A DNA stretch of 64,000 nucleotides from a virus. Of the stretch, positions 1 through 64,000 are shown in pieces. The notes below the pieces were generated by a model, which saw only the letters and a program-made list of their open reading frames with translations, ran no database searches and was not told where the DNA came from. The translations under genes were made by a program, and so were the position numbers. Where the stretch lies: positions 62,523-126,522 of the IMG/VR virus record IMGVR_UViG_3300030419_005541, one strand, 5' to 3'. Positions within the stretch are counted from its first letter, which is position 1; every line of letters begins with the position of its first letter.

Positions 1-1
1 T

Positions 2-286
2 AATGTTACAGGTTCAAGACTTAATCCTTTAAAAGGTAGAATTAAATTATTTTATAGTAGTCAATTTAGTGCATCATATGAAATGCCTTCAAGTTTTTCA
101 TATGAACCAGCTGAAATTAACGTTCCTGCTGATTCATCTACTGCTATGAGAAGATTATTTTTTGAAGGAATTAAAAATACTAAACTTACAACACAAGATG
201 GTGGATTACCTGTTGAAGTAACATTGACTTCACCAACAAGAATTGTAACAAAAGAACCAGGAGATTCAAAACTTGACATTGAATAG
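2..286 (+). CDS. 3' end of a probable virion structural protein (truncated by window start)
   Basis: The frame of ORF 83..286 is open back to nt 2 (NVTGSRLNPLKGRIKLFYSSQFSASYEMPS...). It lies directly upstream of a structural gene cluster. Confidence 0.6.
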   Translation, partial: NVTGSRLNPLKGRIKLFYSSQFSASYEMPSSFSYEPAEINVPADSSTAMRRLFFEGIKNTKLTTQDGGLPVEVTLTSPTRIVTKEPGDSKLDIE

Positions 287-355
287 TGAAGAAAAACTTA
301 ATGAACCAATATTTAATATAGAAGAATAGTCTATTTATCTAATAGGAGTCTAATT

Positions 356-1021
356 ATGGGATTTTTAAATAATACAAATATTACCGTTGATGCTGTACTT
401 ACAAAGAAGGGCAGAGAACTTTTAGCCAAAGGTGAGAATCAGTTCAACATAACAAAGTTTGCTTTAGCAGACGATGAAGTCGATTATCGTTTGTGGGATG
501 TTACACATCCTAATGGTAGTGATTTCTACGGCAACGTAATTGAGAGTATGCCTTTACTTGAAGCATTTCCTGATGAAAATCACGTTATGCGATATAAGTT
601 AGTAACTCTACCTAAATCAACACAAGCAATGCCGATACTTGAAGTAGCACAAAGTGCAATTACTCTGAGAAGATTAAATTCTGTTAGTATCATAAATCCA
701 TCTACACAGAATGGTTCAGATGATACATTAGGCTATACTTTTATTCTTCATAATCAATCTATGGCGAGACTCAGAGTTAGAGCAGGTGCACAAGTAACTG
801 CAGGTGGTACAACGGTACCATTTTTCTTAGATGAAGACGATTTACCAAATAGTATTTCAGTAGTAGGTAAAAGTGTTGAAATAAGGCCAAAAAGATTGAC
901 AAGAACACAAACTACACAAATAACCGTAGTAGGTAATGAGACAGCCGCTACTACTACTCTAAACTTAACCGTTAGACGTAATAGAACATTCGGTGTGATG
1001 TCTGCTGCGGGTCCATTATAA
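356..1021 (+). CDS. Putative baseplate/tail-collar-like structural protein
   Basis: 221 aa with AGGAG SD. The N-terminal 'AVLTKKGRELLAKG...ITKFALAD' resembles the start of phage tail-collar/baseplate domains. Confidence 0.55.
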   Translation: MGFLNNTNITVDAVLTKKGRELLAKGENQFNITKFALADDEVDYRLWDVTHPNGSDFYGNVIESMPLLEAFPDENHVMRYKLVTLPKSTQAMPILEVAQSAITLRRLNSVSIINPSTQNGSDDTLGYTFILHNQSMARLRVRAGAQVTAGGTTVPFFLDEDDLPNSISVVGKSVEIRPKRLTRTQTTQITVVGNETAATTTLNLTVRRNRTFGVMSAAGPL

Positions 1022-1035
1022 GGGAGGAATGACTA

Positions 1036-2088
1036 ATGGCGATTTATCAACGATTTCAAACAGAAGCTGAAAATCCTGAGAATCCTGATGTGATTTCAGG
1101 ACTCAGAGATGTTATCTCTTCCGGAATGTGGAGCGGCGGAGCAGGTACATTAACTACATTCTTCACTTCATCAACACAATCAGGTTCGACAGGTGACTAT
1201 TACTTAGATGTTTATAAAGCAGACCCTGATGCGGATTCTACTGCTGAAGTTCAGTTTAGTATAGCTTATTGTCACTATAATGGTAGTGGTTCTTTAGGAA
1301 ACAGAGGAGCTACAGGTAAAAGAGCATCTGCGGCATTATATGGTCAGTTTTCAAATATATTATTAGGACCAGGTGAAGATAAATTCACAATGGCAAGTAA
1401 TCACGTTTTGAATCACGCATATGTTATTTCTCTACAAAGAGCGAGACTACGTGAAAAGATGGACCCAGGTAATTGGGAATTACATATAAGTGGTAGTGGT
1501 GCGAGTGGCACAAGTACTATAAAACTTATTGATGATTCAGGTGCAACTACTAATCCAACCGTTAATCAAGGTGGAAGAGTATTTAATGTTGTATCAGGGT
1601 CTATTGCAAATGGTACTGCTACTATTAAAACAACTGCGGCAAATGAAACGGTTATGGGTTCTTATGGATTGTTTTATCCTGACTTAGGTATGATAGTTCT
1701 TAATCCGCATCCATTGAAAGTATTAGGTTCACCTCATATGGCTATTGTTTCGGGAAGTAATGCTGAAGCTTTTAATGCTAATAAATTGTTTAAGTCTATT
1801 AAAGCAAAATCATACTTTCAAGCTCGTAGAGAAGAAGTAATTAGTTCTACACATTATTTCTGTAGAGTCGGTAATAAAAAGTTCAACTTTTCAAGTAACC
1901 CAACATACTTTACGGCTTCAGACGGTTCTTTTACTAACCCAACGTTTTTTAAGAATCCAAAATCTTATATTACACAAGTTGGTATGTATAATGATGCTAA
2001 TGAATTGTTAGCAGTAGCTAAATTAAGTAAACCTTTATTAAAGTCTTTTGCAAGGGAAGCTATCGTAAAAGTTAAACTTGATTTCTAA
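1036..2088 (+). CDS. Putative baseplate/tail structural protein
   Basis: 350 aa with GGAGG SD, S/G/T-rich. The C-terminal 'YITQVGMYNDANELLAVAKLSKP' is tail-collar-like and is shared with the next gene. Confidence 0.6.
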   Translation: MAIYQRFQTEAENPENPDVISGLRDVISSGMWSGGAGTLTTFFTSSTQSGSTGDYYLDVYKADPDADSTAEVQFSIAYCHYNGSGSLGNRGATGKRASAALYGQFSNILLGPGEDKFTMASNHVLNHAYVISLQRARLREKMDPGNWELHISGSGASGTSTIKLIDDSGATTNPTVNQGGRVFNVVSGSIANGTATIKTTAANETVMGSYGLFYPDLGMIVLNPHPLKVLGSPHMAIVSGSNAEAFNANKLFKSIKAKSYFQARREEVISSTHYFCRVGNKKFNFSSNPTYFTASDGSFTNPTFFKNPKSYITQVGMYNDANELLAVAKLSKPLLKSFAREAIVKVKLDF

Positions 2089-2103
2089 TAAGGAGGAACT
2101 AAG

Positions 2104-3156
2104 GTGTTTCGTAGAATACCTCCTGACGATATTAGCATAACTCCATTTACGAGTCACAAATCATTCTCGTTTACAAACAATGATACAGGCTCGTTTGGTG
2201 TCTACTCATATCAAGCAGTTTCACAATCTTTGTTTAACTATGCGAGTGCAAGTGATAGTATCACTTTTGTATCATCTTCGTATCCTGCTTCTTCATATAC
2301 ATTTTTCAAACAACCAACTTATTGGTGGGCAAAGAATAGATACTACAATACATTTACTGACAGGACACCAGGACCTTTTAATAATTTTGGTGGCAGTAAT
2401 GTTTATACTAAATTAGATATACACGGACAAGTAAATGTAATATCAATACCATCTTCTTTTTATGGTGAAAAAATAAAACCTGGTAGTGTTGTATTAACAG
2501 ATAATAGTCCTGGTCATAAAACTTTAGATTTAAGAGATGATGGTTTTGGTAATTTATATGACCACACGTATTCTGCTTCTTTTGCCGCATATCAATCTTC
2601 TTCGTATGACACGACTAAACTTGTACATAGTGGTTCACAAATAATAAATGGTGTTGTAGGTAATATATTTTATGCTGATGGTATAATAGTAATTACAGAT
2701 ACAGGAAGTTTGTATAATGGTGTTGGTGTTAATACGGGTAGTGATGGTTGGGAAATAAACTTAAAATCATCAGTAAAGAATGTAGAGTATGAATATCTAT
2801 GTGAAGTACCTGAGTTTAAATTTAATAAATCAACTAACATAACCACAACATTTGAAAGAAGTGGTTCTATAGAAGTACCTGAAAGTGGTTCTGCATATAA
2901 ATTCTTTCCTCCAGGTAACGCACCTAAACACAATCTTAATTCAATCAGTGCGAGTTCATATGGTGACAAAGCATTTAGTGCCACAGAGAAAGTCGCAGAT
3001 TTTGTTACGGGTTCTAAGTTCGCACCGTACATAACACAAATTGGACTCTACAACGACCAAAATCAGCTGTTGGCATATGGTAAATTAGCTAACCCAATAA
3101 AAAATGATGACGAATTAGCACTCGGATTTGTTGTTCGTTTTGACGTTAACTCATAA
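2104..3156 (+). CDS. Putative baseplate/tail structural protein, paralog of 1036..2088
   Basis: GTG start after AAGGAGG. It shares 'L.DD..G', 'G.(L/I)FY.D.G.IV' and 'YITQIGLYNDQNQLLAYGKLANP' with the upstream gene. Confidence 0.6.
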   Translation: MFRRIPPDDISITPFTSHKSFSFTNNDTGSFGVYSYQAVSQSLFNYASASDSITFVSSSYPASSYTFFKQPTYWWAKNRYYNTFTDRTPGPFNNFGGSNVYTKLDIHGQVNVISIPSSFYGEKIKPGSVVLTDNSPGHKTLDLRDDGFGNLYDHTYSASFAAYQSSSYDTTKLVHSGSQIINGVVGNIFYADGIIVITDTGSLYNGVGVNTGSDGWEINLKSSVKNVEYEYLCEVPEFKFNKSTNITTTFERSGSIEVPESGSAYKFFPPGNAPKHNLNSISASSYGDKAFSATEKVADFVTGSKFAPYITQIGLYNDQNQLLAYGKLANPIKNDDELALGFVVRFDVNS

Positions 3157-3164
3157 TTATAGTT

Positions 3165-4085
3165 ATGAAGCTGAAAGACATACTAAACGAAAAGATTGAA
3201 CTTGATGTAGAGATTGGTGATACTATTCTTGTAGGTAGATTTAAAAACAAGAAGTTAGTAGTAAAAGACATTGGAAAAGATTCACACGGAATGCCGACTA
3301 TTAATGGTAGAAAAGTTACTACGTTTCGTACTATGAAAAAAGATGAAGCTGTAGATGAAGCTTCTGATTTCAAAAAAGCTCACAAAAAATTTAAAGAGAC
3401 AGGTGAACTACCACCACACTTAAAAAAATTAGTAAAAGATTTAAATAAAGTAAAAGTAAAACACAAAGTAAAAAATGTTGTCGTTCCTGGATTAGAATGG
3501 ATGTCTGATATAGATGAAGGGACTTGTGGATATAGTATTGATGGTGAAGGCGATGATGAACCTGCAGGACCACATTTACTAAAGAAAGAAAGCAAAGAAC
3601 AGATTAAAGTTATACACGACTTTCTTACAAAACATACAAAATCTGCTAAGAAAGCCTCTGCTATGATTAAAAAATATTATAACAAAGTCAAGAAACAATT
3701 CAGAGGAGATTCTACGAGAGACATAGCTATGGCAATTATAGGCTATGATGTTATAGGAGAAGGTAAACAAGATATAGATAAGTTGTATGCTTTCTACTCT
3801 CAAGCAATGCAAATGGTCCCTAATAGTCCACAACAAAAAAAATTAAAAACCAAGATAAAAGCTCTACGTAAGAAATTAAAGATGGATGAATCAATCATTA
3901 AAGAAATGTCTCCTGAAAAGAGAGCATTTCTTATGTTAAGAATTTATGGTGATAGTTGGAAAGTAAATTTAGGTAAAGTCTTTTCAGGAATCAATAAACA
4001 GAAACCTGGAATGATAAAGAAAGGTCTTAAAGAAATCAAAATACTCAATAAAAAGATTGAGGAAATGATAGAAGACTTAGTGTGA
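3165..4085 (+). CDS. Modular Lys-rich protein, putative internal head protein
   Basis: Starts MKLKDILNE. It consists of several short modules separated by Glu-ending linkers (AVDE, IDE, LKKE, IIKE). Confidence 0.5.
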   Translation: MKLKDILNEKIELDVEIGDTILVGRFKNKKLVVKDIGKDSHGMPTINGRKVTTFRTMKKDEAVDEASDFKKAHKKFKETGELPPHLKKLVKDLNKVKVKHKVKNVVVPGLEWMSDIDEGTCGYSIDGEGDDEPAGPHLLKKESKEQIKVIHDFLTKHTKSAKKASAMIKKYYNKVKKQFRGDSTRDIAMAIIGYDVIGEGKQDIDKLYAFYSQAMQMVPNSPQQKKLKTKIKALRKKLKMDESIIKEMSPEKRAFLMLRIYGDSWKVNLGKVFSGINKQKPGMIKKGLKEIKILNKKIEEMIEDLV

Positions 4086-4441
4086 TTAGTCTTAAAAAAA
4101 TTTTAAATGAAGTAATTGCTTGTGGTGAATGTGTTCAATGGGCATGGAAATATTATATGACTAATCAACACGATAAAAAAGCTAAAGTTGTATTTGGTAC
4201 GGTTCAGAACGATTGGGTTTCTAAAGGTAAACGATACAAGCACGTTTGGATTATTAATAAAAAAGGTATCGTAGAAGATTGGCAAACAATGGTAGCAGGT
4301 TCAAGTAAATATGCTTTTAAGGGAATGCCAATGAAATTTTTTAAAGATACTTGGAATCCAAAAGTAAACAAAATGTATGGAATGGAGCAAGCAGCTGAAC
4401 ATTTTAAAAGAACTAAAACAATGTTAGGTTGGAAGTGGTAG
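4082..4441 (+). CDS. Small protein with a Cys-His-Asp (transglutaminase/papain-like) motif arrangement
   Basis: GTG start overlapping the previous stop; begins MISLKKILNE. Motifs are 'GECVQWA' and 'KHVWI...VED'. Confidence 0.45.
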   Translation: MISLKKILNEVIACGECVQWAWKYYMTNQHDKKAKVVFGTVQNDWVSKGKRYKHVWIINKKGIVEDWQTMVAGSSKYAFKGMPMKFFKDTWNPKVNKMYGMEQAAEHFKRTKTMLGWKW

Positions 4442-4450
4442 AGACCTCGT

Positions 4451-4666
4451 ATGATTAGACTTGAGATAAAAGGAAATAAAGAACAAACAATTACAAACGT
4501 GTGTAATGAGTGTGGTCGTAAAATAAAAGATTTAGAACTTCAAGATATTGTAGTAGCACCAAAACCTGATATGAGTTTAACGTTACACGATTCTGAAGGT
4601 AAAGACATAACACGTACTGAAATAGACGAAGATTTAAAAGTATCTAAATGTGTAAATTGTGCTTGA
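4451..4666 (+). CDS. Small hypothetical Zn-binding protein
   Basis: 71 aa with two CxxC pairs (CNEC, CVNC). Confidence 0.5.
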   Translation: MIRLEIKGNKEQTITNVCNECGRKIKDLELQDIVVAPKPDMSLTLHDSEGKDITRTEIDEDLKVSKCVNCA

Positions 4667-4680
4667 CTTTATGGTAAATT

Positions 4681-5445
4681 ATGATTAAATTAAAACAGAT
4701 ATTGAGAGAGTATATCTCTACAGGTCAACTAAATCAAGTTGAAAAGTATCTTGATAGAGTTTGGGCTAAAGTTGGTATTGATGTAGAGTTTACTAAACAC
4801 TTTCACGATAGAGTGAATGATGCACGAAATATCAAACCTATTTCTACAGCTGAAGTAATAAAGATATTTAGAGAAGTGTATAAAAAGTTTGGTAAACAAA
4901 TATCTACTTTACCTGATGGTATTAATTTACTTTTTAAAGATATGAGAAGTGACATCAATGTTCCTGTAGTATTAAGATACGACAAATTAAATAAAGAAAT
5001 AGATATGATATCAAAAACGGTTATGAGAAAAAAGAATTTCAAGTCAAGTACTAAAAAGTATTCTGTAGAAAATAAATTAAACGAAAGAGTAGATTATTTA
5101 CATATAGGACAAGAGTTAGTAAAAGCATATGGTTTAAAATCAAAAGTTAGATTTACATCAGGAAGTACATTAGCAGAATATGTACCTGAAACTGATACGA
5201 TATACCTCAGACGTTCATATCCAAATATGAAAGAATTTGTAATAACTATACTACACGAAATCAAACACGCTCTTGATGCTAAACAACTTGGTAGAAGAAA
5301 ATTTATAAAGAAATATGCTCAAGCAGGTACAATGGCTCAGTACAAAGGATTAGACCCTCACGATGATAATAAGTGGGAAGAACGTGCTGAGAGATGGGCG
5401 AGAAACGAATTTAAACGTATAAAAAATAAATTGAATTTTAAGTAA
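4681..5445 (+). CDS. Two-domain protein: RelE/BECR-like nuclease-type domain plus HExxH zinc-metallopeptidase-like domain
   Basis: Starts MIKLKQILRE. It has 'FTKHFHDR...KTVMRK' (RelE-like pattern), a linker ENKLNE, then 'ILHEIKHALD...WEERAE'. Confidence 0.5.
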   Translation: MIKLKQILREYISTGQLNQVEKYLDRVWAKVGIDVEFTKHFHDRVNDARNIKPISTAEVIKIFREVYKKFGKQISTLPDGINLLFKDMRSDINVPVVLRYDKLNKEIDMISKTVMRKKNFKSSTKKYSVENKLNERVDYLHIGQELVKAYGLKSKVRFTSGSTLAEYVPETDTIYLRRSYPNMKEFVITILHEIKHALDAKQLGRRKFIKKYAQAGTMAQYKGLDPHDDNKWEERAERWARNEFKRIKNKLNFK

Positions 5446-5490
5446 TTTAGGTAATACTTATTATTGTAATAACGTTATATACACACTCTC

Positions 5491-5523
5491 TAAAGGTTTC
5501 ATTTAAATCTAATAGAACCTTTA
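5491..5523. repeat. Inverted repeat (TAAAGGTT/AACCTTTA) in an AT-rich intergenic region
   Basis: The arms at 5491-5498 and 5516-5523 are exact reverse complements. Confidence 0.5.
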
Positions 5524-5610
5524 TGGATACTGATTAAAACGTTACACTTAGCAATTAACTAATATAACTTAATAACTAATAGCTTAAATAAACTAAAACT
5601 AATATAGTAT

Positions 5611-5940
5611 ATGATTTCAACATCCGCTCGAAAGGCTAAAGGCCGTCGTTTACAAAATAAAGTTCGTGAACTTTTAATCGAAAAATTTGATTTACATCCT
5701 GATGATATAAAAACAGCTGTTATGGGTGAATCAGGAGAAGACATAAGATTAGCACACTCTGCTCGAAAGAAATTTCCATTCTCTGTAGAATGTAAGAATC
5801 AAGAAAAATTAAACATATGGTCATCGTTAGAACAAGCAGAAGATAACGCAAGTGACTATACACCATTATTAATATTTAAACGTAATCGTTCAAAAACTTA
5901 CGTTACATTATCACTTGAGGATTTTTTAGACCTATTATAA
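5611..5940 (+). CDS. Holliday junction resolvase-like PD-(D/E)xK nuclease (Hjc type)
   Basis: 'KAKGRRLQ...GEDI...SVECKNQE' is the Hjc-type motif pattern. It is adjacent to primase. Confidence 0.7.
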   Translation: MISTSARKAKGRRLQNKVRELLIEKFDLHPDDIKTAVMGESGEDIRLAHSARKKFPFSVECKNQEKLNIWSSLEQAEDNASDYTPLLIFKRNRSKTYVTLSLEDFLDLL

Positions 5941-5941
5941 T

Positions 5942-6850
5942 ATGATAGACGTTATAAGTGTATTAACACGCGCTTTAGGTAGTCGTTACAAAAAAGCTAA
6001 ACAAGGACAAGAAGTAATTTATCATTGTCCTTTTTGCCACCACCATAAGCCAAAGTTACAAATTAGTTTGTTGTCACAAAAGTGGCATTGTTGGGTGTGT
6101 GATAAAAAAGGTCGTTCACTCTATACATTACTAAAACTTATCAGAGCTCCTAAAGCATTGATAGATGAAGTACGTGAATATAAACCTAATTATAAAGTAA
6201 AAAAAGTTGAAGAAAATCAAACTTTATATTTACCTAAAGAGTTTAAAAATTTTATATACGACCCAGGAACTTCTGTATATTATGAACAAGCATATACGTT
6301 TCTAAAAGACAGAGGTGTAGATGCGACAGAGATAGCGAGATATGGAATAGGGTATTGTACAGAAGGTACATATGCTGAAAGAATAATCATACCAAGTTAT
6401 GATAAAGATGGTATCTTAAATTATTTCACAGCACGTTCTTTTACAGGTTCAAATTACAAATATAAAAATCCACCTGTTAGTAAAGATGTTATAGGATTTG
6501 AATTTTTTGTTAATTGGAATGAGCCAATAATTTTGTGTGAAGGACCATTCGATGCTTTGAGTATTAAGAGAAATGCGATACCATTATTTGGTAAGACTAT
6601 TCCTAAAACATTATTGAAAAAGATTTATGAACAGAGAGTTAAAGAAATATATATTGTGTTAGATGATGATGCAAGACAAGATAGTATTAAATTAATTGAT
6701 AAATTAATGAAGGATGGTATAAACGTATATTTTGTTCAGTTAAAAGAAAAAGACCCAAATGATTTAGGGTTTAGTAAAGTGTGGGATGTTATACATTCTA
6801 CAAATCAAGTAACATTTTCAGATTTTATAAAGCATAGGTTATATGGATAA
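5942..6850 (+). CDS. DNA primase (Zn finger plus TOPRIM)
   Basis: CPFC...CWVC zinc finger, 'RIIIP', 'CEGPFD', 'LDDDA' and 'KDPND'. Confidence 0.88.
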   Translation: MIDVISVLTRALGSRYKKAKQGQEVIYHCPFCHHHKPKLQISLLSQKWHCWVCDKKGRSLYTLLKLIRAPKALIDEVREYKPNYKVKKVEENQTLYLPKEFKNFIYDPGTSVYYEQAYTFLKDRGVDATEIARYGIGYCTEGTYAERIIIPSYDKDGILNYFTARSFTGSNYKYKNPPVSKDVIGFEFFVNWNEPIILCEGPFDALSIKRNAIPLFGKTIPKTLLKKIYEQRVKEIYIVLDDDARQDSIKLIDKLMKDGINVYFVQLKEKDPNDLGFSKVWDVIHSTNQVTFSDFIKHRLYG

Positions 6851-9800
6851 ATTAAAATACATACATCACATATCTGATATTCAGATTAGAAATTTAAAAA
6901 GACATAAAGAATATAATGAAGTATTCGAAAGAACTTACAGAGAAATTGAGAAATACAAAGATGATGCTGTAGTTTACATTGGTGGTGACATAGCACATAG
7001 TAAAACTGATATGAGTCCTGAGTTAATAAAAATGTTATCAGACTTATTTGTTAATCTTGCAGATATATGTCCTACAATTTTAATTGCAGGTAATCACGAT
7101 TGTAATTTAAATAATTTAAATCGTTTAGATGTACTGAGTCCTATTGTTGATAATTTAAAACATCCTAATTTACTTTATTACAAGAAAGGTGGTATCTATC
7201 CTTATGCTGATGTTAACTTTGTTGTATGGGATGTTTGGGATAATCCTAAAAATTATTTACAAGCAAAAGATGTACCTGGTGACAATAAGATATTATTGTT
7301 TCACGGAACGGTTGATAAATCTGAAACTGATTTAGGATTCAAATTACCATCAGATGTTAAAATGTCTCAAATGAAAGGATATGACCTTGTACTACTTGGT
7401 GATATTCACAAGAGACAATTTATGAATAAAGCAAAAACGATTGCATATTGTGGTTCATTAGTTCAACAAAATCACGGAGAAGAATTAGGTCATGGATATT
7501 TAAGATGGGATGTACCAACTCGTAAATCTACATACGTTGAGATACCAAATGATTATGGTTACTATACTTTAGATATTGATAAAGGAAAAGTTCCTGATGT
7601 AACTGATATGCCTAAAAAAGCAAGATTGAGATTACGTGTAAAAGATACAACGAGTACTAATCTTAAAAAAGCTATGAAACAGATTCGTGATAAATATGGT
7701 ATCGAAGAGATGACCGTAACACGAACTGATAGATTATTGGCAGAAGATAAAGTTAGAAGTGACGTAATCAATATCGGTGATGTACACGATGAGAATTATC
7801 GTTTTTCTTTAATCGATGAATATCTAAAAAATAATTTTATGATTGACGATGATATGTCTGTAGGTGTTAGTAAGATAAACAAATATTTACAAGACTATTT
7901 GAAGTCAAGTGATGTAACGAGAAATCTTAGATGGAAACTTAAAAAGTTTGAGTTTTCAAATATGTTTAGTTACGGTGAAAATAATTCTGTTGATTTTAGT
8001 AAGTTAAATGGTATAGTAGGATTATTTGCACTCAATGCTTCAGGTAAATCTTCTTTATTAGATGCTTTAACATTTTGTTTGTATGATAAATCAAGTAGAG
8101 CACCTCGAGCAAAAAATGTTTTGAATAATAAGAAAGAAACATTCCATTGTAAAGCAGAATTAGAAATTGATGGTAAACCTTATTTTATTGAAAGAAAAGC
8201 AAAACTTATAAAAAGAACACAACACGTAAAAGTAGATGTTGACTTTTGGACCGTAGACGATGGTGGTGAAAAAGTAAGTTTAAATGATGAACAAAGAAGA
8301 ACTACAGATGTTAATATCAGAAAATATATTGGTACTTATGATGATTTTATTTTGACTTCAATGTCACTTCAAAATAACAATACCGTTTTTATTGATAAGA
8401 CACAGAAAGAAAGAAAAGAGTTAATGGCACAATTTATGGGACTTGGTGTCTTTGATGAATTGTATGTTTTAGCAAATCAAGAAGTAAATGAAATACAAGC
8501 AATATTAAAAGAATTTGAAAAATCAGATTATGATGTAGAACTAAGTGATATTGAAAAAGAATCAAAACAATATAAAAAAGATTTAGTAGATGTTGAAAAA
8601 AATATTGTAGATTTAGAAAAAGATTTGACAGACAAAGAACAAGAGTTACTATCTTTTACTAAACAATTAAAAAATATCGATGAGACTTTAGACATAAAAG
8701 AATTAGAAAAAGAATATGAAAAAGTATCTGAGGAATTAGATTCAGTAGACGAAGAACACGCTGATGCAAATGATAAAATAGAATGGGTAGATAACACTAT
8801 TGATAATCTTGAATCTGATTTAGAAGATATTGGCGCAGATGATGTTGAAACACAATTCAATAAATTGTCTAATTTAAAATCTCAAAAACACGAAATAAAA
8901 GTAGAAATAGATAAACTAAAAATAGATGTACAAAACAAACTTGACAAGATTAAAAAATTAGGTGATTTACAATATGACCCTGATTGTGAATATTGTATGG
9001 ATAATGTTTTTGTAAAAGATGCTATTAAGACTCAACAAGATTTACAAACTGATAAAGAAATTAGTGATGAGTTAGTTAAAAAGTTTGATGACGTAGAACA
9101 ACAAATTGATAAACTTACAGAATACGAAGATAAAAAAGATTCTTTAGATAAGATTGTAATTGAACTTAATCAATTTAGAGATTCATCAAAAGATTTAGAA
9201 AACAAAGTTTCTATTTTATCAGAAAGAATAACATCTCTTTCAGGTGCAAAAGAAGTATTAGATGAGAAGATTGAAAAGTATTACAAACTTGAAAGTGATA
9301 TGGTTTTTAATGAAAAGATAAATGATAAGATTGAAGATGCAGAAAATGATTTAGCTAATTGGAGAAAAAGTATAAAAATACTTTTATCAGGTAAGTCTGA
9401 TATGGTAAGTGCTATTGCACGTTTAGATTCTAAGAAAGAAACAATCGATGAAAATATTAAGAAGATAAAAAAATTAGAATCAAGATACTCTGCATATAAA
9501 TATTTTATCGAAGCAGTACAAAGAGATGGTGTTCCTTATGAATTAATTTCAAAAGCATTACCTGTCGTTGAAGGTGCTGTTAATGACATACTTGCACAAA
9601 TTGTTGATTTTCAAATCTTATTTGAAATGGATGGTAAAAATATTAATTGTCACATTGTATATGATGAAGATAATGTGTGGCCATTAGAACTATCATCCGG
9701 TATGGAAAGATTTATATCATCACTTGCTATTCGTGTTGGATTGATAAATGTATCTAATCTACCCGCATCAGACTTCCTTGCTATCGATGAAGGTTGGGGA

Positions 9801-9965
9801 ACAATGGATAGTGAGAATTTAAACTCAGTATATAATTTATTTCAATTCTTAAAATCACAATTCAAATTTACTATGATTATCTCACATATAGACACTATGA
9901 GAGATGCAGTTGATACATTACTCGATATTAAAAAAGTAGACGGATTTAGTTCAGTTTCTTCATAG
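6843..9965 (+). CDS. Fused Mre11/SbcD nuclease and Rad50/SbcC ATPase (T4 gp47-gp46-like)
   Basis: Nuclease motifs SDIQ, GGDI, GNHD, HG and GDIH. ATPase elements are Walker A NASGKSS, a coiled coil with CEYC hook, signature LSSG, Walker B AIDEG and an ISH switch. Confidence 0.9.
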   Translation: MDKLKYIHHISDIQIRNLKRHKEYNEVFERTYREIEKYKDDAVVYIGGDIAHSKTDMSPELIKMLSDLFVNLADICPTILIAGNHDCNLNNLNRLDVLSPIVDNLKHPNLLYYKKGGIYPYADVNFVVWDVWDNPKNYLQAKDVPGDNKILLFHGTVDKSETDLGFKLPSDVKMSQMKGYDLVLLGDIHKRQFMNKAKTIAYCGSLVQQNHGEELGHGYLRWDVPTRKSTYVEIPNDYGYYTLDIDKGKVPDVTDMPKKARLRLRVKDTTSTNLKKAMKQIRDKYGIEEMTVTRTDRLLAEDKVRSDVINIGDVHDENYRFSLIDEYLKNNFMIDDDMSVGVSKINKYLQDYLKSSDVTRNLRWKLKKFEFSNMFSYGENNSVDFSKLNGIVGLFALNASGKSSLLDALTFCLYDKSSRAPRAKNVLNNKKETFHCKAELEIDGKPYFIERKAKLIKRTQHVKVDVDFWTVDDGGEKVSLNDEQRRTTDVNIRKYIGTYDDFILTSMSLQNNNTVFIDKTQKERKELMAQFMGLGVFDELYVLANQEVNEIQAILKEFEKSDYDVELSDIEKESKQYKKDLVDVEKNIVDLEKDLTDKEQELLSFTKQLKNIDETLDIKELEKEYEKVSEELDSVDEEHADANDKIEWVDNTIDNLESDLEDIGADDVETQFNKLSNLKSQKHEIKVEIDKLKIDVQNKLDKIKKLGDLQYDPDCEYCMDNVFVKDAIKTQQDLQTDKEISDELVKKFDDVEQQIDKLTEYEDKKDSLDKIVIELNQFRDSSKDLENKVSILSERITSLSGAKEVLDEKIEKYYKLESDMVFNEKINDKIEDAENDLANWRKSIKILLSGKSDMVSAIARLDSKKETIDENIKKIKKLESRYSAYKYFIEAVQRDGVPYELISKALPVVEGAVNDILAQIVDFQILFEMDGKNINCHIVYDEDNVWPLELSSGMERFISSLAIRVGLINVSNLPASDFLAIDEGWGTMDSENLNSVYNLFQFLKSQFKFTMIISHIDTMRDAVDTLLDIKKVDGFSSVSS

Positions 9966-9970
9966 CCTTA

Positions 9971-9978
9971 TATTTATA
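9971..9978 (+). promoter_or_regulatory. TATTTATA late-promoter-like motif
   Basis: Recurrent intergenic octamer, here about 40 nt upstream of the tail fibre gene. Confidence 0.55.
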
Positions 9979-10020
9979 TAAAACGAAGAGTACCTTTCGG
10001 GAGGAAAACGTTTAGATATT

Positions 10021-13000
10021 ATGGCCATTAAAAGAAGAAAAAATAAATTACAAGACCTCGCCGCTTCAGGCATAGTAACAAATAGAGTATCAGGTTCTAT
10101 ACCATTTGAGTATGAAGGACCAAATTCACCTTTATTTACAATATCTGAAATACCTCCTTCTGTACCTCAAGGTAAATCATCATTTCTTATAGCAGGTACC
10201 GAATTACTAAAAAATAGTATAGAAGTCAAGATAGAAATTATTGATAGTGAAGGTGGTGTTATCTACACCGAACCTGTTGCTAATTATCTTGAAGGTAATG
10301 CACGTAGAGTTTCAATAGAAGTCTATGATGATACACCGCCTGGTCCTGCAAATCTTTATGTTTTAGCACAAGTAGACCCTGAAGAATGGGAAGACGAAAC
10401 AGGTACAGATGTAACAAATTTTCCATCACCAAGACCTTTACGAGCAAAAGGTAAACGAAGAAAGAAAAGAAGAAGAGACAGAGAAAAACGTAAACAAATG
10501 AGAGGGATGCCTCGATTTGATGTACCAAGAAGAGGAGGCGGAGGTAGATTTTTTGTAAATCCTAATTTTAGACCACCACCAGGAAACGATACAAGATTTA
10601 GAAGGAGAAGAGGCAGAAGAAGACGAGGTACGACTTCTGATATTTCAGACCAATATAATTTTATACAAAAAGTACAAATGCAAATTGTACCGACTGCTAC
10701 TAATACAGAAAAGATTTTATTTTATCAAGAACCGAGACTTAGAGTATTTGAAGCATTTAAACCATTTGTATCTAATATAGCACCTTCTGCTTCTATAACA
10801 TCAACAGGTTTTGGTATTACAGGAACGGTTATACAAGATACACAAGGTTCAGCTGCTGCTTCTTCGCTCGATACTTTTGGCGCGGCTATAAATACCTTTC
10901 GTAAAAAACGAAAGTTTAGAAAGTTTGCAGTTAAAGGTGGTTTAAGTAAACGTAAAAGAATAACAAGAAGAGCTTCACCTGAAGTAGATAACTATTCTCT
11001 TAATGTAGGAAATAATTTTAATTTTACTTCAGAACACGTAGGAGCAGATTTAACTTTAACAAGTATTTCTGTTGACCAAAATGAATTTCCCGCATCAAGA
11101 TTTAAAGCAGATAGTTCAGGTACAGAAGTAGCTAATTCTACAGCTTCATTTGAAGTACGAAAAGTAAAAAATAGTTTTACTATAATACCTGATAAATCTT
11201 TTCAATTATTTGATAATCAATTATCACAACTTGTTGACGCACCATTAACAAACGCTTCGTTTAGTTTAGAATTTCCAAATCCTGTAACACAATCAATATC
11301 TATTACTAACTTTAGAAGTTATGCAGATGTACGTGTTTCAAACATAAGAACTTTTTCAGGTGATGTTTTTAGAGCAAAGATTTATAGAAAGTCTGAAGAA
11401 AGTATAAGTGACTATGAATTATTTGCAGATTTACCATTAGAATCTTCTGAGTTACTTTTAAATAAGAATGAAGGTACAGGTCTTGAAAGAACAGGATATT
11501 TTGTAACACAATCAGACGCAGTTGATTATTGGGAGGTTAGTCAAAGTTACCAAGGACTAACAGGTCTTGCCGCTACCGCATCTGCTAAATATGATATAGA
11601 TAAAATAATGGATGCTATTCATATTTCAGGTTCTAACTATGAAGAAAATGATTTTGTAAAATTTACACTTAAAAAATCACATTCGTTTATTCTTGAAAAA
11701 GATGTTGATTATGATTTCTCTGCAGAAATATATGGTATAGCTAAACCAAAAATTGTAACACCGGAAGAAGGACCTGCTGTAACAAAGAGTATGGCAGAAA
11801 TGGAAGTTTTTATAAGTGGTTCTAATATTCCTGCACAACAAGGAAACGAACCATTTGGTGCTAAAATTGGTGCGCTAAGAATTAATGATGGTTCTTTAGA
11901 AAAAGATTTTGGAATAGTTACAGGTGATTTTGAATCAACTGCAAATAGTTCAAATTGTATTATAACATTTAAAGTAAATGCGGGTCAATTTTATTTATCT
12001 GATTTAAGTATAAGACCTGCAACTGAAACAGGTTTCTCTCCTGACTTATTTACGTTTCAAGCACCGATGCCTGAAAACGAACAACGACCTGAAACATATG
12101 AATTTTTAGCAGAGTTCTATGATGTAAATAATAATCAAGCAGACGCTTTTGCATTTACACCATCAGGTTCAGTATTTCAAGGTAGTAATATGGTTATTGG
12201 TGGTGGCGATAACGTTATGGAAAGTAACTTATTCATTGGAGGAGAAACTACTGCGAGTGGTATGCACTTAGGTGGTGTTAAATCAACGGTACCTGAACAA
12301 GGTGGAGTATCAGGCGCTGAAGGTTCTGCATTTATGCGTTCAGTTGGTTACACAGGATTCACAAGTGCATCAGTAGCAGGTAAAGGCGGTAAGCCTGGTT
12401 TTATGTTCTATAGTGGTTCTATATTACCGAGTAGTGGCGATAACTATAAAGGTGTGGGACTTGAGTTAGTTGGTGAAAGTGGTTCATTACGATTTGGTAC
12501 AAATCCAAGTAGATTTGAAGTTAAAGCAGATGCGTTCTTTGTTGGAAGACGACATCAAGATTCTTCAACAGGTATAGGACAATTTATATCAGGTGCGCTT
12601 GGTAACGTAGAAATAAGTTCAAGTAACTTTCATTTAACACGAGCCGGTGATGTTACGATGCAAGGAACTATAACTGCTACCGCAGGTGCTATAGGTGGTT
12701 TTGGTATTTCTGCACAAACGATAAGTAGTTCTAATAATAATTTAATATTAAGAAGTACAGGAGAAATAACAGGTTCAGAAGTTTTATTTACAGGCGGTAA
12801 GATAGCTTCGTTTGAAATATCTGATAGCGTATTAAAAAACGGAAATAATTTTTTTATAAGTGGTTCTGCTACAGGAAATAAATTTTTCATATCATCATCA
12901 AACTTTAATGTTAAAGCAAGTGGTGATGTAACAGGTTCAAACGTTTTATTTGAAGGCGGTACGATTGGTGGACTCACAATAGCAGGTGATAATTTATCTG

Positions 13001-16000
13001 CAGGTACAAGTTATAAAATTTCTTCTTCTCAAGATGTTAATGATGACGTTTCATTTATATCATCTTCTGAATTTAAAGTTTCTGCAGATGGTAGAATAAC
13101 AGGTTCACAAGTTAAGTTTGATGGCGGAACTATAGCAGGATGGAATATAAACTCAGACAATTTACAAGGTGGTAGTTTAATTCTTAGTAAAGATGGTTCT
13201 ATGCGTTCTTCAAATTATGTTACTGATTTTTCAGGTTGGATAATATCTGCTGAAGATAATGGATTTGCAGAATTTGAAAACGTTAAAGTAAGAGGTACAC
13301 TCGCAACAACTACATTTGAAAAAGAAACCGTAAATGCTGTTGGTGGACAATTATTTGTAGCTAATTCTACTACTATAACAGGTTCAGCAGTAGGAGCTTC
13401 TGACACTACAATGAGTGTTGAGAATATGTCCGGATTTGCTAATGGTGAAGTTTTAATTGCAAAGAAAGTAACTAATACAGGATTTACTACAGAGTACATA
13501 AAAGTTAATAGTGCTTCTTTTGATGGTGATGTATCTAAAGATGAATTTTATGGTAGAATTATGGTTGACAGAGGTATTGGTCAATCACCACCCGCAGGAA
13601 CTGATAGTGGTTCAGTAGGTGATACACCAGGAGCCGGAGTAGCTTATGAACCAGGTCAAGTATTAGCATCAACAGGAAAAATAGGTACAGGATACATACG
13701 AATAAATGCTAATCCAAATAATTCAGCTACTCCATATATTGATATAGTAGAAAGAACAGGTTCAGGTCCTTATGATGTTGAGTTAAAAGCAAGACTCGGT
13801 GACTTGAGTGGTGTAGCAGGTACACGAAATGTTCCTCTAAACTTTGATGGTTTTGGATTGATGAGTGAAGTTGCTTTCTTATCAGGTTCTCAAATAAAAT
13901 TAGAAGCACCTGCATTTATACTTGGTGACCAAAATAAAACTTTTGTAAGTGGTTCTGAAGGTAACATAGAAATAAGTTCATCTGCATTTCATTTGAAACA
14001 AGATGGTCAATTATTATTTGGAGATAAAGCCGGAAACAAATACATTGAATGGGATAATTCAAATCTTGTCGTTAGAGGAGATTTATCAGTAGATAATATA
14101 CAAACACCTGCGCAAATAGAAAATTCACCGTCTACATTAGCAAATGCGTCTGCTTCTATTACATCACAAGGTTTTGCAAAATTTGCTTCAGCATCAATAG
14201 CAGGATTTGAAATTTCACCAACAGAGATAGCTTCTTCAAATCAAAATATTAGAATGAAAGCCGCAGGAAATATGACAGCATCTGCAGTTGATGTTAAAGG
14301 TGATATAAAAGCAAACACAGGATTTTTGCAAGACATATCTGTTTCAGGTGTAAGAATACCTCCTGAAAATGAGACTACAGAATTAAGACACGATTTCAGC
14401 CAAGCCGCATCTGCAGAAAATTTTGGACCACGTTCTTCATCTCTCGGAAATGTACACGATGATGTTGCAACAGGTAGACCATATGCTGTTGAAAATTGGT
14501 GGAGCGGAGATGACACAACAGCGCAAGGAGGAGACGGAACTACAAGATTGATTCCAAACACTACAGGAAGACCGCACGAAGATTTTTCTAATTGGGGTTG
14601 GAAATTTAAATTATGTAGATATACGAATAAAAGCATCGCGGGCGCTATAGGCTCAGATAGCAATGCGAATGACCCGGGTTGGGAATTATTAGAATCTGTG
14701 CAACAGAGTGGCGCATATAAATGGTCTGAATTAAATGATTTAGGTTTTAGTCTATCTTGGGGCCACACATTAGCATCACCCGGATATGACGGCCCAAAAG
14801 ATGAAGCCGGAAACACCGTTTCATCAGTAGGGATAGCATATTATCCCCAAGACAGGTACCCAGGTCCAACAGATAGTGCAGTTTGGAATAAATCTACAGG
14901 TGTGTCAAACGTTAATCATCGTATACCTCCTATAGTAGGCGGTACAGCTACATCTTTATTTGACCCTGAATCAAGATTTGTAGGATTTGATAATTATCCA
15001 CAAAATAGTTTTAATATTCATCCTGATTCAGGTAGTTCAAACTTTTCACCTGTATTCTGTTTCTATACAGGAAGTGGACTCATATCTACATATCTCGACC
15101 AAGATGGCGGAAATCAAATCATAGCTAACGGTGATTTAGGTACCGGCGGTACAACTCACGATGCTATACATCATTGTACTTTTATAAGTCCGATGATAGA
15201 ACAACAAGAATTTCTATCTGATGGGGCGACTATAGAATTGCACGGAGCTCCTTTAATAAAATATACAGGTGTTTCTAACGTCAGTACTATGACACGAGAC
15301 CAATATGAAAGATACATAGCTACCTCTGAAGTAACGTTTGAAATGCTAATTGTAGAAAGAATATATACAGGTTCCGGTTATACGGCCCATAAGAGGGGTA
15401 TTGTTTCAAAGCCACTTTTACCAAACTCTTATCAGTATTCTGATGGAGATACAGCAGACCATTGGTCCGGTCAAACATCAGGTCATCTATTTTTTGGATG
15501 GACTAAGCTAAGTATGGATTTAACTGAAATTTTAAAAACCGAATTTACCTCCAATAGTAATAGATTTCAAATAGTTATTAATTTTTCATTTGAATTTGAT
15601 AAAGGTCCTATGCAAGATGCAGGTTATGCTTGGGATAATTTACCTAACGGACTCAAAGGTTTCGCTATGTCGGAACTCAGAATTACAAAAAATGTAAATA
15701 CTTCTACTTCTTGGGAGATAGCTAATGTAAAAGGCGCTAATTCTGTATCAGCAGGAAATTCTATTCATCTTGGAACTGATGATAGCTCCGGATTTAACTT
15801 TAGAGCATACTATTCTACAAAAGGGAATCCTTCAACAAGTAAATATTTTAACATCACCTCAGGTGGTTCATCTACAACAATAGGTAGTGAGAATATGGTA
15901 GCAGGAAGCTCAACCGGACAAGTATACCACAATGATGTAGCTAGGATTCTCTTTTCACCAAACGGCAATCCTGATTTAGGTTCCTATAGATGGTCATTGT

Positions 16001-16620
16001 CTGCAATCCAAAACTCTGGTATGATTCGATGGCAAGGACCTCATACTCATACCAATCCAAGTTCCGTAAATGATTATCTCACTTTTATAACAGCAGATTA
16101 TCCGGTATATGTAAATTCTGCAAAAGGCGCAACTTATGTTAATGCACAAATGGCAGATTTAGATTTTATAGCCAGCGGGGATGGAGAGCGATTTCTTTTA
16201 AATGTTGATGCTTCAACAGATAGAGTTGGAATAAAAACTGAAGAACCTGCGTATGTATTAGATGTAACAGGTGCTATACGGGCTACGGCAAATATCACAG
16301 CATATTCAGATATAAGAATAAAAGAAAATATAAGACCAATCGAAGATGCGTTGTTTAAAGTTACTCAACTCGAAGGTGTAACTTATGATAGAAAAGATGA
16401 AGATGAGATAGAAGATATTAACGGTAAACAAATGGGTTTAATAGCACAACAAGTAGAACCTATTGTACCTGAAGTTGTTGAAATTGATAAAGAAGGTATG
16501 TATAATCTAAGTTATGGAAATTTAGCCGGACTATTTGTAGAATCCATAAAAGAATTAAAACAAGAAGTAGATGATTTGAAGAAAGAAATTCAGGAGTTAA
16601 AGAATGGCAATTCCAAGTAG
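10021..16620 (+). CDS. Large tail fibre/spike protein with C-terminal peptidase S74 intramolecular chaperone
   Basis: 2199 aa with repeated 'G.I(A/G)G(F/W).I' and 'SSS.F.V..G..TGS' beta-repeats. It ends 'LDVTGAIRATANITAY-SDIRIKENI...GLIAQQVE.IVPEVV' plus a coiled coil. Confidence 0.8.
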   Translation: MAIKRRKNKLQDLAASGIVTNRVSGSIPFEYEGPNSPLFTISEIPPSVPQGKSSFLIAGTELLKNSIEVKIEIIDSEGGVIYTEPVANYLEGNARRVSIEVYDDTPPGPANLYVLAQVDPEEWEDETGTDVTNFPSPRPLRAKGKRRKKRRRDREKRKQMRGMPRFDVPRRGGGGRFFVNPNFRPPPGNDTRFRRRRGRRRRGTTSDISDQYNFIQKVQMQIVPTATNTEKILFYQEPRLRVFEAFKPFVSNIAPSASITSTGFGITGTVIQDTQGSAAASSLDTFGAAINTFRKKRKFRKFAVKGGLSKRKRITRRASPEVDNYSLNVGNNFNFTSEHVGADLTLTSISVDQNEFPASRFKADSSGTEVANSTASFEVRKVKNSFTIIPDKSFQLFDNQLSQLVDAPLTNASFSLEFPNPVTQSISITNFRSYADVRVSNIRTFSGDVFRAKIYRKSEESISDYELFADLPLESSELLLNKNEGTGLERTGYFVTQSDAVDYWEVSQSYQGLTGLAATASAKYDIDKIMDAIHISGSNYEENDFVKFTLKKSHSFILEKDVDYDFSAEIYGIAKPKIVTPEEGPAVTKSMAEMEVFISGSNIPAQQGNEPFGAKIGALRINDGSLEKDFGIVTGDFESTANSSNCIITFKVNAGQFYLSDLSIRPATETGFSPDLFTFQAPMPENEQRPETYEFLAEFYDVNNNQADAFAFTPSGSVFQGSNMVIGGGDNVMESNLFIGGETTASGMHLGGVKSTVPEQGGVSGAEGSAFMRSVGYTGFTSASVAGKGGKPGFMFYSGSILPSSGDNYKGVGLELVGESGSLRFGTNPSRFEVKADAFFVGRRHQDSSTGIGQFISGALGNVEISSSNFHLTRAGDVTMQGTITATAGAIGGFGISAQTISSSNNNLILRSTGEITGSEVLFTGGKIASFEISDSVLKNGNNFFISGSATGNKFFISSSNFNVKASGDVTGSNVLFEGGTIGGLTIAGDNLSAGTSYKISSSQDVNDDVSFISSSEFKVSADGRITGSQVKFDGGTIAGWNINSDNLQGGSLILSKDGSMRSSNYVTDFSGWIISAEDNGFAEFENVKVRGTLATTTFEKETVNAVGGQLFVANSTTITGSAVGASDTTMSVENMSGFANGEVLIAKKVTNTGFTTEYIKVNSASFDGDVSKDEFYGRIMVDRGIGQSPPAGTDSGSVGDTPGAGVAYEPGQVLASTGKIGTGYIRINANPNNSATPYIDIVERTGSGPYDVELKARLGDLSGVAGTRNVPLNFDGFGLMSEVAFLSGSQIKLEAPAFILGDQNKTFVSGSEGNIEISSSAFHLKQDGQLLFGDKAGNKYIEWDNSNLVVRGDLSVDNIQTPAQIENSPSTLANASASITSQGFAKFASASIAGFEISPTEIASSNQNIRMKAAGNMTASAVDVKGDIKANTGFLQDISVSGVRIPPENETTELRHDFSQAASAENFGPRSSSLGNVHDDVATGRPYAVENWWSGDDTTAQGGDGTTRLIPNTTGRPHEDFSNWGWKFKLCRYTNKSIAGAIGSDSNANDPGWELLESVQQSGAYKWSELNDLGFSLSWGHTLASPGYDGPKDEAGNTVSSVGIAYYPQDRYPGPTDSAVWNKSTGVSNVNHRIPPIVGGTATSLFDPESRFVGFDNYPQNSFNIHPDSGSSNFSPVFCFYTGSGLISTYLDQDGGNQIIANGDLGTGGTTHDAIHHCTFISPMIEQQEFLSDGATIELHGAPLIKYTGVSNVSTMTRDQYERYIATSEVTFEMLIVERIYTGSGYTAHKRGIVSKPLLPNSYQYSDGDTADHWSGQTSGHLFFGWTKLSMDLTEILKTEFTSNSNRFQIVINFSFEFDKGPMQDAGYAWDNLPNGLKGFAMSELRITKNVNTSTSWEIANVKGANSVSAGNSIHLGTDDSSGFNFRAYYSTKGNPSTSKYFNITSGGSSTTIGSENMVAGSSTGQVYHNDVARILFSPNGNPDLGSYRWSLSAIQNSGMIRWQGPHTHTNPSSVNDYLTFITADYPVYVNSAKGATYVNAQMADLDFIASGDGERFLLNVDASTDRVGIKTEEPAYVLDVTGAIRATANITAYSDIRIKENIRPIEDALFKVTQLEGVTYDRKDEDEIEDINGKQMGLIAQQVEPIVPEVVEIDKEGMYNLSYGNLAGLFVESIKELKQEVDDLKKEIQELKNGNSK

Positions 16621-17692
16621 CGGTGAGTTAACAATGGGAAATATAAACGGAGAACATACTACAGGTAATTATAGTACTTTAGTTGAAACTACGGTTGATT
16701 TACAAGCTTTATCTACAGAAGCAGCTGCTACTTGGGATGATGGTCCTGATGGTTCTGAACCACACGCGATGGGTGAATTTTATAGTTTATCTAAATCAGG
16801 TTGTTTTGTAAAAGGAACTAAAGTATTGATGGCAGACAATACCACTAAAAACATAGAAGATGTAGTTGTTGGAGATGTAGTTCAAACTATTGATAGCAAT
16901 CAAAAAGTAAAAAAAGTACTTTCACATCCTGCTACTAATAGATTGTATAGTATAAATGGAAGTGTTGGATTTGTTACAAGTAATCATCCATTTTATACAA
17001 AAAATGGTTGGAAGATAATTGATATAGAAGCGCGTGATGAGAGACAGCATTATGTTGAAAAACAACCTTTGACTATTGGTGATTTTGTAAGAACAGATAA
17101 GGGTTGGGTAGAGATAACAAGTATCATTTGTGAAAGAGACGGGAATTCTGATGAATTGTTTTATAACCTATCTATTGAAAACACAAAATCATATTATGCG
17201 GATGGATTTTTAGTACATAATAAATGTTTTGTCGGTAATACATTAATTAATATGGCAGACGGAACACAGAAGACAATAGATAAAATTGTTGTAGGAGATA
17301 TGGTAGATACTATTTCAGGTTCACAAGAAGTGACACGAGTAGAATCGCCAACACATAATAATCTTGTAGAGTATGTTACTGAGAGACATATAACAAGATG
17401 TACAGACGACCATCCTTTTTGGTCTTATGATAAACAAAGTTGGGTTTCTAATAATCCCTCTGCTTCAATTTCATCATACGGAATTTCTTGTGAACAGGTT
17501 ACTACAGGTTCGTTTTTTCAATTACCTGGAATAGGACCATATGCGGCAAATAATTCCCCAGGTTTAGATAATTTTCCCTTTTATACGTTATATAAAATTA
17601 ATGATGTTACAGGTTCATTTCAAACTTATACTTTTAGTACAGATTCTCAAACCTATTATGCTGATAATAAATTAGTACATAGTGAGATTTAA
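16604..17692 (+). CDS. Fibre-associated protein with two tandem Hint (intein-like) domains
   Basis: Hint 1 is CFVKGTKVLMAD...T..HPF...YYADGFLVHN. Hint 2 is CFVGNTLINMADG...T.DHPF...YYADNKLVHS. The N-terminus is MAIPSSG. Confidence 0.8.
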   Translation: MAIPSSGELTMGNINGEHTTGNYSTLVETTVDLQALSTEAAATWDDGPDGSEPHAMGEFYSLSKSGCFVKGTKVLMADNTTKNIEDVVVGDVVQTIDSNQKVKKVLSHPATNRLYSINGSVGFVTSNHPFYTKNGWKIIDIEARDERQHYVEKQPLTIGDFVRTDKGWVEITSIICERDGNSDELFYNLSIENTKSYYADGFLVHNKCFVGNTLINMADGTQKTIDKIVVGDMVDTISGSQEVTRVESPTHNNLVEYVTERHITRCTDDHPFWSYDKQSWVSNNPSASISSYGISCEQVTTGSFFQLPGIGPYAANNSPGLDNFPFYTLYKINDVTGSFQTYTFSTDSQTYYADNKLVHSEI

Positions 17693-17706
17693 TTTAGGAG
17701 AAAACA

Positions 17707-18183
17707 ATGTTAGTAGAATTTAAAGAAATAATAGAAGCAGTATTACATCACGAAGGTGGATACGTAAACGACCCTAAAGACCCGGGTGGTGAAACTAAAT
17801 ATGGTGTATCTCGTAAGGCATATCCTGATTTAGACATAAAAAACTTAACTTTAGACGATGCGGTTGATATTTATAAGAGAGACTATTGGGACAAGGCTAA
17901 AGTTGAAAAACTAAAGCCGGACCTAAGACACATATATTTCGATATGGTAGTAAATATGGGGCGTAGTCGAGCTGTAAAAGTTTTACAGCAAACAGCCAAC
18001 TCAAAGGGGAGGACCCTAAAAATCGATGGTGGTCTCGGACCAAAAACCCTCGAGGCTCTACAAGACGTAAAGTTGGAACGAGCAAGATGTTACAGAGTGA
18101 AATATTATTGTGATTTAGTCTCAAGAAAACCGGATTTAGAAAAATTCTTGTACGGATGGTTTCGCCGAAGTCTTGAAGTATAA
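17707..18183 (+). CDS. Glycoside hydrolase family 108 lysozyme with C-terminal peptidoglycan-binding region
   Basis: 'HEGGYVNDPKDPGGETKYG', 'FDMVVNMG', 'DGGLGPKT' and 'F..GW.RR'. Confidence 0.9.
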   Translation: MLVEFKEIIEAVLHHEGGYVNDPKDPGGETKYGVSRKAYPDLDIKNLTLDDAVDIYKRDYWDKAKVEKLKPDLRHIYFDMVVNMGRSRAVKVLQQTANSKGRTLKIDGGLGPKTLEALQDVKLERARCYRVKYYCDLVSRKPDLEKFLYGWFRRSLEV

Positions 18184-18231
18184 TTTCACACCCTTATATT
18201 TATTATTGTGTAACAAGATATTGGTATATTT

Positions 18232-19122
18232 ATGGTTAAATTAAAAGAACTAATAGAAGCGACTAAATCAGATAATAGTCCTGGACCTAAAGGATATGCT
18301 CCTTTTGTAACACCTGAAAAATTCAAACAATATAAAGCATACCTCAAACGTATTTTTGAGACAAGTGGTATGAAGTTGATTAATGAAGGTGTTGATGATA
18401 AAGGTATTTTGAAAGCAATCTTTTTAGCAGGTGGTCCTGGCTCAGGTAAAACTTGGGTTACACGAGGATTATATGGTATACCAAGTAAAATGAACTTTTC
18501 TGTTGGTGGTCTTAAACTTGTCAATCAAGATACTGAATTAGAATTTTTATTAAAGAAGTATTTCGGAACTACTGATTTAGATAATATGCCTGAAGAATTA
18601 TTTGCAGATATAACAGGTGTAGACTTCAAAGGTAAAGAAGTTGATATGAATAGTGGTATGAGAGCATACGCTAAATCATTAACTAAAGCAAGAATGGAAA
18701 GTTATGTTCGTGGTCGTTTAGGAGTTATCGTAGATGGTACAGGACACAAATATCAATCTATAGCAGGAAAAAAACAAAAGATGGAAGATTTAGGATATGA
18801 TTGTTATATGGTATTTGTCAATACATCTTTAGAAATAGCACTACAAAGAAACTCTGAAAGAGATAGAGTAGTACCTGAAAAAATTGTACGTGATAGTTGG
18901 CACGATGTTCAACAAAACTTAGGTGGATTTCAAAGATTATTTGGTCGTAACTTTTTAATTGTTGACAATAGTAAGACACTTGATGAAGACGAAGCACAGA
19001 AAAAATTTGATTCATTAGTAAAACAAGGTGTAAACAAATTTATGAAAGCACCTGTTAAAAATAGAATTGGTATTAATTGGATAAAAAGAGCGAGACTACT
19101 AAAAAAACAGGGAATAAAATGA
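18232..19122 (+). CDS. P-loop kinase, zeta-toxin/AAA_33-like
   Basis: 'FLAGGPGSGKT', 'VNQD', 'IVDGTG' and 'ALQRN..R.R.VP'. The N-terminus is MVKLKELIE. Confidence 0.7.
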   Translation: MVKLKELIEATKSDNSPGPKGYAPFVTPEKFKQYKAYLKRIFETSGMKLINEGVDDKGILKAIFLAGGPGSGKTWVTRGLYGIPSKMNFSVGGLKLVNQDTELEFLLKKYFGTTDLDNMPEELFADITGVDFKGKEVDMNSGMRAYAKSLTKARMESYVRGRLGVIVDGTGHKYQSIAGKKQKMEDLGYDCYMVFVNTSLEIALQRNSERDRVVPEKIVRDSWHDVQQNLGGFQRLFGRNFLIVDNSKTLDEDEAQKKFDSLVKQGVNKFMKAPVKNRIGINWIKRARLLKKQGIK

Positions 19123-19466
19123 CACGTAATGAAGCAATACAATTAATTAAACAAAATCTTTGTATTGAATGTGGACATCCTGTAAACGAAGATTTAAGAA
19201 AATGGTTCAAACAGAAATGGGTGAACATTGGTAAAAAAGATAAATCAGGAAAACATCCTGAATGTGGAACGAGCGGCGAGAAACGTGGATACGCTAAATG
19301 TGTACCAGCAAGTAAAGCAGCTTCGATGAGTAAGAAAGAAAAAGAAAGTGCAACACGTAGAAAACGAGCAGCACAAAATAAAGCAAACAGAGGTGGTAGA
19401 GGAAAAAAAGGTGCTGGTGCGCAAGGTAAAAAACCAATAAGAGTTTCTACTAAACCAAAGAAGTGA
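19119..19466 (+). CDS. Basic hypothetical phage protein
   Basis: The ATG at 19119 overlaps the previous stop (ATGA). It carries the module 'VNEDLRKWFKQKW...KCVPASKA'. Confidence 0.55.
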   Translation: MTRNEAIQLIKQNLCIECGHPVNEDLRKWFKQKWVNIGKKDKSGKHPECGTSGEKRGYAKCVPASKAASMSKKEKESATRRKRAAQNKANRGGRGKKGAGAQGKKPIRVSTKPKK

Positions 19467-20149
19467 TGGCTGATTTAGTTTTACCAAGAGGAAAAACAAA
19501 AGTTTTAAAAGCAGAAGACAAAGACTACGAAAGAGGTATGTTAGTCAAACTGCTTGATGATGGTGGATACAAAATGGCATATTGGTATGAAAAACCTGAC
19601 AAAGCGTATCCTGTTGAAATAATAGTAGATGGTAAAAGTATAAAAAAAGATGGAAAAGTAGTAGAAATGAAATTTCACCCAAAAGATTATTATAAACAAA
19701 ATGAGGAAACTGATATGAACGAAGCGAGGGGAACTTGTTGGGTAGGATATAAACAAGTTGGTATGAAAAAGAAAGGTGATAAAATGGTTCCTAATTGTGT
19801 AGCTGAAATCTACTATGAAAATACTATTGGCGAAGGGTATGGATATACTTTTGAGTTTGACGGACAGCCATTACAAGAAGCAGAATATCAAGGTCGTAAA
19901 GTTAAACTTGGCAAAATTATGCAAGGCACTCAAAAGAAATTTAGAGTATATGTAAAGAACGATAAAGGAAACGTAGTACAGGTTCATTTTGGTCAAGGTG
20001 GAAAAGCAGGTAAGAAAAAAGGTGGAGAAGGAACAATGAAAATCCGTAAATCTAATCCCGATGCTAGGAAATCATTTAGAGCAAGACATAATTGTGATAA
20101 CCCAGGTCCACGTTGGAAAGCTCGGTATTGGTCTTGTAGAAAGTGGTAA
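19466..20149 (+). CDS. Modular basic hypothetical protein
   Basis: Modules 'CWVGYKQVGMKKKGDKMVPNCV' and 'AEYQGRKVKL...RKSFRARHNC...RYWSCRKW' each follow a Glu-Ala boundary (MNEA, LQEA). Confidence 0.55.
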   Translation: MADLVLPRGKTKVLKAEDKDYERGMLVKLLDDGGYKMAYWYEKPDKAYPVEIIVDGKSIKKDGKVVEMKFHPKDYYKQNEETDMNEARGTCWVGYKQVGMKKKGDKMVPNCVAEIYYENTIGEGYGYTFEFDGQPLQEAEYQGRKVKLGKIMQGTQKKFRVYVKNDKGNVVQVHFGQGGKAGKKKGGEGTMKIRKSNPDARKSFRARHNCDNPGPRWKARYWSCRKW

Positions 20150-20155
20150 CCCACT

Positions 20156-22633
20156 ATGAGCAAACTTTCAGATTGGTTAGTCCAACCTATTATAGAAGAA
20201 GACATAACCAAAAATCCTAAGATAAAACGAGCATTAAAAAAATTAATTGATAATAATCTTTTACCCAAAACATACGCAAAAGATATTAATAAATTACAAA
20301 GTTTTTTAAATACAAATCCACAAGTATTCACTTCTTTGTTAAAAGTTTTAGGAGAAAAGAAAAGTAGTATTAGTGTGAAAGAACAAAAAGGTGATGTTGT
20401 AGTAGTTTATTCAGGAAGATTTCAACCGTTTCATATAGGTCACTACTCAACGTATAAGAAGTTAACACAAAAATTTGGAAAAAACAAGGTTTTTATTGGT
20501 ACAAGTAATAAAACACAACCAGGTCGTAGTCCTTTAAATTTCAAAGAAAAGAAATCTATTATTACAAAGTTCTTTAACATATCACCTAAGATGATTGTAC
20601 AAGTTCGTAATCCTTATTCACCTGTTGAAATATTAAAAGATTTTCCTAAAGATACTACATATATAGCCGCAGTAGGAGAAAAAGATTCACAAAGATTAAA
20701 AGGTAAATATTTTAAACCATATAAAACAGGAAAAACAATTCCTTATGAAGAAGGAGGATTTGTTTTAGCAGTACCACCAACTGATTTTAAAGTAGGTGGC
20801 GAGCCTGTAAGCGGGACAAAGGTACGAGCAACTTTTGGTGGTTCCGTGAATATGTCTGCCAAAGAAGAATTATTTAAAAGAATGTATGGAAAGGTTGACA
20901 AAAAGATATTACAATTTTTGATTAAAAAGTTTGGAGGCACTTTAACAGAAGCAACTACGACGGTACAAGGAAATCTTGATGATGGTCCACCAACTTATTA
21001 TGCGAGTTATGATGATTATAAAAAATTCTCTACTGCTTGGTTGTTGGACCTTTATGGTGAAGATTGGGAAGTATTAGACCATTTGATAAGTGCAGAGTTT
21101 GACCCTATTGAAGATTATACTTTAAAATATAGTACGGTGCCTGCAGTTTCATATATGGATGCAGGTACAATTAAAGGTTCTAAAGATGCAGTAAAAAAAT
21201 ATAAAAAATTTATACAAAGAATAACAGATGATTTTGGTTGGGATGTTGTCAAATGGTTAGGTACAGATGAAGCAGAAAAGAGTTTAACAGGAACTATTGT
21301 TTCTGCAGGTGTTGGTGGTAAGATAGGTGATTATGACGTTGAACTAAAAGAAAATGTATTTTCAGATTCTAAACAACTATTTATAGAAGAGAAAGAGTTA
21401 TTATTAATGGGTGGAGCATATGGACATCTCGCTCATCCTTTCGATGACAATAGGTTAACATTTAGAGATTTAAAAACAATGATAGATTTAGCACTTCAAG
21501 GTAAACTTGAAAGTGTGTCGGAAAAGACAGATGGTCAAAATCTTATGATTTCCTATATTGATGGAAAGGTAAGAGCGGCACGTAATAAAGGACAATTAAA
21601 AAACTTTGGAAAAAATTCTCTTGATATCAAAGGCATACAAAATATGTTTGCAGGTAGAGGAGAAATAGAAAAAGCATTTACATACTCTATGAGAGATTTA
21701 GAGATAGCTATTAAGAAGTTAAGTAAAAAAGATTTAGATAATATATTTGGTAATGGTAAATCTTTTATGAGTTTAGAGGTAATGTATGTGCCTACTACAA
21801 ACGTTATACCATATGGTATAAATATGTTAGTGTTTCACGGGACTATGACTTATAACGAAAAAGGTGAGCCTATAGGACAAAGCAAATCTGCAGGTTCAAA
21901 GTTAACAAAATTAATTAAAAAAGTCAACGCAAATGTTCAAAGACATTTTGATATACAAGCATTACCTAATACTAAATTACCACAAGTAAAAAATTATGAA
22001 GCTAAAAAATCTTCATTTTTAAAAAGAGTAGATAAATTACAAAAACAATATGGTCTCAAAGATTCAGATACTGCAGGTGATTATCATCAACATTATTGGT
22101 TAGAATATGTTTTAGCAGGTGCTAAGTCAAATGGTTATCCTAATCCTACAGATAATGTTTTATATAGTTTGATGAAGAGATGGGCGTTTTTTGATAAAAG
22201 TTATAAGATACCACAAATTAAAAAAGATTTAAAAGAATATCCTAAATTTTTAGATTGGGTATTAACTACTGACAAAGTAGACCATACAAAAATATGGAAG
22301 CAAAACGTTTCTGCATTTGAAAGAATATTTCTTGATTTAGGTGCAGAAATATTATCTAATATGGAAAACTTTTTATCTGCTAATCCTACAGAAGCCGCAG
22401 TTAAAATGAGACAAGAATTAGCAAAGACAATAAAGAAAATACGTTCAAGTAAAGATTTGAGAACTATAGATATGATGAAAGCACAACTTGAAAAAGTTCA
22501 ATCTATGGGTGGATTTAAAAAATTAGTTCCTACTGAAGGAATTACTTTTATGTTTAAAGGTAAAGTTTACAAACTAACAGGTTTGTTTGCACCTATAAAT
22601 CAAATACTTGGAATGTTAAAATATACGAGGTAA
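20156..22633 (+). CDS. Multidomain protein: HxGH nucleotidyltransferase (cytidylyltransferase-like) plus C-terminal KxDG ligase-like domain
   Basis: 'YSGRFQPFHIGH', 'VSGTKVR', then 'GHLAHPFD...SEKTDGQN...PTEGITF..KLTG'. Confidence 0.6.
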   Translation: MSKLSDWLVQPIIEEDITKNPKIKRALKKLIDNNLLPKTYAKDINKLQSFLNTNPQVFTSLLKVLGEKKSSISVKEQKGDVVVVYSGRFQPFHIGHYSTYKKLTQKFGKNKVFIGTSNKTQPGRSPLNFKEKKSIITKFFNISPKMIVQVRNPYSPVEILKDFPKDTTYIAAVGEKDSQRLKGKYFKPYKTGKTIPYEEGGFVLAVPPTDFKVGGEPVSGTKVRATFGGSVNMSAKEELFKRMYGKVDKKILQFLIKKFGGTLTEATTTVQGNLDDGPPTYYASYDDYKKFSTAWLLDLYGEDWEVLDHLISAEFDPIEDYTLKYSTVPAVSYMDAGTIKGSKDAVKKYKKFIQRITDDFGWDVVKWLGTDEAEKSLTGTIVSAGVGGKIGDYDVELKENVFSDSKQLFIEEKELLLMGGAYGHLAHPFDDNRLTFRDLKTMIDLALQGKLESVSEKTDGQNLMISYIDGKVRAARNKGQLKNFGKNSLDIKGIQNMFAGRGEIEKAFTYSMRDLEIAIKKLSKKDLDNIFGNGKSFMSLEVMYVPTTNVIPYGINMLVFHGTMTYNEKGEPIGQSKSAGSKLTKLIKKVNANVQRHFDIQALPNTKLPQVKNYEAKKSSFLKRVDKLQKQYGLKDSDTAGDYHQHYWLEYVLAGAKSNGYPNPTDNVLYSLMKRWAFFDKSYKIPQIKKDLKEYPKFLDWVLTTDKVDHTKIWKQNVSAFERIFLDLGAEILSNMENFLSANPTEAAVKMRQELAKTIKKIRSSKDLRTIDMMKAQLEKVQSMGGFKKLVPTEGITFMFKGKVYKLTGLFAPINQILGMLKYTR

Positions 22634-22635
22634 TT

Positions 22636-23208
22636 ATGAGTCACGATTACGGTAGTAAAAGTGGAAAAGAAAGAGTTCGTGAATACAAGGCGATGGAATC
22701 TATTCTTAGAGGAGAAACACCTGAGAAAAGAATATTGGTTGGTTATGAAGGCAAAAAACAAAAACACGGAGACATAGAAAGTCCACTAACTGAAATAATG
22801 CAGAAAGTTAGAATGCCTTGGTTCTGTCCTTCTTGTAAGAAAGTTATGAAAAAGAAAATGGACAATCAAACTTGGATGCAGTTTGAACATTGTTTTGATT
22901 GTCAAATAGAATTTGAAAATAAATTAATCATCGAAGGAAAGTATGATGATTGGAGAAAAAAGAAATCTGTAGAAAATAGATTAGCTAAATATAAAGATGA
23001 CTTACAAGGTTTAAAAGAATTTTACGATAAAAAAAATGTAACACATTTTAATGCAATAAATCCTGAATTAGGCGCATTAGATACAGAAACATATGAAGTT
23101 GAAAATCCTGAAGAATGGGATAAGAAAATTGATGAAGCAGTAGAATTTTTTGAAAATGAAATAGTTAAACTCGAAAAAGAGTTGGAGGAATTAAATGAAG
23201 TGGCTTAA
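22636..23208 (+). CDS. Hypothetical protein with Zn-binding CxxC pairs
   Basis: CPSC and CFDC motifs; GAGG SD. Confidence 0.55.
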   Translation: MSHDYGSKSGKERVREYKAMESILRGETPEKRILVGYEGKKQKHGDIESPLTEIMQKVRMPWFCPSCKKVMKKKMDNQTWMQFEHCFDCQIEFENKLIIEGKYDDWRKKKSVENRLAKYKDDLQGLKEFYDKKNVTHFNAINPELGALDTETYEVENPEEWDKKIDEAVEFFENEIVKLEKELEELNEVA

Positions 23209-23506
23209 ATACATATTAGGATTTCTTGGTGCTGTAGGTGCTTTGTTTGCGGTTAATAAAGCAAAAAGTAAAGAAGTACAAAAACTTAAAAAAGTTATTG
23301 ACGAAAACAAGAAAGAAGAAAAGAAAGTTGAAAAACAAATTAAAGAATTAGAAACTGCTAAGAAAGCTTCTAAAAAAGAGATTGGTAATATGAAAAGAAA
23401 ACTTACTATCTCAAAAAAGAAAACTAAAAAGATGGAAGAAGTTTATGAGAATGATGAAGTAGAATCAGCAGAAGATTTTTTAAGAAAGTTCGCTAAGAAC
23501 AAATGA
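23195..23506 (+). CDS. Membrane-anchored coiled-coil protein (possible spanin-like)
   Basis: N-terminal hydrophobic helix followed by a Lys/Glu coiled coil. Confidence 0.4.
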   Translation: MKWLKYILGFLGAVGALFAVNKAKSKEVQKLKKVIDENKKEEKKVEKQIKELETAKKASKKEIGNMKRKLTISKKKTKKMEEVYENDEVESAEDFLRKFAKNK

Positions 23507-23919
23507 GGATTAGTATGAAAATATTAAAATACTTTTTAATAATATTTTTTGCGATGTCAATGGTAAGAAGTCAAGATGTAGAGATACAGAAAGGCGGTAA
23601 AAAGCCAACGACTTTTACATATGAAGAAGCATTAGAAATGTTAAAAGCTCGTGATGCACAATGGGAAGGTAAATTAGCAAAAGCAGATTCATTGATAGAA
23701 TCACAAAAGATTGTAATTTCAGATTGTGATTCTCTTGTTTCTAATTTAGAAGAACAAGCAAAATTAGATACCTTAATGTTAGTTGCTCAGAGAAAACAAA
23801 TTGATTTATTAAAAGTTCGTGATGAAACTAATGAAAAATTAGTAAAGTTAGTTGAACCAAAATGGTATGAAAATCAATATCTTTGGTTAGGAATAGGATT
23901 TATACTTGGTAAGATATGA
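23503..23919 (+). CDS. Secreted/membrane coiled-coil protein (possible spanin-like)
   Basis: Signal-like N-terminus, coiled coil, and a hydrophobic C-terminal tail 'KWYENQYLWLGIGFILG'. Confidence 0.4.
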   Translation: MRISMKILKYFLIIFFAMSMVRSQDVEIQKGGKKPTTFTYEEALEMLKARDAQWEGKLAKADSLIESQKIVISDCDSLVSNLEEQAKLDTLMLVAQRKQIDLLKVRDETNEKLVKLVEPKWYENQYLWLGIGFILGKI

Positions 23920-25493
23920 AATCAAATGATTTAAAAGAAGCTCTACGACAGGAATATATTAAATGTGGGAATGACCCTTGTTACTTTATTACAAAGTATT
24001 GTGTTATTCAACATCCTATTCGTGGTAAAATACCTTTTGAATTATATCCATTTCAAGATAAAACTTTAAAAGAATTATTAAATCATAAATACAATATAAT
24101 TTTAAAAGCAAGGCAGTTAGGTATATCAACTTTGACTGCGGCGTATTCTTTGTGGTTAATGACATTTAGAAATGATAAGAACATTTTAGTGTTAGCTACT
24201 AAACAAGATACAGCAAAAAATCTTGTTACTAAAATTAGAGTGATGCACTCTAACTTACCTGGTTGGTTAAGACAAAAATGTATTGAAGATAATAAATTGT
24301 CTTTACGATATAAAAATGGTTCACAAGTAAAAGCAGTTTCATCAAGTGAAGATTCAGGTCGTTCAGAAGCACTATCTCTTTTAGTATTAGATGAGGCCGC
24401 ATTCATAGACAAAATTGATACAATATGGGCTGCGGCTCAACAAACACTATCAACCGGTGGACAATGTATTGCTTTGTCTACACCTAACGGTGTTGGTAAT
24501 TGGTTTCATAGAACTTGGGTAGATGCAGAAGAAGGAGTAAATAGCTTTCACACTATAAAATTACATTGGTCATTACACCCTGAACGTGATGAAACATATA
24601 GAAAAGAACAAGATAAATTATTAGGTCCATCACTCGCGGCACAAGAATGTGATTGTGACTTTCTAACTTCAGGTCAAATGGTTGTAGATGGTTCTATATT
24701 ACAAGAATATAAAGATACTCAATGTACAGACCCAATAGTAAAACAAGGAATAGATTCAAATGTTTGGGTATGGCAACAACCTAATTACAATAAAAACTAT
24801 ATAATGAGTGCTGATGTTAGTAGAGGAGATGGTACTGATTATTCTGCTTTCCATATATTAGAATTAGAGTCAATGGAACAAGTTGCTGAGTATCGTGGTA
24901 AGATAGGAACTAAAGATTTTGGTAATTTATGTGTAAATGTTGCAACAGAATTTAATGATGCACTTTTAGTTGTTGAAAACAATAATATCGGATGGGCCGC
25001 TATTCAACAAATTATAGATAGAGGATATCAAAATTTATTTTATACAAGTAAAGATTTACAATATGTAGATGTAGAACATCAAATAACTAATCGATATAGA
25101 GCAGAAGATAGAAATTTAAAACCCGGATTCTCTATGACTATGAAAACACGACCACTTGTTATTGCTAAATTAGAGGAATACTTTAGAGAAAAGGCAGTAA
25201 TTGTTCGTTCAAATCGATTAATAGATGAGTTGTTTGTATTTATATATAATAACAATAAAGCACAAGCTATGACCGGATATAATGATGATTTAGTTATGAG
25301 TTTTGGAATAGCATTGTGGGTGAGAGATACTGCATTAAGATTGAGAGCAGAAGGCGTAGAATTAAGTAAAAAAACTATTACTAATTTTTCTACTCCTAAT
25401 CAATTAATGTATCAACCCGGGGATAAAGAAGATTCTTGGAAAATTGAAATAGGTCACAACAAAGATGTTGAAGACCTTAAATGGTTACTATAG
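23916..25493 (+). CDS. terL: Terminase large subunit (T4 gp17-like)
   Basis: 'LYPFQ', Walker A 'KARQLGIST', Walker B 'LLVLDEAAF', 'STPNG', and nuclease motifs 'ADVSRG' and 'DDLVMS'. Confidence 0.95.
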   Translation: MKSNDLKEALRQEYIKCGNDPCYFITKYCVIQHPIRGKIPFELYPFQDKTLKELLNHKYNIILKARQLGISTLTAAYSLWLMTFRNDKNILVLATKQDTAKNLVTKIRVMHSNLPGWLRQKCIEDNKLSLRYKNGSQVKAVSSSEDSGRSEALSLLVLDEAAFIDKIDTIWAAAQQTLSTGGQCIALSTPNGVGNWFHRTWVDAEEGVNSFHTIKLHWSLHPERDETYRKEQDKLLGPSLAAQECDCDFLTSGQMVVDGSILQEYKDTQCTDPIVKQGIDSNVWVWQQPNYNKNYIMSADVSRGDGTDYSAFHILELESMEQVAEYRGKIGTKDFGNLCVNVATEFNDALLVVENNNIGWAAIQQIIDRGYQNLFYTSKDLQYVDVEHQITNRYRAEDRNLKPGFSMTMKTRPLVIAKLEEYFREKAVIVRSNRLIDELFVFIYNNNKAQAMTGYNDDLVMSFGIALWVRDTALRLRAEGVELSKKTITNFSTPNQLMYQPGDKEDSWKIEIGHNKDVEDLKWLL

Positions 25494-25502
25494 GAGTTAA
25501 TT

Positions 25503-27299
25503 ATGGCTGTAGATAAAGGATTATTTACAAGACTACGTAGATTGTTTTCTACTAATGTTGTTGTTAGGCAAGTTGGCGGTAAAAAACTAAAAGTTGCTGA
25601 CACTTCAAGAACACAATCAAGTATAAAACATCAGTTGATAGATAGATATCAAAAGATTTATTCATCTGCTAAGCAGTATGGATATGATGGTGGTGCTATT
25701 ATTCAACAACAACGTTTAGGTCTTTTTAAAGATTATGAATCGATGGATTCTGATTCTATTATATCATCTGCACTTGATATTTACGCAGATGAGTCTACTA
25801 TGAAAAATGAGTATGGGAAAGTTTTAGACATCGATACTGATAATGCTAATATTCACGATATATTACATAACTTATTTTATGATGTTTTGAATGTAGAATT
25901 TAATTTATGGCCATGGGTTCGTAATATGTGTAAGTATGGTGATTTCTTTTTATTTATGGATATAGATGAAAAGTACGGTGTTACTAATGTAGTTCCTATT
26001 AGTCCTTATGATGTTTCAAGATTAGAAGGCGAAGACCCTGAAAATCCACATTATGTAAAATTTCGTATGACTCCTGTTGATAATGTTAGACATACACAAT
26101 ATGGAGCGCAACACGATGATTTAGAATCATTTCAAATTGCACATTTTAGATTGATAAGTGATGCAAACTTTTTACCATATGGTAGGTCAACATTAGAAGC
26201 CGCACGTAAAGTTTGGAAACAATTAACTCTTATGGAAGACGCTATGTTGATACATCGTATTATGAGAGCACCTGAAAAAAGAGTTTTCAAATTTGATATT
26301 GGAAATATTCCACCCGCAGAAGTAGAAAACTATATGAATCAAGTTGTAAATAAAATGAAGAAAACTCCTGTTATCGATACACAAACAGGTGATTATAATT
26401 TAAAATACAATATGCAAAATATTACAGAAGATTTCTTCATACCTGTTCGTGGAGGTGACAGCGGAACAAATATAGATACATTAAGTGGATTAACTTACGA
26501 GGCCGTAGACGATATCGAGTATTTGAGGAATAGGATGTTAGCATCTCTGCGTGTGCCTAAGGCCTTTCTTGGATACGAAGAAGGAGTCGAGGGTAAAGCA
26601 ACACTTGCCGCAGAAGATGTAAGATTTGCACGTACAATAGAAAGATTACAAAGAATTGTTGTAAGTGAATTACATAAAATAGCTATTGTTCATTTATATG
26701 CACAAGGTTATCGTGACCAAGAGTTAGTTAATTTTGATTTAAAACTAACTAATCCATCTACAATATATGAACAAGAAAAACTTGAAATTTGGAATACAAA
26801 GACAAGTTTAGCAGATTCTATGTTGAGAGATGGTTTAATGTCTTCAGAATGGGTATATAAAAACATTTTTGGTATGAGTGACGAAGATATAAAAAACGAA
26901 GACGAAAAAATTATCTTTGATTACAAAAACAAGTATAGAAAATCTACTATCGAAAGTGAAGGTGAAGACCCAGCAAAGCAACCTGAACAGGCAGAAACTA
27001 ACGATGATGCGATAGGTAGAACAGGAAAAGAATTAAATGGTGTAATGGGAAGACCTAAAGAAGGTCCAAAGTACGGAAAAGACGGTTCAGCACGTGGTCG
27101 TGACCCAATGGGTTCACACGATTTGAATACAAGTTATGAAAAAGATAACAAAATTAGACATACTTTTAAGAACGGGCCGTTGGCTTTAGCTCATTATGAT
27201 GGTTTAATGAAGGCAATGGACAAAAATTCGAGGGAAATTCTTTCAGAATCAGACGATTTATCGAAAAATTATGAAGAAGAATTAAACTCAGAAAAATAA
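25503..27299 (+). CDS. Portal protein (T4 gp20-like)
   Basis: 'LMEDAMLIHRIMRAPEKRVF..DIGN.P', 'EDFFIPVRGG' and 'L.VP'; it follows terL. Confidence 0.93.
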   Translation: MAVDKGLFTRLRRLFSTNVVVRQVGGKKLKVADTSRTQSSIKHQLIDRYQKIYSSAKQYGYDGGAIIQQQRLGLFKDYESMDSDSIISSALDIYADESTMKNEYGKVLDIDTDNANIHDILHNLFYDVLNVEFNLWPWVRNMCKYGDFFLFMDIDEKYGVTNVVPISPYDVSRLEGEDPENPHYVKFRMTPVDNVRHTQYGAQHDDLESFQIAHFRLISDANFLPYGRSTLEAARKVWKQLTLMEDAMLIHRIMRAPEKRVFKFDIGNIPPAEVENYMNQVVNKMKKTPVIDTQTGDYNLKYNMQNITEDFFIPVRGGDSGTNIDTLSGLTYEAVDDIEYLRNRMLASLRVPKAFLGYEEGVEGKATLAAEDVRFARTIERLQRIVVSELHKIAIVHLYAQGYRDQELVNFDLKLTNPSTIYEQEKLEIWNTKTSLADSMLRDGLMSSEWVYKNIFGMSDEDIKNEDEKIIFDYKNKYRKSTIESEGEDPAKQPEQAETNDDAIGRTGKELNGVMGRPKEGPKYGKDGSARGRDPMGSHDLNTSYEKDNKIRHTFKNGPLALAHYDGLMKAMDKNSREILSESDDLSKNYEEELNSEK

Positions 27300-27314
27300 T
27301 TTTCAATAAGGACA

Positions 27315-27322
27315 TATTTATA
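27315..27322 (+). promoter_or_regulatory. TATTTATA late-promoter-like motif
   Basis: Intergenic, 27 nt before the ATG at 27349. Confidence 0.55.
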
Positions 27323-27348
27323 TATGACTTGGAAGAGTTGGAGTTAAA

Positions 27349-28203
27349 ATGATTAAACACAATAAAGTTAAAAACACAGCATTTTTATATGAATGTTTGA
27401 CTCGGCAGATAACTTCTGACGTATTGTCAAATGTAGAACCTTCACCTGCCTTAGATATTGTAAAAGAATTTTTTAGGCCTACTACTATATTAGGTAAAGA
27501 ATTAGTTCTTTATAAAGCACTTACATCTAAGAAGTTAAAGAATGAAGGTAAAATAAATTATTTAGTAGATTCAGTTTTACGTGAAAGAGCTAAGTTGAAC
27601 TATAGTGATATGCGTAGAGCAAGATACAATTTAGTAAAAAAGATTACTGAAAGCTACGAATTAAAAGATTTTTTTAGAACACGAATTTCAAACTTTAAAG
27701 ATATAGCGTCTGTTTATAAATTATTCGAAATTCAACACAACTCCAATCCTTTCGAAGAAACAGAAATACGATTTATTGTTATGGAAAATCTTAAAGATAC
27801 AGATTCACCTAAAACAGAAAAAACTTCTGTAGTGGAAAAATTTGAAAAAGAATCAAAAGATTTAAGATTATTATCGTATAAAATACTTGTAGATAAGTTT
27901 AATCAAAAATACTCCAACCTTAATGAATCACAACGTGATTTGTTAAAAACATATATTAATAACATATCAAATACAAGTACTTTAAAAGAGTTTATGTCTG
28001 AAGAAATTAAAACTCTTAAAGAAAAAATCTCAAAGATTCATCCTAAGATTGATGACAAGGTCGTTTCTATTAAATTAAAAGAATGTTTGAATGTTCTAAA
28101 AAAATTAAATAAAGGAAATGTTGTTAACGAAGAACAACTTATCACAATGATGAGATTCTATAATCTTTTGGATGAAATTAATGCAGCAGTCGATAAAGCG
28201 TAG
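27349..28203 (+). CDS. Conserved-looking head-module hypothetical protein
   Basis: 284-aa helical ORF between portal and protease, with GGAG SD. Confidence 0.55.
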   Translation: MIKHNKVKNTAFLYECLTRQITSDVLSNVEPSPALDIVKEFFRPTTILGKELVLYKALTSKKLKNEGKINYLVDSVLRERAKLNYSDMRRARYNLVKKITESYELKDFFRTRISNFKDIASVYKLFEIQHNSNPFEETEIRFIVMENLKDTDSPKTEKTSVVEKFEKESKDLRLLSYKILVDKFNQKYSNLNESQRDLLKTYINNISNTSTLKEFMSEEIKTLKEKISKIHPKIDDKVVSIKLKECLNVLKKLNKGNVVNEEQLITMMRFYNLLDEINAAVDKA

Positions 28204-28696
28204 CGAAATATTTGAAATCATAAAAGAGATTCTTCGTGAAATGATGAACGAAGCATCCGTAACAGGAAATATTGCTGGTTATGAAACTCCAAACGCTTTT
28301 TCAGGCGGTCTTGCAAAAAACAAAAAGATGAAAAAAGATTTAATTAAAAGACTTCATATGAAGTTGGTTGGTAAGATTGATGAAAGTAAAGATGATGTAA
28401 AGTTAATGAAAGTCTATACTATGAAAGATAGACCACCATTTAAAGTAACTGAATCAAGATATCACGAGTATCGTAATGATGAGACTCGTACACCCAAACA
28501 AAAGATTTGGCATAGTGTAAAAGAAGTTCGTGATAGTTTACAAAATCTTGACAGAAATTTAAAACACGCTATCAAGTTAAAGACCGAACAAGGAATGGAT
28601 TCAAGAACATATTATAAATATGCTCGTAATAGTTTTCCAAAGATACAAGAAAAATTAATTAAGATGGCAAAAAAAGTTGGGGAGTTAAGCGCGTGA
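28172..28696 (+). CDS. Hypothetical head-module protein
   Basis: Contains 'MMNEASVTGNIAGYETPNAF'. The start is uncertain (28172 or 28181). Confidence 0.5.
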   Translation: MKLMQQSIKRSEIFEIIKEILREMMNEASVTGNIAGYETPNAFSGGLAKNKKMKKDLIKRLHMKLVGKIDESKDDVKLMKVYTMKDRPPFKVTESRYHEYRNDETRTPKQKIWHSVKEVRDSLQNLDRNLKHAIKLKTEQGMDSRTYYKYARNSFPKIQEKLIKMAKKVGELSA

Positions 28697-29046
28697 GTAC
28701 ATATAAAAAAATGATGGCAGAAGCATTTGGTATTCAAGAAGGTAAAATTGAAGCTCGTGAATTAAAACTTTACATAGATAATGATTCTGCTTTATATAGA
28801 CAAAGATTTATGCCTATTATGAGAAATCTCAGTAACCATATGGCAAAAAATAGATATAAAGATTCTCTTGCTGTAAAAGCTTTTATGTATTTAGCCACAG
28901 CAGGAGCAAAGAAATATATTAAAGATTTTGGAGGAGATAGAAATACTTTTTCTAAAGCTGATTTAAAAGCAGTTGCCAAAGAATTTGTAGAAGAATTTAA
29001 AGATTCGTATGAGAATGAAGAATACGATTTTATGGGGAGAAAATAA
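28693..29046 (+). CDS. Hypothetical protein
   Basis: GTG start overlapping the previous stop with GGAG SD; contains 'ELKLYIDND..LY'. Confidence 0.5.
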   Translation: MSTYKKMMAEAFGIQEGKIEARELKLYIDNDSALYRQRFMPIMRNLSNHMAKNRYKDSLAVKAFMYLATAGAKKYIKDFGGDRNTFSKADLKAVAKEFVEEFKDSYENEEYDFMGRK

Positions 29047-29047
29047 A

Positions 29048-30313
29048 GTGAAAATTTTAGAAGAATATAAAAGATTTGCCGAAGAATTACTTATTGAAGC
29101 TGATGAACAACAGCCTCTTGATGATAAAGAAAAAGAAAAAGCTAAAAGTCAAGGACTTGTCCATCTTGGTGGAGGTGCATATGGTAAAAAAGGTAAAGAA
29201 GCCACACATAAAAATGTTGATGGTAAACTTGAACCAATTGATAAAGATGGTGATGATGATGGTGCAGATGATAGTCAAAAATTAAGCGGTAAATCAGATT
29301 TCTCAAGAGATGGCGGAGATACTCCTCCTGAAGCCTGGGATGTTGAGGACGAGTTTGGTGGTGAAGATAGTGAAGTTGCAAAATATTTGAAAAGCTTACA
29401 AGGCAAGGAAGATGATGAAGACGAGTGGGATGATACATCTATGGGACAACGCAATCGCAGTTATGGTGGTAGAGGATTTGGAGATGATTCAGATGGTGGT
29501 GATGATAAACCAAAAGCAGACGAACCAAAAGCAGACGAACCAAGAGGTGCTGCGATTGTCGGCAAAACGGGAAACGCTGAACAATCAGCAAGTAAATTAT
29601 CAGATATTATTGATGACGCAAAAGACCATGAAGGTAAAATGCCTAAAGGTGTTGCACGTCAAGTAGCACAATACGAAGCAGATATTTTAGCTCGACAAGG
29701 TATAAACAAAAGTCCGGATGGTACGTATTCAACAAGTGATTACGATGAAGACGAAGACGAAGTTATTTACGAACCAATGTCTGAAGAAGGAATAATAAAT
29801 GCAATCGCGCGCGAAACAGGCAAAAGTAAAGATGAAGTTGTTGCTATGAGAGCTATGGCAAAGGAATCAAACCCAGGAGTGTTTCCTGAAGATAAAGGTG
29901 ATGATGAAAAAAGTGGAGAAGAGAGTATTTCTGACGAAGATTTAAAAGATACAATTTTACAAGATTTAAATCCAAGTCGTGATTCAGATAGAGATGAACG
30001 TGGTTTACCTAATAGTAAAGAAGATTGGGAAAACGAAGTAGAAGAAGTTGATAGCGCGTTTAAAGATGCAATGGAATACTACGAAAGAACGAAGAAAGAA
30101 TATGAAGATGAGTCTGTAACTGATGACCCGGAAGAAAGAGAGTATTTAAAAGATAGAGCACAAAAAGCTGAAAAAGAATTTATTAAACGTAGAGCTGTTA
30201 GAGATGCTTATAAAGAAAAAGGTGAAACCTTAGGTTTATTTGACCACGTTGAACCTAAAAAGAAACCATTTCTAAGAGAACAATTAGAACGTATTGGTGG
30301 AGGAAAATACTAA
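29048..30313 (+). CDS. Highly acidic, probably disordered protein (prohead core/internal protein candidate)
   Basis: Likely GTG start at 29048 after GGGGAG. It is D/E-rich, has a tandem KADEP repeat, and lies directly upstream of the protease. Confidence 0.5.
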   Translation: MKILEEYKRFAEELLIEADEQQPLDDKEKEKAKSQGLVHLGGGAYGKKGKEATHKNVDGKLEPIDKDGDDDGADDSQKLSGKSDFSRDGGDTPPEAWDVEDEFGGEDSEVAKYLKSLQGKEDDEDEWDDTSMGQRNRSYGGRGFGDDSDGGDDKPKADEPKADEPRGAAIVGKTGNAEQSASKLSDIIDDAKDHEGKMPKGVARQVAQYEADILARQGINKSPDGTYSTSDYDEDEDEVIYEPMSEEGIINAIARETGKSKDEVVAMRAMAKESNPGVFPEDKGDDEKSGEESISDEDLKDTILQDLNPSRDSDRDERGLPNSKEDWENEVEEVDSAFKDAMEYYERTKKEYEDESVTDDPEEREYLKDRAQKAEKEFIKRRAVRDAYKEKGETLGLFDHVEPKKKPFLREQLERIGGGKY

Positions 30314-30918
30314 TGAAACAATTAATAGTAGACTATATACCATTTGAAGTTGCTCCTGAGACAATCAATGAAGCAATGTCTTCTAATGGTAAACTAATCG
30401 TGAAAGGCGTTCTACAACGTGCAGAAGCGAAAAATCAAAATGGTCGTGTTTATCCTATGGACTTACTTCAACGTGAAGCTAAAAAGTACACAAGTAATTT
30501 TATAAGAGAAAAGAGAGCATTAGGTGAGTTAGACCATCCTGATAGTTCTGTTGTAAATTTAAATAACGTTTCTCATAATGTGTTAGAAATGAATTGGGAT
30601 GGAAATGATTTGAAAGGTACAATCGAAGTATTGACTACACCAAGTGGAAATATTTTAAGAGAATTATTTAAAAGTGGTATTAGACTTGGTATCTCTTCAC
30701 GTGGATTAGGTTCTGTTGAACCAATGAAAGAAGATAAAGATGCGCAAGAAGTACAAAACGATTTTGAATTGATTGCATTTGATTTTGTTAGTAATCCATC
30801 TACACACGGAGCATTTATGAATCCTGTTAACGAAAGTGTTAATCGTGATGAACAAATACGTTCAGGTAAGTGGCACGCGGTAGATAATACTATAGGAAAA
30901 ATTTTAAGAGGCGAATAA
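30313..30918 (+). CDS. Prohead core protease (T4 gp21-like)
   Basis: 'NQNGRVYP', 'ALGELDHP', 'GISSRGLGS' and 'DFVSNPS..A'. Confidence 0.93.
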   Translation: MKQLIVDYIPFEVAPETINEAMSSNGKLIVKGVLQRAEAKNQNGRVYPMDLLQREAKKYTSNFIREKRALGELDHPDSSVVNLNNVSHNVLEMNWDGNDLKGTIEVLTTPSGNILRELFKSGIRLGISSRGLGSVEPMKEDKDAQEVQNDFELIAFDFVSNPSTHGAFMNPVNESVNRDEQIRSGKWHAVDNTIGKILRGE

Positions 30919-32288
30919 TGCCTTTTAAGTCTGAAAAACAAAAACGATGGATGTATGCTAATAAACCTAAAATGGCTAAAAAGTGGGAGAAGAAAGTGAA
31001 AGAACAAAAGCTAAATGAGAATCCAGCAGTAATAGCAACTGCGGCTCGCGCGGCTATAGAAAAAGCAAAAGAAAAAGACATTTCTCCTGGCGTAAAGGTA
31101 AAAACTGCTGCAAATAATCCAAACCATAAAGACCATAAAAAAGCAAAAGGTATTATACAAAGAATTAGAGATAAAGCAAAAGCGGCAATAGATAAAATTA
31201 AAAATAAAAAAGGTAAAGAAACAAAAAAAGCTGAACCAAAGAAACAATCTAAATCAGATGCTGACCATTATGCAAGACAATTTGGTGTTAAAGAAAATGC
31301 AAAACAACAATTAAAAATGTTTTTTGAAAAAAATGTTCCAACTAATCCAACTAAGTGGTCATATTACAAAAGTCGAGCAAAAGAAAAATTTGATGTTTAT
31401 CCATCAGCTTATGCAAATGCTTGGGCTGTTGACCAATATAATGATGCTGGTGGTGGATGGAAAAAAGAAAAGAAAAAGAAAAAAGAACAAATTGGTGAAG
31501 CTAAAATAAAAAGATGGGAACAAATACCAAAAAGTGGAACTATTGATTTTGGTAAATATGGTAGATTTGTAATACTAAGTACAAACGATTTGAGAGTTAG
31601 TGGAAAATTTGTATCAGGTTCTGCTAAAAGTAATAGAACAATTACATTTTATTCTGATAAAGGAAAAACTTATTATCGTAAAAGAAAAGGATTGAGCATA
31701 TCAGATACTCCATCATTTCCTTTTGATAATGTTAAATCTATAAAAGAATCCGAAGTAAATGAACGTATGCCATATAAACGCTCTTTTAAAGGACAACGGA
31801 AAACGGGTGATAATTACCTAGGCGGTTCAAGTGACAACAGAGGAAATAGAAGTGAACTATATCAAGCTAAAGACGGAAAATTTTATATTTGGGTACAGAG
31901 TGGCGGTGCTGAAGGTTACATAGACTTACCTAAAAACATAAAAAATAGAGGTGAGGCTGATGATATACATCTTGACCTTCGGGATAAATTTAGAAAAAAG
32001 AAACCAATTAAAGTTAAAGGTAAAACTCTCAAACCCGAATCTGTAAATGAAGATGTACTAAATGAAGCAACTTATGTAAAAGGTAAGATGATGGTAATAT
32101 TGAAAAATTCATTTATGGATGTACATGGAGGTTTAGTTAAGAATGTGACTTTATCAGATTCTTTATCTGACGAAGCAAGATACAGATTAGGTATGTTTCA
32201 AAAAAGAATGTCTGCGGCTCGTGAAAATTATGTTAAAGCAGTTATGAGAGCAAGTAAACCATTTGATAAAGAGATAACCGGAGTATAA
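30918..32288 (+). CDS. Modular basic protein, putative internal head polyprotein
   Basis: Modules 'MPFKSEKQKRWM' and 'KFDVYPSAYANAW' are separated by KLNE, IGE, EVNE and ESVNE. Confidence 0.5.
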   Translation: MPFKSEKQKRWMYANKPKMAKKWEKKVKEQKLNENPAVIATAARAAIEKAKEKDISPGVKVKTAANNPNHKDHKKAKGIIQRIRDKAKAAIDKIKNKKGKETKKAEPKKQSKSDADHYARQFGVKENAKQQLKMFFEKNVPTNPTKWSYYKSRAKEKFDVYPSAYANAWAVDQYNDAGGGWKKEKKKKKEQIGEAKIKRWEQIPKSGTIDFGKYGRFVILSTNDLRVSGKFVSGSAKSNRTITFYSDKGKTYYRKRKGLSISDTPSFPFDNVKSIKESEVNERMPYKRSFKGQRKTGDNYLGGSSDNRGNRSELYQAKDGKFYIWVQSGGAEGYIDLPKNIKNRGEADDIHLDLRDKFRKKKPIKVKGKTLKPESVNEDVLNEATYVKGKMMVILKNSFMDVHGGLVKNVTLSDSLSDEARYRLGMFQKRMSAARENYVKAVMRASKPFDKEITGV

Positions 32289-32289
32289 C

Positions 32290-32955
32290 GTGGCTAAGAT
32301 TCAAGTACAAGGTATTGGAATGTTTACTGATGATACTCTTAAAAAGAAAATTATACAATTAGCAAATGATTTACAAAAGAACGCTAAGAAAGGTAATTGG
32401 AATAAAGCATCTGAAAATGGTATCAGAGCATTAGGTCGTATGTGGGGAGCATATCAAGAGTGGTCGAGAAATAACGAATCTGTAAATGAAGCTGGTATGG
32501 AACTAAATAAAATTAAAGATGCTATATTAATGTTTCAAAAGAAGATTAAGAAACAAGGTAGCGTTACTAATGCGAGAGATGAAGACCACCTAAAGAATCT
32601 AATCAAAGTTTATAAACAAATGGGTGGTAAGGGAATTAAAGAAGGAAAACTTAATGAAAGAATGAAAACTCCTTTTATAGTACATCCTACTGACCCTGAC
32701 CAAACAGAAAGACATTTTGTTAAATTATTTAAACAACTTGCTAAAGGTCATCCAAGTCCAATTGATTACGGACCGAGAGAATCTGATATGTATGATTGGA
32801 ATGATAGACGTAATTACTATAAAGCAATAGAAGAATACAATAAGTATATGAATAAAATTGCTGACGGTCTTAATAAATCACTTGATGAGATGAACAACAT
32901 TTGGAAAACTTGGACAAAGATACGAGACAAACATCGTAAAAAAGATAAAAGTTAA
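32290..32955 (+). CDS. Modular hypothetical protein, putative internal head protein
   Basis: GTG start after GGAG; linkers NESVNEA and EGKLNE. Confidence 0.5.
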   Translation: MAKIQVQGIGMFTDDTLKKKIIQLANDLQKNAKKGNWNKASENGIRALGRMWGAYQEWSRNNESVNEAGMELNKIKDAILMFQKKIKKQGSVTNARDEDHLKNLIKVYKQMGGKGIKEGKLNERMKTPFIVHPTDPDQTERHFVKLFKQLAKGHPSPIDYGPRESDMYDWNDRRNYYKAIEEYNKYMNKIADGLNKSLDEMNNIWKTWTKIRDKHRKKDKS

Positions 32956-32957
32956 TA

Positions 32958-33416
32958 ATGATTAAGATAACAGATATATTAAATGAAAGTAAAACTTCTA
33001 ATATGATGAAAGCTATTCGTAAACACGGAACTGCGGGACCTTGGGATATTATTGTAAGTAAAAATAATAAGATAGCAAAACGAGTATCTGTACAAAATTT
33101 AAAAGAGATACCAGCAGAAATGGATGATGTAAAGAAAAAATTTCCAAACCATAAGATTGGTATAGAAGCAAAAAGTGGCAAGATAGCTTATAGAGAAGAT
33201 AATAGTTGGTCTAATAATAAAGCAAAAAAGAAAGCTGATGTTGCTAAAATTATAAAAAAAGATATGGCTCTTATTATAAGCGGCGGGAAACCGAAAGGTG
33301 GATACAACGGCAACACAGGTGAAATTTTTGCTTGGGCTGATTCAAATTCTAAACGAGGTATGAGATACACGGTAAGTGTTGATACCGTAAGAGATATGTT
33401 AAGAGAATTACCATGA
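32958..33416 (+). CDS. Hypothetical protein, putative internal head protein
   Basis: Starts MIKITDILNE. Confidence 0.5.
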   Translation: MIKITDILNESKTSNMMKAIRKHGTAGPWDIIVSKNNKIAKRVSVQNLKEIPAEMDDVKKKFPNHKIGIEAKSGKIAYREDNSWSNNKAKKKADVAKIIKKDMALIISGGKPKGGYNGNTGEIFAWADSNSKRGMRYTVSVDTVRDMLRELP

Positions 33417-33450
33417 TAAAATTAAATAAAAATATTTTAGGAGATAAATA

Positions 33451-33738
33451 ATGGCAACAGCAGATGCAGGAGGAATGCACCGAGAAAAAAGAAAAGATGC
33501 TTACAGCCTCGGTGATTACAATAAAGTAACATACGTAGCACCAAACTCAATGGTAGCATTCACAGGTTCAATGGCGAGCGCTGCGGTTTTGATTGAAAAT
33601 GCTACAAATGTAACACTTAATTTAAATAATGGTGGTAGTATGACAGGTGCATTACTAAATACTAAAGAAATACATCCAATCGGTGTTAACAAAGTAACAA
33701 TAGGTGCTACAGGCAAAGTACACGTATTACATAGATAA
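33451..33738 (+). CDS. Small beta-rich hypothetical (possible capsid decoration) protein
   Basis: 95 aa with AGGAG SD, in the head module. Confidence 0.45.
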   Translation: MATADAGGMHREKRKDAYSLGDYNKVTYVAPNSMVAFTGSMASAAVLIENATNVTLNLNNGGSMTGALLNTKEIHPIGVNKVTIGATGKVHVLHR

Positions 33739-33758
33739 AATTTATAACGGAGATTCTA

Positions 33759-34358
33759 ATGAAAATTAAAGATATAATAAAAGAAAATTCTGTTCTTGTT
33801 AGTCCAATAAGAACAATCAGACCGATTGGTGATACAGGCTCACAAATAAAAATGTCTGATTTAGTAAAAGAAGACGAACAGAATGAAGAAAGAAAAATCG
33901 ATACAAATGCTTTTCTTGGTATGGTTAACAGATTTGGTCGTATCGGTGAAGATATTAAAGTCAATGACTTACGTGGTATAGCTAATGTGTTAAAGAATGT
34001 TGCTGAAGTAGCAAAGATTCATACAGAGTCTTTACAAGAAGATTGGTTTGATAAAGTAACCGTCACACGTAATATGAAAGAATTAAATAACTATTCAAGG
34101 CAGTTTAGTAAAATTGCTCAAGAGGCCGCAAGTCTTCAAGAACGTATGCGTGGCCTATATGAAGATATGGGTAACATTATGGGTCGTTATTATGAAATCA
34201 ATGAAGAACTTACAGAAGACGATGATTATGATGAGTTTTTTCAAGCCGCACTTAAAAAATTTGATGCAAGTTCTCCTGCTGATATGGATGGTGAAAAGAA
34301 AAAGAAATTTTTTAATTATGTAGATAAAAATTATGATGCTAAGGATGAGAGGGACTAA
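33759..34358 (+). CDS. Hypothetical head-module protein
   Basis: Starts MKIKDIIKE, has an internal KMSDLVKE, and ends in the module 'YDEFFQAALKKF...KKKFFNYVD'. Confidence 0.5.
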   Translation: MKIKDIIKENSVLVSPIRTIRPIGDTGSQIKMSDLVKEDEQNEERKIDTNAFLGMVNRFGRIGEDIKVNDLRGIANVLKNVAEVAKIHTESLQEDWFDKVTVTRNMKELNNYSRQFSKIAQEAASLQERMRGLYEDMGNIMGRYYEINEELTEDDDYDEFFQAALKKFDASSPADMDGEKKKKFFNYVDKNYDAKDERD

Positions 34359-34565
34359 ATGGTTTATGTAAAGGTTGATAAAAAAAGAAGTGTTGAAAAA
34401 GCAATATCAATATTTAAGAGAAAAGTAAAAGAAGCAGGTATTCTTTTAGAGTTACGTGAAAGACAAGAATTTAAAAAGAAAAGTGCAGTAAAAAGAAAAA
34501 AGAGAGCACAAGCATTAGCTCGTATGAGACAAAGAAAAGAAAAAAGACCAACAAAATGGTTATAA
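34359..34565 (+). CDS. rpsU: Ribosomal protein bS21
   Basis: 68 aa; 'V.V....SVEKAISIFKRKVKEAGILLELRERQEFKK.S..RK' matches the bS21 pattern. Confidence 0.85.
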   Translation: MVYVKVDKKRSVEKAISIFKRKVKEAGILLELRERQEFKKKSAVKRKKRAQALARMRQRKEKRPTKWL

Positions 34566-34580
34566 AATCTTTTCTTTATA

Positions 34581-34588
34581 TATTTATA
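34581..34588 (+). promoter_or_regulatory. TATTTATA late-promoter-like motif
   Basis: Upstream of the scaffold-major capsid pair. Confidence 0.6.
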
Positions 34589-34700
34589 TAAAAACAAATA
34601 CACTTTCGTACTTTCGTACATCATAAAGTGTACCAATAGAGTAATCTATAATAGTTTAAAATAACTATTTTAATTCCAAAATTCCGTAAGGAGAATAGTA

Positions 34701-35723
34701 ATGGATGATTTATTAAAAGATGCCATTGCAGATGCCAAAGCAGTTCGTGAAACAGCTATCGCTAACGCTAAATTAGCTTTAGAAGAAGCTTTCACTCCTA
34801 AACTTCAGAATATGCTTTCCGCTAAAATTCAAAATGAAATCGACCTTGACGAAGAAGAACACGAAGACGAAGAAGGACACGAAGACGAAGAAGAAATGGA
34901 AGCAGAAGGTCGCGGTGACGATGAAATGGCTCGTGACGGTGATGAACTTGAAAATGAAATGCGTGGAGACGATAAAGAAGTTGAAGAAGATGAACACGAA
35001 GACGAAGAACAGAATGAAGAAGACGATATGGACATGGATGCTGATGACGAAGAGATGGGTGACGATGAGTTAGACCTCGAAGCTATTATCAAAGAGTTAG
35101 AAGCTGAAATTAACGAAGAAGATGAAGAAGAACCTAAGGAAGAATCTGTCAACGAAGAAGATGATGAGTCTGAAAAGAAAGATGAATCTGTCAACGAAGA
35201 AGAAGAAGATGAACCTAAGGAAGAATCTGTCAACGAAGAAGAAGAAGATGAAAAGAAAGATGATGTCAAGGAAGACGCTGAGTTTAACTTAGATGAAATT
35301 CTTGATGCTCTTAAAGAAGAATCTGACGAAGAAAGCGATGACGTTTCTGAAATCTCTAAAGTTCGTGCTGAGTTAGAAGAAACTCGTGAAGCTGTCAAAT
35401 TTATGAGAGACAAGCTAAATGAAGTTAATCTACTTAACGCTAAGCTTCTTTTCACAAACAAGCTTTTCCGTGCTTATGGCTTAAACAATGAGCAAAAAAT
35501 GAAAGTTGTTGAGACTTTCGACAGAGCATCAAACATACGTGAAGTCAAGTTGGTTTATTCAACAATGGCTGAAACATTTGGTGCTAAGAAGACTGAAATT
35601 AAAGAATCAAAAGGCTCGGCTTCTAAAGCTGTTGCATCAACAAAGAGTGAAAAACAAGAAGAAGTAATTTCTGAAGGTAATGAACTCCGCAACAGATTTA
35701 AGAAGTTAGCTAATATCATTTAA
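34701..35723 (+). CDS. Prohead scaffolding/core protein (T4 gp22 positional equivalent)
   Basis: Very acidic coiled-coil protein immediately upstream of the MCP, with 3x ESVNEE repeats and AAGGAG SD. Confidence 0.75.
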   Translation: MDDLLKDAIADAKAVRETAIANAKLALEEAFTPKLQNMLSAKIQNEIDLDEEEHEDEEGHEDEEEMEAEGRGDDEMARDGDELENEMRGDDKEVEEDEHEDEEQNEEDDMDMDADDEEMGDDELDLEAIIKELEAEINEEDEEEPKEESVNEEDDESEKKDESVNEEEEDEPKEESVNEEEEDEKKDDVKEDAEFNLDEILDALKEESDEESDDVSEISKVRAELEETREAVKFMRDKLNEVNLLNAKLLFTNKLFRAYGLNNEQKMKVVETFDRASNIREVKLVYSTMAETFGAKKTEIKESKGSASKAVASTKSEKQEEVISEGNELRNRFKKLANII

Positions 35724-35734
35724 GGGGAATTAAA

Positions 35735-37342
35735 ATGCCTAATTATGACAATATTAATGACTTAATGAGCGCTCAATCTCCACAAGCTGAATTGTTGAAA
35801 CATACACGTAAGCTTCAGGAGAAATGGGAACCAACAGGTTTATTAGATGGCATAGATGATGAAACTAAGAAAAGTAGTATGTCTGTACTTCTTGAGAACC
35901 AGGCTTCACAGCTTGTTAAAGAGGCTTCTCAGACTTCTACATCTTCTAACAAAGAAGAATGGTCAGGTGTTGCACTTCCATTGGTTCGTAGAATCTTTGG
36001 TGAGTTAGCCGCACAGGACTTCGTAAGCGTTCAGCCTATGAATCTTCCAAGTGGACTTATTTTCTATCTTGACTTCAAATATGGCTCAGGTAATGGACTT
36101 GCAGAAGTAGGTGGCGACATCTTCGGTAACACTTCAGGTTCAGGTGATGCGAGTGGTGGACTTTATGGTGCTGGTAAATTTGGATATTCTGCTAAAGAAG
36201 TATCTAAAACAGGACTTGTAAGTGCTGCAGCTCTTGCGTCTGATAAATTTACAACCGGTTCAGTAGGATTCGCTGATGTTGACTTTGAACCATCACTTTC
36301 TGCTTCTTTATCAAGCTTGATGAAAGTTAGTATTCGTAAACAGGATTTATCAAGTCCTGACGTGCAGTCTGTAAGAGCTTTTGAACTTACAGGTTCACAA
36401 ATCAATACACTTTATCCTGCTTATACAGCTTATGATGGTGATGATACAATTTCATTTATCGTTGATGGTGGTGCTACACTACCTGCACAAGCGATTGGTG
36501 TGAAATATATCAAAGAAACAGGTGCTACTTCAAGAGGTGATTTTGAAGATACTCCTGCAGAACCAACTCCAACTGATTTGAGTATACCTCAGGTAGACAT
36601 CCAAATGAAATCAATTCCGATTGTCGCAAAGACTCGTAAATTGAAAGCTGTTTGGACTCCTGAACTTGCTCAAGACCTTAACGCTTATCATTCAGTTGAT
36701 GCTGAAGCTGAATTGACATCTATGCTTTCTGAGTATGTTTCTATGGAAATAGATTTAGAAATCCTTGATATGTTGATGGCTGACGCTTCTGCTAAAGAAG
36801 AAAAGTGGTCTGCTAAAGTTGGATTCGAATGGGATGGTGGTAATGCTTTTGCAGAATCATCAGGTAATTCAAATGCTTACACAAAAGGTGAGTGGTTCCA
36901 AACACTTGGAAACAAAATCCAAAGCGTAAGTAACGCAATACATCAGAAGACACTACGTGGTGGTGCTAACTTTATTGTTGTTTCTCCTGAGACTGCAACA
37001 ATCATTGAAAGTATACCTGGCTACGCAGCTTCTACTAATGGTGATGCTAACAACAACAAGTATGCGATGGGTGTACAGCAGATAGGTGCTCTTAATAACA
37101 GATATACGGTTTACAAGAACCCATATATGTTAGAGAATCAAATCCTATGTGGTTTCAGAGGAAGCAATTTCTTAGAAACAGGTGCTGTCTATGCTCCATA
37201 CATTCCGTTAATTATGACACCTCTTGTTTACGACCCTGTGAATTTCACACCTCGTAAAGGCGTAATGACACGTTATGCTAAGAAGATGGTACGTCCTGAG
37301 TTCTACGGTAAAGTTATCGTTGCTGACGTTGACAAAGTGTAA
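35735..37342 (+). CDS. Major capsid protein (T4 gp23-like)
   Basis: 'LLENQ', 'LVRR', 'VQPM..P.GLIF', 'KTRKLKAVWTPELAQDLNAYH..DAEAEL', 'YAPYIPL' and 'GVMTRY'. Confidence 0.96.
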   Translation: MPNYDNINDLMSAQSPQAELLKHTRKLQEKWEPTGLLDGIDDETKKSSMSVLLENQASQLVKEASQTSTSSNKEEWSGVALPLVRRIFGELAAQDFVSVQPMNLPSGLIFYLDFKYGSGNGLAEVGGDIFGNTSGSGDASGGLYGAGKFGYSAKEVSKTGLVSAAALASDKFTTGSVGFADVDFEPSLSASLSSLMKVSIRKQDLSSPDVQSVRAFELTGSQINTLYPAYTAYDGDDTISFIVDGGATLPAQAIGVKYIKETGATSRGDFEDTPAEPTPTDLSIPQVDIQMKSIPIVAKTRKLKAVWTPELAQDLNAYHSVDAEAELTSMLSEYVSMEIDLEILDMLMADASAKEEKWSAKVGFEWDGGNAFAESSGNSNAYTKGEWFQTLGNKIQSVSNAIHQKTLRGGANFIVVSPETATIIESIPGYAASTNGDANNNKYAMGVQQIGALNNRYTVYKNPYMLENQILCGFRGSNFLETGAVYAPYIPLIMTPLVYDPVNFTPRKGVMTRYAKKMVRPEFYGKVIVADVDKV

Positions 37343-37367
37343 GTAATTTAACTTATACTCTTTAAGG

Positions 37368-37400
37368 AAAAGGCCCTATTTTTAGGGCCTTTTTCTTTTT
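37368..37400 (+). terminator. Rho-independent terminator after the MCP
   Basis: AAAAGGCCCTA-TTTT-TAGGGCCTTTT followed by a T-tract. Confidence 0.85.
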
Positions 37401-37428
37401 CTATTTCTTCAGAAATTTGAGTTTTTTA

Positions 37429-37436
37429 TATTTATA
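37429..37436 (+). promoter_or_regulatory. TATTTATA late-promoter-like motif
   Basis: Just after the terminator and before the neck gene. Confidence 0.6.
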
Positions 37437-37463
37437 TATGATACAAAGCTTTGGAGAAAAAAT

Positions 37464-38633
37464 ATGCCTCAATTATCAATATGGTCAGGTACAAGTACAT
37501 TTAGTAGTGGACAGACACCATATGGATTCTATGATAGTGATTCAGAATTTTCAGGTTCAGGAGTACATTCTGTAGACAGATTTGCAGATTGGGCCGCAAA
37601 AAGACTTGGATATCCAATAGTAGATATAGAATTACAATCAGGTTCCTTTTATGCTTGTTATGAAGAAGCTGTAACAGAATATTCAGCACAAGTAAATCAG
37701 TTTAATATTAAAGATAATTTATTATCTTTGCAAGGTCAGCCTACAAGTTCTAATCTAACACACAGAACCGTAACTAATTCTTTTGGTAGATTTATTACTC
37801 TTTCTGAACAATATGGTACAGAAGCAGGTGTAGGCGGAACGGTAGATTTTAAAACAGGTTCTATCGATATTGTTAGTGGTTCACAAGAATATGATTTAGA
37901 TGCACTTTGGACAATTCCATCAGAGAGTGTAGCATCATCAGGTAGTGGTATAGAAATTAGAAAAATTTATTATGAAGGACCTGCCGCAGTCAATAAATAT
38001 TTTGACCCTTATGCCGGTGTAAATCAAAATAATATGAATATGTTAGATGCGTTTGGGTGGGGAAATTATTCACCTTCAATTCAGTTTCTAATGATGCCAA
38101 TGTATGCTGACTTATTAAGAATACAAGCTATAGAGTTAAATGACCAAATTAGAAAATCAGCATATTCTTTTGAATTGACAAATAACAAACTAAGAATTTT
38201 CCCAAAACCTGTCGATGATTATAAATTATATTTTAAATATCTTATAAAAGACGATAGAGGTAATCCACTAAAAGGTAGTAATCAAGATAGAATAAGTGAC
38301 ATAAGTAATGCACCATATGACAATATGCAATTTAAATTTATAAATGATGTTGGTAAACAATGGATTAAAAAGTATGCACTTGCTCTATGTAAAGAGTTAT
38401 TAGGAACAATAAGAAGCAAGTATTCTTCAGTACCTATTCCAAATGCAGATGTTTCGATGGACGGTGATACATTGAGAAATGAAGCCGCAACAGAAAAAGA
38501 AAATTTAATAACACAATTACGGGAAGTATTAGAACAAACAAGTAGAAAAGCAATGATGGAAGCAGAACGTGATGAATCTGAAGCATTGCAAGAAAAACTT
38601 AATAAAGTACCTTACCCAATTTACATAGGATAA
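37464..38633 (+). CDS. Neck/head-tail adaptor protein (T4 gp13-like)
   Basis: 'KRLGYPIVDIEL' and 'WIKKYALALCKELLG..RSKY...P...V.MDG..L'; it follows the MCP. Confidence 0.75.
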   Translation: MPQLSIWSGTSTFSSGQTPYGFYDSDSEFSGSGVHSVDRFADWAAKRLGYPIVDIELQSGSFYACYEEAVTEYSAQVNQFNIKDNLLSLQGQPTSSNLTHRTVTNSFGRFITLSEQYGTEAGVGGTVDFKTGSIDIVSGSQEYDLDALWTIPSESVASSGSGIEIRKIYYEGPAAVNKYFDPYAGVNQNNMNMLDAFGWGNYSPSIQFLMMPMYADLLRIQAIELNDQIRKSAYSFELTNNKLRIFPKPVDDYKLYFKYLIKDDRGNPLKGSNQDRISDISNAPYDNMQFKFINDVGKQWIKKYALALCKELLGTIRSKYSSVPIPNADVSMDGDTLRNEAATEKENLITQLREVLEQTSRKAMMEAERDESEALQEKLNKVPYPIYIG

Positions 38634-38637
38634 AGTG

Positions 38638-39123
38638 ATGGCAGGACGCTTTCTCTCATCAAGAGATAACGATTTCTTTCACAAAGTAAACAAAGAACTA
38701 TTAGGTGATTCGTTTAGAAGTAAAGAAGGAATAATAAATCAAGAAGTAACAATTTATCAAATAGATGAACGAGATACCTCTGTTGATATGTACGGAGAAT
38801 CAGCATCAGGTAAAGCTTGGAAAGATGGTGTTTCTTTAAAATGTTTAATTGATGCAGAAGATTTTGATTTTAATACTGACGAGTTTGGAGCTGATAAACA
38901 ACAAAATGCAACTTTCTCTTTTTTAAGAGATTCAGTATTAGAAGCAAATATTGTTATAGCTTTAGGAGATGTAATAAATTGGAACTACGCATATTTTACA
39001 ATTTCATCTTTAAATGAAAATCAATTAATTGGTGGAATGCAAAATCAAAATTTTTCAGTAATAGCAACAGCATATCTAACAAGACTAAGTAGTTTAGGTA
39101 TTGAAAATGTGAGGGCTTACTAA
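38638..39123 (+). CDS. Neck/head-closure protein (T4 gp14-like)
   Basis: 'D.YGE', 'FG' and 'GDVI.W' motifs; it follows the gp13-like gene. Confidence 0.55.
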   Translation: MAGRFLSSRDNDFFHKVNKELLGDSFRSKEGIINQEVTIYQIDERDTSVDMYGESASGKAWKDGVSLKCLIDAEDFDFNTDEFGADKQQNATFSFLRDSVLEANIVIALGDVINWNYAYFTISSLNENQLIGGMQNQNFSVIATAYLTRLSSLGIENVRAY

Positions 39124-39965
39124 TGGCAGGTAGAGTAGAACCTAATTTATCAAGACCGATTGAGTATACAGAAAAAAAGAAAATCAATCGTGGTCGTGAG
39201 TTAAGAAGAGATAACGATGATTATAAAAAGAATTATTCAATTACTCTTATGGACCACGATGCGGCTGTTATGTATTATTTTAATGAAGTAATCAGACCCG
39301 TTGTAGAAGAGAATGGTAATCAAGTAAAAGTTCCAATTATGTATGCTAATCCTGAAAGATGGGCAAGTGTTAAAAAATCAGGTCATATGGTAGACAGAAA
39401 TAAAAAAAGAATTATTCCTGTAGTAGCATTTAGAAGAGTTTCGATTGAGAAAGACCCTAACTATGTTATAGATAAATTAGATGCTAATAAACCAAATCTT
39501 ACATATACATTTCAAAAAAAATATTCTGTAAATAACAGATACGATTTATTGTCTGCTATGAATGGTGCTCAACCAAGTAAAGAATTTCATTCTGTAACAA
39601 TGCCTGACTATATGATTATGAATTATGAAGCTATCGTTTGGACAAACTTTACAGACCAAATGAATAAGATTATTGAAAGAATCAATTTTGCTGATGGAGC
39701 ATATTGGGGTGACCCAGGAAAATTTAAATTTCGTACTACTATAGATAGTTTTACAGATGCATCTGAATATGACCAAGAAAGATTGATAAGAACTAACTTT
39801 AGTTTTACGTTTAACGGATATTTATTACCCGAAGAGTTTAATGGTGTTTCTAATACACAACGTGGCTTCTCTCCAAAGTATGTCACTATGTTTTCAGAAA
39901 CAACTACAGATTTAAATAAAACTCTTAGAAACGAAAATATTGAAGTGAAGGGACAAAATGGCTGA
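39123..39965 (+). CDS. Tail terminator/sheath stabilizer (T4 gp15-like)
   Basis: 'KVPIMYA.PE.W', 'P.Y...Y...W...DQMNKIIE.I' and 'F.FT..GYL'; consistent synteny. Confidence 0.6.
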   Translation: MAGRVEPNLSRPIEYTEKKKINRGRELRRDNDDYKKNYSITLMDHDAAVMYYFNEVIRPVVEENGNQVKVPIMYANPERWASVKKSGHMVDRNKKRIIPVVAFRRVSIEKDPNYVIDKLDANKPNLTYTFQKKYSVNNRYDLLSAMNGAQPSKEFHSVTMPDYMIMNYEAIVWTNFTDQMNKIIERINFADGAYWGDPGKFKFRTTIDSFTDASEYDQERLIRTNFSFTFNGYLLPEEFNGVSNTQRGFSPKYVTMFSETTTDLNKTLRNENIEVKGQNG

Positions 39966-40422
39966 TACGAGCGATTACTTACGAACTAATCAAATAGGAA
40001 ACATAGAAGACTTAGAGTTTACTAATGCAGATGGCGGACCTACTTTATATATTTTAAGAGGTAGTGGTGAACCATCAAGTTCAGCAGATAGTAAAGCACT
40101 TGTAAATTATGGATATGTTGTTGGTAACTTTGTAACAAGACAACAATATTTTGCAGGCAACGCATCTTCATCTTTAAAAGCAGGGTCTCCTGTTTATAGA
40201 GTTACTTTATCAGCTACAGGTTCACAACAAGTTAATTCTAATACTTTAGAAGTATATTTAAATGGTATTAGTTTAAGAAAAAATGAAATAGCAAATCAAC
40301 ACTCTTCAGACTATTTCTTATCAGGTTCTAATAATGTAGTTTTATATAAACCAACAGGTTCATATGGTTATTCTATAAAAAATGATGATAAAATTAAAAT
40401 TAAATTTCAACAAGGATTCTAA
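39958..40422 (+). CDS. Structural protein (neck/fibre-associated)
   Basis: 'EVYLNG....DY....D.I.I.F' beta domain. Confidence 0.45.
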   Translation: MADTSDYLRTNQIGNIEDLEFTNADGGPTLYILRGSGEPSSSADSKALVNYGYVVGNFVTRQQYFAGNASSSLKAGSPVYRVTLSATGSQQVNSNTLEVYLNGISLRKNEIANQHSSDYFLSGSNNVVLYKPTGSYGYSIKNDDKIKIKFQQGF

Positions 40423-40925
40423 TGGCAAGCGCAACTGACAAAAGAAGAATTTTAGTAAATGCTGTTGTTTCATTGAAAGATGAAAGCAATAAAGCATCAG
40501 ACCTTGGATTTAGACATACACTTACAAGAAAAAGAAAACCATATAAACTAAATCTTAAAGATACATTATCTAATAGAAATGAAGATTTGTTATCTCACGG
40601 ACATATAAAAAGATATATAGAAGAAAAAACAATTTGTTTAAACAAACGTAAAATAGCAGTAGATTCTACAAAACAAACTTTTCAGTTAGATGTTCCTACA
40701 GGATATAAAACGGTTACCGGAAGTGTATCTTTTAAAGTGAACGGAGTAGAACAACATAGTACAGATAATCAAGCAACAGCGATGACATCAAGTATTGATT
40801 ATTTCATCGGTGACTCACCAAATTATGAATTTGTTTATTTATATAAACCTCGACAAGACCATAGTGGTTTGTTGGTAGATAATCGAGACTCCTTAATAAT
40901 TAATTATAGAGTGGAGAAAGCATAG
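40422..40925 (+). CDS. Structural protein, related to 39958..40422
   Basis: 'VNGVEQ...DYF...LYKP...D.LIINY' pattern, similar to the upstream gene. Confidence 0.45.
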   Translation: MASATDKRRILVNAVVSLKDESNKASDLGFRHTLTRKRKPYKLNLKDTLSNRNEDLLSHGHIKRYIEEKTICLNKRKIAVDSTKQTFQLDVPTGYKTVTGSVSFKVNGVEQHSTDNQATAMTSSIDYFIGDSPNYEFVYLYKPRQDHSGLLVDNRDSLIINYRVEKA

Positions 40926-43900
40926 TGGCTAAAATAGATTTAATAAGACAGGTAAAAGGACCGCAAACAGCATCAGTATATGTACGTACTACAGCTGTTA
41001 CGAGTTCACTTACAGGTGAATATGATTTAGAATTTGTACCTATTACAGGAATAAGTGCATCAGTAGATGGTCCTGCAATTAGTGGTTCTCTTTCTAAAGC
41101 ACATTTATCTTCAAAAGTACCTAATCTTGTAAGTGGCTCAGCACAAGTAAAAAGTTTATTACCCGCAGGAAGCGTAAGTAGTTCAGCACAGATATCAAGT
41201 TTAACAGGTGTTGTTAGTGGTTCAGCACAAATAGCTACAGATATTAGTGGTGCTTTTTCAGCACCAAGTGCTTCTTTTAGTACACGATTAACAACTGCAG
41301 AAACAGAACTATCTCTAACATTATTAAGTGGCTCAGCACAAGTAAAAAGTTTACTACCTGCGGGAACCGTAAGTAGTTCAGCACAAATATCAAATTTAAC
41401 AGGTGTTGTTAGTGCCTCAGGTCAACTTTCTTCAGATATTAGTGGTTCTCTTTCTAAAGCACATTTATCTTCAAAAGTACCAGGTGTAGTTAGTGGTTCA
41501 GCACAAATTAGGGCTGACATTAGTGGTTCTTGGACTCCATCAAGTGCATCATTTTCAACAAGATTGACAACTGCTGAATCAGAATTATCACTTACTTTAT
41601 TAAGTGGTTCAGCACAAGTAAAAAGTTTATTGCCTGCAGGAACAATAAGTAGTTCTCAGCAAATACGAAGCTTACCTAAGATGGAAGATAAAACAATTAA
41701 GATTTCACAAGTAGGTGGTGCAAATGTAAAAACTCTTGTAAACGAGTCTAATCAGCCTATCTTAAATGATGGTGATATTTTACAATGGAGTCTTTCAGAA
41801 GGACAATTTGTACAAAGACAAAGAATAATTAATCCAACTATGTCTTTTAATTCTTCTACAAATGGTTTGGCTATTCAAGGTGGTAACTCTGTAGACTTAT
41901 CAAGTCTTGCCGGAGGAGGCGGAGGCGGAGGCTCAGGTCTTGCTCTAACTGCTTCTAACGAAGGAAGTGCTTTAAGTAAAAACGTTAGAAGTATTAATTT
42001 TGTTGGTAGTGATATAACTGCATCAAATTCCGGAAACGCAGTAACGGTAACTTTAAGACAAACTCCATTTGATGGTAATCGTGTAGTGTCTAATCCAACT
42101 ATAGGACAATTATACTCTGACGAGTTTAATGCAGGTACTTCAGGGTCTATAGTAGACTTTTTGAATGGTATGTTTTTCCCAAATACAGCACCAACACTCT
42201 CAAGTAGTAAAATGGAGATAAATGAATTTGAAACAGGAAGTGCGGTTGTAGGAACAATAACCGCAACAGATGCTGAACAATCTTCTGCGAGTGGTACTTT
42301 GACTTTTGGTACAGGAAGTTACGCCGCAGCAGTTTTTCAAATACATAGTGGTAGTGGACAAATTACCGTAAGACCAGGTAAACATACATCTGCAAGTTTA
42401 AATATAACTAATCCAGGTGATGGCACACTTAGACACTCATTTCCTGCAACCGTTAGTGATGGAATTGTCACAAGCACTGCTAATATTTTTATTAGAATTA
42501 TACCAAACACCGCTCCTAAATTTAGAACAACAAGTGTAGGTGGTTCGATAATAACAAATCAAACGGGTAGTGTAAATGAAAACACAACAAATGGTACAAC
42601 GGTATCAACAATTTTTGTAACAGATAGTGAATCTGATACTCTTACAATTTCAGCATTAAGTCAAAGTGCTGGAAATAAATTTGCGATGGCAGTTGCGAAT
42701 GTAGCAGGTGGTAAAAGATTAACAATAACTACAAATACTTCAAGTTTTGATTTTGAGACTGCTACACAACATAATTTAGAAGTTAGTGCTTCTGACCAAC
42801 ATCACGGAAACACAAGTGGTAGCTATCTAACAACTTTACCAATAAGAGTAAATGTAGTAGATAACGTTTTACCGACTATGGGAAGTCACGCATTTAACGT
42901 TCACGAACATAGTGGTAGTAATGTTAACAACGGACTTGGAGCAAATACAAATAGTCAAACAAGAGTAGGTAATCTTACTGCTAATGACGCAGAAGGTGAT
43001 ACGATAACTTTTACAGGTTTAACCGTAACAAGTGGTAGTGGAAAGGGTAATACAAATCAAAGTAATCCTGCTAATGACCCTTTTCAAGTTTCAAGTACAG
43101 GTGAAGTTCAATTAAAAGCAGGTCAATATTTAAATGCTGATGTATTTAAACAATATAAATATAATGCAAGTTATAGAGACAATTTTAACAATGCAAGTTC
43201 GAGTGGTGTTATAACAATAAACATTTTACCTGAACCTGTACCAACTTTAACAAGTAATGCGCCTTTCTTTATGATAGAAAGTGGAGTTGCGACTAATACG
43301 GTGAGAGTTGGAACAGATGGTAGAAGTGGAGCAGTTGCTGATTTTAATTCTAACGCTACGGTTTCAATGAGTGTTAGTTCTTCAGGATTCTTTGCATTAA
43401 GTAGTGAAGGAAATTTATCACTCGCAACAAATGTTAGTGCGAGTACGTTTACATCCGGTAGTACTATAACAGGAGCAGTTAGTGCTTCTACGGCTTATGG
43501 TACGGTAGCAACTTCTTCATTTTCTGTCAAGATTACAAAGAATAATGCACCAACACCATCTTTCAGTAATACATCAGCTAACTTGAATACAAACGGTGCG
43601 AGACCAAGTAATACATTGACTACGATATCTTTTAGTGATGCAGAAAGTGATACTCTTGAACATCCTTCATTTGTATTCACAGACCCAAGTGGTCAGTTAG
43701 ATACAAACAAAGTCGGTAACACATATCAAGTAAGAGCAGAGACTAATTTAAGTGCATCTGTTTATCAGATGACAGCATCTATAAAAGATGAACACGGATT
43801 TAATACAGGAACTACAAAACACACAATAACGATAGCACAAGCAGGTTCAGGGTCAATGACTACAAATGGCACGTTTCGTATACGAGATACTGCAACAAGT

Positions 43901-44731
43901 GGTTCAAAAATAGTAACTGCGGCAGATGGCGACCCAACAGGAACACAAGGTGATTTAGGAGTTACATATTCACCAAACTATAACTCACAAGCAGTACAAA
44001 ACTTTACATCTTCAAATGCCGCTATACATATTGCAGACAACGGTAATTTGACCGTTAAACAGAACTTTGGTGGAGCAGGAAAACAAGCAGGAGATACTCT
44101 TACATCTACGATTAACTTTCAAGACCAATTTGGAAACTTTGGAACAGGTTCATTAACTCTTAATGTCGTAGCGACACCAAACTTAGTTTACGGTTATGGT
44201 TGGTCAGGTGGTAGTGCGGCAGCAGAATCTACTGCGATAGCATCTATGGGTGATTCAGGTGCAGATGGAGATGCAATCACAAGTGGTAGTGTAATAGCTA
44301 TGTTACAAAGTGGTTCGTTAGGAAGTACATTTACACCTTCTTATGTTGGAGGTGCGATGACATTACATAAGAGTGCTTCTTTAGCAACTATGTCTGATTC
44401 AAGTGGAAACGGAATCTCAGATTTAGGTCATTTTAATTTTTCAAGTCTTTCACAAAGAACAATAATAATATTTGCTTCAGCTTCAAATCAAGCAGGAAAA
44501 CCAAGAAGTATGTACGATGGAGTACCACCCGATTCGACAGGTACTGATAAAGAATATTATTTATATGCAAAAGATGCCTCAATTCCAGGAACTATGCAAA
44601 CAGGAATTTATTATTTTAATATAAAAACTCCGATAAATGGAGTTTCAAGGTGGGGTATGATTTTTGGTGAAGGTAAAAACACTAATAATTCACGGTATTT
44701 CTTGATGCCTGATTCGGCATCAGCACCTTAA
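40925..44731 (+). CDS. Large fibre/adhesin with N-terminal SGSAQ repeats and cadherin-like repeats
   Basis: GTG start. The repeats 'N.AP.(F/L)...(I/V)NE...G..V.T...D.E.D.(L/I)T' recur about four times. Confidence 0.65.
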   Translation: MAKIDLIRQVKGPQTASVYVRTTAVTSSLTGEYDLEFVPITGISASVDGPAISGSLSKAHLSSKVPNLVSGSAQVKSLLPAGSVSSSAQISSLTGVVSGSAQIATDISGAFSAPSASFSTRLTTAETELSLTLLSGSAQVKSLLPAGTVSSSAQISNLTGVVSASGQLSSDISGSLSKAHLSSKVPGVVSGSAQIRADISGSWTPSSASFSTRLTTAESELSLTLLSGSAQVKSLLPAGTISSSQQIRSLPKMEDKTIKISQVGGANVKTLVNESNQPILNDGDILQWSLSEGQFVQRQRIINPTMSFNSSTNGLAIQGGNSVDLSSLAGGGGGGGSGLALTASNEGSALSKNVRSINFVGSDITASNSGNAVTVTLRQTPFDGNRVVSNPTIGQLYSDEFNAGTSGSIVDFLNGMFFPNTAPTLSSSKMEINEFETGSAVVGTITATDAEQSSASGTLTFGTGSYAAAVFQIHSGSGQITVRPGKHTSASLNITNPGDGTLRHSFPATVSDGIVTSTANIFIRIIPNTAPKFRTTSVGGSIITNQTGSVNENTTNGTTVSTIFVTDSESDTLTISALSQSAGNKFAMAVANVAGGKRLTITTNTSSFDFETATQHNLEVSASDQHHGNTSGSYLTTLPIRVNVVDNVLPTMGSHAFNVHEHSGSNVNNGLGANTNSQTRVGNLTANDAEGDTITFTGLTVTSGSGKGNTNQSNPANDPFQVSSTGEVQLKAGQYLNADVFKQYKYNASYRDNFNNASSSGVITINILPEPVPTLTSNAPFFMIESGVATNTVRVGTDGRSGAVADFNSNATVSMSVSSSGFFALSSEGNLSLATNVSASTFTSGSTITGAVSASTAYGTVATSSFSVKITKNNAPTPSFSNTSANLNTNGARPSNTLTTISFSDAESDTLEHPSFVFTDPSGQLDTNKVGNTYQVRAETNLSASVYQMTASIKDEHGFNTGTTKHTITIAQAGSGSMTTNGTFRIRDTATSGSKIVTAADGDPTGTQGDLGVTYSPNYNSQAVQNFTSSNAAIHIADNGNLTVKQNFGGAGKQAGDTLTSTINFQDQFGNFGTGSLTLNVVATPNLVYGYGWSGGSAAAESTAIASMGDSGADGDAITSGSVIAMLQSGSLGSTFTPSYVGGAMTLHKSASLATMSDSSGNGISDLGHFNFSSLSQRTIIIFASASNQAGKPRSMYDGVPPDSTGTDKEYYLYAKDASIPGTMQTGIYYFNIKTPINGVSRWGMIFGEGKNTNNSRYFLMPDSASAP
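41078..41660 (+). repeat. In-frame imperfect tandem/dispersed repeats in the fibre gene
   Basis: 'ISGSLSKAHLSSKVP' occurs twice, 'SASFSTRLTTAE.ELSLTLL' twice and 'SGSAQVKSLLPAG' three times, with high DNA identity. Confidence 0.8.
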
Positions 44732-44743
44732 TGGAGAGTATGA

Positions 44744-45466
44744 ATGGCAACAACAGCAGGTGATATTTATGTAAGAAGTGGAGCATCAGGTTCATTTACC
44801 GGAGCAGAATATGTTCAGGGTGGATGGATAACCGTAGCATCACAATCCAATATGAATTCCATCTATCACGATAGGATATCTGATGGTCAAGTAGCTTACG
44901 TAAGAAGTTCAAATAGAGTTTACATAGCAACAAAATTTGTAGCATTTCAGACACCTGGCTATGGCGGAACTTCAGATTCAGCATCTTGGACTGATTTAGT
45001 TTGGCCATCCGCAAGTTTTGCTTCTAACGGTGGCGGAGGAGGTGGTATAACTATCTCTAATAATGCTAATAATAGAGTTTTAACGGGTGATGGTTCTAAT
45101 GCAGTAGCAGAAACAAAATTAACATTTGATGGTACAACACTAACTTTAGGTGCGGCAACAACTGCTTCTTTTAAGAGATTAGATGCTGAAGTTATAAGTT
45201 CAAGTCTTGTACAAGTAGATGCTTCAACTTTACAAATAGGTGGTACATCAATAAATAAAACGTTGGTTGACAACGTAAAATTAAGTTTTAGTTCTACAGA
45301 AGTACAAACATCTGAAAATGTAACTACAGAAGCGGCAACAGGTTCGTTTTCAGGTTATGTTACATCATCATTATTTTTATTATCATCAGTACAAGGAGCA
45401 CCGCCAACAGCTAAAGCAGGTGGAATGATGTTTAGTGGTAGTGCTTTTTACTTAGGATTCGAATAA
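44744..45466 (+). CDS. Fibre-like structural protein
   Basis: Poly-G hinge, then 'NNRVLT...AE..LTFDGTTL', which is shared with the next gene. Confidence 0.55.
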   Translation: MATTAGDIYVRSGASGSFTGAEYVQGGWITVASQSNMNSIYHDRISDGQVAYVRSSNRVYIATKFVAFQTPGYGGTSDSASWTDLVWPSASFASNGGGGGGITISNNANNRVLTGDGSNAVAETKLTFDGTTLTLGAATTASFKRLDAEVISSSLVQVDASTLQIGGTSINKTLVDNVKLSFSSTEVQTSENVTTEAATGSFSGYVTSSLFLLSSVQGAPPTAKAGGMMFSGSAFYLGFE

Positions 45467-45493
45467 GAATGAAAGAATTTTTTAAGCATTTCA

Positions 45494-45501
45494 TATTTAT
45501 A
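45494..45501 (+). promoter_or_regulatory. TATTTATA late-promoter-like motif
   Basis: Intergenic, before 45549. Confidence 0.55.
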
Positions 45502-45548
45502 GATATGAATATTCATAGTAACAATAACCTTAATTAAGGAGAATAATA

Positions 45549-47324
45549 ATGGCAAGTTGGAAAAAAGTAATCGTCTCAGGCTCGAAAGCTGTCCTTGCCG
45601 AAGTGACAGCATCAGCGGGCTTTTCAGGAGATGGTTCAGGATTAACAGGTATTACAGCTACGTCTGTAAATATCGATGGTCTTGATGCGTTAGGTGGAAC
45701 AGGACTCCATCAAACACAAGACCACTTTATGTTTTCCGATAACGGAACAGAAAAGAAAATAACATTTAGTAATATGCAAGATGCAATTTTTGCTGATGTA
45801 AGTGGAGACGTAGCAATCGCCGCAGGTGGTGCCGCTACGATACAAGCTGATTCAGTTGAAAACTCTATGTTAGCAAATATAACACGAGGTAGTGTTAAAG
45901 TTGGTGGGGCAGCAAATGCACCTACAGATTTAGACGCTAAGACAAGTGGACAAATACTTGTTGGTGATGGAACTGATATTGTTTCAGTAGCAGTTAGTGG
46001 TGATGCTACATTATCAAGTGCAGGTGCTTTAACAATCGCCGCAGATTCTGTTTCTAACTCAATGTTAGAAAATATGACACGTGGTACGGTCAAAGTTGGT
46101 GGTGGTTCAAATGCTCCAACTGACTTAGATGCTAAAACAGATGGTCAAATTTTAGTCGGTGACGGAACAGACATTGCTTCAGTAGCAGTTAGTGGTGATG
46201 TAACATTATCTAATACAGGTGCTGTGACAATCGCTGCAAACGCAGTTGAAGGTTCAATGTTAAATTCAAACGTCGCAGGTACAGGACTTGACTATGGTTC
46301 AGACGAATTATCAGTAGACGTTTCAGACTTTATGACAAACGGTTCTAATAATAGAATCGTGACTGCAACAGGTACAGATGGAATGAACGGTGAAGCTAAT
46401 CTTACATTTGACGGAACTATTTTAAGCATTACAGGTAATGTAACTGCTTCTGCAGGTTTTACAGGTTCATTTGTAGGTGATGGTTCAGGACTGACAGGTG
46501 TAACAGGTACCGTTGACGTTGATTCGTTATCCGCATTAGGTGGTGCTTCTCTTCATCAAACACAAGACCATTTCTTAGTTTCTGATAATGGTACTGAAAA
46601 GAAAGTTACTTTTAGTAATTTAGAAGATAGTATCTTTGCAAACGTAAGTGGTGACGCAACCGTAGCCGCAGGTGGTGCTTTAACAATCGCCGCAGATTCT
46701 GTACAAGGAACTATGTTAAATGATGATGTTGCTGATGATTCAACTATTGAAGTATCAAGTAATAATCTTTCTGTATTGAAAGTTCCAAATGCGTTAACAG
46801 CAGGAGATGGTATTTCTGCGGGTGGTACTTTTGATGGTGCTACAGCAAGAACATTTGCTGTTGATTTATCAGGTTTATCTACCGTATCAATCGGTGCAGG
46901 TACATCTGAAGTAACCGTTAATGATAATCTTACCGTAACAGGTGATTTGACCGTTAATGGTGATAGAACTATCGTATCTACAACTAATTTGGTAGTAGAA
47001 GATAAATTCATCACACTTGCAAGTGGTTCAAGTGCCGCTACAGATGGTGGTATTGTTGTTCAAACTGCAGCAGCAGGTACAGGTGCCGCGCTTGTTTGGG
47101 ACACAGGTGTTGATAGATGGGCAGTAGCAGGTGAATCAACATTGAGTGGAGGTGCAGTTAGCGTTGATGCGTCTGTCGCCGCTTATGATTACATCGTAGG
47201 TGTTTCAGGTTCAACACTTAATCCAAACTTGGCAAGTGGTACGCCAACATTAGGTGCATCAAATCATAGATATGGTCAAATGCACGTTAACACTACAAGT
47301 GGTGATATTTTTATTTACTCTTAA
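45549..47324 (+). CDS. Fibre protein with internal duplications
   Basis: Starts MASWKKVIVSGS. Repeats are 'VSGD.T...G.(L/V)TIAA..V...ML', 'LHQTQDHF..SDNGTEKK.TFSN' (x2) and 'APTDLDAKT.GQILVGDGTD' (x2). Confidence 0.65.
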   Translation: MASWKKVIVSGSKAVLAEVTASAGFSGDGSGLTGITATSVNIDGLDALGGTGLHQTQDHFMFSDNGTEKKITFSNMQDAIFADVSGDVAIAAGGAATIQADSVENSMLANITRGSVKVGGAANAPTDLDAKTSGQILVGDGTDIVSVAVSGDATLSSAGALTIAADSVSNSMLENMTRGTVKVGGGSNAPTDLDAKTDGQILVGDGTDIASVAVSGDVTLSNTGAVTIAANAVEGSMLNSNVAGTGLDYGSDELSVDVSDFMTNGSNNRIVTATGTDGMNGEANLTFDGTILSITGNVTASAGFTGSFVGDGSGLTGVTGTVDVDSLSALGGASLHQTQDHFLVSDNGTEKKVTFSNLEDSIFANVSGDATVAAGGALTIAADSVQGTMLNDDVADDSTIEVSSNNLSVLKVPNALTAGDGISAGGTFDGATARTFAVDLSGLSTVSIGAGTSEVTVNDNLTVTGDLTVNGDRTIVSTTNLVVEDKFITLASGSSAATDGGIVVQTAAAGTGAALVWDTGVDRWAVAGESTLSGGAVSVDASVAAYDYIVGVSGSTLNPNLASGTPTLGASNHRYGQMHVNTTSGDIFIYS

Positions 47325-47353
47325 TCTTAAATGACAAGGTGAAAAGGTTTTTT

Positions 47354-47581
47354 ATGGGTTTAGTAGATAAAATGAACGCGAAAAGTGTTAAAAAAAGTGT
47401 GAAAAAAACACAACCTAAAAAAGATGCTTCAGGACTTAGCCTGAGGCATCTTGAATGGTTGTTAAAAACAATAAGAGATGCTGAACATTTAAAAGGTTCA
47501 GAATTACAAATTGCAACTGAAACGGTGCAATGGTTACAAAACGAATATATGAGGTTACAAAATGAAATTGGAAGTAAATGA
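47354..47581 (+). CDS. Small hypothetical protein (possible fibre assembly helper)
   Basis: Short helical ORF. The start is uncertain (47339 GTG or 47354 ATG). Confidence 0.45.
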   Translation: MGLVDKMNAKSVKKSVKKTQPKKDASGLSLRHLEWLLKTIRDAEHLKGSELQIATETVQWLQNEYMRLQNEIGSK

Positions 47582-47747
47582 GTTGGCGTTTATAAAAGAT
47601 TGTATTTATAATACGGCAATACAAGGTAAAGATTCTATTTTTGTAGGAGATTTATTAAGAAAAATTTTGAAAGAAAACGATAGACTTATAGCAATACAAA
47701 AGAAAAAAGAAGCGGAGATGCAAGAAGTCTATATTAAAGAAAAGTAG
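47562..47747 (+). CDS. Small hypothetical protein
   Basis: 61 aa with GAGG SD. The 'L...EL.F....I....I.G' pattern is similar to the upstream small ORF. Confidence 0.45.
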   Translation: MKLEVNELAFIKDCIYNTAIQGKDSIFVGDLLRKILKENDRLIAIQKKKEAEMQEVYIKEK

Positions 47748-47800
47748 TCTATATCGGCCCGAAAGGGAAGTGGGCTCAGAAGAGTAACCAACCATATAGG
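47748..47800 (+). ncRNA. Candidate structured cis-regulatory RNA (three-way junction)
   Basis: Closing stem CTATAT.GG/CC.ATATAG, hairpin CCC-GAAA-GGG, and TGG-GCTC-AGAA-GAGT-AA-CCA. It is a GC-rich island overlapping the SD of 47812. Confidence 0.45.
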
Positions 47801-47811
47801 AGAAGTAGTAA

Positions 47812-48450
47812 ATGCCAAGTTGGAAAAAATTAGTCACGAGCGGTAGTGACGCTTCAATACCAAGTGTATCACCTTCAGGTGATTTTACTATCGATGCAGG
47901 TTCAAATATCAATCTTGATGCTGATGGTGCAGTTATAAAATTAAAAGATGATGGAACAGAATTTGGTAGATTAAGTAGAGTTTCTTCTGATTTAGTTATA
48001 AAATCCGCAGGTAATAATAATGATATTATATTCAAAGGTGTTGATGCTTCATCAACCATAACTGCACTTACTTTAGATATGTCTGAAGGCGGAAATGCTA
48101 ATTTTGAAGGTTATGTAAGTGGTTCAGCATTGGTAGGTATACAAACTGCCGCTTCAATGACAGGTGCAAACAACGTAGATTTATCAACATCTGCAAATCA
48201 TAATATTACAATAACAGGGAATATCACTTTAACTCCAACAAACTTCGCAGGAAGAAAAGGACAAAGTGGTATTATAACATTAATTCAAGATAGTTCAGGT
48301 GGTCATTCAATAACATTAAATTCATTGTTTAAAACGCCTAGGGGAGATTCCATAAGCTTTGATACATCTGCTGATGGCGTATCACTAATGTCTTATTACG
48401 TGATAGACGCAACAAGAGTAGCAGTTAATTACTTAGGTCCATTCTCGTAA
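47812..48450 (+). CDS. Short fibre/adaptor protein
   Basis: Starts MPSWKKLVTSGS (like 45549). The C-terminal 'GQSGIITLIQDSSGGHSITL' beta-domain is of a kind seen at fibre tips. Confidence 0.55.
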   Translation: MPSWKKLVTSGSDASIPSVSPSGDFTIDAGSNINLDADGAVIKLKDDGTEFGRLSRVSSDLVIKSAGNNNDIIFKGVDASSTITALTLDMSEGGNANFEGYVSGSALVGIQTAASMTGANNVDLSTSANHNITITGNITLTPTNFAGRKGQSGIITLIQDSSGGHSITLNSLFKTPRGDSISFDTSADGVSLMSYYVIDATRVAVNYLGPFS

Positions 48451-48467
48451 TGAGATAGGAGTTACAC

Positions 48468-51400
48468 ATGGTCGGTGGATTCGGATTTTTAGACGAATTA
48501 AAATTCAATACTGAATTTAATACTACTAAAAGTACAAGTACTTCTAAGAACACCACCTTAGCCACTTCTACATCAAAAGCTACTGCTACTTCAAAAAGTA
48601 CAATTACTACTTTTAATACTACAAAAGAAACTACTACAACTTATAATACTACCAAGTCAACTATAACGACTTTTGATACAACTCTAAGTACTGCTACTTC
48701 AAAATCAACGTCAACTTCAAAAAGTACGTCTACAACTTTTAACACTACGTTAGAAACTATTACTGCCTACAACACTACGTTAGAAACTATTACTACCTAC
48801 AACACTACGTTAGAAACTATTACAACTTACGAAACAACTAAGAGTACTATAGAATCAAGAGCAACTGCTACTTCGAAAGCAACTATTACGACTTTTAATA
48901 CCACGTTAGAAACTATTGAATCTCGTGCTACTTCTACATCGAAAAGTACGATTACAACTTTTGAAACGACTTTAGAAACTATCACGACATATAATACTAC
49001 TCTGAGTACGATAGAAACACGGGCGACATCCACCTCAAAGTCCACCATAACTACTTTTAATACTACGTTAGAAACAATTACAACTTATGAAACTACTCTG
49101 AGTACTATTGAACAGCGGTCCACGGGTACTTCTAAGTCAACTATAACTACTTTTAATACTACGTTAACAACTATCACAACTTTTGAAACTACGTTAAGTA
49201 CGATAGAAACACGGGCGACATCCACCTCAAAAAGTACGATTACAACTTATGAAACTACTCTGAGTACCATTGAACAACGAGCCACCTCTACTTCAAAAAG
49301 TACTATTACCACGTATAATACAACATTAGCAACTATAACAACTTATGAAACTACTCTGAGTACTATTGAATCTCGGGCTACTTCGACCTCAAAAAGTACG
49401 ATTACAACTTATGAAACTACATTAGAAACTATTGAAACTCGTGCTACTTCGACTTCAAAAAGTACAATTACTACTTTTGAAACTACATTGGCAACTATTA
49501 CTACCTATGAGACTACTCTGAGTACGATAGAATCAAGAGCAACCTCTACTTCAAAAACTACGATTACAACTTTTATTACTTCGAAGAGTACTATCACAAC
49601 TTATAATACTATTACAACTTATAGTACGATAACGACTTATAATACTACCTTAGCAACTATTACAACTTACAATACTATAAAAGAAACCACCACAACTTTT
49701 GATACAATTACAACATATTCTACAATTACAACTTATGAAACTTCTAAGTCAACAATTACGACCTATAATACTATTACAACTTATAGTACGATAACGACTT
49801 ATAATACTACAAAAAGTACGACAACAACTTTTAGTACTATTACAACTTATAGTACAATTACAACGTATAATACCACTTTAGCAACTATTACAACTTACGA
49901 AACTTCTGTAAGTACTATTGAATCGAGGTCCACAGGTACATCAAAATCTACGATTACTACTTACAACACTACATTGGCAACTATTACAACCTATGAGACT
50001 TCTAAAAGCACAATAGAAACAAGGGCAACGTCTACTTCGAAATCAACTACTACAACTTATAATACTATAAAAGAAACTACTACGACTTTTAGTACTATTA
50101 CAACTTATAGTACAATTACAACGTATAATACCACTTTAGCAACTATTACAACGTATGAAACGACTAAGAGTACTATTGAGCAGAGGTCTACTTCTACTTC
50201 AAGAGCTACGATTACAACTTTTATTACTTCGAAGGCAACTATTACGACTTATAATACTACCCTAAGTACCATTGAGCAGAGGTCTACTTCTACTTCAAGA
50301 GCTACTATTACAACTTTTAATACTACTAAGAGCACCACAACTACTTATAATACTATTACTACTAAAGCAACTATAACTACTTTTGAAACTTCTAAAAGTA
50401 CAATAGAAACAAGAGCTACTTCTACATCGAAAAGCACGAGTACAACTTATGAAACCACATTAAGTACAATAGAAACGAGGTCTACAGGTACATCAAAAAG
50501 TACTACAACGATTTATTCTACCGCGACTACAAAAGAAACTACTACAACTTATAATACTACGAAAAGTACGACTACTGCGTATGCTACTTCTACTACAAAA
50601 GAAACTACTACAACTTATAATACTACGGCAAGTACGACTACCGCATATGCTACTTCTACTACAAAAGAAACCACTACAACATTTGGTACAATTACGGTTT
50701 ATAGTACAATTACAACGTTTAATACAACATTGGCAACTATTACAACGTATAATACAACGTTGGCAACTATTACAACTTATAATACTATTACCACAAAGAG
50801 TACAATTACAAGTTATAATACTATTACTTCGAAAACTACGATTACAACTTTTAATACTTCTAAAAGCACAATAGAAACAAGAAGTACGATTACATCGAAA
50901 ACTACAAGTACAACTTATAATACTACTTTAGCAACTATTACAACTTATAATACTTCTAAAAGTACAATAGAAACAAGAAGTACGATTACAACTTTTATTA
51001 CTTCAAAAAATACAATTACAGAGTTTTCACAAATTACTATTTTTTCTACGATTACAACAAGAATTACAACGAGAGAAACAGATACGGTTTATGAAACATC
51101 TAAGTCAACTACCACGACTTATATAACTTCAAAATCGACTACAAGAAGCACTCTTGAAGTAAAAAGTACAACTACAACTTATAATACTACGAAAAGTACG
51201 ATTACATCATATCTTTCAAGTTTTAATACGATTACTTCGAAGAATACTACTACCACAAGGAGTACAGCTACTTCAAAAAATACAACTACTATTTATGCTA
51301 CGATTACAACGTTTAATACCAATACTTCAAAAACCACGGTTTTCAATACTACTAAAAATACCGTAAACGCAACTATTTATGGAACGTATAGAAATACTAC

Positions 51401-54400
51401 TACGATTTTCAACACAATTAAATCTACAACGTATAAAACATATTTCTTTACCTTTGACCCAAGGTCAGGTGGTGAGATAACAAGTAGAAATACCAGCAGA
51501 AATACAACTAAATCTACTTCGAGAACTACATCTACTTTACTTGCAATTACAATGAGGATTACAACTTTTATCACTACGAAAAGTACCTCAAGAACTACAA
51601 CTTATAGTACCGCAACTACTCGAAGCACCATTGAATCAAGAAATACGAGTACAACTTTTGGTACTATTACAAGTTTTGATGTAATTACTATTTTTGCTAC
51701 GATTACCGCAAAGAATACTTCTCGTGAAACGGATACGGTTTATAATACCACCAAGTCAACTATTACAAGTTATAATACCATTACCACGTATATTACAAGT
51801 TATAATACAAGTAAAACAACTATTACAACTTATAATACCACCAAGTCAACTATTACAAGTTATTTGACTGCTTTTAATACAATTACTTCTAAAAGCACTA
51901 TAACATCGAGGTCTACAGCAACTTCGTATAATACTACTTTGAGTACGATTACTACGTATTCTACTACTACCACGTATAATACTACTTTGAGTACAATTAC
52001 AACTTATAATACTTCAAAAGATACAACTACTATTTATGCTACGATTACAACTTATAGTACGATAACGACCTATAATACTATAAAAGAAACAACCACGACT
52101 TATTCTACTATTACCACGAAGAGTACAATTACTGCGTATGCTACTATTACTACAAAAGAAACAATAACGACTTATAACACCACCAAGGAAACAATTACAA
52201 CATATAATACTACTCTGAGTACTATTGAACAGCGGTCAACATCTACCTCGAGGATAACTATAACAACGTATAATACTATTACTTCAAAAAGTACAATTAC
52301 AACTTATAATACAAGTAAAACAACTATTACAACGTATAATACTATTACTTCAAAAAGTACAATAACTACGTATAATACTACTTTAACAACTATTACAACT
52401 TATAATACGATTACTTCGAAGAGTACGATTACCTCGTATAATACTATTACAACGTATTCTACCATAACTACCTATAATACTTCTAAGAATACGATTACAA
52501 CTTATAATACTATTACAACGTATTCTACTATAACTACCTATAATACTACTTTAGAAACAATTACTGCGTATGCTACTATTACTACAAAAGCTACAATAAC
52601 TACATATAATACCACGTTAGAAACTATTACGACTTTTAGTACCACTACAACTTATAGTACAATAACGACCTATAATACTACAAAAGAAACTATTACAAGT
52701 TATAATACTACATTAGAAACTATTACGACTTTTAGTACCACTACAACTTATAGTACGATAACTACTTACAACACTACGTTGGAAACTATTACGACTTATA
52801 ATACTACCCTAAGTACTATTGAACAAAGAGCAACTTCTACTTCGAAAACTACGATTACGACTTTTAATACTTCTAAGTCAACTATAACAACGTATAATAC
52901 AATTACAACGTATAGTACAATTACGACCTATAATACCACGTTAGAAACTATTACAACTTATAATACTACTAAGTCAACTATTACAAGTTATAATACTATT
53001 ACGGTTTATTCTACTATAACTACTTTTAATACCACGTTAGAAACAATTACAACCTACGAAACTACGTTAAGCACTATTGAGCAGAGGTCAACAAGTACAT
53101 CTAAAAATACGATTACAACTTTTAATACTACCTTGAGTACTATTGAGACAAGGGCAACTTCTACTTCAAAAAGTACAACTACTACGTATAATACAACACT
53201 AAGTACTATTGAACAAAGAGCAACCTCTACTTCAAAAACTACTATAACTACTTTTAATACCACGTTAGAAACAATTACAACTTATGAAACTACATTAAGT
53301 ACTATTGAGACCAGGTCTACAAGTACTTCAAAGAGTACAATTACAAGTTATAATACTATAAAAGAAACTATCACGACTTATAATACTATAACGACTTACA
53401 GCACAATTACGACCTATAATACCACGTTAGAAACTATTACAACTTATAATACGACCTTAAGTACAATTACAACTTTTGATACAATTACAACTTATGCGAC
53501 TATAACAACCTATAATACTACTAAGTCAACAATTACAACTTACAACACGATTACAACTTATAGTACGATAACTACTTACAACACTACGTTGGAAACTATT
53601 ACAACTTACGAAACGACTAAGAGTACTACAACTACTTATGATACAATTACAGCATATTCAACTATAACAACGTATAATACTACCAAGTCAACTATTACGA
53701 CTTACAACACGATTACAACTTATAGTACAATTACAACGTATAATACTATAAAAGAAACTACCACAACTTATAATACTACAAAGAGTACGATTACAAGTTA
53801 TAATACTATAACGACTTATAGTACAATTACAACTTATAATACAACATTGGCAACCATTACAACGTACAATACTACTAAGTCAACAATTACGACCTATAAT
53901 ACTATTACAACTTATAGTACAATTACAACGTATGAAACGACTTTGGCAACTATTACGACTTATAATACTACGAAGTCAACTACTACGACTTTTGATACAA
54001 TTACAGCTTATGCAACTATAACGACTTATGAAACTACGTTAGAGACTATTACGACTTATAATACTATAACGACTTATAGTACAATTACAACGTATAATAC
54101 CACTTTAGCAACTATTACAACGTATGAAACGACTTTGGCAACTATTACAACGTATGAAACGACTTTGGCAACTATTACAACTTTTGAAACTTCTAAGTCA
54201 ACTATAACTACTTTTAATACTACTACGGTATATAATACAATAACAACTTACAATACCACTAAGTCAACTATTACAACCTATGAAACGACTTTGGCAACTA
54301 TTACGACTTATGAAACTACAAAGAGTACTATTACGACTTATAATACTATAACTACTTTTGATACAATTACAGAATATACTACCGTATATGATACGATAAC

Positions 54401-54440
54401 AACTTTTACCACAACTCGAATAACAAGTTATTACTTCTGA
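48468..54440 (+). CDS. 1990-aa Thr-rich self-complementary repeat protein (predicted giant beta-hairpin filament)
   Basis: Uninterrupted ORF with AGGAG SD, built from 4- and 6-residue units. The single Pro (DPRSGG, aa 997-1002) lies at the symmetry centre. Confidence 0.85.
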   Translation: MVGGFGFLDELKFNTEFNTTKSTSTSKNTTLATSTSKATATSKSTITTFNTTKETTTTYNTTKSTITTFDTTLSTATSKSTSTSKSTSTTFNTTLETITAYNTTLETITTYNTTLETITTYETTKSTIESRATATSKATITTFNTTLETIESRATSTSKSTITTFETTLETITTYNTTLSTIETRATSTSKSTITTFNTTLETITTYETTLSTIEQRSTGTSKSTITTFNTTLTTITTFETTLSTIETRATSTSKSTITTYETTLSTIEQRATSTSKSTITTYNTTLATITTYETTLSTIESRATSTSKSTITTYETTLETIETRATSTSKSTITTFETTLATITTYETTLSTIESRATSTSKTTITTFITSKSTITTYNTITTYSTITTYNTTLATITTYNTIKETTTTFDTITTYSTITTYETSKSTITTYNTITTYSTITTYNTTKSTTTTFSTITTYSTITTYNTTLATITTYETSVSTIESRSTGTSKSTITTYNTTLATITTYETSKSTIETRATSTSKSTTTTYNTIKETTTTFSTITTYSTITTYNTTLATITTYETTKSTIEQRSTSTSRATITTFITSKATITTYNTTLSTIEQRSTSTSRATITTFNTTKSTTTTYNTITTKATITTFETSKSTIETRATSTSKSTSTTYETTLSTIETRSTGTSKSTTTIYSTATTKETTTTYNTTKSTTTAYATSTTKETTTTYNTTASTTTAYATSTTKETTTTFGTITVYSTITTFNTTLATITTYNTTLATITTYNTITTKSTITSYNTITSKTTITTFNTSKSTIETRSTITSKTTSTTYNTTLATITTYNTSKSTIETRSTITTFITSKNTITEFSQITIFSTITTRITTRETDTVYETSKSTTTTYITSKSTTRSTLEVKSTTTTYNTTKSTITSYLSSFNTITSKNTTTTRSTATSKNTTTIYATITTFNTNTSKTTVFNTTKNTVNATIYGTYRNTTTIFNTIKSTTYKTYFFTFDPRSGGEITSRNTSRNTTKSTSRTTSTLLAITMRITTFITTKSTSRTTTYSTATTRSTIESRNTSTTFGTITSFDVITIFATITAKNTSRETDTVYNTTKSTITSYNTITTYITSYNTSKTTITTYNTTKSTITSYLTAFNTITSKSTITSRSTATSYNTTLSTITTYSTTTTYNTTLSTITTYNTSKDTTTIYATITTYSTITTYNTIKETTTTYSTITTKSTITAYATITTKETITTYNTTKETITTYNTTLSTIEQRSTSTSRITITTYNTITSKSTITTYNTSKTTITTYNTITSKSTITTYNTTLTTITTYNTITSKSTITSYNTITTYSTITTYNTSKNTITTYNTITTYSTITTYNTTLETITAYATITTKATITTYNTTLETITTFSTTTTYSTITTYNTTKETITSYNTTLETITTFSTTTTYSTITTYNTTLETITTYNTTLSTIEQRATSTSKTTITTFNTSKSTITTYNTITTYSTITTYNTTLETITTYNTTKSTITSYNTITVYSTITTFNTTLETITTYETTLSTIEQRSTSTSKNTITTFNTTLSTIETRATSTSKSTTTTYNTTLSTIEQRATSTSKTTITTFNTTLETITTYETTLSTIETRSTSTSKSTITSYNTIKETITTYNTITTYSTITTYNTTLETITTYNTTLSTITTFDTITTYATITTYNTTKSTITTYNTITTYSTITTYNTTLETITTYETTKSTTTTYDTITAYSTITTYNTTKSTITTYNTITTYSTITTYNTIKETTTTYNTTKSTITSYNTITTYSTITTYNTTLATITTYNTTKSTITTYNTITTYSTITTYETTLATITTYNTTKSTTTTFDTITAYATITTYETTLETITTYNTITTYSTITTYNTTLATITTYETTLATITTYETTLATITTFETSKSTITTFNTTTVYNTITTYNTTKSTITTYETTLATITTYETTKSTITTYNTITTFDTITEYTTVYDTITTFTTTRITSYYF

Positions 54441-54472
54441 TAAAAAAAATAATCGTTTAGGTTTTTTCATTA

Positions 54473-54480
54473 TATTTATA
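54473..54480 (+). promoter_or_regulatory. TATTTATA late-promoter-like motif
   Basis: Heads the sugar-modification cluster. Confidence 0.6.
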
Positions 54481-54514
54481 TATATAATGGTTATACATCT
54501 TAAGGAGTTATTTA

Positions 54515-55486
54515 ATGGCTAAAATGCAAAACGAAATGTTTGACCCTAATAATATGGAGGAACGCATTGGCGAGTATGAAAAGAATAAATATTTGGTTGA
54601 CAATCTCGCAGGTGTAGATAAATTCTTCAGAAAACGTATGAGAAGATATACTACAGAATTTTCATATGATGTTATGGCAAACGAAATACCATATTTTAAA
54701 ACAATAAATTATACAGAATATGCTACATCATTTATGATGGTTCCTCTTAGTCAAATAATGAGAGAGCAACAAATTAAAGATGCTTACTATGATGAAGAAA
54801 ATGAAGAATATCCAATATTAGATTGGGTAACTTACTTTAGAGAAAATGTAGAAAATAAAGTATCTAACAAATATGAAGATAGAGTAGATTTTACTAAAGA
54901 CCCACAATATGATAGAGAACTTGAAGCATTAGTAATTTTACCAGGTTCTAATAAAATAAAAAGTAGGATTTGTTTAAATAAATTAAAGACTATAAAAGAT
55001 AGACACGGAGATAAAGTTTTATTTAAACCACATCCTATAACACAACATCAGATTATAGGTGAGTTAAAAGACTTGTTTGGTGAATCTTGTATATTACCAC
55101 GTGAAGCAGACTTATATGCTTTTATGTTGAAGGTTCCTAAAATCTATACAACTAATATTAGTGAATCTTGTTTGTATGCAGTTTGTTTAGAAAAACAACT
55201 TGACCATATTGAAGTACATCAAGATATGGCTTGGGGTTCTTTCTATCATATGAGTTGGCCTATTTATCAATCTGAAGTACGTGGACAAGATACACATTAT
55301 TGGATTAACAAAGTTCTTTCAAGTCCTAAATGTGGAATAGTAAATCCTAAAGTAGACTTAAATTGGAAGAAAAAACTTAGTGATTATTTAACTTACATAC
55401 ACAAAGAGAGGGAGTTATGGTACGAAGTTTTTGTACGTGATGACCCTATTACAAAACCTGAAGAATTTAAAAAGAAGAAATCTTAG
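54515..55486 (+). CDS. KpsS/KpsC-like (beta-Kdo transferase-type, GT-B) protein
   Basis: 'LVILPG', 'VLFKPHP' and 'IYTTNISESCLYA' resemble the K.HP and T.NS..G.EA motifs of KpsS/KpsC. It is adjacent to kdsA. Confidence 0.45.
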   Translation: MAKMQNEMFDPNNMEERIGEYEKNKYLVDNLAGVDKFFRKRMRRYTTEFSYDVMANEIPYFKTINYTEYATSFMMVPLSQIMREQQIKDAYYDEENEEYPILDWVTYFRENVENKVSNKYEDRVDFTKDPQYDRELEALVILPGSNKIKSRICLNKLKTIKDRHGDKVLFKPHPITQHQIIGELKDLFGESCILPREADLYAFMLKVPKIYTTNISESCLYAVCLEKQLDHIEVHQDMAWGSFYHMSWPIYQSEVRGQDTHYWINKVLSSPKCGIVNPKVDLNWKKKLSDYLTYIHKERELWYEVFVRDDPITKPEEFKKKKS

Positions 55487-55495
55487 GAGTTTCAA

Positions 55496-56914
55496 ATGAA
55501 AGAAATTTCAGTTTCAAATATAACATTTGGTGGTGAAGATACACCTCTAATAGCAGGACCTTGTGTTGTTGAGACATACAAACTTGCTACTGATGTTGCA
55601 AAACAACTTGTGAAGATAGGAGAAAAAACAAACACTCCTATAATTTATAAAAGTTCTTTTGATAAAGCAAATCGTTCTTCTAATTCATCTTACAGAGGAC
55701 CTGGAATAGAAAAAGGATTAGAAGCACTTAGACGAGTAAAAGATGAAACAGGATTACCTGTTCTTACTGATATACACGAAGTTCATCACGTAAATGAAGT
55801 AGCAGAAGTTGCTGATATATTACAAATACCTGCTTTTTTATGTAGACAAACAGACTTGATAAAAGCCGCAGCACAAACCGGTAAAGTAGTAAATGTAAAA
55901 AAAGGTCAATTTTTGTCACCTTGGGAAATAGAAAATGTAATAATAAAAATTACAGAAGAAGGTAATGAGAATATTTTGATTACAGAACGTGGAACACAAT
56001 TTGGATATCAGAATCTTGTTGTTGATATGAGGTCAATTCCTATTATGCAACAATTCGGATTTCCTGTTATCTTTGATGCTACGCATAGCAATCAACTTCC
56101 TGGCGGAAACGGAACATCTACAGCAGGTATGAGAGATATGGTGCCTTATTTAGCTAAAGCGGCGGTGGCAGTTGGATGTGATGGATTGTTTTTCGAAACA
56201 CATCCTGACCCTAAAAATGCTAAATCTGATGCGTCAACACAATGGCCTTTAGATGAGTTAGAAGAAGTTATTTCAAATCTAAAAATGAAACCAGCTAAGG
56301 TAGTCGATTCCGCTCCTAGTCGAAATTTAAGAGAAAGTCAAGCAAAAACTTACATAAAATCATTAAAAGAAAAAAGTTTAAAACATAGAACTATAGATTT
56401 TAATGATATGGAAGAAAAAGAAGAAAAATCCGTAAGTAATAAAAAACCTTCACCTAATTCATTTGAAAGCACCGTTGTTCATTTGATGAATGAACGTGAA
56501 TTGACCGAGAGAATAAATATTGATTCTGAAAGTGAATATGCTAAATTAGATTTAGATAAAAAATACCAAACCGTTGTTTCAGATAAATATCTTGATACTT
56601 TAAATCCATTAGAAGTAGATGAAGTATTAGTTCAAATATTTAATATAGCAGAACGTTTAATAGTTTTACATCTTGAACCAGCAAGAAGACCTGTACAATG
56701 GTGGATGGATAAGTTTCAGTTTTTAAGAGAAAGACACGACCAAGAAGAACTAAACATATTTGTAGTTTTTGATGCTAAACCTAATGAACTTAAAATGATT
56801 ACGTTGCCTAACGACTATCATCAAAAGAAAAAACAACAAGAAGAGAGACTAAAAGGAAAGCGCGTTCCATTTGTTTCGTGGAGAGATAATAATAAACCTA
56901 AACCAAGGATGTAA
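55496..56914 (+). CDS. kdsA: KDO-8-phosphate synthase with a ~200-aa C-terminal extension
   Basis: 'IAGPCVVE', 'KSSFDKANRSS', 'QIPAFLCRQTDL', 'NVKKGQF', 'ERG..FGY', 'FDATHS.Q.PG' and 'ETHPDP..A.SD'. Confidence 0.92.
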   Translation: MKEISVSNITFGGEDTPLIAGPCVVETYKLATDVAKQLVKIGEKTNTPIIYKSSFDKANRSSNSSYRGPGIEKGLEALRRVKDETGLPVLTDIHEVHHVNEVAEVADILQIPAFLCRQTDLIKAAAQTGKVVNVKKGQFLSPWEIENVIIKITEEGNENILITERGTQFGYQNLVVDMRSIPIMQQFGFPVIFDATHSNQLPGGNGTSTAGMRDMVPYLAKAAVAVGCDGLFFETHPDPKNAKSDASTQWPLDELEEVISNLKMKPAKVVDSAPSRNLRESQAKTYIKSLKEKSLKHRTIDFNDMEEKEEKSVSNKKPSPNSFESTVVHLMNERELTERINIDSESEYAKLDLDKKYQTVVSDKYLDTLNPLEVDEVLVQIFNIAERLIVLHLEPARRPVQWWMDKFQFLRERHDQEELNIFVVFDAKPNELKMITLPNDYHQKKKQQEERLKGKRVPFVSWRDNNKPKPRM

Positions 56915-56915
56915 T

Positions 56916-57260
56916 ATGCACACAGCAGGAAAAGTATGGGGCAAAACAGCTAATATATTTTCTAATCCTAACTTTGAAGTACATAGGATTGAAGTAAATA
57001 AAGGCGGATTCTGTTCTAAACATAAACACAAATATAAATTCAATGCTTTTTATGTAGAAAGTGGTGAATTAGAAATTATAATTTATAAAAATGACTACGA
57101 TTTAGTAGATACTACGGTTCTTAAAGCAGGTGATATGACGATTGCTAAACCAGGTGAATATCATAGTTTTAAAGCAAATGCAAAAACAATTTGTTATGAA
57201 CTTTATTGGGTAGAATTAAATCACAACGATATTGAAAGAGAATCTGTAGGCGGTATTTAG
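56916..57260 (+). CDS. Cupin-fold protein (sugar isomerase-like)
   Basis: ATG at 56916; motifs 'KVWG', 'CSKHKH..K...FYVESG.L' and 'PGEYHSF'. Confidence 0.7.
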   Translation: MHTAGKVWGKTANIFSNPNFEVHRIEVNKGGFCSKHKHKYKFNAFYVESGELEIIIYKNDYDLVDTTVLKAGDMTIAKPGEYHSFKANAKTICYELYWVELNHNDIERESVGGI

Positions 57261-58069
57261 TGTTATCAGTTCCTATTCAAAATCTTGTAAAAGATAAAAG
57301 AGTTATCATTGTAGGTAATTCTGTAGAAATGATGAAACACGAATATGGTGATTTTATTGATTCTTTTGATATTGTTGTTCATTTAGGTGCGGCTATCACA
57401 AGAGGTAAAAAATTTTACAAACATCTTGGAAGTAGAACTGACATATGGGCTACCGGTACATTCAGATTTGATTGTTATTGGGATTGTGAAGAGGATTTTA
57501 TCAGTGGTAGATATAAAGATACTATGGTATTATTTAATAGAGCAAGAACTAAATTATTAAACGTAGATGCTATAGCTCATTTTGAAAATCAATTACCACA
57601 AATACCAAGAAAAGATATGTTTTGTGATGTAGAACTTATAAACTTGTTAGATGAATTTAACTATTTAGATGGATTTGGTGATGGATACAGAGGACCTAAA
57701 AACGGAATGAGACCATCAGGCGGATTTATAACTATTTTATATTTTATTAGAAAAGTACAAACTTATAAAAGTTTAGATATAATAGGTTTTGATTTTTTTA
57801 GAAAAACAACGGATGTTTATAGAAAAAAACCAAACGATGAAACAAAAGGAGCTGTGCCATTTAGTTGGTATATGCCTATGAGGTCTGCAACAACAGGTAG
57901 CCATCCACATAATAAAACATTAGAATTTGATTATGTTAAAAAATTAGAAAAAGAAAACAAAATAAATTGGAATGTACTAACTGATTTAAAAGATAAAGTA
58001 GTAAAGTACGATGGATGGTTAGAAGGGTCTGAACAATGGAATAGAGGTATCACAAAAAGTGATTCTTGA
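57260..58069 (+). CDS. GT29 (sialyltransferase-like) glycosyltransferase
   Basis: Sialylmotif-L-like 'VIIVGNS......G.FIDSFDIVV......GSRT', S-like 'PSGGFITI...IIGFDFF' and VS-like 'HNKTLE'. Confidence 0.7.
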   Translation: MLSVPIQNLVKDKRVIIVGNSVEMMKHEYGDFIDSFDIVVHLGAAITRGKKFYKHLGSRTDIWATGTFRFDCYWDCEEDFISGRYKDTMVLFNRARTKLLNVDAIAHFENQLPQIPRKDMFCDVELINLLDEFNYLDGFGDGYRGPKNGMRPSGGFITILYFIRKVQTYKSLDIIGFDFFRKTTDVYRKKPNDETKGAVPFSWYMPMRSATTGSHPHNKTLEFDYVKKLEKENKINWNVLTDLKDKVVKYDGWLEGSEQWNRGITKSDS

Positions 58070-58970
58070 CAATAAACACAGCTTTCTTCAATATAGAAAA
58101 GACCAAGAGAAGAAACATTTAAAATTAATTAAAAATACTACTAATCCTTTACATAGTATTCTAACGGTTGAAATGAATCTTACAGAATTATGTAATAGAA
58201 AATGTGTTTTTTGTCCACGACACGACCCTAAAGTATATCCTAACAGAAACTTGAACACAACTATTGAAGACGCAACTACTATAGCAAAACGTTTAGCAGA
58301 TTTTGATTACTTTGGTAGAATATCATTTAGTGGATTTGGAGAAAACTTTTTAAATAAACAATTTAACGAAATTGTACACGCTATGAGAAAAGAATTACCT
58401 ACTAATGTATTTGAATGTAACACAAATGGTGATTTTTTAAACAAAAAAACCGTTACAGAAATATACGAAAATGGTATGGATATGTTGTACATAAATTTAT
58501 ACGATGGTCTTGAACAAATAGACCCTTTTGTAAAGATAATGAAAGAAGCAGGTATACCTGAAGAAAATTATAAATTACGAGCGCATCATACACAAGACGA
58601 ATGGGGATTATTTGTAAATAATAGAAGCGGTCTTATAGATTGGATAGGGTTTGATGAGGATGATATTGAAAATTTAAAAGGCACAAAATGTCACTATCCG
58701 TATTACAAAATGTTTGTGGATTGGAATGGTGATGTATTGTTCTGTTCTAATGATTGGGGTAGAGAAATAGTAATTGGTAATCTAATTGAAAGTTCTGTTA
58801 TGGATGTTTGGATGGGTGAAGAGATGAAAAAAGTTCGTGATAGACTTTCAGTAGGAGATAGAAGTCACAGCCCGTGTAATACGTGTTCAGTAAAAGGTGA
58901 CTTATTTGGAGAACCAAGTTTTAACTTAATTAATGAGTATTATGAGAGTAGCGATAACAGGTCACACTAA
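58059..58970 (+). CDS. Radical SAM protein with SPASM/twitch domain
   Basis: 'CNRKCVFC', 'FSGFGE', 'NTNG' and C-terminal 'C..P....VDWNGDV..C..D...C..C'. Confidence 0.85.
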   Translation: MILDNKHSFLQYRKDQEKKHLKLIKNTTNPLHSILTVEMNLTELCNRKCVFCPRHDPKVYPNRNLNTTIEDATTIAKRLADFDYFGRISFSGFGENFLNKQFNEIVHAMRKELPTNVFECNTNGDFLNKKTVTEIYENGMDMLYINLYDGLEQIDPFVKIMKEAGIPEENYKLRAHHTQDEWGLFVNNRSGLIDWIGFDEDDIENLKGTKCHYPYYKMFVDWNGDVLFCSNDWGREIVIGNLIESSVMDVWMGEEMKKVRDRLSVGDRSHSPCNTCSVKGDLFGEPSFNLINEYYESSDNRSH

Positions 58971-59508
58971 CGGATTAGGTAAAGAATTATATAATCGTCT
59001 TTACGATATGTATCCTTTTGAAGTTCATGGATTTTCTCGTACAAACGATTATGATGTTTCCGACAATTATGAAAGAGCAAAGATAATTTTAAAGATAGAA
59101 GAATGTGATTTGTTTATTAATAATGCACATCCATTGTTTGACCAAACACGTATGTTAATGGAAGTGTTTGATAAGTGGAAATATGAAGATAAAACTATTG
59201 TTAATATAATTAGTAGAGCAAAGTATGACAATATATCTAAAGGATTTATGTATTCTGCTTCTAAAGCATCATTATCACATCTTTCACATAATTTAAGATT
59301 TAACACAGATAAAAAATGTAAGATAATTGATGTAAATCCAGGACTACTTGAATCAGCCTTATCAAGTTTAACTTATAAAGAGATGGCAGATATTGTTATG
59401 TGGTGTATTAATCAACCAAAACATATTGAAATAGGTGAAATATCTGCTTGGCATAGAGATTCATATGTTGAGGTACAAAAAGAAAAAGCAAAACTCTTTA
59501 AAAAATGA
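58942..59508 (+). CDS. Short-chain dehydrogenase/reductase
   Basis: 'VAITGHTNGLG', 'FINNA' and 'YSASK'. The start is 58942 or 58933. Confidence 0.8.
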   Translation: MRVAITGHTNGLGKELYNRLYDMYPFEVHGFSRTNDYDVSDNYERAKIILKIEECDLFINNAHPLFDQTRMLMEVFDKWKYEDKTIVNIISRAKYDNISKGFMYSASKASLSHLSHNLRFNTDKKCKIIDVNPGLLESALSSLTYKEMADIVMWCINQPKHIEIGEISAWHRDSYVEVQKEKAKLFKK

Positions 59509-60212
59509 ACATTTATATAGGTTATGATAGTAGACAAGATTATTCTGAAGATTTTGCAGATGTTGTAAATCCACCATATCAAGTATCGAAGTATTCAATA
59601 GAAAAATACAATAAAAGTGTTATTATAGAACCTATAATTATTTCAGAATTAAGAAGAAAACAGATATATTGGAGAGGAACTGACTATTTATCAAGTACTG
59701 AATTTGTTTATAGTAGATTTCTTACTCCTTATCTTAATGGATACAAAGGAATTGCATTATTTTGTGATTCAGATTTTTTATGGCAATCAGATGTAAATGA
59801 ATTATTAGATTATTATGATAGTAAGTATTCTGTTATGTGTGTAAAACATAATTATACACCACCGGAAAGTACAAAGATGGATGGAAAAGCACAAACACAT
59901 TATCCAAGAAAAAATTGGTCAAGTCTTATGTTGTTTAATTGTTCTCATCCTGATATTAAAAAATTAAATGTTAAAAATATTAACACAAAAGACGCAAAAT
60001 GGTTGCATAGATTTGAATGGACAAGTGATGAGTGTGTAGGAGAGATACCAGCAACTTTCAATTGGTTAGAAGGTTGGTATAATGATAACGTAGACCCAAA
60101 AGCTATACATTATACACGTGGAGGTCCTTGGCATACGACTTGGAATGGTCACTATAAAGACAAATGGGTACAAACATATAACGAATTAGTTAAGGAGAAA
60201 TCAAATGGCTAA
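59505..60212 (+). CDS. GT-A glycosyltransferase (GT8-like)
   Basis: 'IYIGYD', 'STEF.YSRF..P', 'FCDSDFL' (DxD), 'YPRKNWSS.MLFN' and 'HYT.GGPW'. Confidence 0.8.
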   Translation: MNIYIGYDSRQDYSEDFADVVNPPYQVSKYSIEKYNKSVIIEPIIISELRRKQIYWRGTDYLSSTEFVYSRFLTPYLNGYKGIALFCDSDFLWQSDVNELLDYYDSKYSVMCVKHNYTPPESTKMDGKAQTHYPRKNWSSLMLFNCSHPDIKKLNVKNINTKDAKWLHRFEWTSDECVGEIPATFNWLEGWYNDNVDPKAIHYTRGGPWHTTWNGHYKDKWVQTYNELVKEKSNG

Positions 60213-60486
60213 CGAAACAACGTTCTCAGAAGAAGAACTAAAACAAATAAACGAAGTTGCAGACACTTATAATTCTTTACAAACAGAATTAGGAAATCTT
60301 AGTGTACAGAAAATTTTAGTAGACGACAGAATACTCGCTATTCAAGATAGAGAAGCTGAAATTAGAAAAGAATGGAAAAAGAACCAAGTTACTGAAGGAG
60401 ATTTAGTAAAAACTCTTAGTGAAAAGTATGGCGAAGGCACACTTGACCCTAAAACGGGTAATTTTGTACCTGTAGAGAAAAAATAA
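60205..60486 (+). CDS. Small coiled-coil hypothetical protein
   Basis: AAGGAG SD; ends 'EKYGEGTLDPKTGNF'. Confidence 0.55.
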   Translation: MANETTFSEEELKQINEVADTYNSLQTELGNLSVQKILVDDRILAIQDREAEIRKEWKKNQVTEGDLVKTLSEKYGEGTLDPKTGNFVPVEKK

Positions 60487-60520
60487 CACTATAAATATAA
60501 CGTTTGAGATTTTTCTCAAC

Positions 60521-60528
60521 TATTTATA
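60521..60528 (+). promoter_or_regulatory. TATTTATA late-promoter-like motif
   Basis: Upstream of the sheath gene. Confidence 0.6.
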
Positions 60529-60565
60529 TATGTTTAACAATAACCTTATTTCATAGGAGAATAAA

Positions 60566-62983
60566 ATGGCAGAAAGAATTGTAAGCCCCGGTGTATTTAC
60601 CGAGGAAAAAGATTTATCATTCTTGCCGCAGGGTATTGCAGAGATTGGACCTGCAATTATCGGTCCAACTTTAAGAGGCCCCGCATTTACTCCAACGGTA
60701 ATCACAAGTTCTGACGACTTTATAAAGAAGTTTGGACCAATTGGCGGTAAACTACCATATTATGCAGGCATTACAGCACAACGTATGCTTGATAATGGTG
60801 CCCCAAGTGTTACTATCGTTAGAGTATTAGGCATAGGAGGATATTCCGTTGATGCAGTCAACATAAGTGTTAAAGCTGGCGAAGAAAACGCGGGTAAAGT
60901 TTTAGCAACTTTAGCACCATCTAATAAAGCAGGTGCGGGTACAGGAGATTTAAGTGCAACTAAAGTAGGTCAGTTAGCAGCCCACTCGCAGAGTGCAGGA
61001 ATAGTATCAGGTTCCGGAGATATACGATTGTTTATTTCAGGTTCTGATGTAGCACAAGAAATCGTACAAGGATTCCGTGTAGATGGTGGTACAAATTCTG
61101 TATCTGATGACGCACAAGACACTAACTTTTCAGCATATGTGTATAAAAACTATAACTCAGCAGGTGATGTAATTGCGAGTATGAATGCTACTGCATCTGT
61201 ATCTCATTCTTATCACACTCTTGATTTTTCAGGCGGTTCACAATCTTATGGTGCAAATGGAAATGCAGGAACTTGGACAGGTAATAGTTCTTACTCTGTA
61301 GCAAGAACACCTTATATCCAATCACAGAAGTTTGGAAGCGCAAGAAAGAATCTATTTAGAGTTTACACACGTGGCTATGGTAATGAGATGAATAAAAATT
61401 ATCACATTGCTATTCAAAATATTAAAGCCGCATCTAATTCAAATGTAGCACCTGGATATGCTCAGTTTGATTTGGTTGTTTTCCAATATAACGCAGACCA
61501 AAATAGCTATACGTCAATAGAGACTTTTTCAGCTCTAAGTTTTGACCCTGAAAGTAATAGCTATATTGTTAATCAGATTGGTGATGGATTTGAAGTTTGT
61601 GATTCAAATGGTAATCTTACAAAATATGGTCTATATGGAAATAAGTCTGATATCATTCGTATAGGTGATTACACTTTATTGCCTTCCGTTGATAAGTCAA
61701 CCGCACCTATGGGTTGTGGCGCTGTTCAAAATCCAGGACCTGGTGGAATAAACGTACCTGTTGCTTCATTAGTAACAAGTGCTGATACAGATGGTCAATT
61801 TGATGCAGGTAAGTATTATGGATTTGATTTCAATACTGCTCATCATTTGAATCAACAATATTTAGCACCTATTCCTGCAACAGCAACTGCTGGAGCTAAC
61901 ACATCAATGTCTCTTGAAGATATGACAGGTACTGCACAAAGCGGATTAACAGGATATGCTGATAGTTCTACAAAGTTAAGTTTAGGTTCAGGAACTAATG
62001 TAAATCAGCGTAAATTTAAAGTTCCATTTCAGTGGGGCTTTGATGGTGAGAATCCTGCGCGTAACATATACTTTAATGGTGACATTGTATCAACTAACCA
62101 ACAGGGTTTTGATTGTTCAACATCAACCTCAAGTGGTTCAGTTGCTTATAATCAGGCATTAGGTACAATTAAAGACCCGGATTTTGTTGATATCAATATG
62201 ATATTAACACCAGGTATTATACACGAATATCATCCTGTTGTTAGTAATAGAGCTAAGAGTATAGTTAAGAATCGTGGAGATGCTTTCTATATTATGGATG
62301 GTTCACGTTGGGGAGCATCAGTTAGTAATGCTGTATCTAACGTAGCAGGTGTAGATAACAATTATGTTGCTACTTACTTTCCTTGGGTTAGAATACTTAA
62401 TCCAGGAGGCGGTGCTCAGATTTGGGTTCCACCATCAGTAGTAATGGCAGGTGCTTATGCGAACAACGATAGTATCGGACAAGAGTGGTTTGCTCCCGCA
62501 GGTCTGAATCGTGGTTTGATAGCGGCACAGGATGTTAAGAAAATCTTAACACATACAGACAGAGATGAATTGTATGATGGTAGAGTTAATCCAATTGCTT
62601 CTTTCCCAGGACAGGGTATTGTAGCATTTGGTCAAAAAACTCTACAAGCAAGACCATCTGCTCTTGATAGAGTTAATGTTCGTAGATTGTTAATTAACTT
62701 GAAGAAGTTTATTGCATCATCTTCAAGATTCTTAGTATTCGAACAAAATACTGCGGCAACAAGAAATCGTTTCTTGAACATTGTCAATCCTTATATGGAA
62801 TCAGTACAACAACGTTCAGGTCTTTCGGCTTTCAGAGTAGTAATGGATGACTCCAATAATACTCCTGAAGTAGTAGATAGAAACCAATTAGTTGGTCAAA
62901 TCTTCGTACAGCCTACAAGAACTGCTGAGTTTATTGTACTTGACTTTGTTGTTCTGCCGACAGGAGCGGCATTCCCGGAGTAA
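60566..62983 (+). CDS. Tail sheath protein (T4 gp18-like)
   Basis: 'SPGVFTEEKD', 'WFAPAGLNRG', 'GQKTLQ', 'RVNVRRL' and 'FEQN...P.RTAEFI'. Confidence 0.95.
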   Translation: MAERIVSPGVFTEEKDLSFLPQGIAEIGPAIIGPTLRGPAFTPTVITSSDDFIKKFGPIGGKLPYYAGITAQRMLDNGAPSVTIVRVLGIGGYSVDAVNISVKAGEENAGKVLATLAPSNKAGAGTGDLSATKVGQLAAHSQSAGIVSGSGDIRLFISGSDVAQEIVQGFRVDGGTNSVSDDAQDTNFSAYVYKNYNSAGDVIASMNATASVSHSYHTLDFSGGSQSYGANGNAGTWTGNSSYSVARTPYIQSQKFGSARKNLFRVYTRGYGNEMNKNYHIAIQNIKAASNSNVAPGYAQFDLVVFQYNADQNSYTSIETFSALSFDPESNSYIVNQIGDGFEVCDSNGNLTKYGLYGNKSDIIRIGDYTLLPSVDKSTAPMGCGAVQNPGPGGINVPVASLVTSADTDGQFDAGKYYGFDFNTAHHLNQQYLAPIPATATAGANTSMSLEDMTGTAQSGLTGYADSSTKLSLGSGTNVNQRKFKVPFQWGFDGENPARNIYFNGDIVSTNQQGFDCSTSTSSGSVAYNQALGTIKDPDFVDINMILTPGIIHEYHPVVSNRAKSIVKNRGDAFYIMDGSRWGASVSNAVSNVAGVDNNYVATYFPWVRILNPGGGAQIWVPPSVVMAGAYANNDSIGQEWFAPAGLNRGLIAAQDVKKILTHTDRDELYDGRVNPIASFPGQGIVAFGQKTLQARPSALDRVNVRRLLINLKKFIASSSRFLVFEQNTAATRNRFLNIVNPYMESVQQRSGLSAFRVVMDDSNNTPEVVDRNQLVGQIFVQPTRTAEFIVLDFVVLPTGAAFPE

Positions 62984-63002
62984 AGGGAGGTCAATAGAAT
63001 TG

Positions 63003-63030
63003 AGGGGCTCATAAAGAGCCCCTTTTTTCT
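63003..63030 (+). terminator. Rho-independent terminator after the sheath gene
   Basis: AGGGGCTC-ATAAA-GAGCCCCT followed by a T-tract. Confidence 0.85.
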
Positions 63031-63101
63031 TGGAATATAAAACTAAGAAAAAACTAAGAAAAAAGAAATAGATTCTTTTAAACGATTTTATAGTTTCTGT
63101 A

Positions 63102-63109
63102 TATTTATA
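63102..63109 (+). promoter_or_regulatory. TATTTATA late-promoter-like motif
   Basis: Between the terminator and the tube gene. Confidence 0.6.
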
Positions 63110-63142
63110 ATAGAACAATAAAACATTAACAGGAGAAAAAAG

Positions 63143-63631
63143 ATGCCTGATTTGATTGGAGCTAACGAAATATTTTTTACACCTTTCGAGCCTAAAACGA
63201 AAAATCGTTTTATCATGGAAATAGAAGGTGTACCGAGTTTCTTAATTAGAGCGGCTAATAGACCATCAATAGAATTTGAAGAAATTGAATTAAATCATAT
63301 CAATGTTAAAAGATATGTTAAAGGTAAGGCTTCTTGGCAACCTTTAGATATTACTCTTTATGACCCAATCGTACCAAGTGGTGCTCAAGCAGTAATTGAG
63401 TGGATTAGACTTGGACACGAATCAGTAACAGGAAGAGACGGATACTCTGACTTCTATAAAAAGAATGTGACATTCCAATTACTTGGACCTGTTGGTGATG
63501 TTGTTGAAAAATGGGACCTAAAAGGTGCTTATATATCATCTGCAAATTTTGGAGATTTGGATTGGTCAGTTAGTGAACCTGTAGACATAACTTGTACATT
63601 ACGTTATGACTACGCAGTATTACAATTCTAA
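63143..63631 (+). CDS. Tail tube protein (T4 gp19-like)
   Basis: 'NRF', 'W..L.IT.YD' and 'W.L.GA.......LDW......I..TL.YD'; it follows the sheath gene. Confidence 0.85.
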   Translation: MPDLIGANEIFFTPFEPKTKNRFIMEIEGVPSFLIRAANRPSIEFEEIELNHINVKRYVKGKASWQPLDITLYDPIVPSGAQAVIEWIRLGHESVTGRDGYSDFYKKNVTFQLLGPVGDVVEKWDLKGAYISSANFGDLDWSVSEPVDITCTLRYDYAVLQF

Positions 63632-63632
63632 T

Positions 63633-63842
63633 ATGAACTTTTTTAGAGAAATGCTTTCAAGTGATGCGAAGATATCGTCTAAACGATTTATAGGCTTCGC
63701 ATCATTTGTTATGTTAATAGCGAGTTGGGTTGCAAATACATTTTGGCAGTTCGAAGTAAAAGATATTATACTTGAGAACTTTATGTATATAACCGTAATT
63801 GGCTTAGGCGTAACTGCAGCAGAAAAATTTGGTCGTAAATAA
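63633..63842 (+). CDS. Small two-TM membrane protein (holin-like)
   Basis: 'SSKRFIG' followed by two hydrophobic helices and 'EKF'; ATG at 63633. Confidence 0.5.
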   Translation: MNFFREMLSSDAKISSKRFIGFASFVMLIASWVANTFWQFEVKDIILENFMYITVIGLGVTAAEKFGRK

Positions 63843-63880
63843 ATAGTTTTAATTTCTTAACTTAATAAGAGGTAATTGTT

Positions 63881-64000
63881 ATGAGTAAATTTCCTACAGA
63901 GGTAATAGATTTACCTTCTAAAGGATTAGTGTATCCTAAAGAACATCCACTATCGAGTGGACAAGTTGAAATCAAATATATGACAGCAAAAGAAGAAGAT
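63881..64000 (+). CDS. Baseplate hub protein (T4 gp26-like), 5' partial
   Basis: MSKFPTEVIDLPSKGLVYP...IKYMTAKEED matches the gp26-type 'LPS.G...(F/M)T.KEE' start. It runs off the window. Confidence 0.7.
   Translation, partial: MSKFPTEVIDLPSKGLVYPKEHPLSSGQVEIKYMTAKEED

Follow-up and report, generated by a model that had tools for sequence, protein, structure and literature searches.

Organization of the locus

The window, that is the whole stretch of 64,000 nucleotides analysed here, carries a gene for a Thr-rich, mirror-coded protein of 1990 residues, hereafter P0001, whose parts and neighbours are listed in Table 1. The gene sits between neck genes (Ad2/gp13-like and gp15-like) and the sheath gene, and in Flavobacterium phage immuto the corresponding region carries genes annotated as tail fibre. 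P0001 contains 872 threonines (44% Thr) and a single proline, and is devoid of His, Cys and Trp. It matched 0 Pfam families and 0 PHROGs, and phmmer against the PDB returned only a chance match, to a designer PPR protein (E 0.81).

Table 1. Coordinates of P0001, its parts and the neighbouring genes in the window
Feature	Position	Strand	Basis
Upstream protein, 212 aa	47812..48450	+	PHROG tail-fibre matches
Gene for P0001, 1990 aa	48468..54440, stop codon included	+	ORF list, translation, composition
N-terminal overhang, residues 1–10 (MVGGFGFLDE), unpaired, at the presumed base	48468..48497	+	motif conserved in relatives
N arm, putative outgoing strand, residues 11–962	48498..51353	+	ungapped pairing block, face alternation
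Tip/cap, residues 963–1038, no register	51354..51581	+	axis scan, alignment with L072
Turn D997-P998-R999-S1000-G1001-G1002, sole Pro of P0001	51456..51473	+	axis 1000.5 between S1000 and G1001
C arm, putative returning strand, residues 1039–1990, conserved end ...RITSYYF	51582..54437	+	pairing block, conserved C termini
Downstream protein, 323 aa, predicted KpsC/WbbB/KrkA-like retaining β-Kdo transferase fold	54515..55486	+	AF2 model, Foldseek, VIA
Sugar/modification cluster: KdsA-like (DAHP_synth_1), cupin, GT29-like, radical SAM-SPASM, SDR, weak GT8-like	55496..60212	+	Pfam, NCBIfam, order conserved in relatives

The N-terminal part of the 212-residue upstream protein is common to 70 viral loci. 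Its C-terminal domain (about residues 89–212) lies directly upstream of the fibre gene or genes in the hairpin relatives of P0001 and at one locus with split arms, L140, both of which are described below; tblastn gave 64–69% identity at the hairpin loci and 36% (E 7.5e-12) at positions 5277–5603 of L140. This protein may be an adaptor or assembly partner.

The 323-residue gene is kept directly downstream of the fibre gene or genes, in hairpin and split forms alike. In a Foldseek search with its AF2 model (pLDDT 79.4, pTM 0.80), the listed ranks 1–18 were all Kdo transferases, with a best E of 4.2e-5 and a TM of at most 0.43. The top 13 matches of VIA were likewise all Kdo transferases (Z 9.0–10.4 over 206–229 residues), followed by generic GT-B proteins at 8.9 or below. 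The modelled fold is thus predicted to be that of a Kdo transferase, by a small margin over generic GT-B. No Kdo-transferase family of Pfam or NCBIfam matched the protein, nor did any entry in a PDB sequence search. The catalytic and CMP-binding motifs of retaining β-Kdo transferases include a His-Pro motif and an Asp nucleophile; His173-Pro174 of the 323-residue protein is invariant in 8/8 aligned homologues. That this KpsC-like protein glycosylates the fibre is a possibility that we raise with considerable reserve. The sugar/modification cluster, flanked by the fibre cassette on one side and the tail sheath gene on the other, may be linked to the fibre.

Mirror complementarity of the two arms

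P0001 is punctuated by anchors, which are either aromatic (Tyr/Phe) or Lys/Arg/Leu. A scan of all anti-diagonals singled out the axis i + j = 2001, where 178 aromatic:Lys/Arg/Leu pairs stand against 3 pairs of the same class and 19 anchors without a partner, whereas the runner-up axis, 2033, gave 97 opposite-class pairs, 19 same-class pairs and 141 unpaired anchors. When the order of the units was shuffled (n = 1000), the best axis held 35.8 pairs on average (sd 2.8, maximum 51); shuffling the units of the C arm only (n = 1000) gave at most 55 pairs, and shuffling the anchor classes at fixed positions (n = 1000) gave a mean of 90.9 (sd 6.7, maximum 110). The 178 pairs were reached in none of the 3000 shuffles of these three types. 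A standout axis is absent from six other large ORFs of the window, in each of which the best axis is about equal to the second best.

The complementarity at j = 2001 − i had been proposed in a preliminary description made by eye, and it is borne out by the scan and by the failure of both unit and class shuffles to reproduce it. All nine example pairs named there are correct, and the axis indeed falls between S1000 and G1001 of DPRSGG, the only proline-containing element. About 176 pairs had been followed by hand over residues 17–959, a count that is right within 2, with 174 of the 179 anchor positions facing the opposite class. Two of the exceptions, V481:F1520 and A721:Y1280, had been pointed out, and three more (T868:L1133, L896:I1105 and L916:S1085) had been overlooked.

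A gapped complement alignment yielded one gap-free block, residues 11–962 against 1990–1039, with 176 opposite-class, 1 same-class and 5 half pairs. Leu is a frequent partner of the aromatics, accounting for 54 of the 176 partner residues. Within the paired arms, 120 of the anchor spacings measure 6 residues and 53 measure 4; a further 8 are odd and stem from off-face extras. The alignment supports a single fold-back in fixed register; the length of about 990 residues first assigned to each arm has to be shortened, since the ~76 residues around the turn (963–1038) have no register and therefore 952 positions are paired per arm. Within these ~76 residues, no axis from 1990 to 2012 yields more than 4 pairs. 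The length of ~330 nm given at the outset was arithmetic only, and the same arithmetic on 952 pairs at 3.3 Å gives ~315 nm. The tip is rich in aromatics on its N side and in basic residues on its C side, and is conserved with the closest relative, L072.

At the DNA level, no palindrome was found in the P0001 gene, which contains only 4 short inverted repeats, none of them at mirrored places; therefore, no duplication mechanism gives the mirror. The protein also shows a strong parallel periodicity of 32 residues, with 192 same-class coincidences, its units being an irregular mix of spacings of 4 and 6.

A pairing code with two faces

The alternation of two faces, residue by residue, is strict over ~950 residues in each arm, and all ~950 paired positions obey a two-face code. 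The anchor face holds only Thr:Thr pairs (269), Glu:Thr pairs (25) and anchor pairs. Ser is nearly absent from it (277 Thr and 1 Ser in the N arm, 289 Thr and 0 Ser in the C arm); the opposite face has 135 Thr and 126 Ser. On that other face are found 62 Ile:Ile pairs, 6.3 times the expectation, together with Thr facing Ser, Asn, Glu or Ala. A Glu is placed two residues ahead of Arg on the same face (TIExR). Among the relatives, the Thr positions of the anchor face are 95–98% identical, while the anchors switch identity yet stay complementary. The contacts of the aromatics with Lys/Arg may be cation–π interactions.

Relatives, mirrored indels and split forms

Seven distinct hairpin relatives have lengths of 1786, 1990, 3298, 3309, 3333, ~3354 and 3418 residues. 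Their best axis falls on a Gly- and/or Pro-containing turn in 7/7, and the pairing is essentially gap-free over 861–1611 residues in 6/7. The axis equals the length plus 11 in P0001, L072, L074, L079 and the outer block of L087, and the length plus 12 in L071. Between 33 and 71 anchors of the relatives face a non-anchor, mostly Thr, and the code is therefore looser in them than in P0001. L087 carries 76 unmirrored extra residues in its C arm, which are either a tolerated bulge or a misassembly.

The preliminary description had asked whether the arms of homologues are mirrored and whether length changes occur in both. The arms are mirrored from 1786 to 3418 residues, and the length changes between close relatives match in size, direction and place. 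L074 and L079, which are 91% identical, are set apart by three indels of 12 residues in each arm. Every one of those in the N arm is mirrored, in that an indel of the same size and direction lies no more than 6 residues from the mirrored place. Between these two proteins, 1610 of 1620 pairs map to pairs, and four compensatory class swaps were observed. Between P0001 and L072, the summed length differences come to a net 102 residues per arm. The L074 sequence (3308 residues) is identical in six full-span loci and at least 0.998 identical over the part held in three partial loci; being the same across these nine loci on nine contigs, its repeat order is reproducible. In contigs from three other studies, 35 codons of the P0001 gene are variable, 22 of them with synonymous changes. 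The two anchor variants keep their class (K955R and F994Y), and no variant breaks a pair.

At two other phage loci, L140 and L124, the arms are encoded by separate neighbouring genes and are complementary only to each other. Aligned in antiparallel orientation, arm 1 and arm 2 scored 406.7 at L140 (101 opposite-class, 0 same-class) and 250.4 at L124 (70 opposite-class, 0 same-class), against controls of 20.4 and 32.0 for parallel, 24.6 for cross-locus and 70.0 and 32.3 for self alignments. Arm 1 of the split form ends in a Cys-containing globular domain adjoining the start of arm 2, and the same flanking genes accompany the split genes. A mini-member of 263 residues, P0021, has ~67 paired positions flanking a head of ~120 residues, with similar termini.

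Proposed architecture and alternative explanations

Taken together, P0001 is likely to be a fold-back, register-coded antiparallel β fibre or stalk, belonging to a large myovirus of marine or brackish water that is distantly T4-like. The code, with its statistics and conservation, is shown by the sequences, as are the mirrored indels and the existence of a split form with two genes; the β conformation, the physical pairing, the location in the virion and the role as a long appendage are what we infer. The chain would go outward for ~950 residues as one unbroken β-type strand with two-residue alternation, cap in a tip of ~76 residues at the single Pro/Gly turn, and return antiparallel, so that residue i would lie beside residue 2001 − i. 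The register would be set position by position, by Thr:Thr and Tyr/Phe:Lys/Arg/Leu on one face and by Ile:Ile and Thr:Ser/Asn/Glu/Ala on the other, and the irregular succession of spacings of 4 and 6 would penalise a slipped register, the best wrong axis retaining only about half of the pairs. The conserved termini would meet at the base, the probable attachment point, and the turn end would be distal, variable among lineages and, in small relatives, the bearer of a globular head. Evolution would tune the length of the fibre via paired, mirrored indels of whole units. Presumably, the fibre serves as a very long host-reaching appendage, ~0.3 µm here and up to ~0.5 µm in relatives if fully extended. 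AF2 models of residues 801–1200 (4 sequences; pLDDT 24.8, pTM 0.13) back neither side.

A lone two-stranded ribbon of 950 pairs would be unprecedented and of doubtful stability. We slightly favour a packed arrangement of several hairpins or faces, since one face consists of Thr to the exclusion of Ser. One such refinement of the fold-back fibre, which competes only with the lone ribbon, resembles the gp37 needle: three fold-back chains would form a six-stranded antiparallel tube with the Thr/anchor face as its core, each layer containing three aromatic side chains plus three of Lys/Arg/Leu, or else six Thr. A Ser-free Thr face with 95–98% conservation is what a packed face would show, the opposite-class rule would balance the volume inside a narrow core, and the Glu two residues before Arg could neutralise buried charge. 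However, many buried Lys residues would be unfavourable. Moreover, the gp37 needle is held by His-x-His iron sites, a type of metal site excluded in P0001 by its lack of His, and P0001 has no sequence similarity to gp37 or any PDB chain. We entertain the trimer seriously, short of adopting it. Unlikely, in our estimate, is the more elaborate proposal that the filament is a single-molecule two-stranded duplex evolving like an RNA stem, through compensatory swaps and mirrored indels, with its register written in the pairing code and its all-Thr face decorated with Kdo-type sugars by the KpsC-like transferase; it would then be a programmable, length-tunable glycoprotein tentacle enlarging the capture radius of the phage in dilute water.

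The self-complementarity at i + j = 2001 would be satisfied equally well by an antiparallel homodimeric duplex of two extended chains with no hairpin, comparable to a palindromic nucleic acid, and the arms of the split relatives can indeed pair as separate chains. Nevertheless, in 7/7 relatives a Gly/Pro turn inside an irregular cap lies right on the axis, the split relatives are cut at the tip, with the head of arm 1 adjoining the start of arm 2, and in P0021 the globular head sits on the axis. The two termini are also conserved jointly, which a shared base would predict. The duplex without a hairpin is thus quite improbable.

Could the mirror instead be a by-product of repeat evolution, in a disordered, mucin-like glycosylated Thr-rich polymer or a local β-solenoid of units of 10–32 residues? 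The 44% Thr, the adjoining glycosyltransferase and Kdo genes, the 32-residue periodicity with its same-class coincidences and the lack of a fold from AF2 would all agree with this. Against a mucin stand the single Pro in 1990 residues, the strict period of two over ~950 residues per arm and the long-range mirror order; against a by-product of repeats stands the non-palindromic DNA, through which no duplication mechanism gives the mirror. Opposite-class pairing at constant i + j, mirrored 12-residue indels, compensatory swaps and split arms that pair with their cognates only would not be predicted by disorder or by a solenoid, and we give this explanation very little credence. Hardly credible at all is an assembly artefact of the repeat region, for although the source is metagenomic, the DNA highly repetitive and the public contigs covering the gene pieces of 200–490 bases, too short to confirm the repeat order, a faulty assembly would disrupt a mirror order and not generate one, 4/4 runs, drawn from 4 studies, cover 30/30 bins of the gene and list no indel, the stretch or part of it is present in 20 of 24 listed runs (8 studies), 18 of which hold at least half of the sampled words, and the L074 sequence recurs in its nine loci as given above.

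If the fold-back fibre is correct, it represents a way to build a protein fibre of which no description turned up in the literature and databases searched. One strand would be paired with a complement from its own chain along ~1000 residues, in a position-coded register that compensatory evolution maintains, much as it does in the stems of nucleic acids. Such a fibre would also define a new class of phage appendage, ranging from ~67 pairs plus a head (263 residues) to ~1600 pairs (3418 residues) in single-chain and two-gene forms. Such a fibre may help to explain the long thin filaments on marine phages and suggests that phages tune their reach by matched addition of units. For protein designers, it would offer a natural heterospecific β-zipper code, whose specificity is already suggested by the cognate-only pairing of the split arms. 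The adjacent gene with the predicted Kdo-transferase fold suggests, as a separate possibility, that a structural protein of a phage is modified with Kdo.

Comparison with known systems

The preliminary description knew of no family like this, a statement that held in searches of Pfam, PHROGs, the PDB and the literature, in none of which a fold-back, mirror-coded fibre of the P0001 type was found. Several systems share single aspects with it. Designed β-hairpins and tryptophan zippers, of 12–20 residues, contain cross-strand aromatic–Lys/Arg pairs. P0001 resembles them in that aromatics would face cationic or aliphatic residues across antiparallel strands, with Thr as the strand former, and differs in that such pairs occur ~175 times in a natural protein, with irregular spacing as the register code. 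The arms of SMC/Rad50-type proteins are α-helical heptad coiled coils, in which the N and C halves run antiparallel over hundreds of residues. Matched arm lengths in evolution and functional ends at base and apex are common to both, whereas P0001, β-branched in composition (44% Thr), with a period of two, no heptads and anchors at even spacings apart from the off-face extras, is a protein of a viral structural module and not a chromosome ATPase. The stalk of streptococcal antigen I/II, a bacterial surface adhesin whose repeats are rich in Ala and Pro, is ~50 nm long and consists of a helix from the A region paired with a polyproline helix from the P region. This is likewise a fold-back stalk made of two unlike, complementary repeat arrays, with a head at the tip and the termini at the base, but its pairing is of the α/PPII type, without a residue-by-residue code.

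Among phage filaments, the head filament of Caulobacter phage phiCbK is ~200 nm long and flexible, and its candidate protein, of unproven identity, is gp76 with 2799 residues (PMC3556154). As with P0001, one giant gene of the structural module is thought to encode a very long filament for first host contact. In the parts of that paper drawn on here, gp76 is a Gly/Ala/Pro-rich protein of a siphovirus with a lectin domain, and no mirror organization is reported (PMC3556154).

P0001 can also be likened to the needle domain of gp37, the tip protein of the long tail fibre of T4, in which the fold-back is confined to the final 215 residues, according to the portion of Bartual et al. 2010 that is conveyed via PMC9659904. 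Each gp37 chain extends to the tip and returns, which makes its β strands antiparallel and puts the receptor-binding end at the turn. From its sequence, P0001 is predicted to do likewise, and it stands in the gene context of a T4-like fibre. By that partial account, the fold-back of gp37 spans at most 215 residues, compared with 952 pairs in P0001 and up to 1611 in its relatives. P0001 further differs in having neither His nor sequence similarity to gp37, and its register would be set instead by the code of aromatic:Lys/Arg/Leu, Thr:Thr and Ile:Ile pairs.

Mirror axis of the predicted fibre protein

The fibre protein contains 872 Thr, 226 Ser, 201 Ile, 140 Tyr, 108 Asn, 91 Lys, 87 Glu, 60 Leu, 51 Phe and 42 Arg; Pro occurs once, and His, Cys and Trp are absent. 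Its anchors, aromatic or K/R/L residues spaced by four or six, were analysed by assigning Y/F/W to one class and K/R/L to the other, after which all anti-diagonals were scored. The axis i+j=2001 gave 178 opposite-class pairs, three same-class pairs and 19 unpaired anchors, versus 97, 19 and 141, respectively, for the second-best axis (2033). The best axis reached a mean of 35.8 (sd 2.8, maximum 51) when the inter-anchor units were shuffled, a maximum of 55 when only the units of the C arm were shuffled, and a mean of 90.9 (sd 6.7, maximum 110) when the anchor classes were shuffled with positions fixed (n=1000 each). Both the spacing and the classes of the anchors thus lie far outside chance expectation, and none of the 3000 shuffles gave comparable complementarity. 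Six further large ORFs in the window had no standout mirror axis.

A gapped complement alignment of the N half with the reversed C half contained zero gaps and returned one block, residues 11–962 with 1990–1039, comprising 176 opposite-class pairs, one same-class pair and five anchors facing a non-anchor. The opposite-class pairing about 2001 claimed in the preliminary description is thus borne out, and its nine example pairs and two stand-ins for K/L (V481 and A721) were all read correctly. The long single-register pairing also holds, although at a shorter length than the ~990 residues proposed: residues 963–1038, around D997-PRSG-G1002, have no register at any nearby axis, so that the paired positions number 952.

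Coordinates and lengths of the fibre gene, its neighbours and its relatives
Feature	Location	Coordinates (strand)	Length (aa)	Remark
Cadherin-domain ORF	window	40925-44731	1268	just after neck genes
Upstream protein	window	47812-48450	212	
Fibre protein	window	48468-54440 (+)	1990	
Downstream protein	window	54515-55486	323	directly 3′ of fibre gene
KdsA-like	window, after 323-aa gene			DAHP_synth_1, E 1.6e-70
Cupin	window, after 323-aa gene			
GT29-like	window, after 323-aa gene			
Radical SAM-SPASM	window, after 323-aa gene	58059-58970		
SDR	window, after 323-aa gene			
GT8-like	window, after 323-aa gene			weak
Single-chain relative	L072		1786	identical to L086
Single-chain relative	L087		3298	
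Single-chain relative	L074 type		3309	identical in six full-span loci
Single-chain relative	L079		3333	
Single-chain relative	L085		about 3354	length estimated from axis
Single-chain relative	L071		3418	overlaps L127
Two-gene relative	L140	301-5645 (-)	768 (arm 1), 696 (arm 2)	
Two-gene relative	L124	343-6086 (+)	689 (arm 1), 595 (arm 2)	

Pairing code on two faces

The pairing code is fuller than first described. Over 950 residues, successive positions of each arm belong strictly in turn to one face and then the other. The anchor face consists exclusively of Thr:Thr pairs (269), Glu:Thr pairs (25) and anchor pairs, with Leu being a regular partner of the aromatics. Ser is kept off this face (277 Thr to one Ser in the N arm; 289 Thr to none in the C arm). 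On the other face, Ile is placed opposite Ile in 62 pairs, 6.3 times the expectation, Thr is placed opposite Ser, Asn, Glu or Ala, and Thr:Thr is rare. The anchor pairs split evenly between alternate positions (86 and 89). The irregular order of four- and six-residue spacings would act as a register code, because a slipped register costs about half of the pairs.

Single-chain relatives and compensatory evolution

Because HMMER- and BLAST-type searches were unsuccessful with such a composition, relatives were fetched through neighbouring genes and the repeat motif. Six further distinct single-chain relatives were obtained. The L074 type occurs at nine loci on nine contigs in all, three of them partial loci that match at 0.998 or more across the portion they contain. 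Partial loci with one arm missing (L073, L081, L082 and L084) lay outside the mirror test.

In all seven proteins, the fibre protein included, the best axis outscores the second by a wide margin (259 versus 143 in one case) and falls on a turn containing Gly and/or Pro, such as DPRS/GG, GNGP/GG, PFYN/PP, DPFR/GP and LARG/KW (the slash marks the axis). In six of the seven, the pairing runs essentially without gaps for 861 to 1611 residues. The exception is L087, whose C arm (~2886–2990 of the ORF) carries 76 extra residues that have no mirror partner and divide the pairing between two registers, 3315 and 3239; these residues are either a tolerated bulge or a misassembly. Mirrored arms are thus a feature of the relatives, apart from this one stretch. 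Where both ends are known, the axis equals the length plus 11 in the fibre protein, L072, L074, L079 and the outer block of L087, and the length plus 12 in L071; the former value means that a 10-residue N-terminal overhang is constant. The termini are conserved (N-terminal M..G.FGF.[DE]ELKF..., C-terminal ...SYY[FV]), and the arms and tips diverge.

Length changes are also mirrored in both arms, as a fold-back chain had led the preliminary description to anticipate. L074 and L079 are 91% identical and six 12-residue indels apart; each of the three N-arm indels has a C-arm partner of the same size and direction, no more than six residues from the mirrored place. Between these two proteins 1610 of 1620 pairs map to pairs, and among the anchor pairs 243 are kept, four are swapped on both sides, two are gained, one is lost on both sides and four have changed on one side to a non-anchor. 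Between the fibre protein and L072 (67% identical), the summed net difference is 102 residues in the N arm and likewise 102 in the C arm. On the anchor face, Thr positions show 95–98% identity between relatives. The anchors are 45–88% identical; their identity changes freely while complementarity is kept.

Split and miniature forms

Two loci, L140 and L124, encode the arms as separate genes. The gene lying between the arms encodes a 173–195-aa protein resembling Rossmann methyltransferases or aminopropyltransferases (Pfam MTS, E 4.4e-5), with 49% identity between the two loci. Aligned antiparallel, arm 1 and arm 2 scored 406.7 in L140 (101 opposite-class pairs, no same-class pair) and 250.4 in L124 (70 and none), versus 20.4 and 32.0 for the parallel controls, 24.6 across loci and 70.0 and 32.3 for self-pairing. 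Judged by these alignments, the arms complement solely their cognates. The C-terminal ~100 aa of arm 1 form a globular domain that contains Cys, and arm 2 begins immediately after it. The two-gene form is the hairpin cut at its tip.

A whole-library HMMER search with residues 1–1200 gave 21 matches at E<=0.001, all of which were inspected. Sixteen were unrelated repeats (eight PPR-like and eight other simple repeats), and five were Thr-rich relatives or fragments (P0008, P0010, P0019, P0020 and P0021). P0021 is a complete member of 263 aa, in which ~67 N-terminal positions pair with ~67 C-terminal ones (14 opposite-class pairs at the best axis, 12 at the runner-up axes). Its termini are like those of the fibre protein, and between its arms lies a globular head, about 120 aa long and rich in Cys and Trp. 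Together with the long relatives, up to 3418 aa, this mini-member indicates that the design ranges from a short stalk with a head to arms of ~1600 pairs with a minimal cap.

Two other viral loci, L123 and L125, hold Thr-rich ORFs (35–38% Thr) with Pro-containing repeats, that of L125 also having an N-terminal non-repeat domain. Their mirror signal is weak (27 versus 21, and 36 versus 25), and they may belong to another class of repeat or represent a truncated member.

Origin of the symmetry

An assembly artefact is rejected as far as can be judged. Of the 24 runs listed, 20 contain near-identical fibre-gene DNA; they come from eight studies dated 2014–2025 and from marine, seawater, estuary, freshwater and aquatic metagenomes, and no RNA run is among those listed with the gene. 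The public runs align to it as short contigs only, with the long-range repeat order of the window beyond their span, and many apparent joints and loose ends are consequently effects of repeats or relatives. A close variant in contigs of three other studies touches 35 codons, 22 of them synonymously; its two anchor changes, K955R and F994Y, both keep their class, and no pair is broken. Three of the studies with fibre-gene DNA share one variant haplotype set. A palindrome in the DNA is ruled out as the source of the mirror, since the only inverted repeats in the DNA are four short ones (16–26 nt) that do not sit at mirrored positions. The pattern can therefore not be put down to an inverted duplication, and it must be maintained by selection at the protein level.

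Database searches and structure predictions

The fibre protein matched no family in Pfam or PHROGs and no chain in the PDB. A protein homology search with residues 1–1990 returned none of 8000 scored candidates at E<=0.001, true relatives probably being crowded out by other Thr-rich proteins, and the exact sequence was absent from the collection searched. Neither tblastn against a set of 50,697 phage records, run with low-complexity filtering, nor megablast of window positions 40000–48400 against phages gave a match. A pattern search with the N-terminal motif recovered just two contigs, both already known. Scanning representative bacterial genomes for the repeat motif gave 111 loci, none with a Thr-rich (>22%) ORF of at least 200 aa, and the motif thus shows no sign of the family in these genomes. 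The literature search, in which subscription journals were thinly covered, found no mirror-coded or self-complementary Thr-rich phage fibre. The earlier impression that no such family has been described therefore agrees with the literature and the family and structure libraries searched.

The ESM Atlas holds the fibre sequence without a model, the best feature scores (0.81–0.84) being below the meaningful level, and gave no usable match for P0021. An AF2 prediction of residues 801–1200, made from four sequences of which three are nearly identical, carries no information (mean pLDDT 24.8, pTM 0.13). A complex prediction of residues 301–420 with 1581–1700 scored 0.00 without controls and is counted neither way.

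Genome context

The window makes up the final 64 kb of a contig of 126.5 kb. Its major head protein matches phrog_138, with 52–54% identity to the counterparts in Flavobacterium phage immuto and Microcystis phage Mel-JY01. Genes for an Ad2/gp13-like adaptor and a gp15-like protein are situated upstream of the fibre gene, and the tail sheath gene is situated downstream; in phage immuto, the region from head completion to sheath contains genes annotated as tail fibre. The ORF just after the neck genes has a cadherin domain (Pfam E 3.6e-9) and may be another surface or fibre protein.

The 212-aa protein upstream of the fibre gene matches tail-fibre PHROGs and looks like a modular adaptor. Its N-terminal ~100 aa are common to 70 viral loci, some on contigs of ~146–147 kb, and a homologue of its C-terminal domain precedes arm 1 in L140 (36%, E 7.5e-12). 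Because it travels with fibre genes, this C-terminal domain is a candidate adaptor or assembly factor.

The 323-aa gene lies directly 3′ of the fibre gene or genes in hairpin and split loci alike, with homologues after arm 2 in L124 (46%, E 2.5e-81) and L140 (41% over the 81 residues present). No sequence family was found for its product in Pfam, NCBIfam and PDB sequence searches. With its AF2 model (pLDDT 79.4, pTM 0.80), Foldseek listed retaining β-Kdo transferases (KpsC, KrkA and WbbB) at all of ranks 1–18, with a best E of 4.2e-5 and TM of at most 0.43. The top 13 VIA matches are likewise all Kdo transferases (Z 9.0–10.4, 206–229 aligned residues), and generic GT-B folds rank just below. 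His173-Pro174 is invariant in all eight homologues. A gene of Kdo-transferase fold is hence part of the fibre cassette in both the hairpin and the split forms. It is conceivable, if rather doubtful, that this KpsC-like protein glycosylates the fibre. The radical SAM-SPASM gene is among the best conserved of the cluster (89–94% identical across relatives) and falls below every NCBIfam cut-off; among its weak matches are peptide maturases, for instance WgkB (E 4e-9, 35.9 bits versus a cut-off of 650), and its substrate could be sugars or the protein.

Proposed architecture and comparison with known fibres

At the level of sequence, the code of the fibre protein, its conservation and its compensatory evolution are established. 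On these grounds we propose that the chain forms one long β-type strand that reverses direction at the Pro/Gly cap and runs back in antiparallel pairing with its own first half, residue i beside 2001-i. The termini would meet at the base, where docking to the virion is probable. The distal end would be the cap, replaced by a globular head in the smaller and split relatives, as expected for a receptor-binding end. Calculated for an extended chain at ~3.3 Å per residue, 952 pairs would span about 0.31 μm and 1611 pairs about 0.53 μm.

Such a hairpin could stand alone, or several could be packed together, for example like the gp37 needle, which is described as six-stranded and trimeric (PMC9659904). 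That the Thr face is almost invariant and free of Ser hints at packing. Readings of the fibre protein as a coiled coil or as a Pro-rich mucin were rejected, and a simple solenoid is considered unlikely. Membership of the gp37 family is also rejected, as the fibre protein has no His and no similarity to gp37. The gp37 needle is nevertheless the closest published analogue documented, having topology alone in common with the fibre protein.

Follow-up and report, generated by a model that had tools for sequence, protein, structure and literature searches.

The window analysed here, a 64,000-nucleotide stretch of IMG/VR virus record IMGVR_UViG_3300030419_005541, contains a giant gene of a T4-like marine myophage and raises the question of what is built from a threonine-rich protein whose second half mirrors its first, and how two such halves could have expanded together. 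The 1990-aa product comprises 872 threonines (44%), 226 serines, 201 isoleucines, 140 tyrosines, 11 glycines and one proline, with no cysteine, histidine or tryptophan; threonine and serine together account for 55% of the residues, tyrosine and phenylalanine for 191 positions, and heptads are absent. The limits originally given for the gene (48504-54434) fall slightly within the open reading frame, whose start agrees with the residue numbering used at that time (Table 1). A scan for promoters and terminators yielded nothing informative. Because the two halves match rung by rung, we consider it likely that this protein, presumably a structural one, folds as one giant antiparallel beta-hairpin, as predicted from its sequence.

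Table 1 Features of the giant gene and its neighbours. Positions refer to the window; aa numbers refer to the 1990-aa protein.
Feature	Residues (aa)	Position	Strand	Remarks
Upstream neighbour	212 aa	47812..48450	+	syntenic in all relatives with a contig reaching that far
Whole giant gene	1-1990	48468..54440	+	1990-aa Thr-rich protein
N-terminal overhang MVGGFGFLDE	1-10	48468..48497	+	unpaired portion of the conserved 'foot'; motif kept in all homologues
Arm 1	11-996	48498..51455	+	anchors odd, Ile even; 4- and 6-residue modules
Young 10-aa x3 tandem array NTTLETIT[AT]Y, arm 1	92-121	48741..48830	+	95% matches
Young 22-aa x2 tandem duplication, arm 1	686-729	50523..50654	+	period 66, 94% matches
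Direct repeat of ~90 aa, arm-1 copy	845-937	51000..51278	+	contains RETDTVY...KSTITSYL
Central turn DPRSGG	997-1002	51456..51473	+	contains the sole Pro; symmetry centre 1000.5
Arm 2	1003-1990	51474..54437	+	anchors even, Ile odd; complementary to reversed arm 1; conserved C-terminal end ...TSYYF
Direct repeat of ~90 aa, arm-2 copy	1062-1154	51651..51929	+	pairs with the arm-1 copy
Mirror 22-aa x2 tandem duplication, arm 2	1272-1315	52281..52412	+	period 66, 85% matches (52256-52453)
Mirror 10-aa array LATITT[YF]ET[TS] x3, arm 2	1880-1909	54105..54194	+	synonymous sites nearly identical too
Downstream neighbour	323 aa	54515..55486	+	always immediately 3' of the giant gene; predicted fold nearest Kdo transferases
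KdsA (Kdo-8-phosphate synthase)	residues 5-263 of the ORF	55496..56914	+	extra ~200-aa C-terminal part
Cupin (WbuC-like, below cut-off), GT29-like glycosyltransferase, radical SAM/SPASM, short-chain dehydrogenase		56871..59508	+	cluster conserved beside the giant gene

To describe the register, the residues Y, F, L, K, R, V, M and W were treated as anchors, a set picked post hoc with the sequence already seen. Anchors occupy 188 odd and 15 even positions in arm 1 and 183 even and 12 odd positions in arm 2, while isoleucine shows the opposite parity throughout arm 1 (88 of 88 sites) and at all but one site of arm 2 (112 of 113). Over the whole chain residue i pairs with residue 2001-i, so that L11 is the partner of the C-terminal F1990. 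Among 1600 pairing sums scanned (mean 31.7, sd 20.5), the sum 2001 gave 182 anchor-anchor matches and the runner-up 126. When arm 1 is reversed, its aperiodic 4/6 anchor spacing coincides with 179 of the 183 anchors of arm 2, and 133 of these 179 form an uninterrupted run from the termini inward. Shuffling the 182 modules of arm 2 (1000 times) gave a mean of 70.6 matches (sd 9.0, maximum 100) against 182 observed by the same measure, and the maximum rose to 110 when the best of ±60 registers was permitted. Tyrosine or phenylalanine stands opposite lysine, arginine or leucine in 179 of the 182 anchor pairs, where 51% aromatic to non-aromatic pairs would be expected (binomial, 7.5e-48). The anchor ladder lies on one face, with its cross-strand pairs interspersed with Thr:Thr pairs, and the opposite face is occupied by pairs of Ile:Ile or of small polar residues. 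Hence period-2 alternation, a central chain reversal and complementary, co-varying cross-strand partners, all traits of a two-stranded antiparallel hairpin, are found in this protein, and the protein-level symmetry claimed in the original prediction turns out stronger than first stated.

The same register holds for individual sequence modules, which had been proposed to keep fixed partners wherever they occur. All 9 occurrences of RATSTS lie opposite [ND]TIT[TA]Y and all 6 of YSTITT opposite STIE[QT]R; the rule is near-complete for LATITT against ETITTY (8/9) and for L/KSTIE[TQ] against STITTY (9/10). The rare module RETDTVY (869-875 and 1086-1092) lies both times opposite the KSTITSY of KSTITSYL (909-916 and 1126-1133) under i+j=2001. 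Register 2001 contains 179 correct and 3 like-with-like pairs, compared to 98 and 19 in the best alternative within ±200. The suggestion that the 4/6 pattern could act as a 'barcode' against misregistered pairing is consistent with these counts. A quasi-periodic (Sturmian-like) order of the 4/6 spacings was also considered and rejected: the anchor positions are as irregular as shuffled spacings (residual sd 2.3-3.6; shuffled mean 3.35).

All of these statistics require only that i pairs with 2001-i and are silent on whether both residues belong to the same chain. Arm 1 might thus run antiparallel to arm 2 of another molecule in a domain-swapped dimer or higher oligomer, resulting in a rod of as much as double the length. 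We regard this arrangement as unlikely in view of the centre of the protein. A continuous strand needs no turn residues there, yet the scarce proline (1) and glycines (11) fall exactly at the symmetry centre in four of five tip types, the central turns of homologues being Pro/Gly-rich as well (DPFRGP, GNGPGGSP, FPFYNPPF). Directly beside the turn, a dense aromatic strand stands opposite a dense Lys/Arg strand, and such pairs resemble a hairpin nucleus.

Comparison with relatives gave further indications for a single hairpin. Syntenic homologues of 1786, 3309 and 3418 aa follow the same pairing rule end to end; therefore, changes in length must have been mirrored. Across the four distinct full-length proteins (1786, 1990, 3309 and 3418 aa) a single register runs from foot to tip, the pairing sum exceeds the length by 11 or 12 in each, and the Pro/Gly turn is central. 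Aromatic to non-aromatic anchor pairs amount to 142/148 in relative L004, 270/272 in L001 and 259/266 in L006, and the local register is 0 in nearly every 80-aa segment of these three and of the protein studied here. The foot is conserved in sequence throughout the family and the tip variable. The 3309-aa sequence recurs in 6 IMG/VR contigs, differing by 0-1 aa.

The protein of the window and its 1786-aa homologue are 67% identical, with 35 gap events and a net offset of 102 aa per arm. Within the first ~400 residues, the running offsets of both arms are equal step by step (0, -2, -12, -2, +8). A second case is provided by L125 and L004, which are 99.9% identical and differ by one 22-aa block per arm, located at 568 (arm 1) and 1209 (arm 2); block 568-589 is mirrored by 1208-1229, and in L004 both blocks are tandem duplicates with 94% nucleotide identity. 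These two comparisons support the compensatory, mirrored growth of both arms that had been postulated at the outset. As paired indels are spread over the full length, ~2-5 kb apart in the DNA, growth must have occurred beyond the tip alone. Offsets from global alignments of long homologues, in which repeat alignments are ambiguous, did not track each other (L001/L006, r=-0.33; L006/L019, r=-0.12). Substitutions show a related pattern: of 86 anchor rungs compared between the protein of the window and L004, 63 are unchanged, 6 are double swaps (e.g. Y:K to R:Y) and only one shows a one-sided change of class, while in 16 the non-aromatic partner was replaced by a non-anchor residue.

These observations also bear on the idea that the protein is a disordered, mucin-like glycoprotein or spacer, with a symmetry that reflects the mutational history of its repeats and has no structural meaning. 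The content of threonine and serine, the glycosylation-type genes adjoining the giant gene and the failure of structure predictors to return a fold would be in line with this idea. Mutation alone, however, cannot hold arms several kb apart complementary through 35 gap events and double swaps, and the strict alternation of beta-branched and aromatic residues with a single proline (201 Ile, 191 Tyr+Phe) is the opposite of a mucin-like composition. We therefore judge it very unlikely.

At the DNA level, the gene is not an inverted repeat, as originally stated: no inverted repeat pairs were found (0), and direct repeat copies within the gene are mostly 60-76% identical. Threonine codon usage is alike in arms 1 and 2 (ACT 0.49/0.45, ACA 0.27/0.26, ACG 0.15/0.17, ACC 0.08/0.11). 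Synonymous codons do vary between repeat units: where residues are identical, codon identity is only 0.363. For the youngest tandem duplications of arm 1, the mirrored duplications of arm 2 are young as well (Table 1). The similarity of synonymous sites in mirrored tandem units was nevertheless no better correlated than after circular shifts, of which 37 of 408 (period 22), 71 of 369 (period 32) and 160 of 444 (period 10) reached the observed correlation. Nested duplication of whole hairpins, put forward as an alternative to compensatory growth, fits the segment of the ~90-aa repeat, whose copies are placed symmetrically on either side of the turn at an offset of 217 aa (36/60 identical residues in the best segment compared to at most 27 at other offsets; 64% nucleotide identity).

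Super-repeats of 22, 32, 54 and 86 aa, together with the high threonine content, T-x-T rows and tyrosine ladders, recall TxT proteins of the ice-binding or ice-nucleation type, and the protein might accordingly form a beta-solenoid or stacked-repeat fold with an incidental mirror symmetry. Such a fold requires a constant coil length, whereas the 22-aa and 10-aa units succeed each other aperiodically (AAAABABAABABAAAB...) and regular turn residues are absent. It would also leave unexplained why arm 1 reversed equals arm 2, the aromatic/non-aromatic rule, the central proline and the mirrored indels, and we consider it very unlikely.

Paired indels had been expected among natural variants. The mirrored 22-aa pair of L125 and L004 is such a case, but four of eight distinct complete assemblies, all singletons, have unequal arms, with one-arm discrepancies of 66-358 aa. 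Arm 2 is 76 aa longer in L019 and arm 1 about 110 aa longer in L112; arm 1 of L115 is without 218+140 aa, the remainder being 100% identical to L006, and arm 2 of L125 is without 66 aa, a loss that is not paired in arm 1, the rest being 99.9% identical to L004. These four may represent collapsed repeats. In public sequencing data, at least half of the sampled words were present in 20 runs from 9 studies. For 4 of 24 listed runs (4 studies) contig pieces of only 200-500 bp lie inside the gene, too short for the repeat order and for a check of paired indels, and no small indels were listed for them. The sides of read joints measure at most 32 letters, except for one of 98 letters upstream of the gene start. 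That the symmetry is a short-read assembly artefact is barely conceivable: its many repeats, the coverage by public contigs in such short pieces only and the resemblance of some relatives to collapsed assemblies speak in its favour, but misassembly would destroy rather than build a protein-level complementarity that has no DNA inverted repeat beneath it, and the rule recurs in independent contigs of four lengths, with identical sequences in 6 contigs.

Structure prediction and homology searches contributed little to the assignment of the fold. AlphaFold2 applied to residues 801-1200 with a 7-sequence alignment gave an unusable model (mean pLDDT 28, pTM 0.15); its short strands beside the turn (983-989 and 1013-1019) reach a pLDDT of 31-38 only and were discounted as evidence. 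A two-chain complex prediction for residues 241-360 and 1641-1760 scored 0.02 without a usable model. A homologue search with the whole protein scored 7999 candidates between 1094 and 3483 aa long, none of which reached E<=0.001; composition correction probably masks the family. Nothing meaningful was found among PDB sequences (best E 0.81) or in the ESM Atlas, which holds no model of the protein and gave best scores of 0.81-0.84, under the meaningful level. Pfam contained no family in the protein, and with the low-complexity filter on, neither tblastn of the central 400 aa nor megablast of 14 kb matched any of 50,697 phage records. Thus, neither Pfam nor PDB sequences nor tblastn of phage records linked the protein to any established fibre family or domain. 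The N-terminal motif pattern matched 16 bacterial or archaeal genome contigs, which we attribute to chance since none of the 16 carries a Thr-rich ORF.

The preferred single-hairpin reading suggests the following architecture. The chain would run outward for ~990 residues, reverse at the DPRSGG turn and return as the second strand, with the aromatic and Lys/Arg strands beside the turn serving as zipping nucleus. The conserved N- and C-termini could jointly serve as a virion-docking foot, with the variable tip at the far end, and the protein is probably a virion fibre. If extended at ~0.33 nm per residue, the 1990-aa protein would measure about 330 nm and its 3418-aa homologue about 570 nm. More speculatively, several hairpins may pack via their Ile faces. 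During evolution, a slip in one arm would create a bulge, to be cancelled later when the partner segment is deleted or tandemly duplicated.

Several known systems share single aspects of this proposed architecture. In the needle domain at the tip of the T4 long tail fibre (gp37), each chain extends to the tip and then returns, which yields a shaft of long antiparallel strands with both chain ends on the same side. This needle comprises ~200 residues within a larger multi-domain protein and is an obligate trimer with metal-binding histidines. The giant protein is likewise predicted to be an out-and-back phage fibre; unlike the needle, the whole protein of 1786-3418 aa would be one strand pair with its register set by an aromatic versus Lys/Arg/Leu code. 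Staphylococcal SasG and Borrelia OspA are single-layer beta-sheet rods of tandem domains with tens of residues per strand, and designed beta-hairpin peptides use cross-strand aromatic-cation and Thr-Thr pairs. All have in common with our prediction an elongated beta structure with cross-strand side-chain pairs and without a conventional hydrophobic core, but none is known to have ~1000 consecutive rungs or arms co-evolving by paired indels. The coiled coil of T4 fibritin is another long appendage with a core-residue spacing code including stutters, 3/4 there and 4/6 here; in contrast to fibritin, strands, intrachain antiparallel pairing and no heptads are predicted. As an analogy of mechanism only, RNA stem-loops also consist of distant antiparallel complementary segments with double substitutions and balanced insertions. 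Here, the polymer is a protein with a two-letter alphabet, aromatic versus aliphatic/cationic, to which the 4/6 spacing is added, and templated copying between arms is absent.

An abstract-level literature search returned no description of such a protein, and the architecture seems to be previously undescribed. On balance, we lean slightly towards regarding this kilo-residue self-complementary beta ribbon as a new fibrous class, a 'protein duplex' with a binary pairing code and aperiodic 4/6 spacing that would evolve like an RNA stem through compensatory substitutions and mirrored indels, and that phages could lengthen or shorten by 10-22 residues at a time as an appendage of 0.3-0.6 µm, possibly with a coat of Kdo-type sugars. 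Should the fold prove real, no known beta-hairpin would come near it in length, and it would be a natural protein whose long-range register is set by a simple, readable pairing code. It could provide protein design with rules for programmable beta ribbons of set length and would pose to folding studies the question of how ~1000 rungs zip without misregister. For molecular evolution, compensatory indels several kb apart in one gene would parallel, in a protein, the covariation of RNA stems and would be measurable in metagenomes. The prediction for phage biology is that marine myophages carry sub-micrometre fibres with a length varying nearly twofold among close relatives, which should influence host encounter.

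The genomic context is in line with a role as fibre. Fibre-like genes surround the giant gene, which has neck genes (gp13-like adaptor and gp15-like) on one side and the tail sheath on the other and hence lies within a structural/fibre module as is typical of fibre proteins; in the cultured relative Immutovirus, tail-fibre and structural genes occupy the same slot. Downstream, the model of the 323-aa neighbour (pLDDT 64.4, pTM 0.69) resembles GT99/GT107-like Kdo transferases best (KrkA, WbbB, KpsC), with a TM of only about 0.3. All 7 structure matches at E<=0.001 are KrkA chains (best E 3.8e-5), and Pfam and NCBIfam gave no match for this protein. The following ORF exceeds the KdsA equivalog cut-offs of NF003543 (397.7 bits; cut-off 242) and TIGR01362 (389.9 bits; cut-off 314). 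A CMP-Kdo synthetase was not found in the 72%-complete record. It may be speculated that the Thr/Ser surface of the giant protein is O-glycosylated by the adjacent Kdo enzymes, and for glycobiology these linked genes would point to a possible acidic-sugar glycosylation of a virion protein. On the upstream side, the N-terminal ~100 aa of the 212-aa neighbour are common to 70 viral loci, and its C-terminal part is weakly similar to tail-fibre C-termini.

The window forms the 3' half of a linear virus record of 126.5 kb (estimated completeness 72%), and nearly all of its genes are carried on the + strand. The giant gene is placed between the neck genes and the tail sheath gene. A gp13-like adaptor and a gp15-like sheath stabiliser are also encoded. 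Flavobacterium phage Immutovirus, Microcystis phage Mel-JY01 and an uncultured 484-kb phage have head proteins that share 52-54% identity with the one encoded here. These capsid relatives tentatively suggest marine Flavobacteriia as hosts. The sequencing runs in which the region occurs come from 9 studies of marine, estuarine or freshwater metagenomes.

Features of the window discussed in the text (window positions).
Feature	Position	Remark
Two very large ORFs	6843-16620	1040 aa and 2199 aa; upstream
T4-type major head protein	35735-37342	phrog_138, E 8e-74
Cadherin-domain protein	40925-44731	1268 aa, E 3.6e-9; structural module
212-aa protein	47812-48450	upstream of the giant gene
Giant gene	48468-54440 (+)	1990 aa
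323-aa protein	54515-55486	directly downstream of the giant gene
Sugar cluster	55496-59508	KdsA, WbuC-like cupin (below cut-off), GT29 sialyltransferase-like, radical SAM/SPASM, SDR
Tail sheath	60566-62983	

The giant protein is composed of 872 Thr, 226 Ser, 201 Ile, 140 Tyr, 51 Phe, 91 Lys, 42 Arg and 60 Leu among its 1990 aa, with 1 Pro and 11 Gly; Cys, His and Trp are absent. As anchors we used Y, F, L, K, R, V, M and W, a set that was picked after the sequence had been read. These anchors occupy 188 odd versus 15 even positions in residues 1-1000 and 183 even versus 12 odd positions in residues 1001-1990, and Ile falls on the parity opposite to the anchors in 88/88 cases in the first half and 112/113 in the second. 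Together, these counts indicate a two-residue alternation over ~1000 residues per half with a phase flip at the middle. The step from one anchor to the next is 4 or 6 residues (122 sixes and 61 fours in arm 1, aa 11-996; 121 and 59 in arm 2, aa 1003-1990). The order of these spacings is aperiodic, with 22-aa (6-6-6-4) and 10-aa (6-4) units running AAAABABAABAB..., and the regularity of anchor positions was not above that of shuffled spacings. Tandem Repeats Finder reported additive periods in the gene of 30, 36, 66, 96, 162 and 258 nt (30+36=66, 30+66=96, 66+96=162, 96+162=258). This series reflects nested 10-aa and 22-aa units and not a strict quasi-periodic order.

Read in reverse, the spacing string of arm 1 equals that of arm 2. 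When residue i is placed opposite residue j with i+j=2001, 179 of the 183 arm-2 anchors face an arm-1 anchor, 133 of them in one uninterrupted run inward from the termini. Among 1600 pairing sums scanned, 2001 gave 182 anchor matches and the next best sum 126, and shuffled arm-2 modules (n=1000) reached at most 100 matches, or 110 when registers of +-60 were allowed. Tyr or Phe stands opposite Lys, Arg or Leu in 179 of 182 anchor pairs (one pair is aromatic on both sides, two on neither), compared to an expected 51% of aromatic with non-aromatic pairing (binomial 7.5e-48). As read from the sequence, the match between the arms is complementary rather than identical. The anchor face also carries 274 Thr:Thr pairs, the opposite face 63 Ile:Ile pairs and small polar pairs, and the sole Pro lies within the central turn DPRSGG (997-1002), at the symmetry centre 1000.5. 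In the true register, 179 pairs are correct and 3 are like-with-like, against 98 and 19 in the best alternative within +-200; thus the 4/6 order and the aromatic/non-aromatic choice single out one register. The aperiodic 4/6 order is consistent with a role in fixing this unique register.

The original prediction of fixed module partners was borne out, with RATSTS opposite [ND]TIT[TA]Y in 9/9 cases and both RETDTVY motifs opposite KSTITSY. The symmetry had also been predicted to exist without a DNA inverted repeat; none was found in the gene, in which direct repeat copies are mostly 60-76% identical. As further expected, both arms are alike in Thr codon use and synonymous codons vary between units, the codon being shared at only 36% of identical residues. 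We also observed a second-order rule, in which arm-1 L-A-TITT faces arm-2 E-TITTY in 8/9 cases and arm-1 L-E-TITT faces arm-2 A-TITTY in 4/4, so that it looks as if one Glu were wanted per rung pair in the LATITT and LETITT modules.

By the data, residue i has to stand next to residue c-i with the two segments antiparallel, and two long beta strands are most likely the natural reading of the protein. This reading is based on the period-2 alternation, the dominance of beta-branched and aromatic residues, the near-absence of Pro and Gly, and the Thr:Thr, Ile:Ile and aromatic:cation pairs, which are favoured as cross-strand pairs in antiparallel sheets. Fold predictions of the giant protein gave no usable model. 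An antiparallel pair formed between two chains would otherwise fit equally well, but the Pro/Gly turn at the exact symmetry centre and the dense aromatic/cationic pairing beside it favour a hairpin within one chain. The complementarity is left unexplained by a solenoid, by a disordered mucin-like region and by an assembly artefact.

A HMMER-based protein search with the giant protein returned no homologue, and relatives were located in IMG/VR and metagenomes through scans with the giant protein, the proteins on either side of it and its N-terminal motif. All relatives share the gene order 212-aa gene, giant gene, 323-aa gene, KdsA, cupin, GT29-like, (radical SAM, SDR), two small genes and sheath. 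Their flanking proteins are 60-96% identical, whereas the giant gene is much more variable. Complete distinct giant proteins have 1676, 1786, 1990, 2169, 2951, 3298, 3309 and 3418 aa, and four distinct complete sequences keep register end to end. In these four, the last residue is paired with a homologous Leu near the N-terminus (residue 11 or 12), which leaves an overhang of 10-11 residues. Conservation across types is seen at the N-terminus (M..G(A)FGFLDELKF[NS]TEFNTTK) and in the final ~40 residues (...TSYYF, ...SYYVS), together termed the foot. The tips around the turn differ between types, and in all of them an aromatic-rich strand before the turn is opposite a Lys/Arg-rich strand after it. 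A fifth, near-complete type (L120/L017) has a Pro-less turn (LARGKWK); it contains His where other types have Lys/Arg (e.g. ...TSTSH...) and ends in ...GYYYS.

Giant proteins that keep register end to end and those with unequal arms; the sum is the pairing constant.
Protein	Length	Sum	Hetero pairs	Turn	Remark
Window protein	1990 aa	2001	179/182	DPRSGG	
L004/L018	1786 aa	1797	142/148	DPRSGG	two contigs, 2 aa apart
L006 type	3309 aa	3320	259/266	GNGPGGSP	six IMG/VR contigs, 0-1 aa differences
L001	3418 aa	3430	270/272	DPFRGP	
L019					arm 2 longer by 76 aa, near foot
L112					arm 1 longer by ~110 aa
L115					without 218 + 140 aa in arm 1, otherwise 100% identical to L006; contig coverage 3.9
L125					unpaired 66 aa missing (at 1452)

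From the position in the structural module, the fibre-like neighbour, the conserved foot and the variable tip, we infer that the giant protein is a virion fibre. At ~0.33 nm per residue, its extended length would be ~330 nm, compared to ~300 nm for the 1786-aa and ~570 nm for the 3418-aa homologue; twist would shorten these lengths. The protein belongs to no Pfam family and has no sequence relative in the PDB, tblastn against cultured phage records gave no match, and the excerpts brought up by a full-text literature search contain no description of such a protein. The nearest systems that we can name are the T4 gp37 needle, single-layer beta-sheet rods and designed hairpins. These share out-and-back strands or cross-strand pairs with the giant protein, but to our knowledge lack its scale, pairing code and mirrored evolution.

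Mirrored growth of the two arms, as originally predicted, is supported by comparisons with the giant protein of L004. The window protein is 67% identical to it with 35 gap events, and the net excess is 102 aa in both arms. Running offsets over the first ~400 residues are equal in arm 1 and mirrored arm 2 (0, -2, -12, -2, +8), as are those close to the turn (102/102, 100/100, 102/102). Mid-arm offsets are unequal in a region of ambiguous alignment, and overall 60% of 765 positions have equal offsets. Among 86 reliably aligned anchor rungs, 63 are unchanged and 6 are swapped on both sides; there is 1 one-sided class change, and in 16 the non-aromatic partner is replaced by a non-anchor residue. 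L125, which is 99.9% identical to L004, differs from it by one 22-aa block per arm, at 568 (arm 1) and 1209 (arm 2), where 1208-1229 is the mirror of 568-589; the 66 aa that it additionally lacks have no mirrored counterpart. Each 22-aa block in L004 is one copy of a tandem pair with 94% nucleotide identity. The blocks are a paired duplication of equal age, ~1.9 kb apart and polymorphic among near-identical phages. A direct repeat of ~90 aa in the window protein (845-937 and 1062-1154) is symmetric about the turn and accounts for both RETDTVY/KSTITSYL pairs; it fits the trace expected if a whole self-complementary hairpin segment were duplicated. The youngest arm-1 tandem arrays of the window gene (aa 92-121 and 686-729) have young mirrors at 1880-1909 and 1272-1315. 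Synonymous similarity was not significantly correlated between mirrored units when compared with circular shifts. In global alignments of the long homologues, offsets did not track between arms.

Of the eight distinct complete sequences, four have arms of unequal length. Register is kept in each of them close to the foot and close to the tip, so that the additional residues would form an internal bulge. Each of the four is known from a single assembly and might result from collapsed repeats; public runs cover the giant gene in pieces of just 200-500 bp. In some contigs (L002 and L016, which are one contig; L118), the gene is split into two frames, e.g. 1246 aa with a continuation in another frame, or 1146 + 2227 aa. 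These splits are frameshifts or assembly errors within repeats.

The N-terminal ~100 residues of the 212-aa upstream protein are found again in 70 viral loci, including ~147-kb records. Its C-terminal half is variable with weak likeness to tail-fibre C-termini, and the protein looks like a modular adaptor or short fibre. The 323-aa protein belongs to no Pfam or NCBIfam family. The best PDB matches of its AlphaFold2 model (pLDDT 64.4, pTM 0.69) are Kdo transferases: all 7 at E<=0.001 are KrkA chains (best E 3.8e-5, TM ~0.3), followed by WbbB and KpsC (E 3e-3 to 9e-3, TM-scores ~0.3). Distant relatives (22-25% identity) occur as hypothetical proteins in the records of KVP40-like Vibrio phages and Caulobacter phage Cr30. 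The gene that follows scores above cut-off as a KdsA equivalog and is fused to an extra C-terminal domain of ~200 aa. The sugar cluster adjoins the giant gene in all relatives examined, although L017, L116 and L120 lack the radical SAM and SDR genes; as the relatives examined are all close ones, the linkage is weak evidence. The record (72% complete) yielded neither a CMP-Kdo synthetase (KdsB) nor a SIS isomerase. The Thr/Ser-rich ribbon might be glycosylated with Kdo, a hypothesis that we consider less likely than not.

GC skew is strongly negative (-0.25 to -0.40) solely over the giant gene and positive elsewhere; it arises as a side effect of codons rich in ACN/TAY and is no replication signal. 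In place of the cadherin-domain gene, the relatives L001 and L002 carry far shorter genes.
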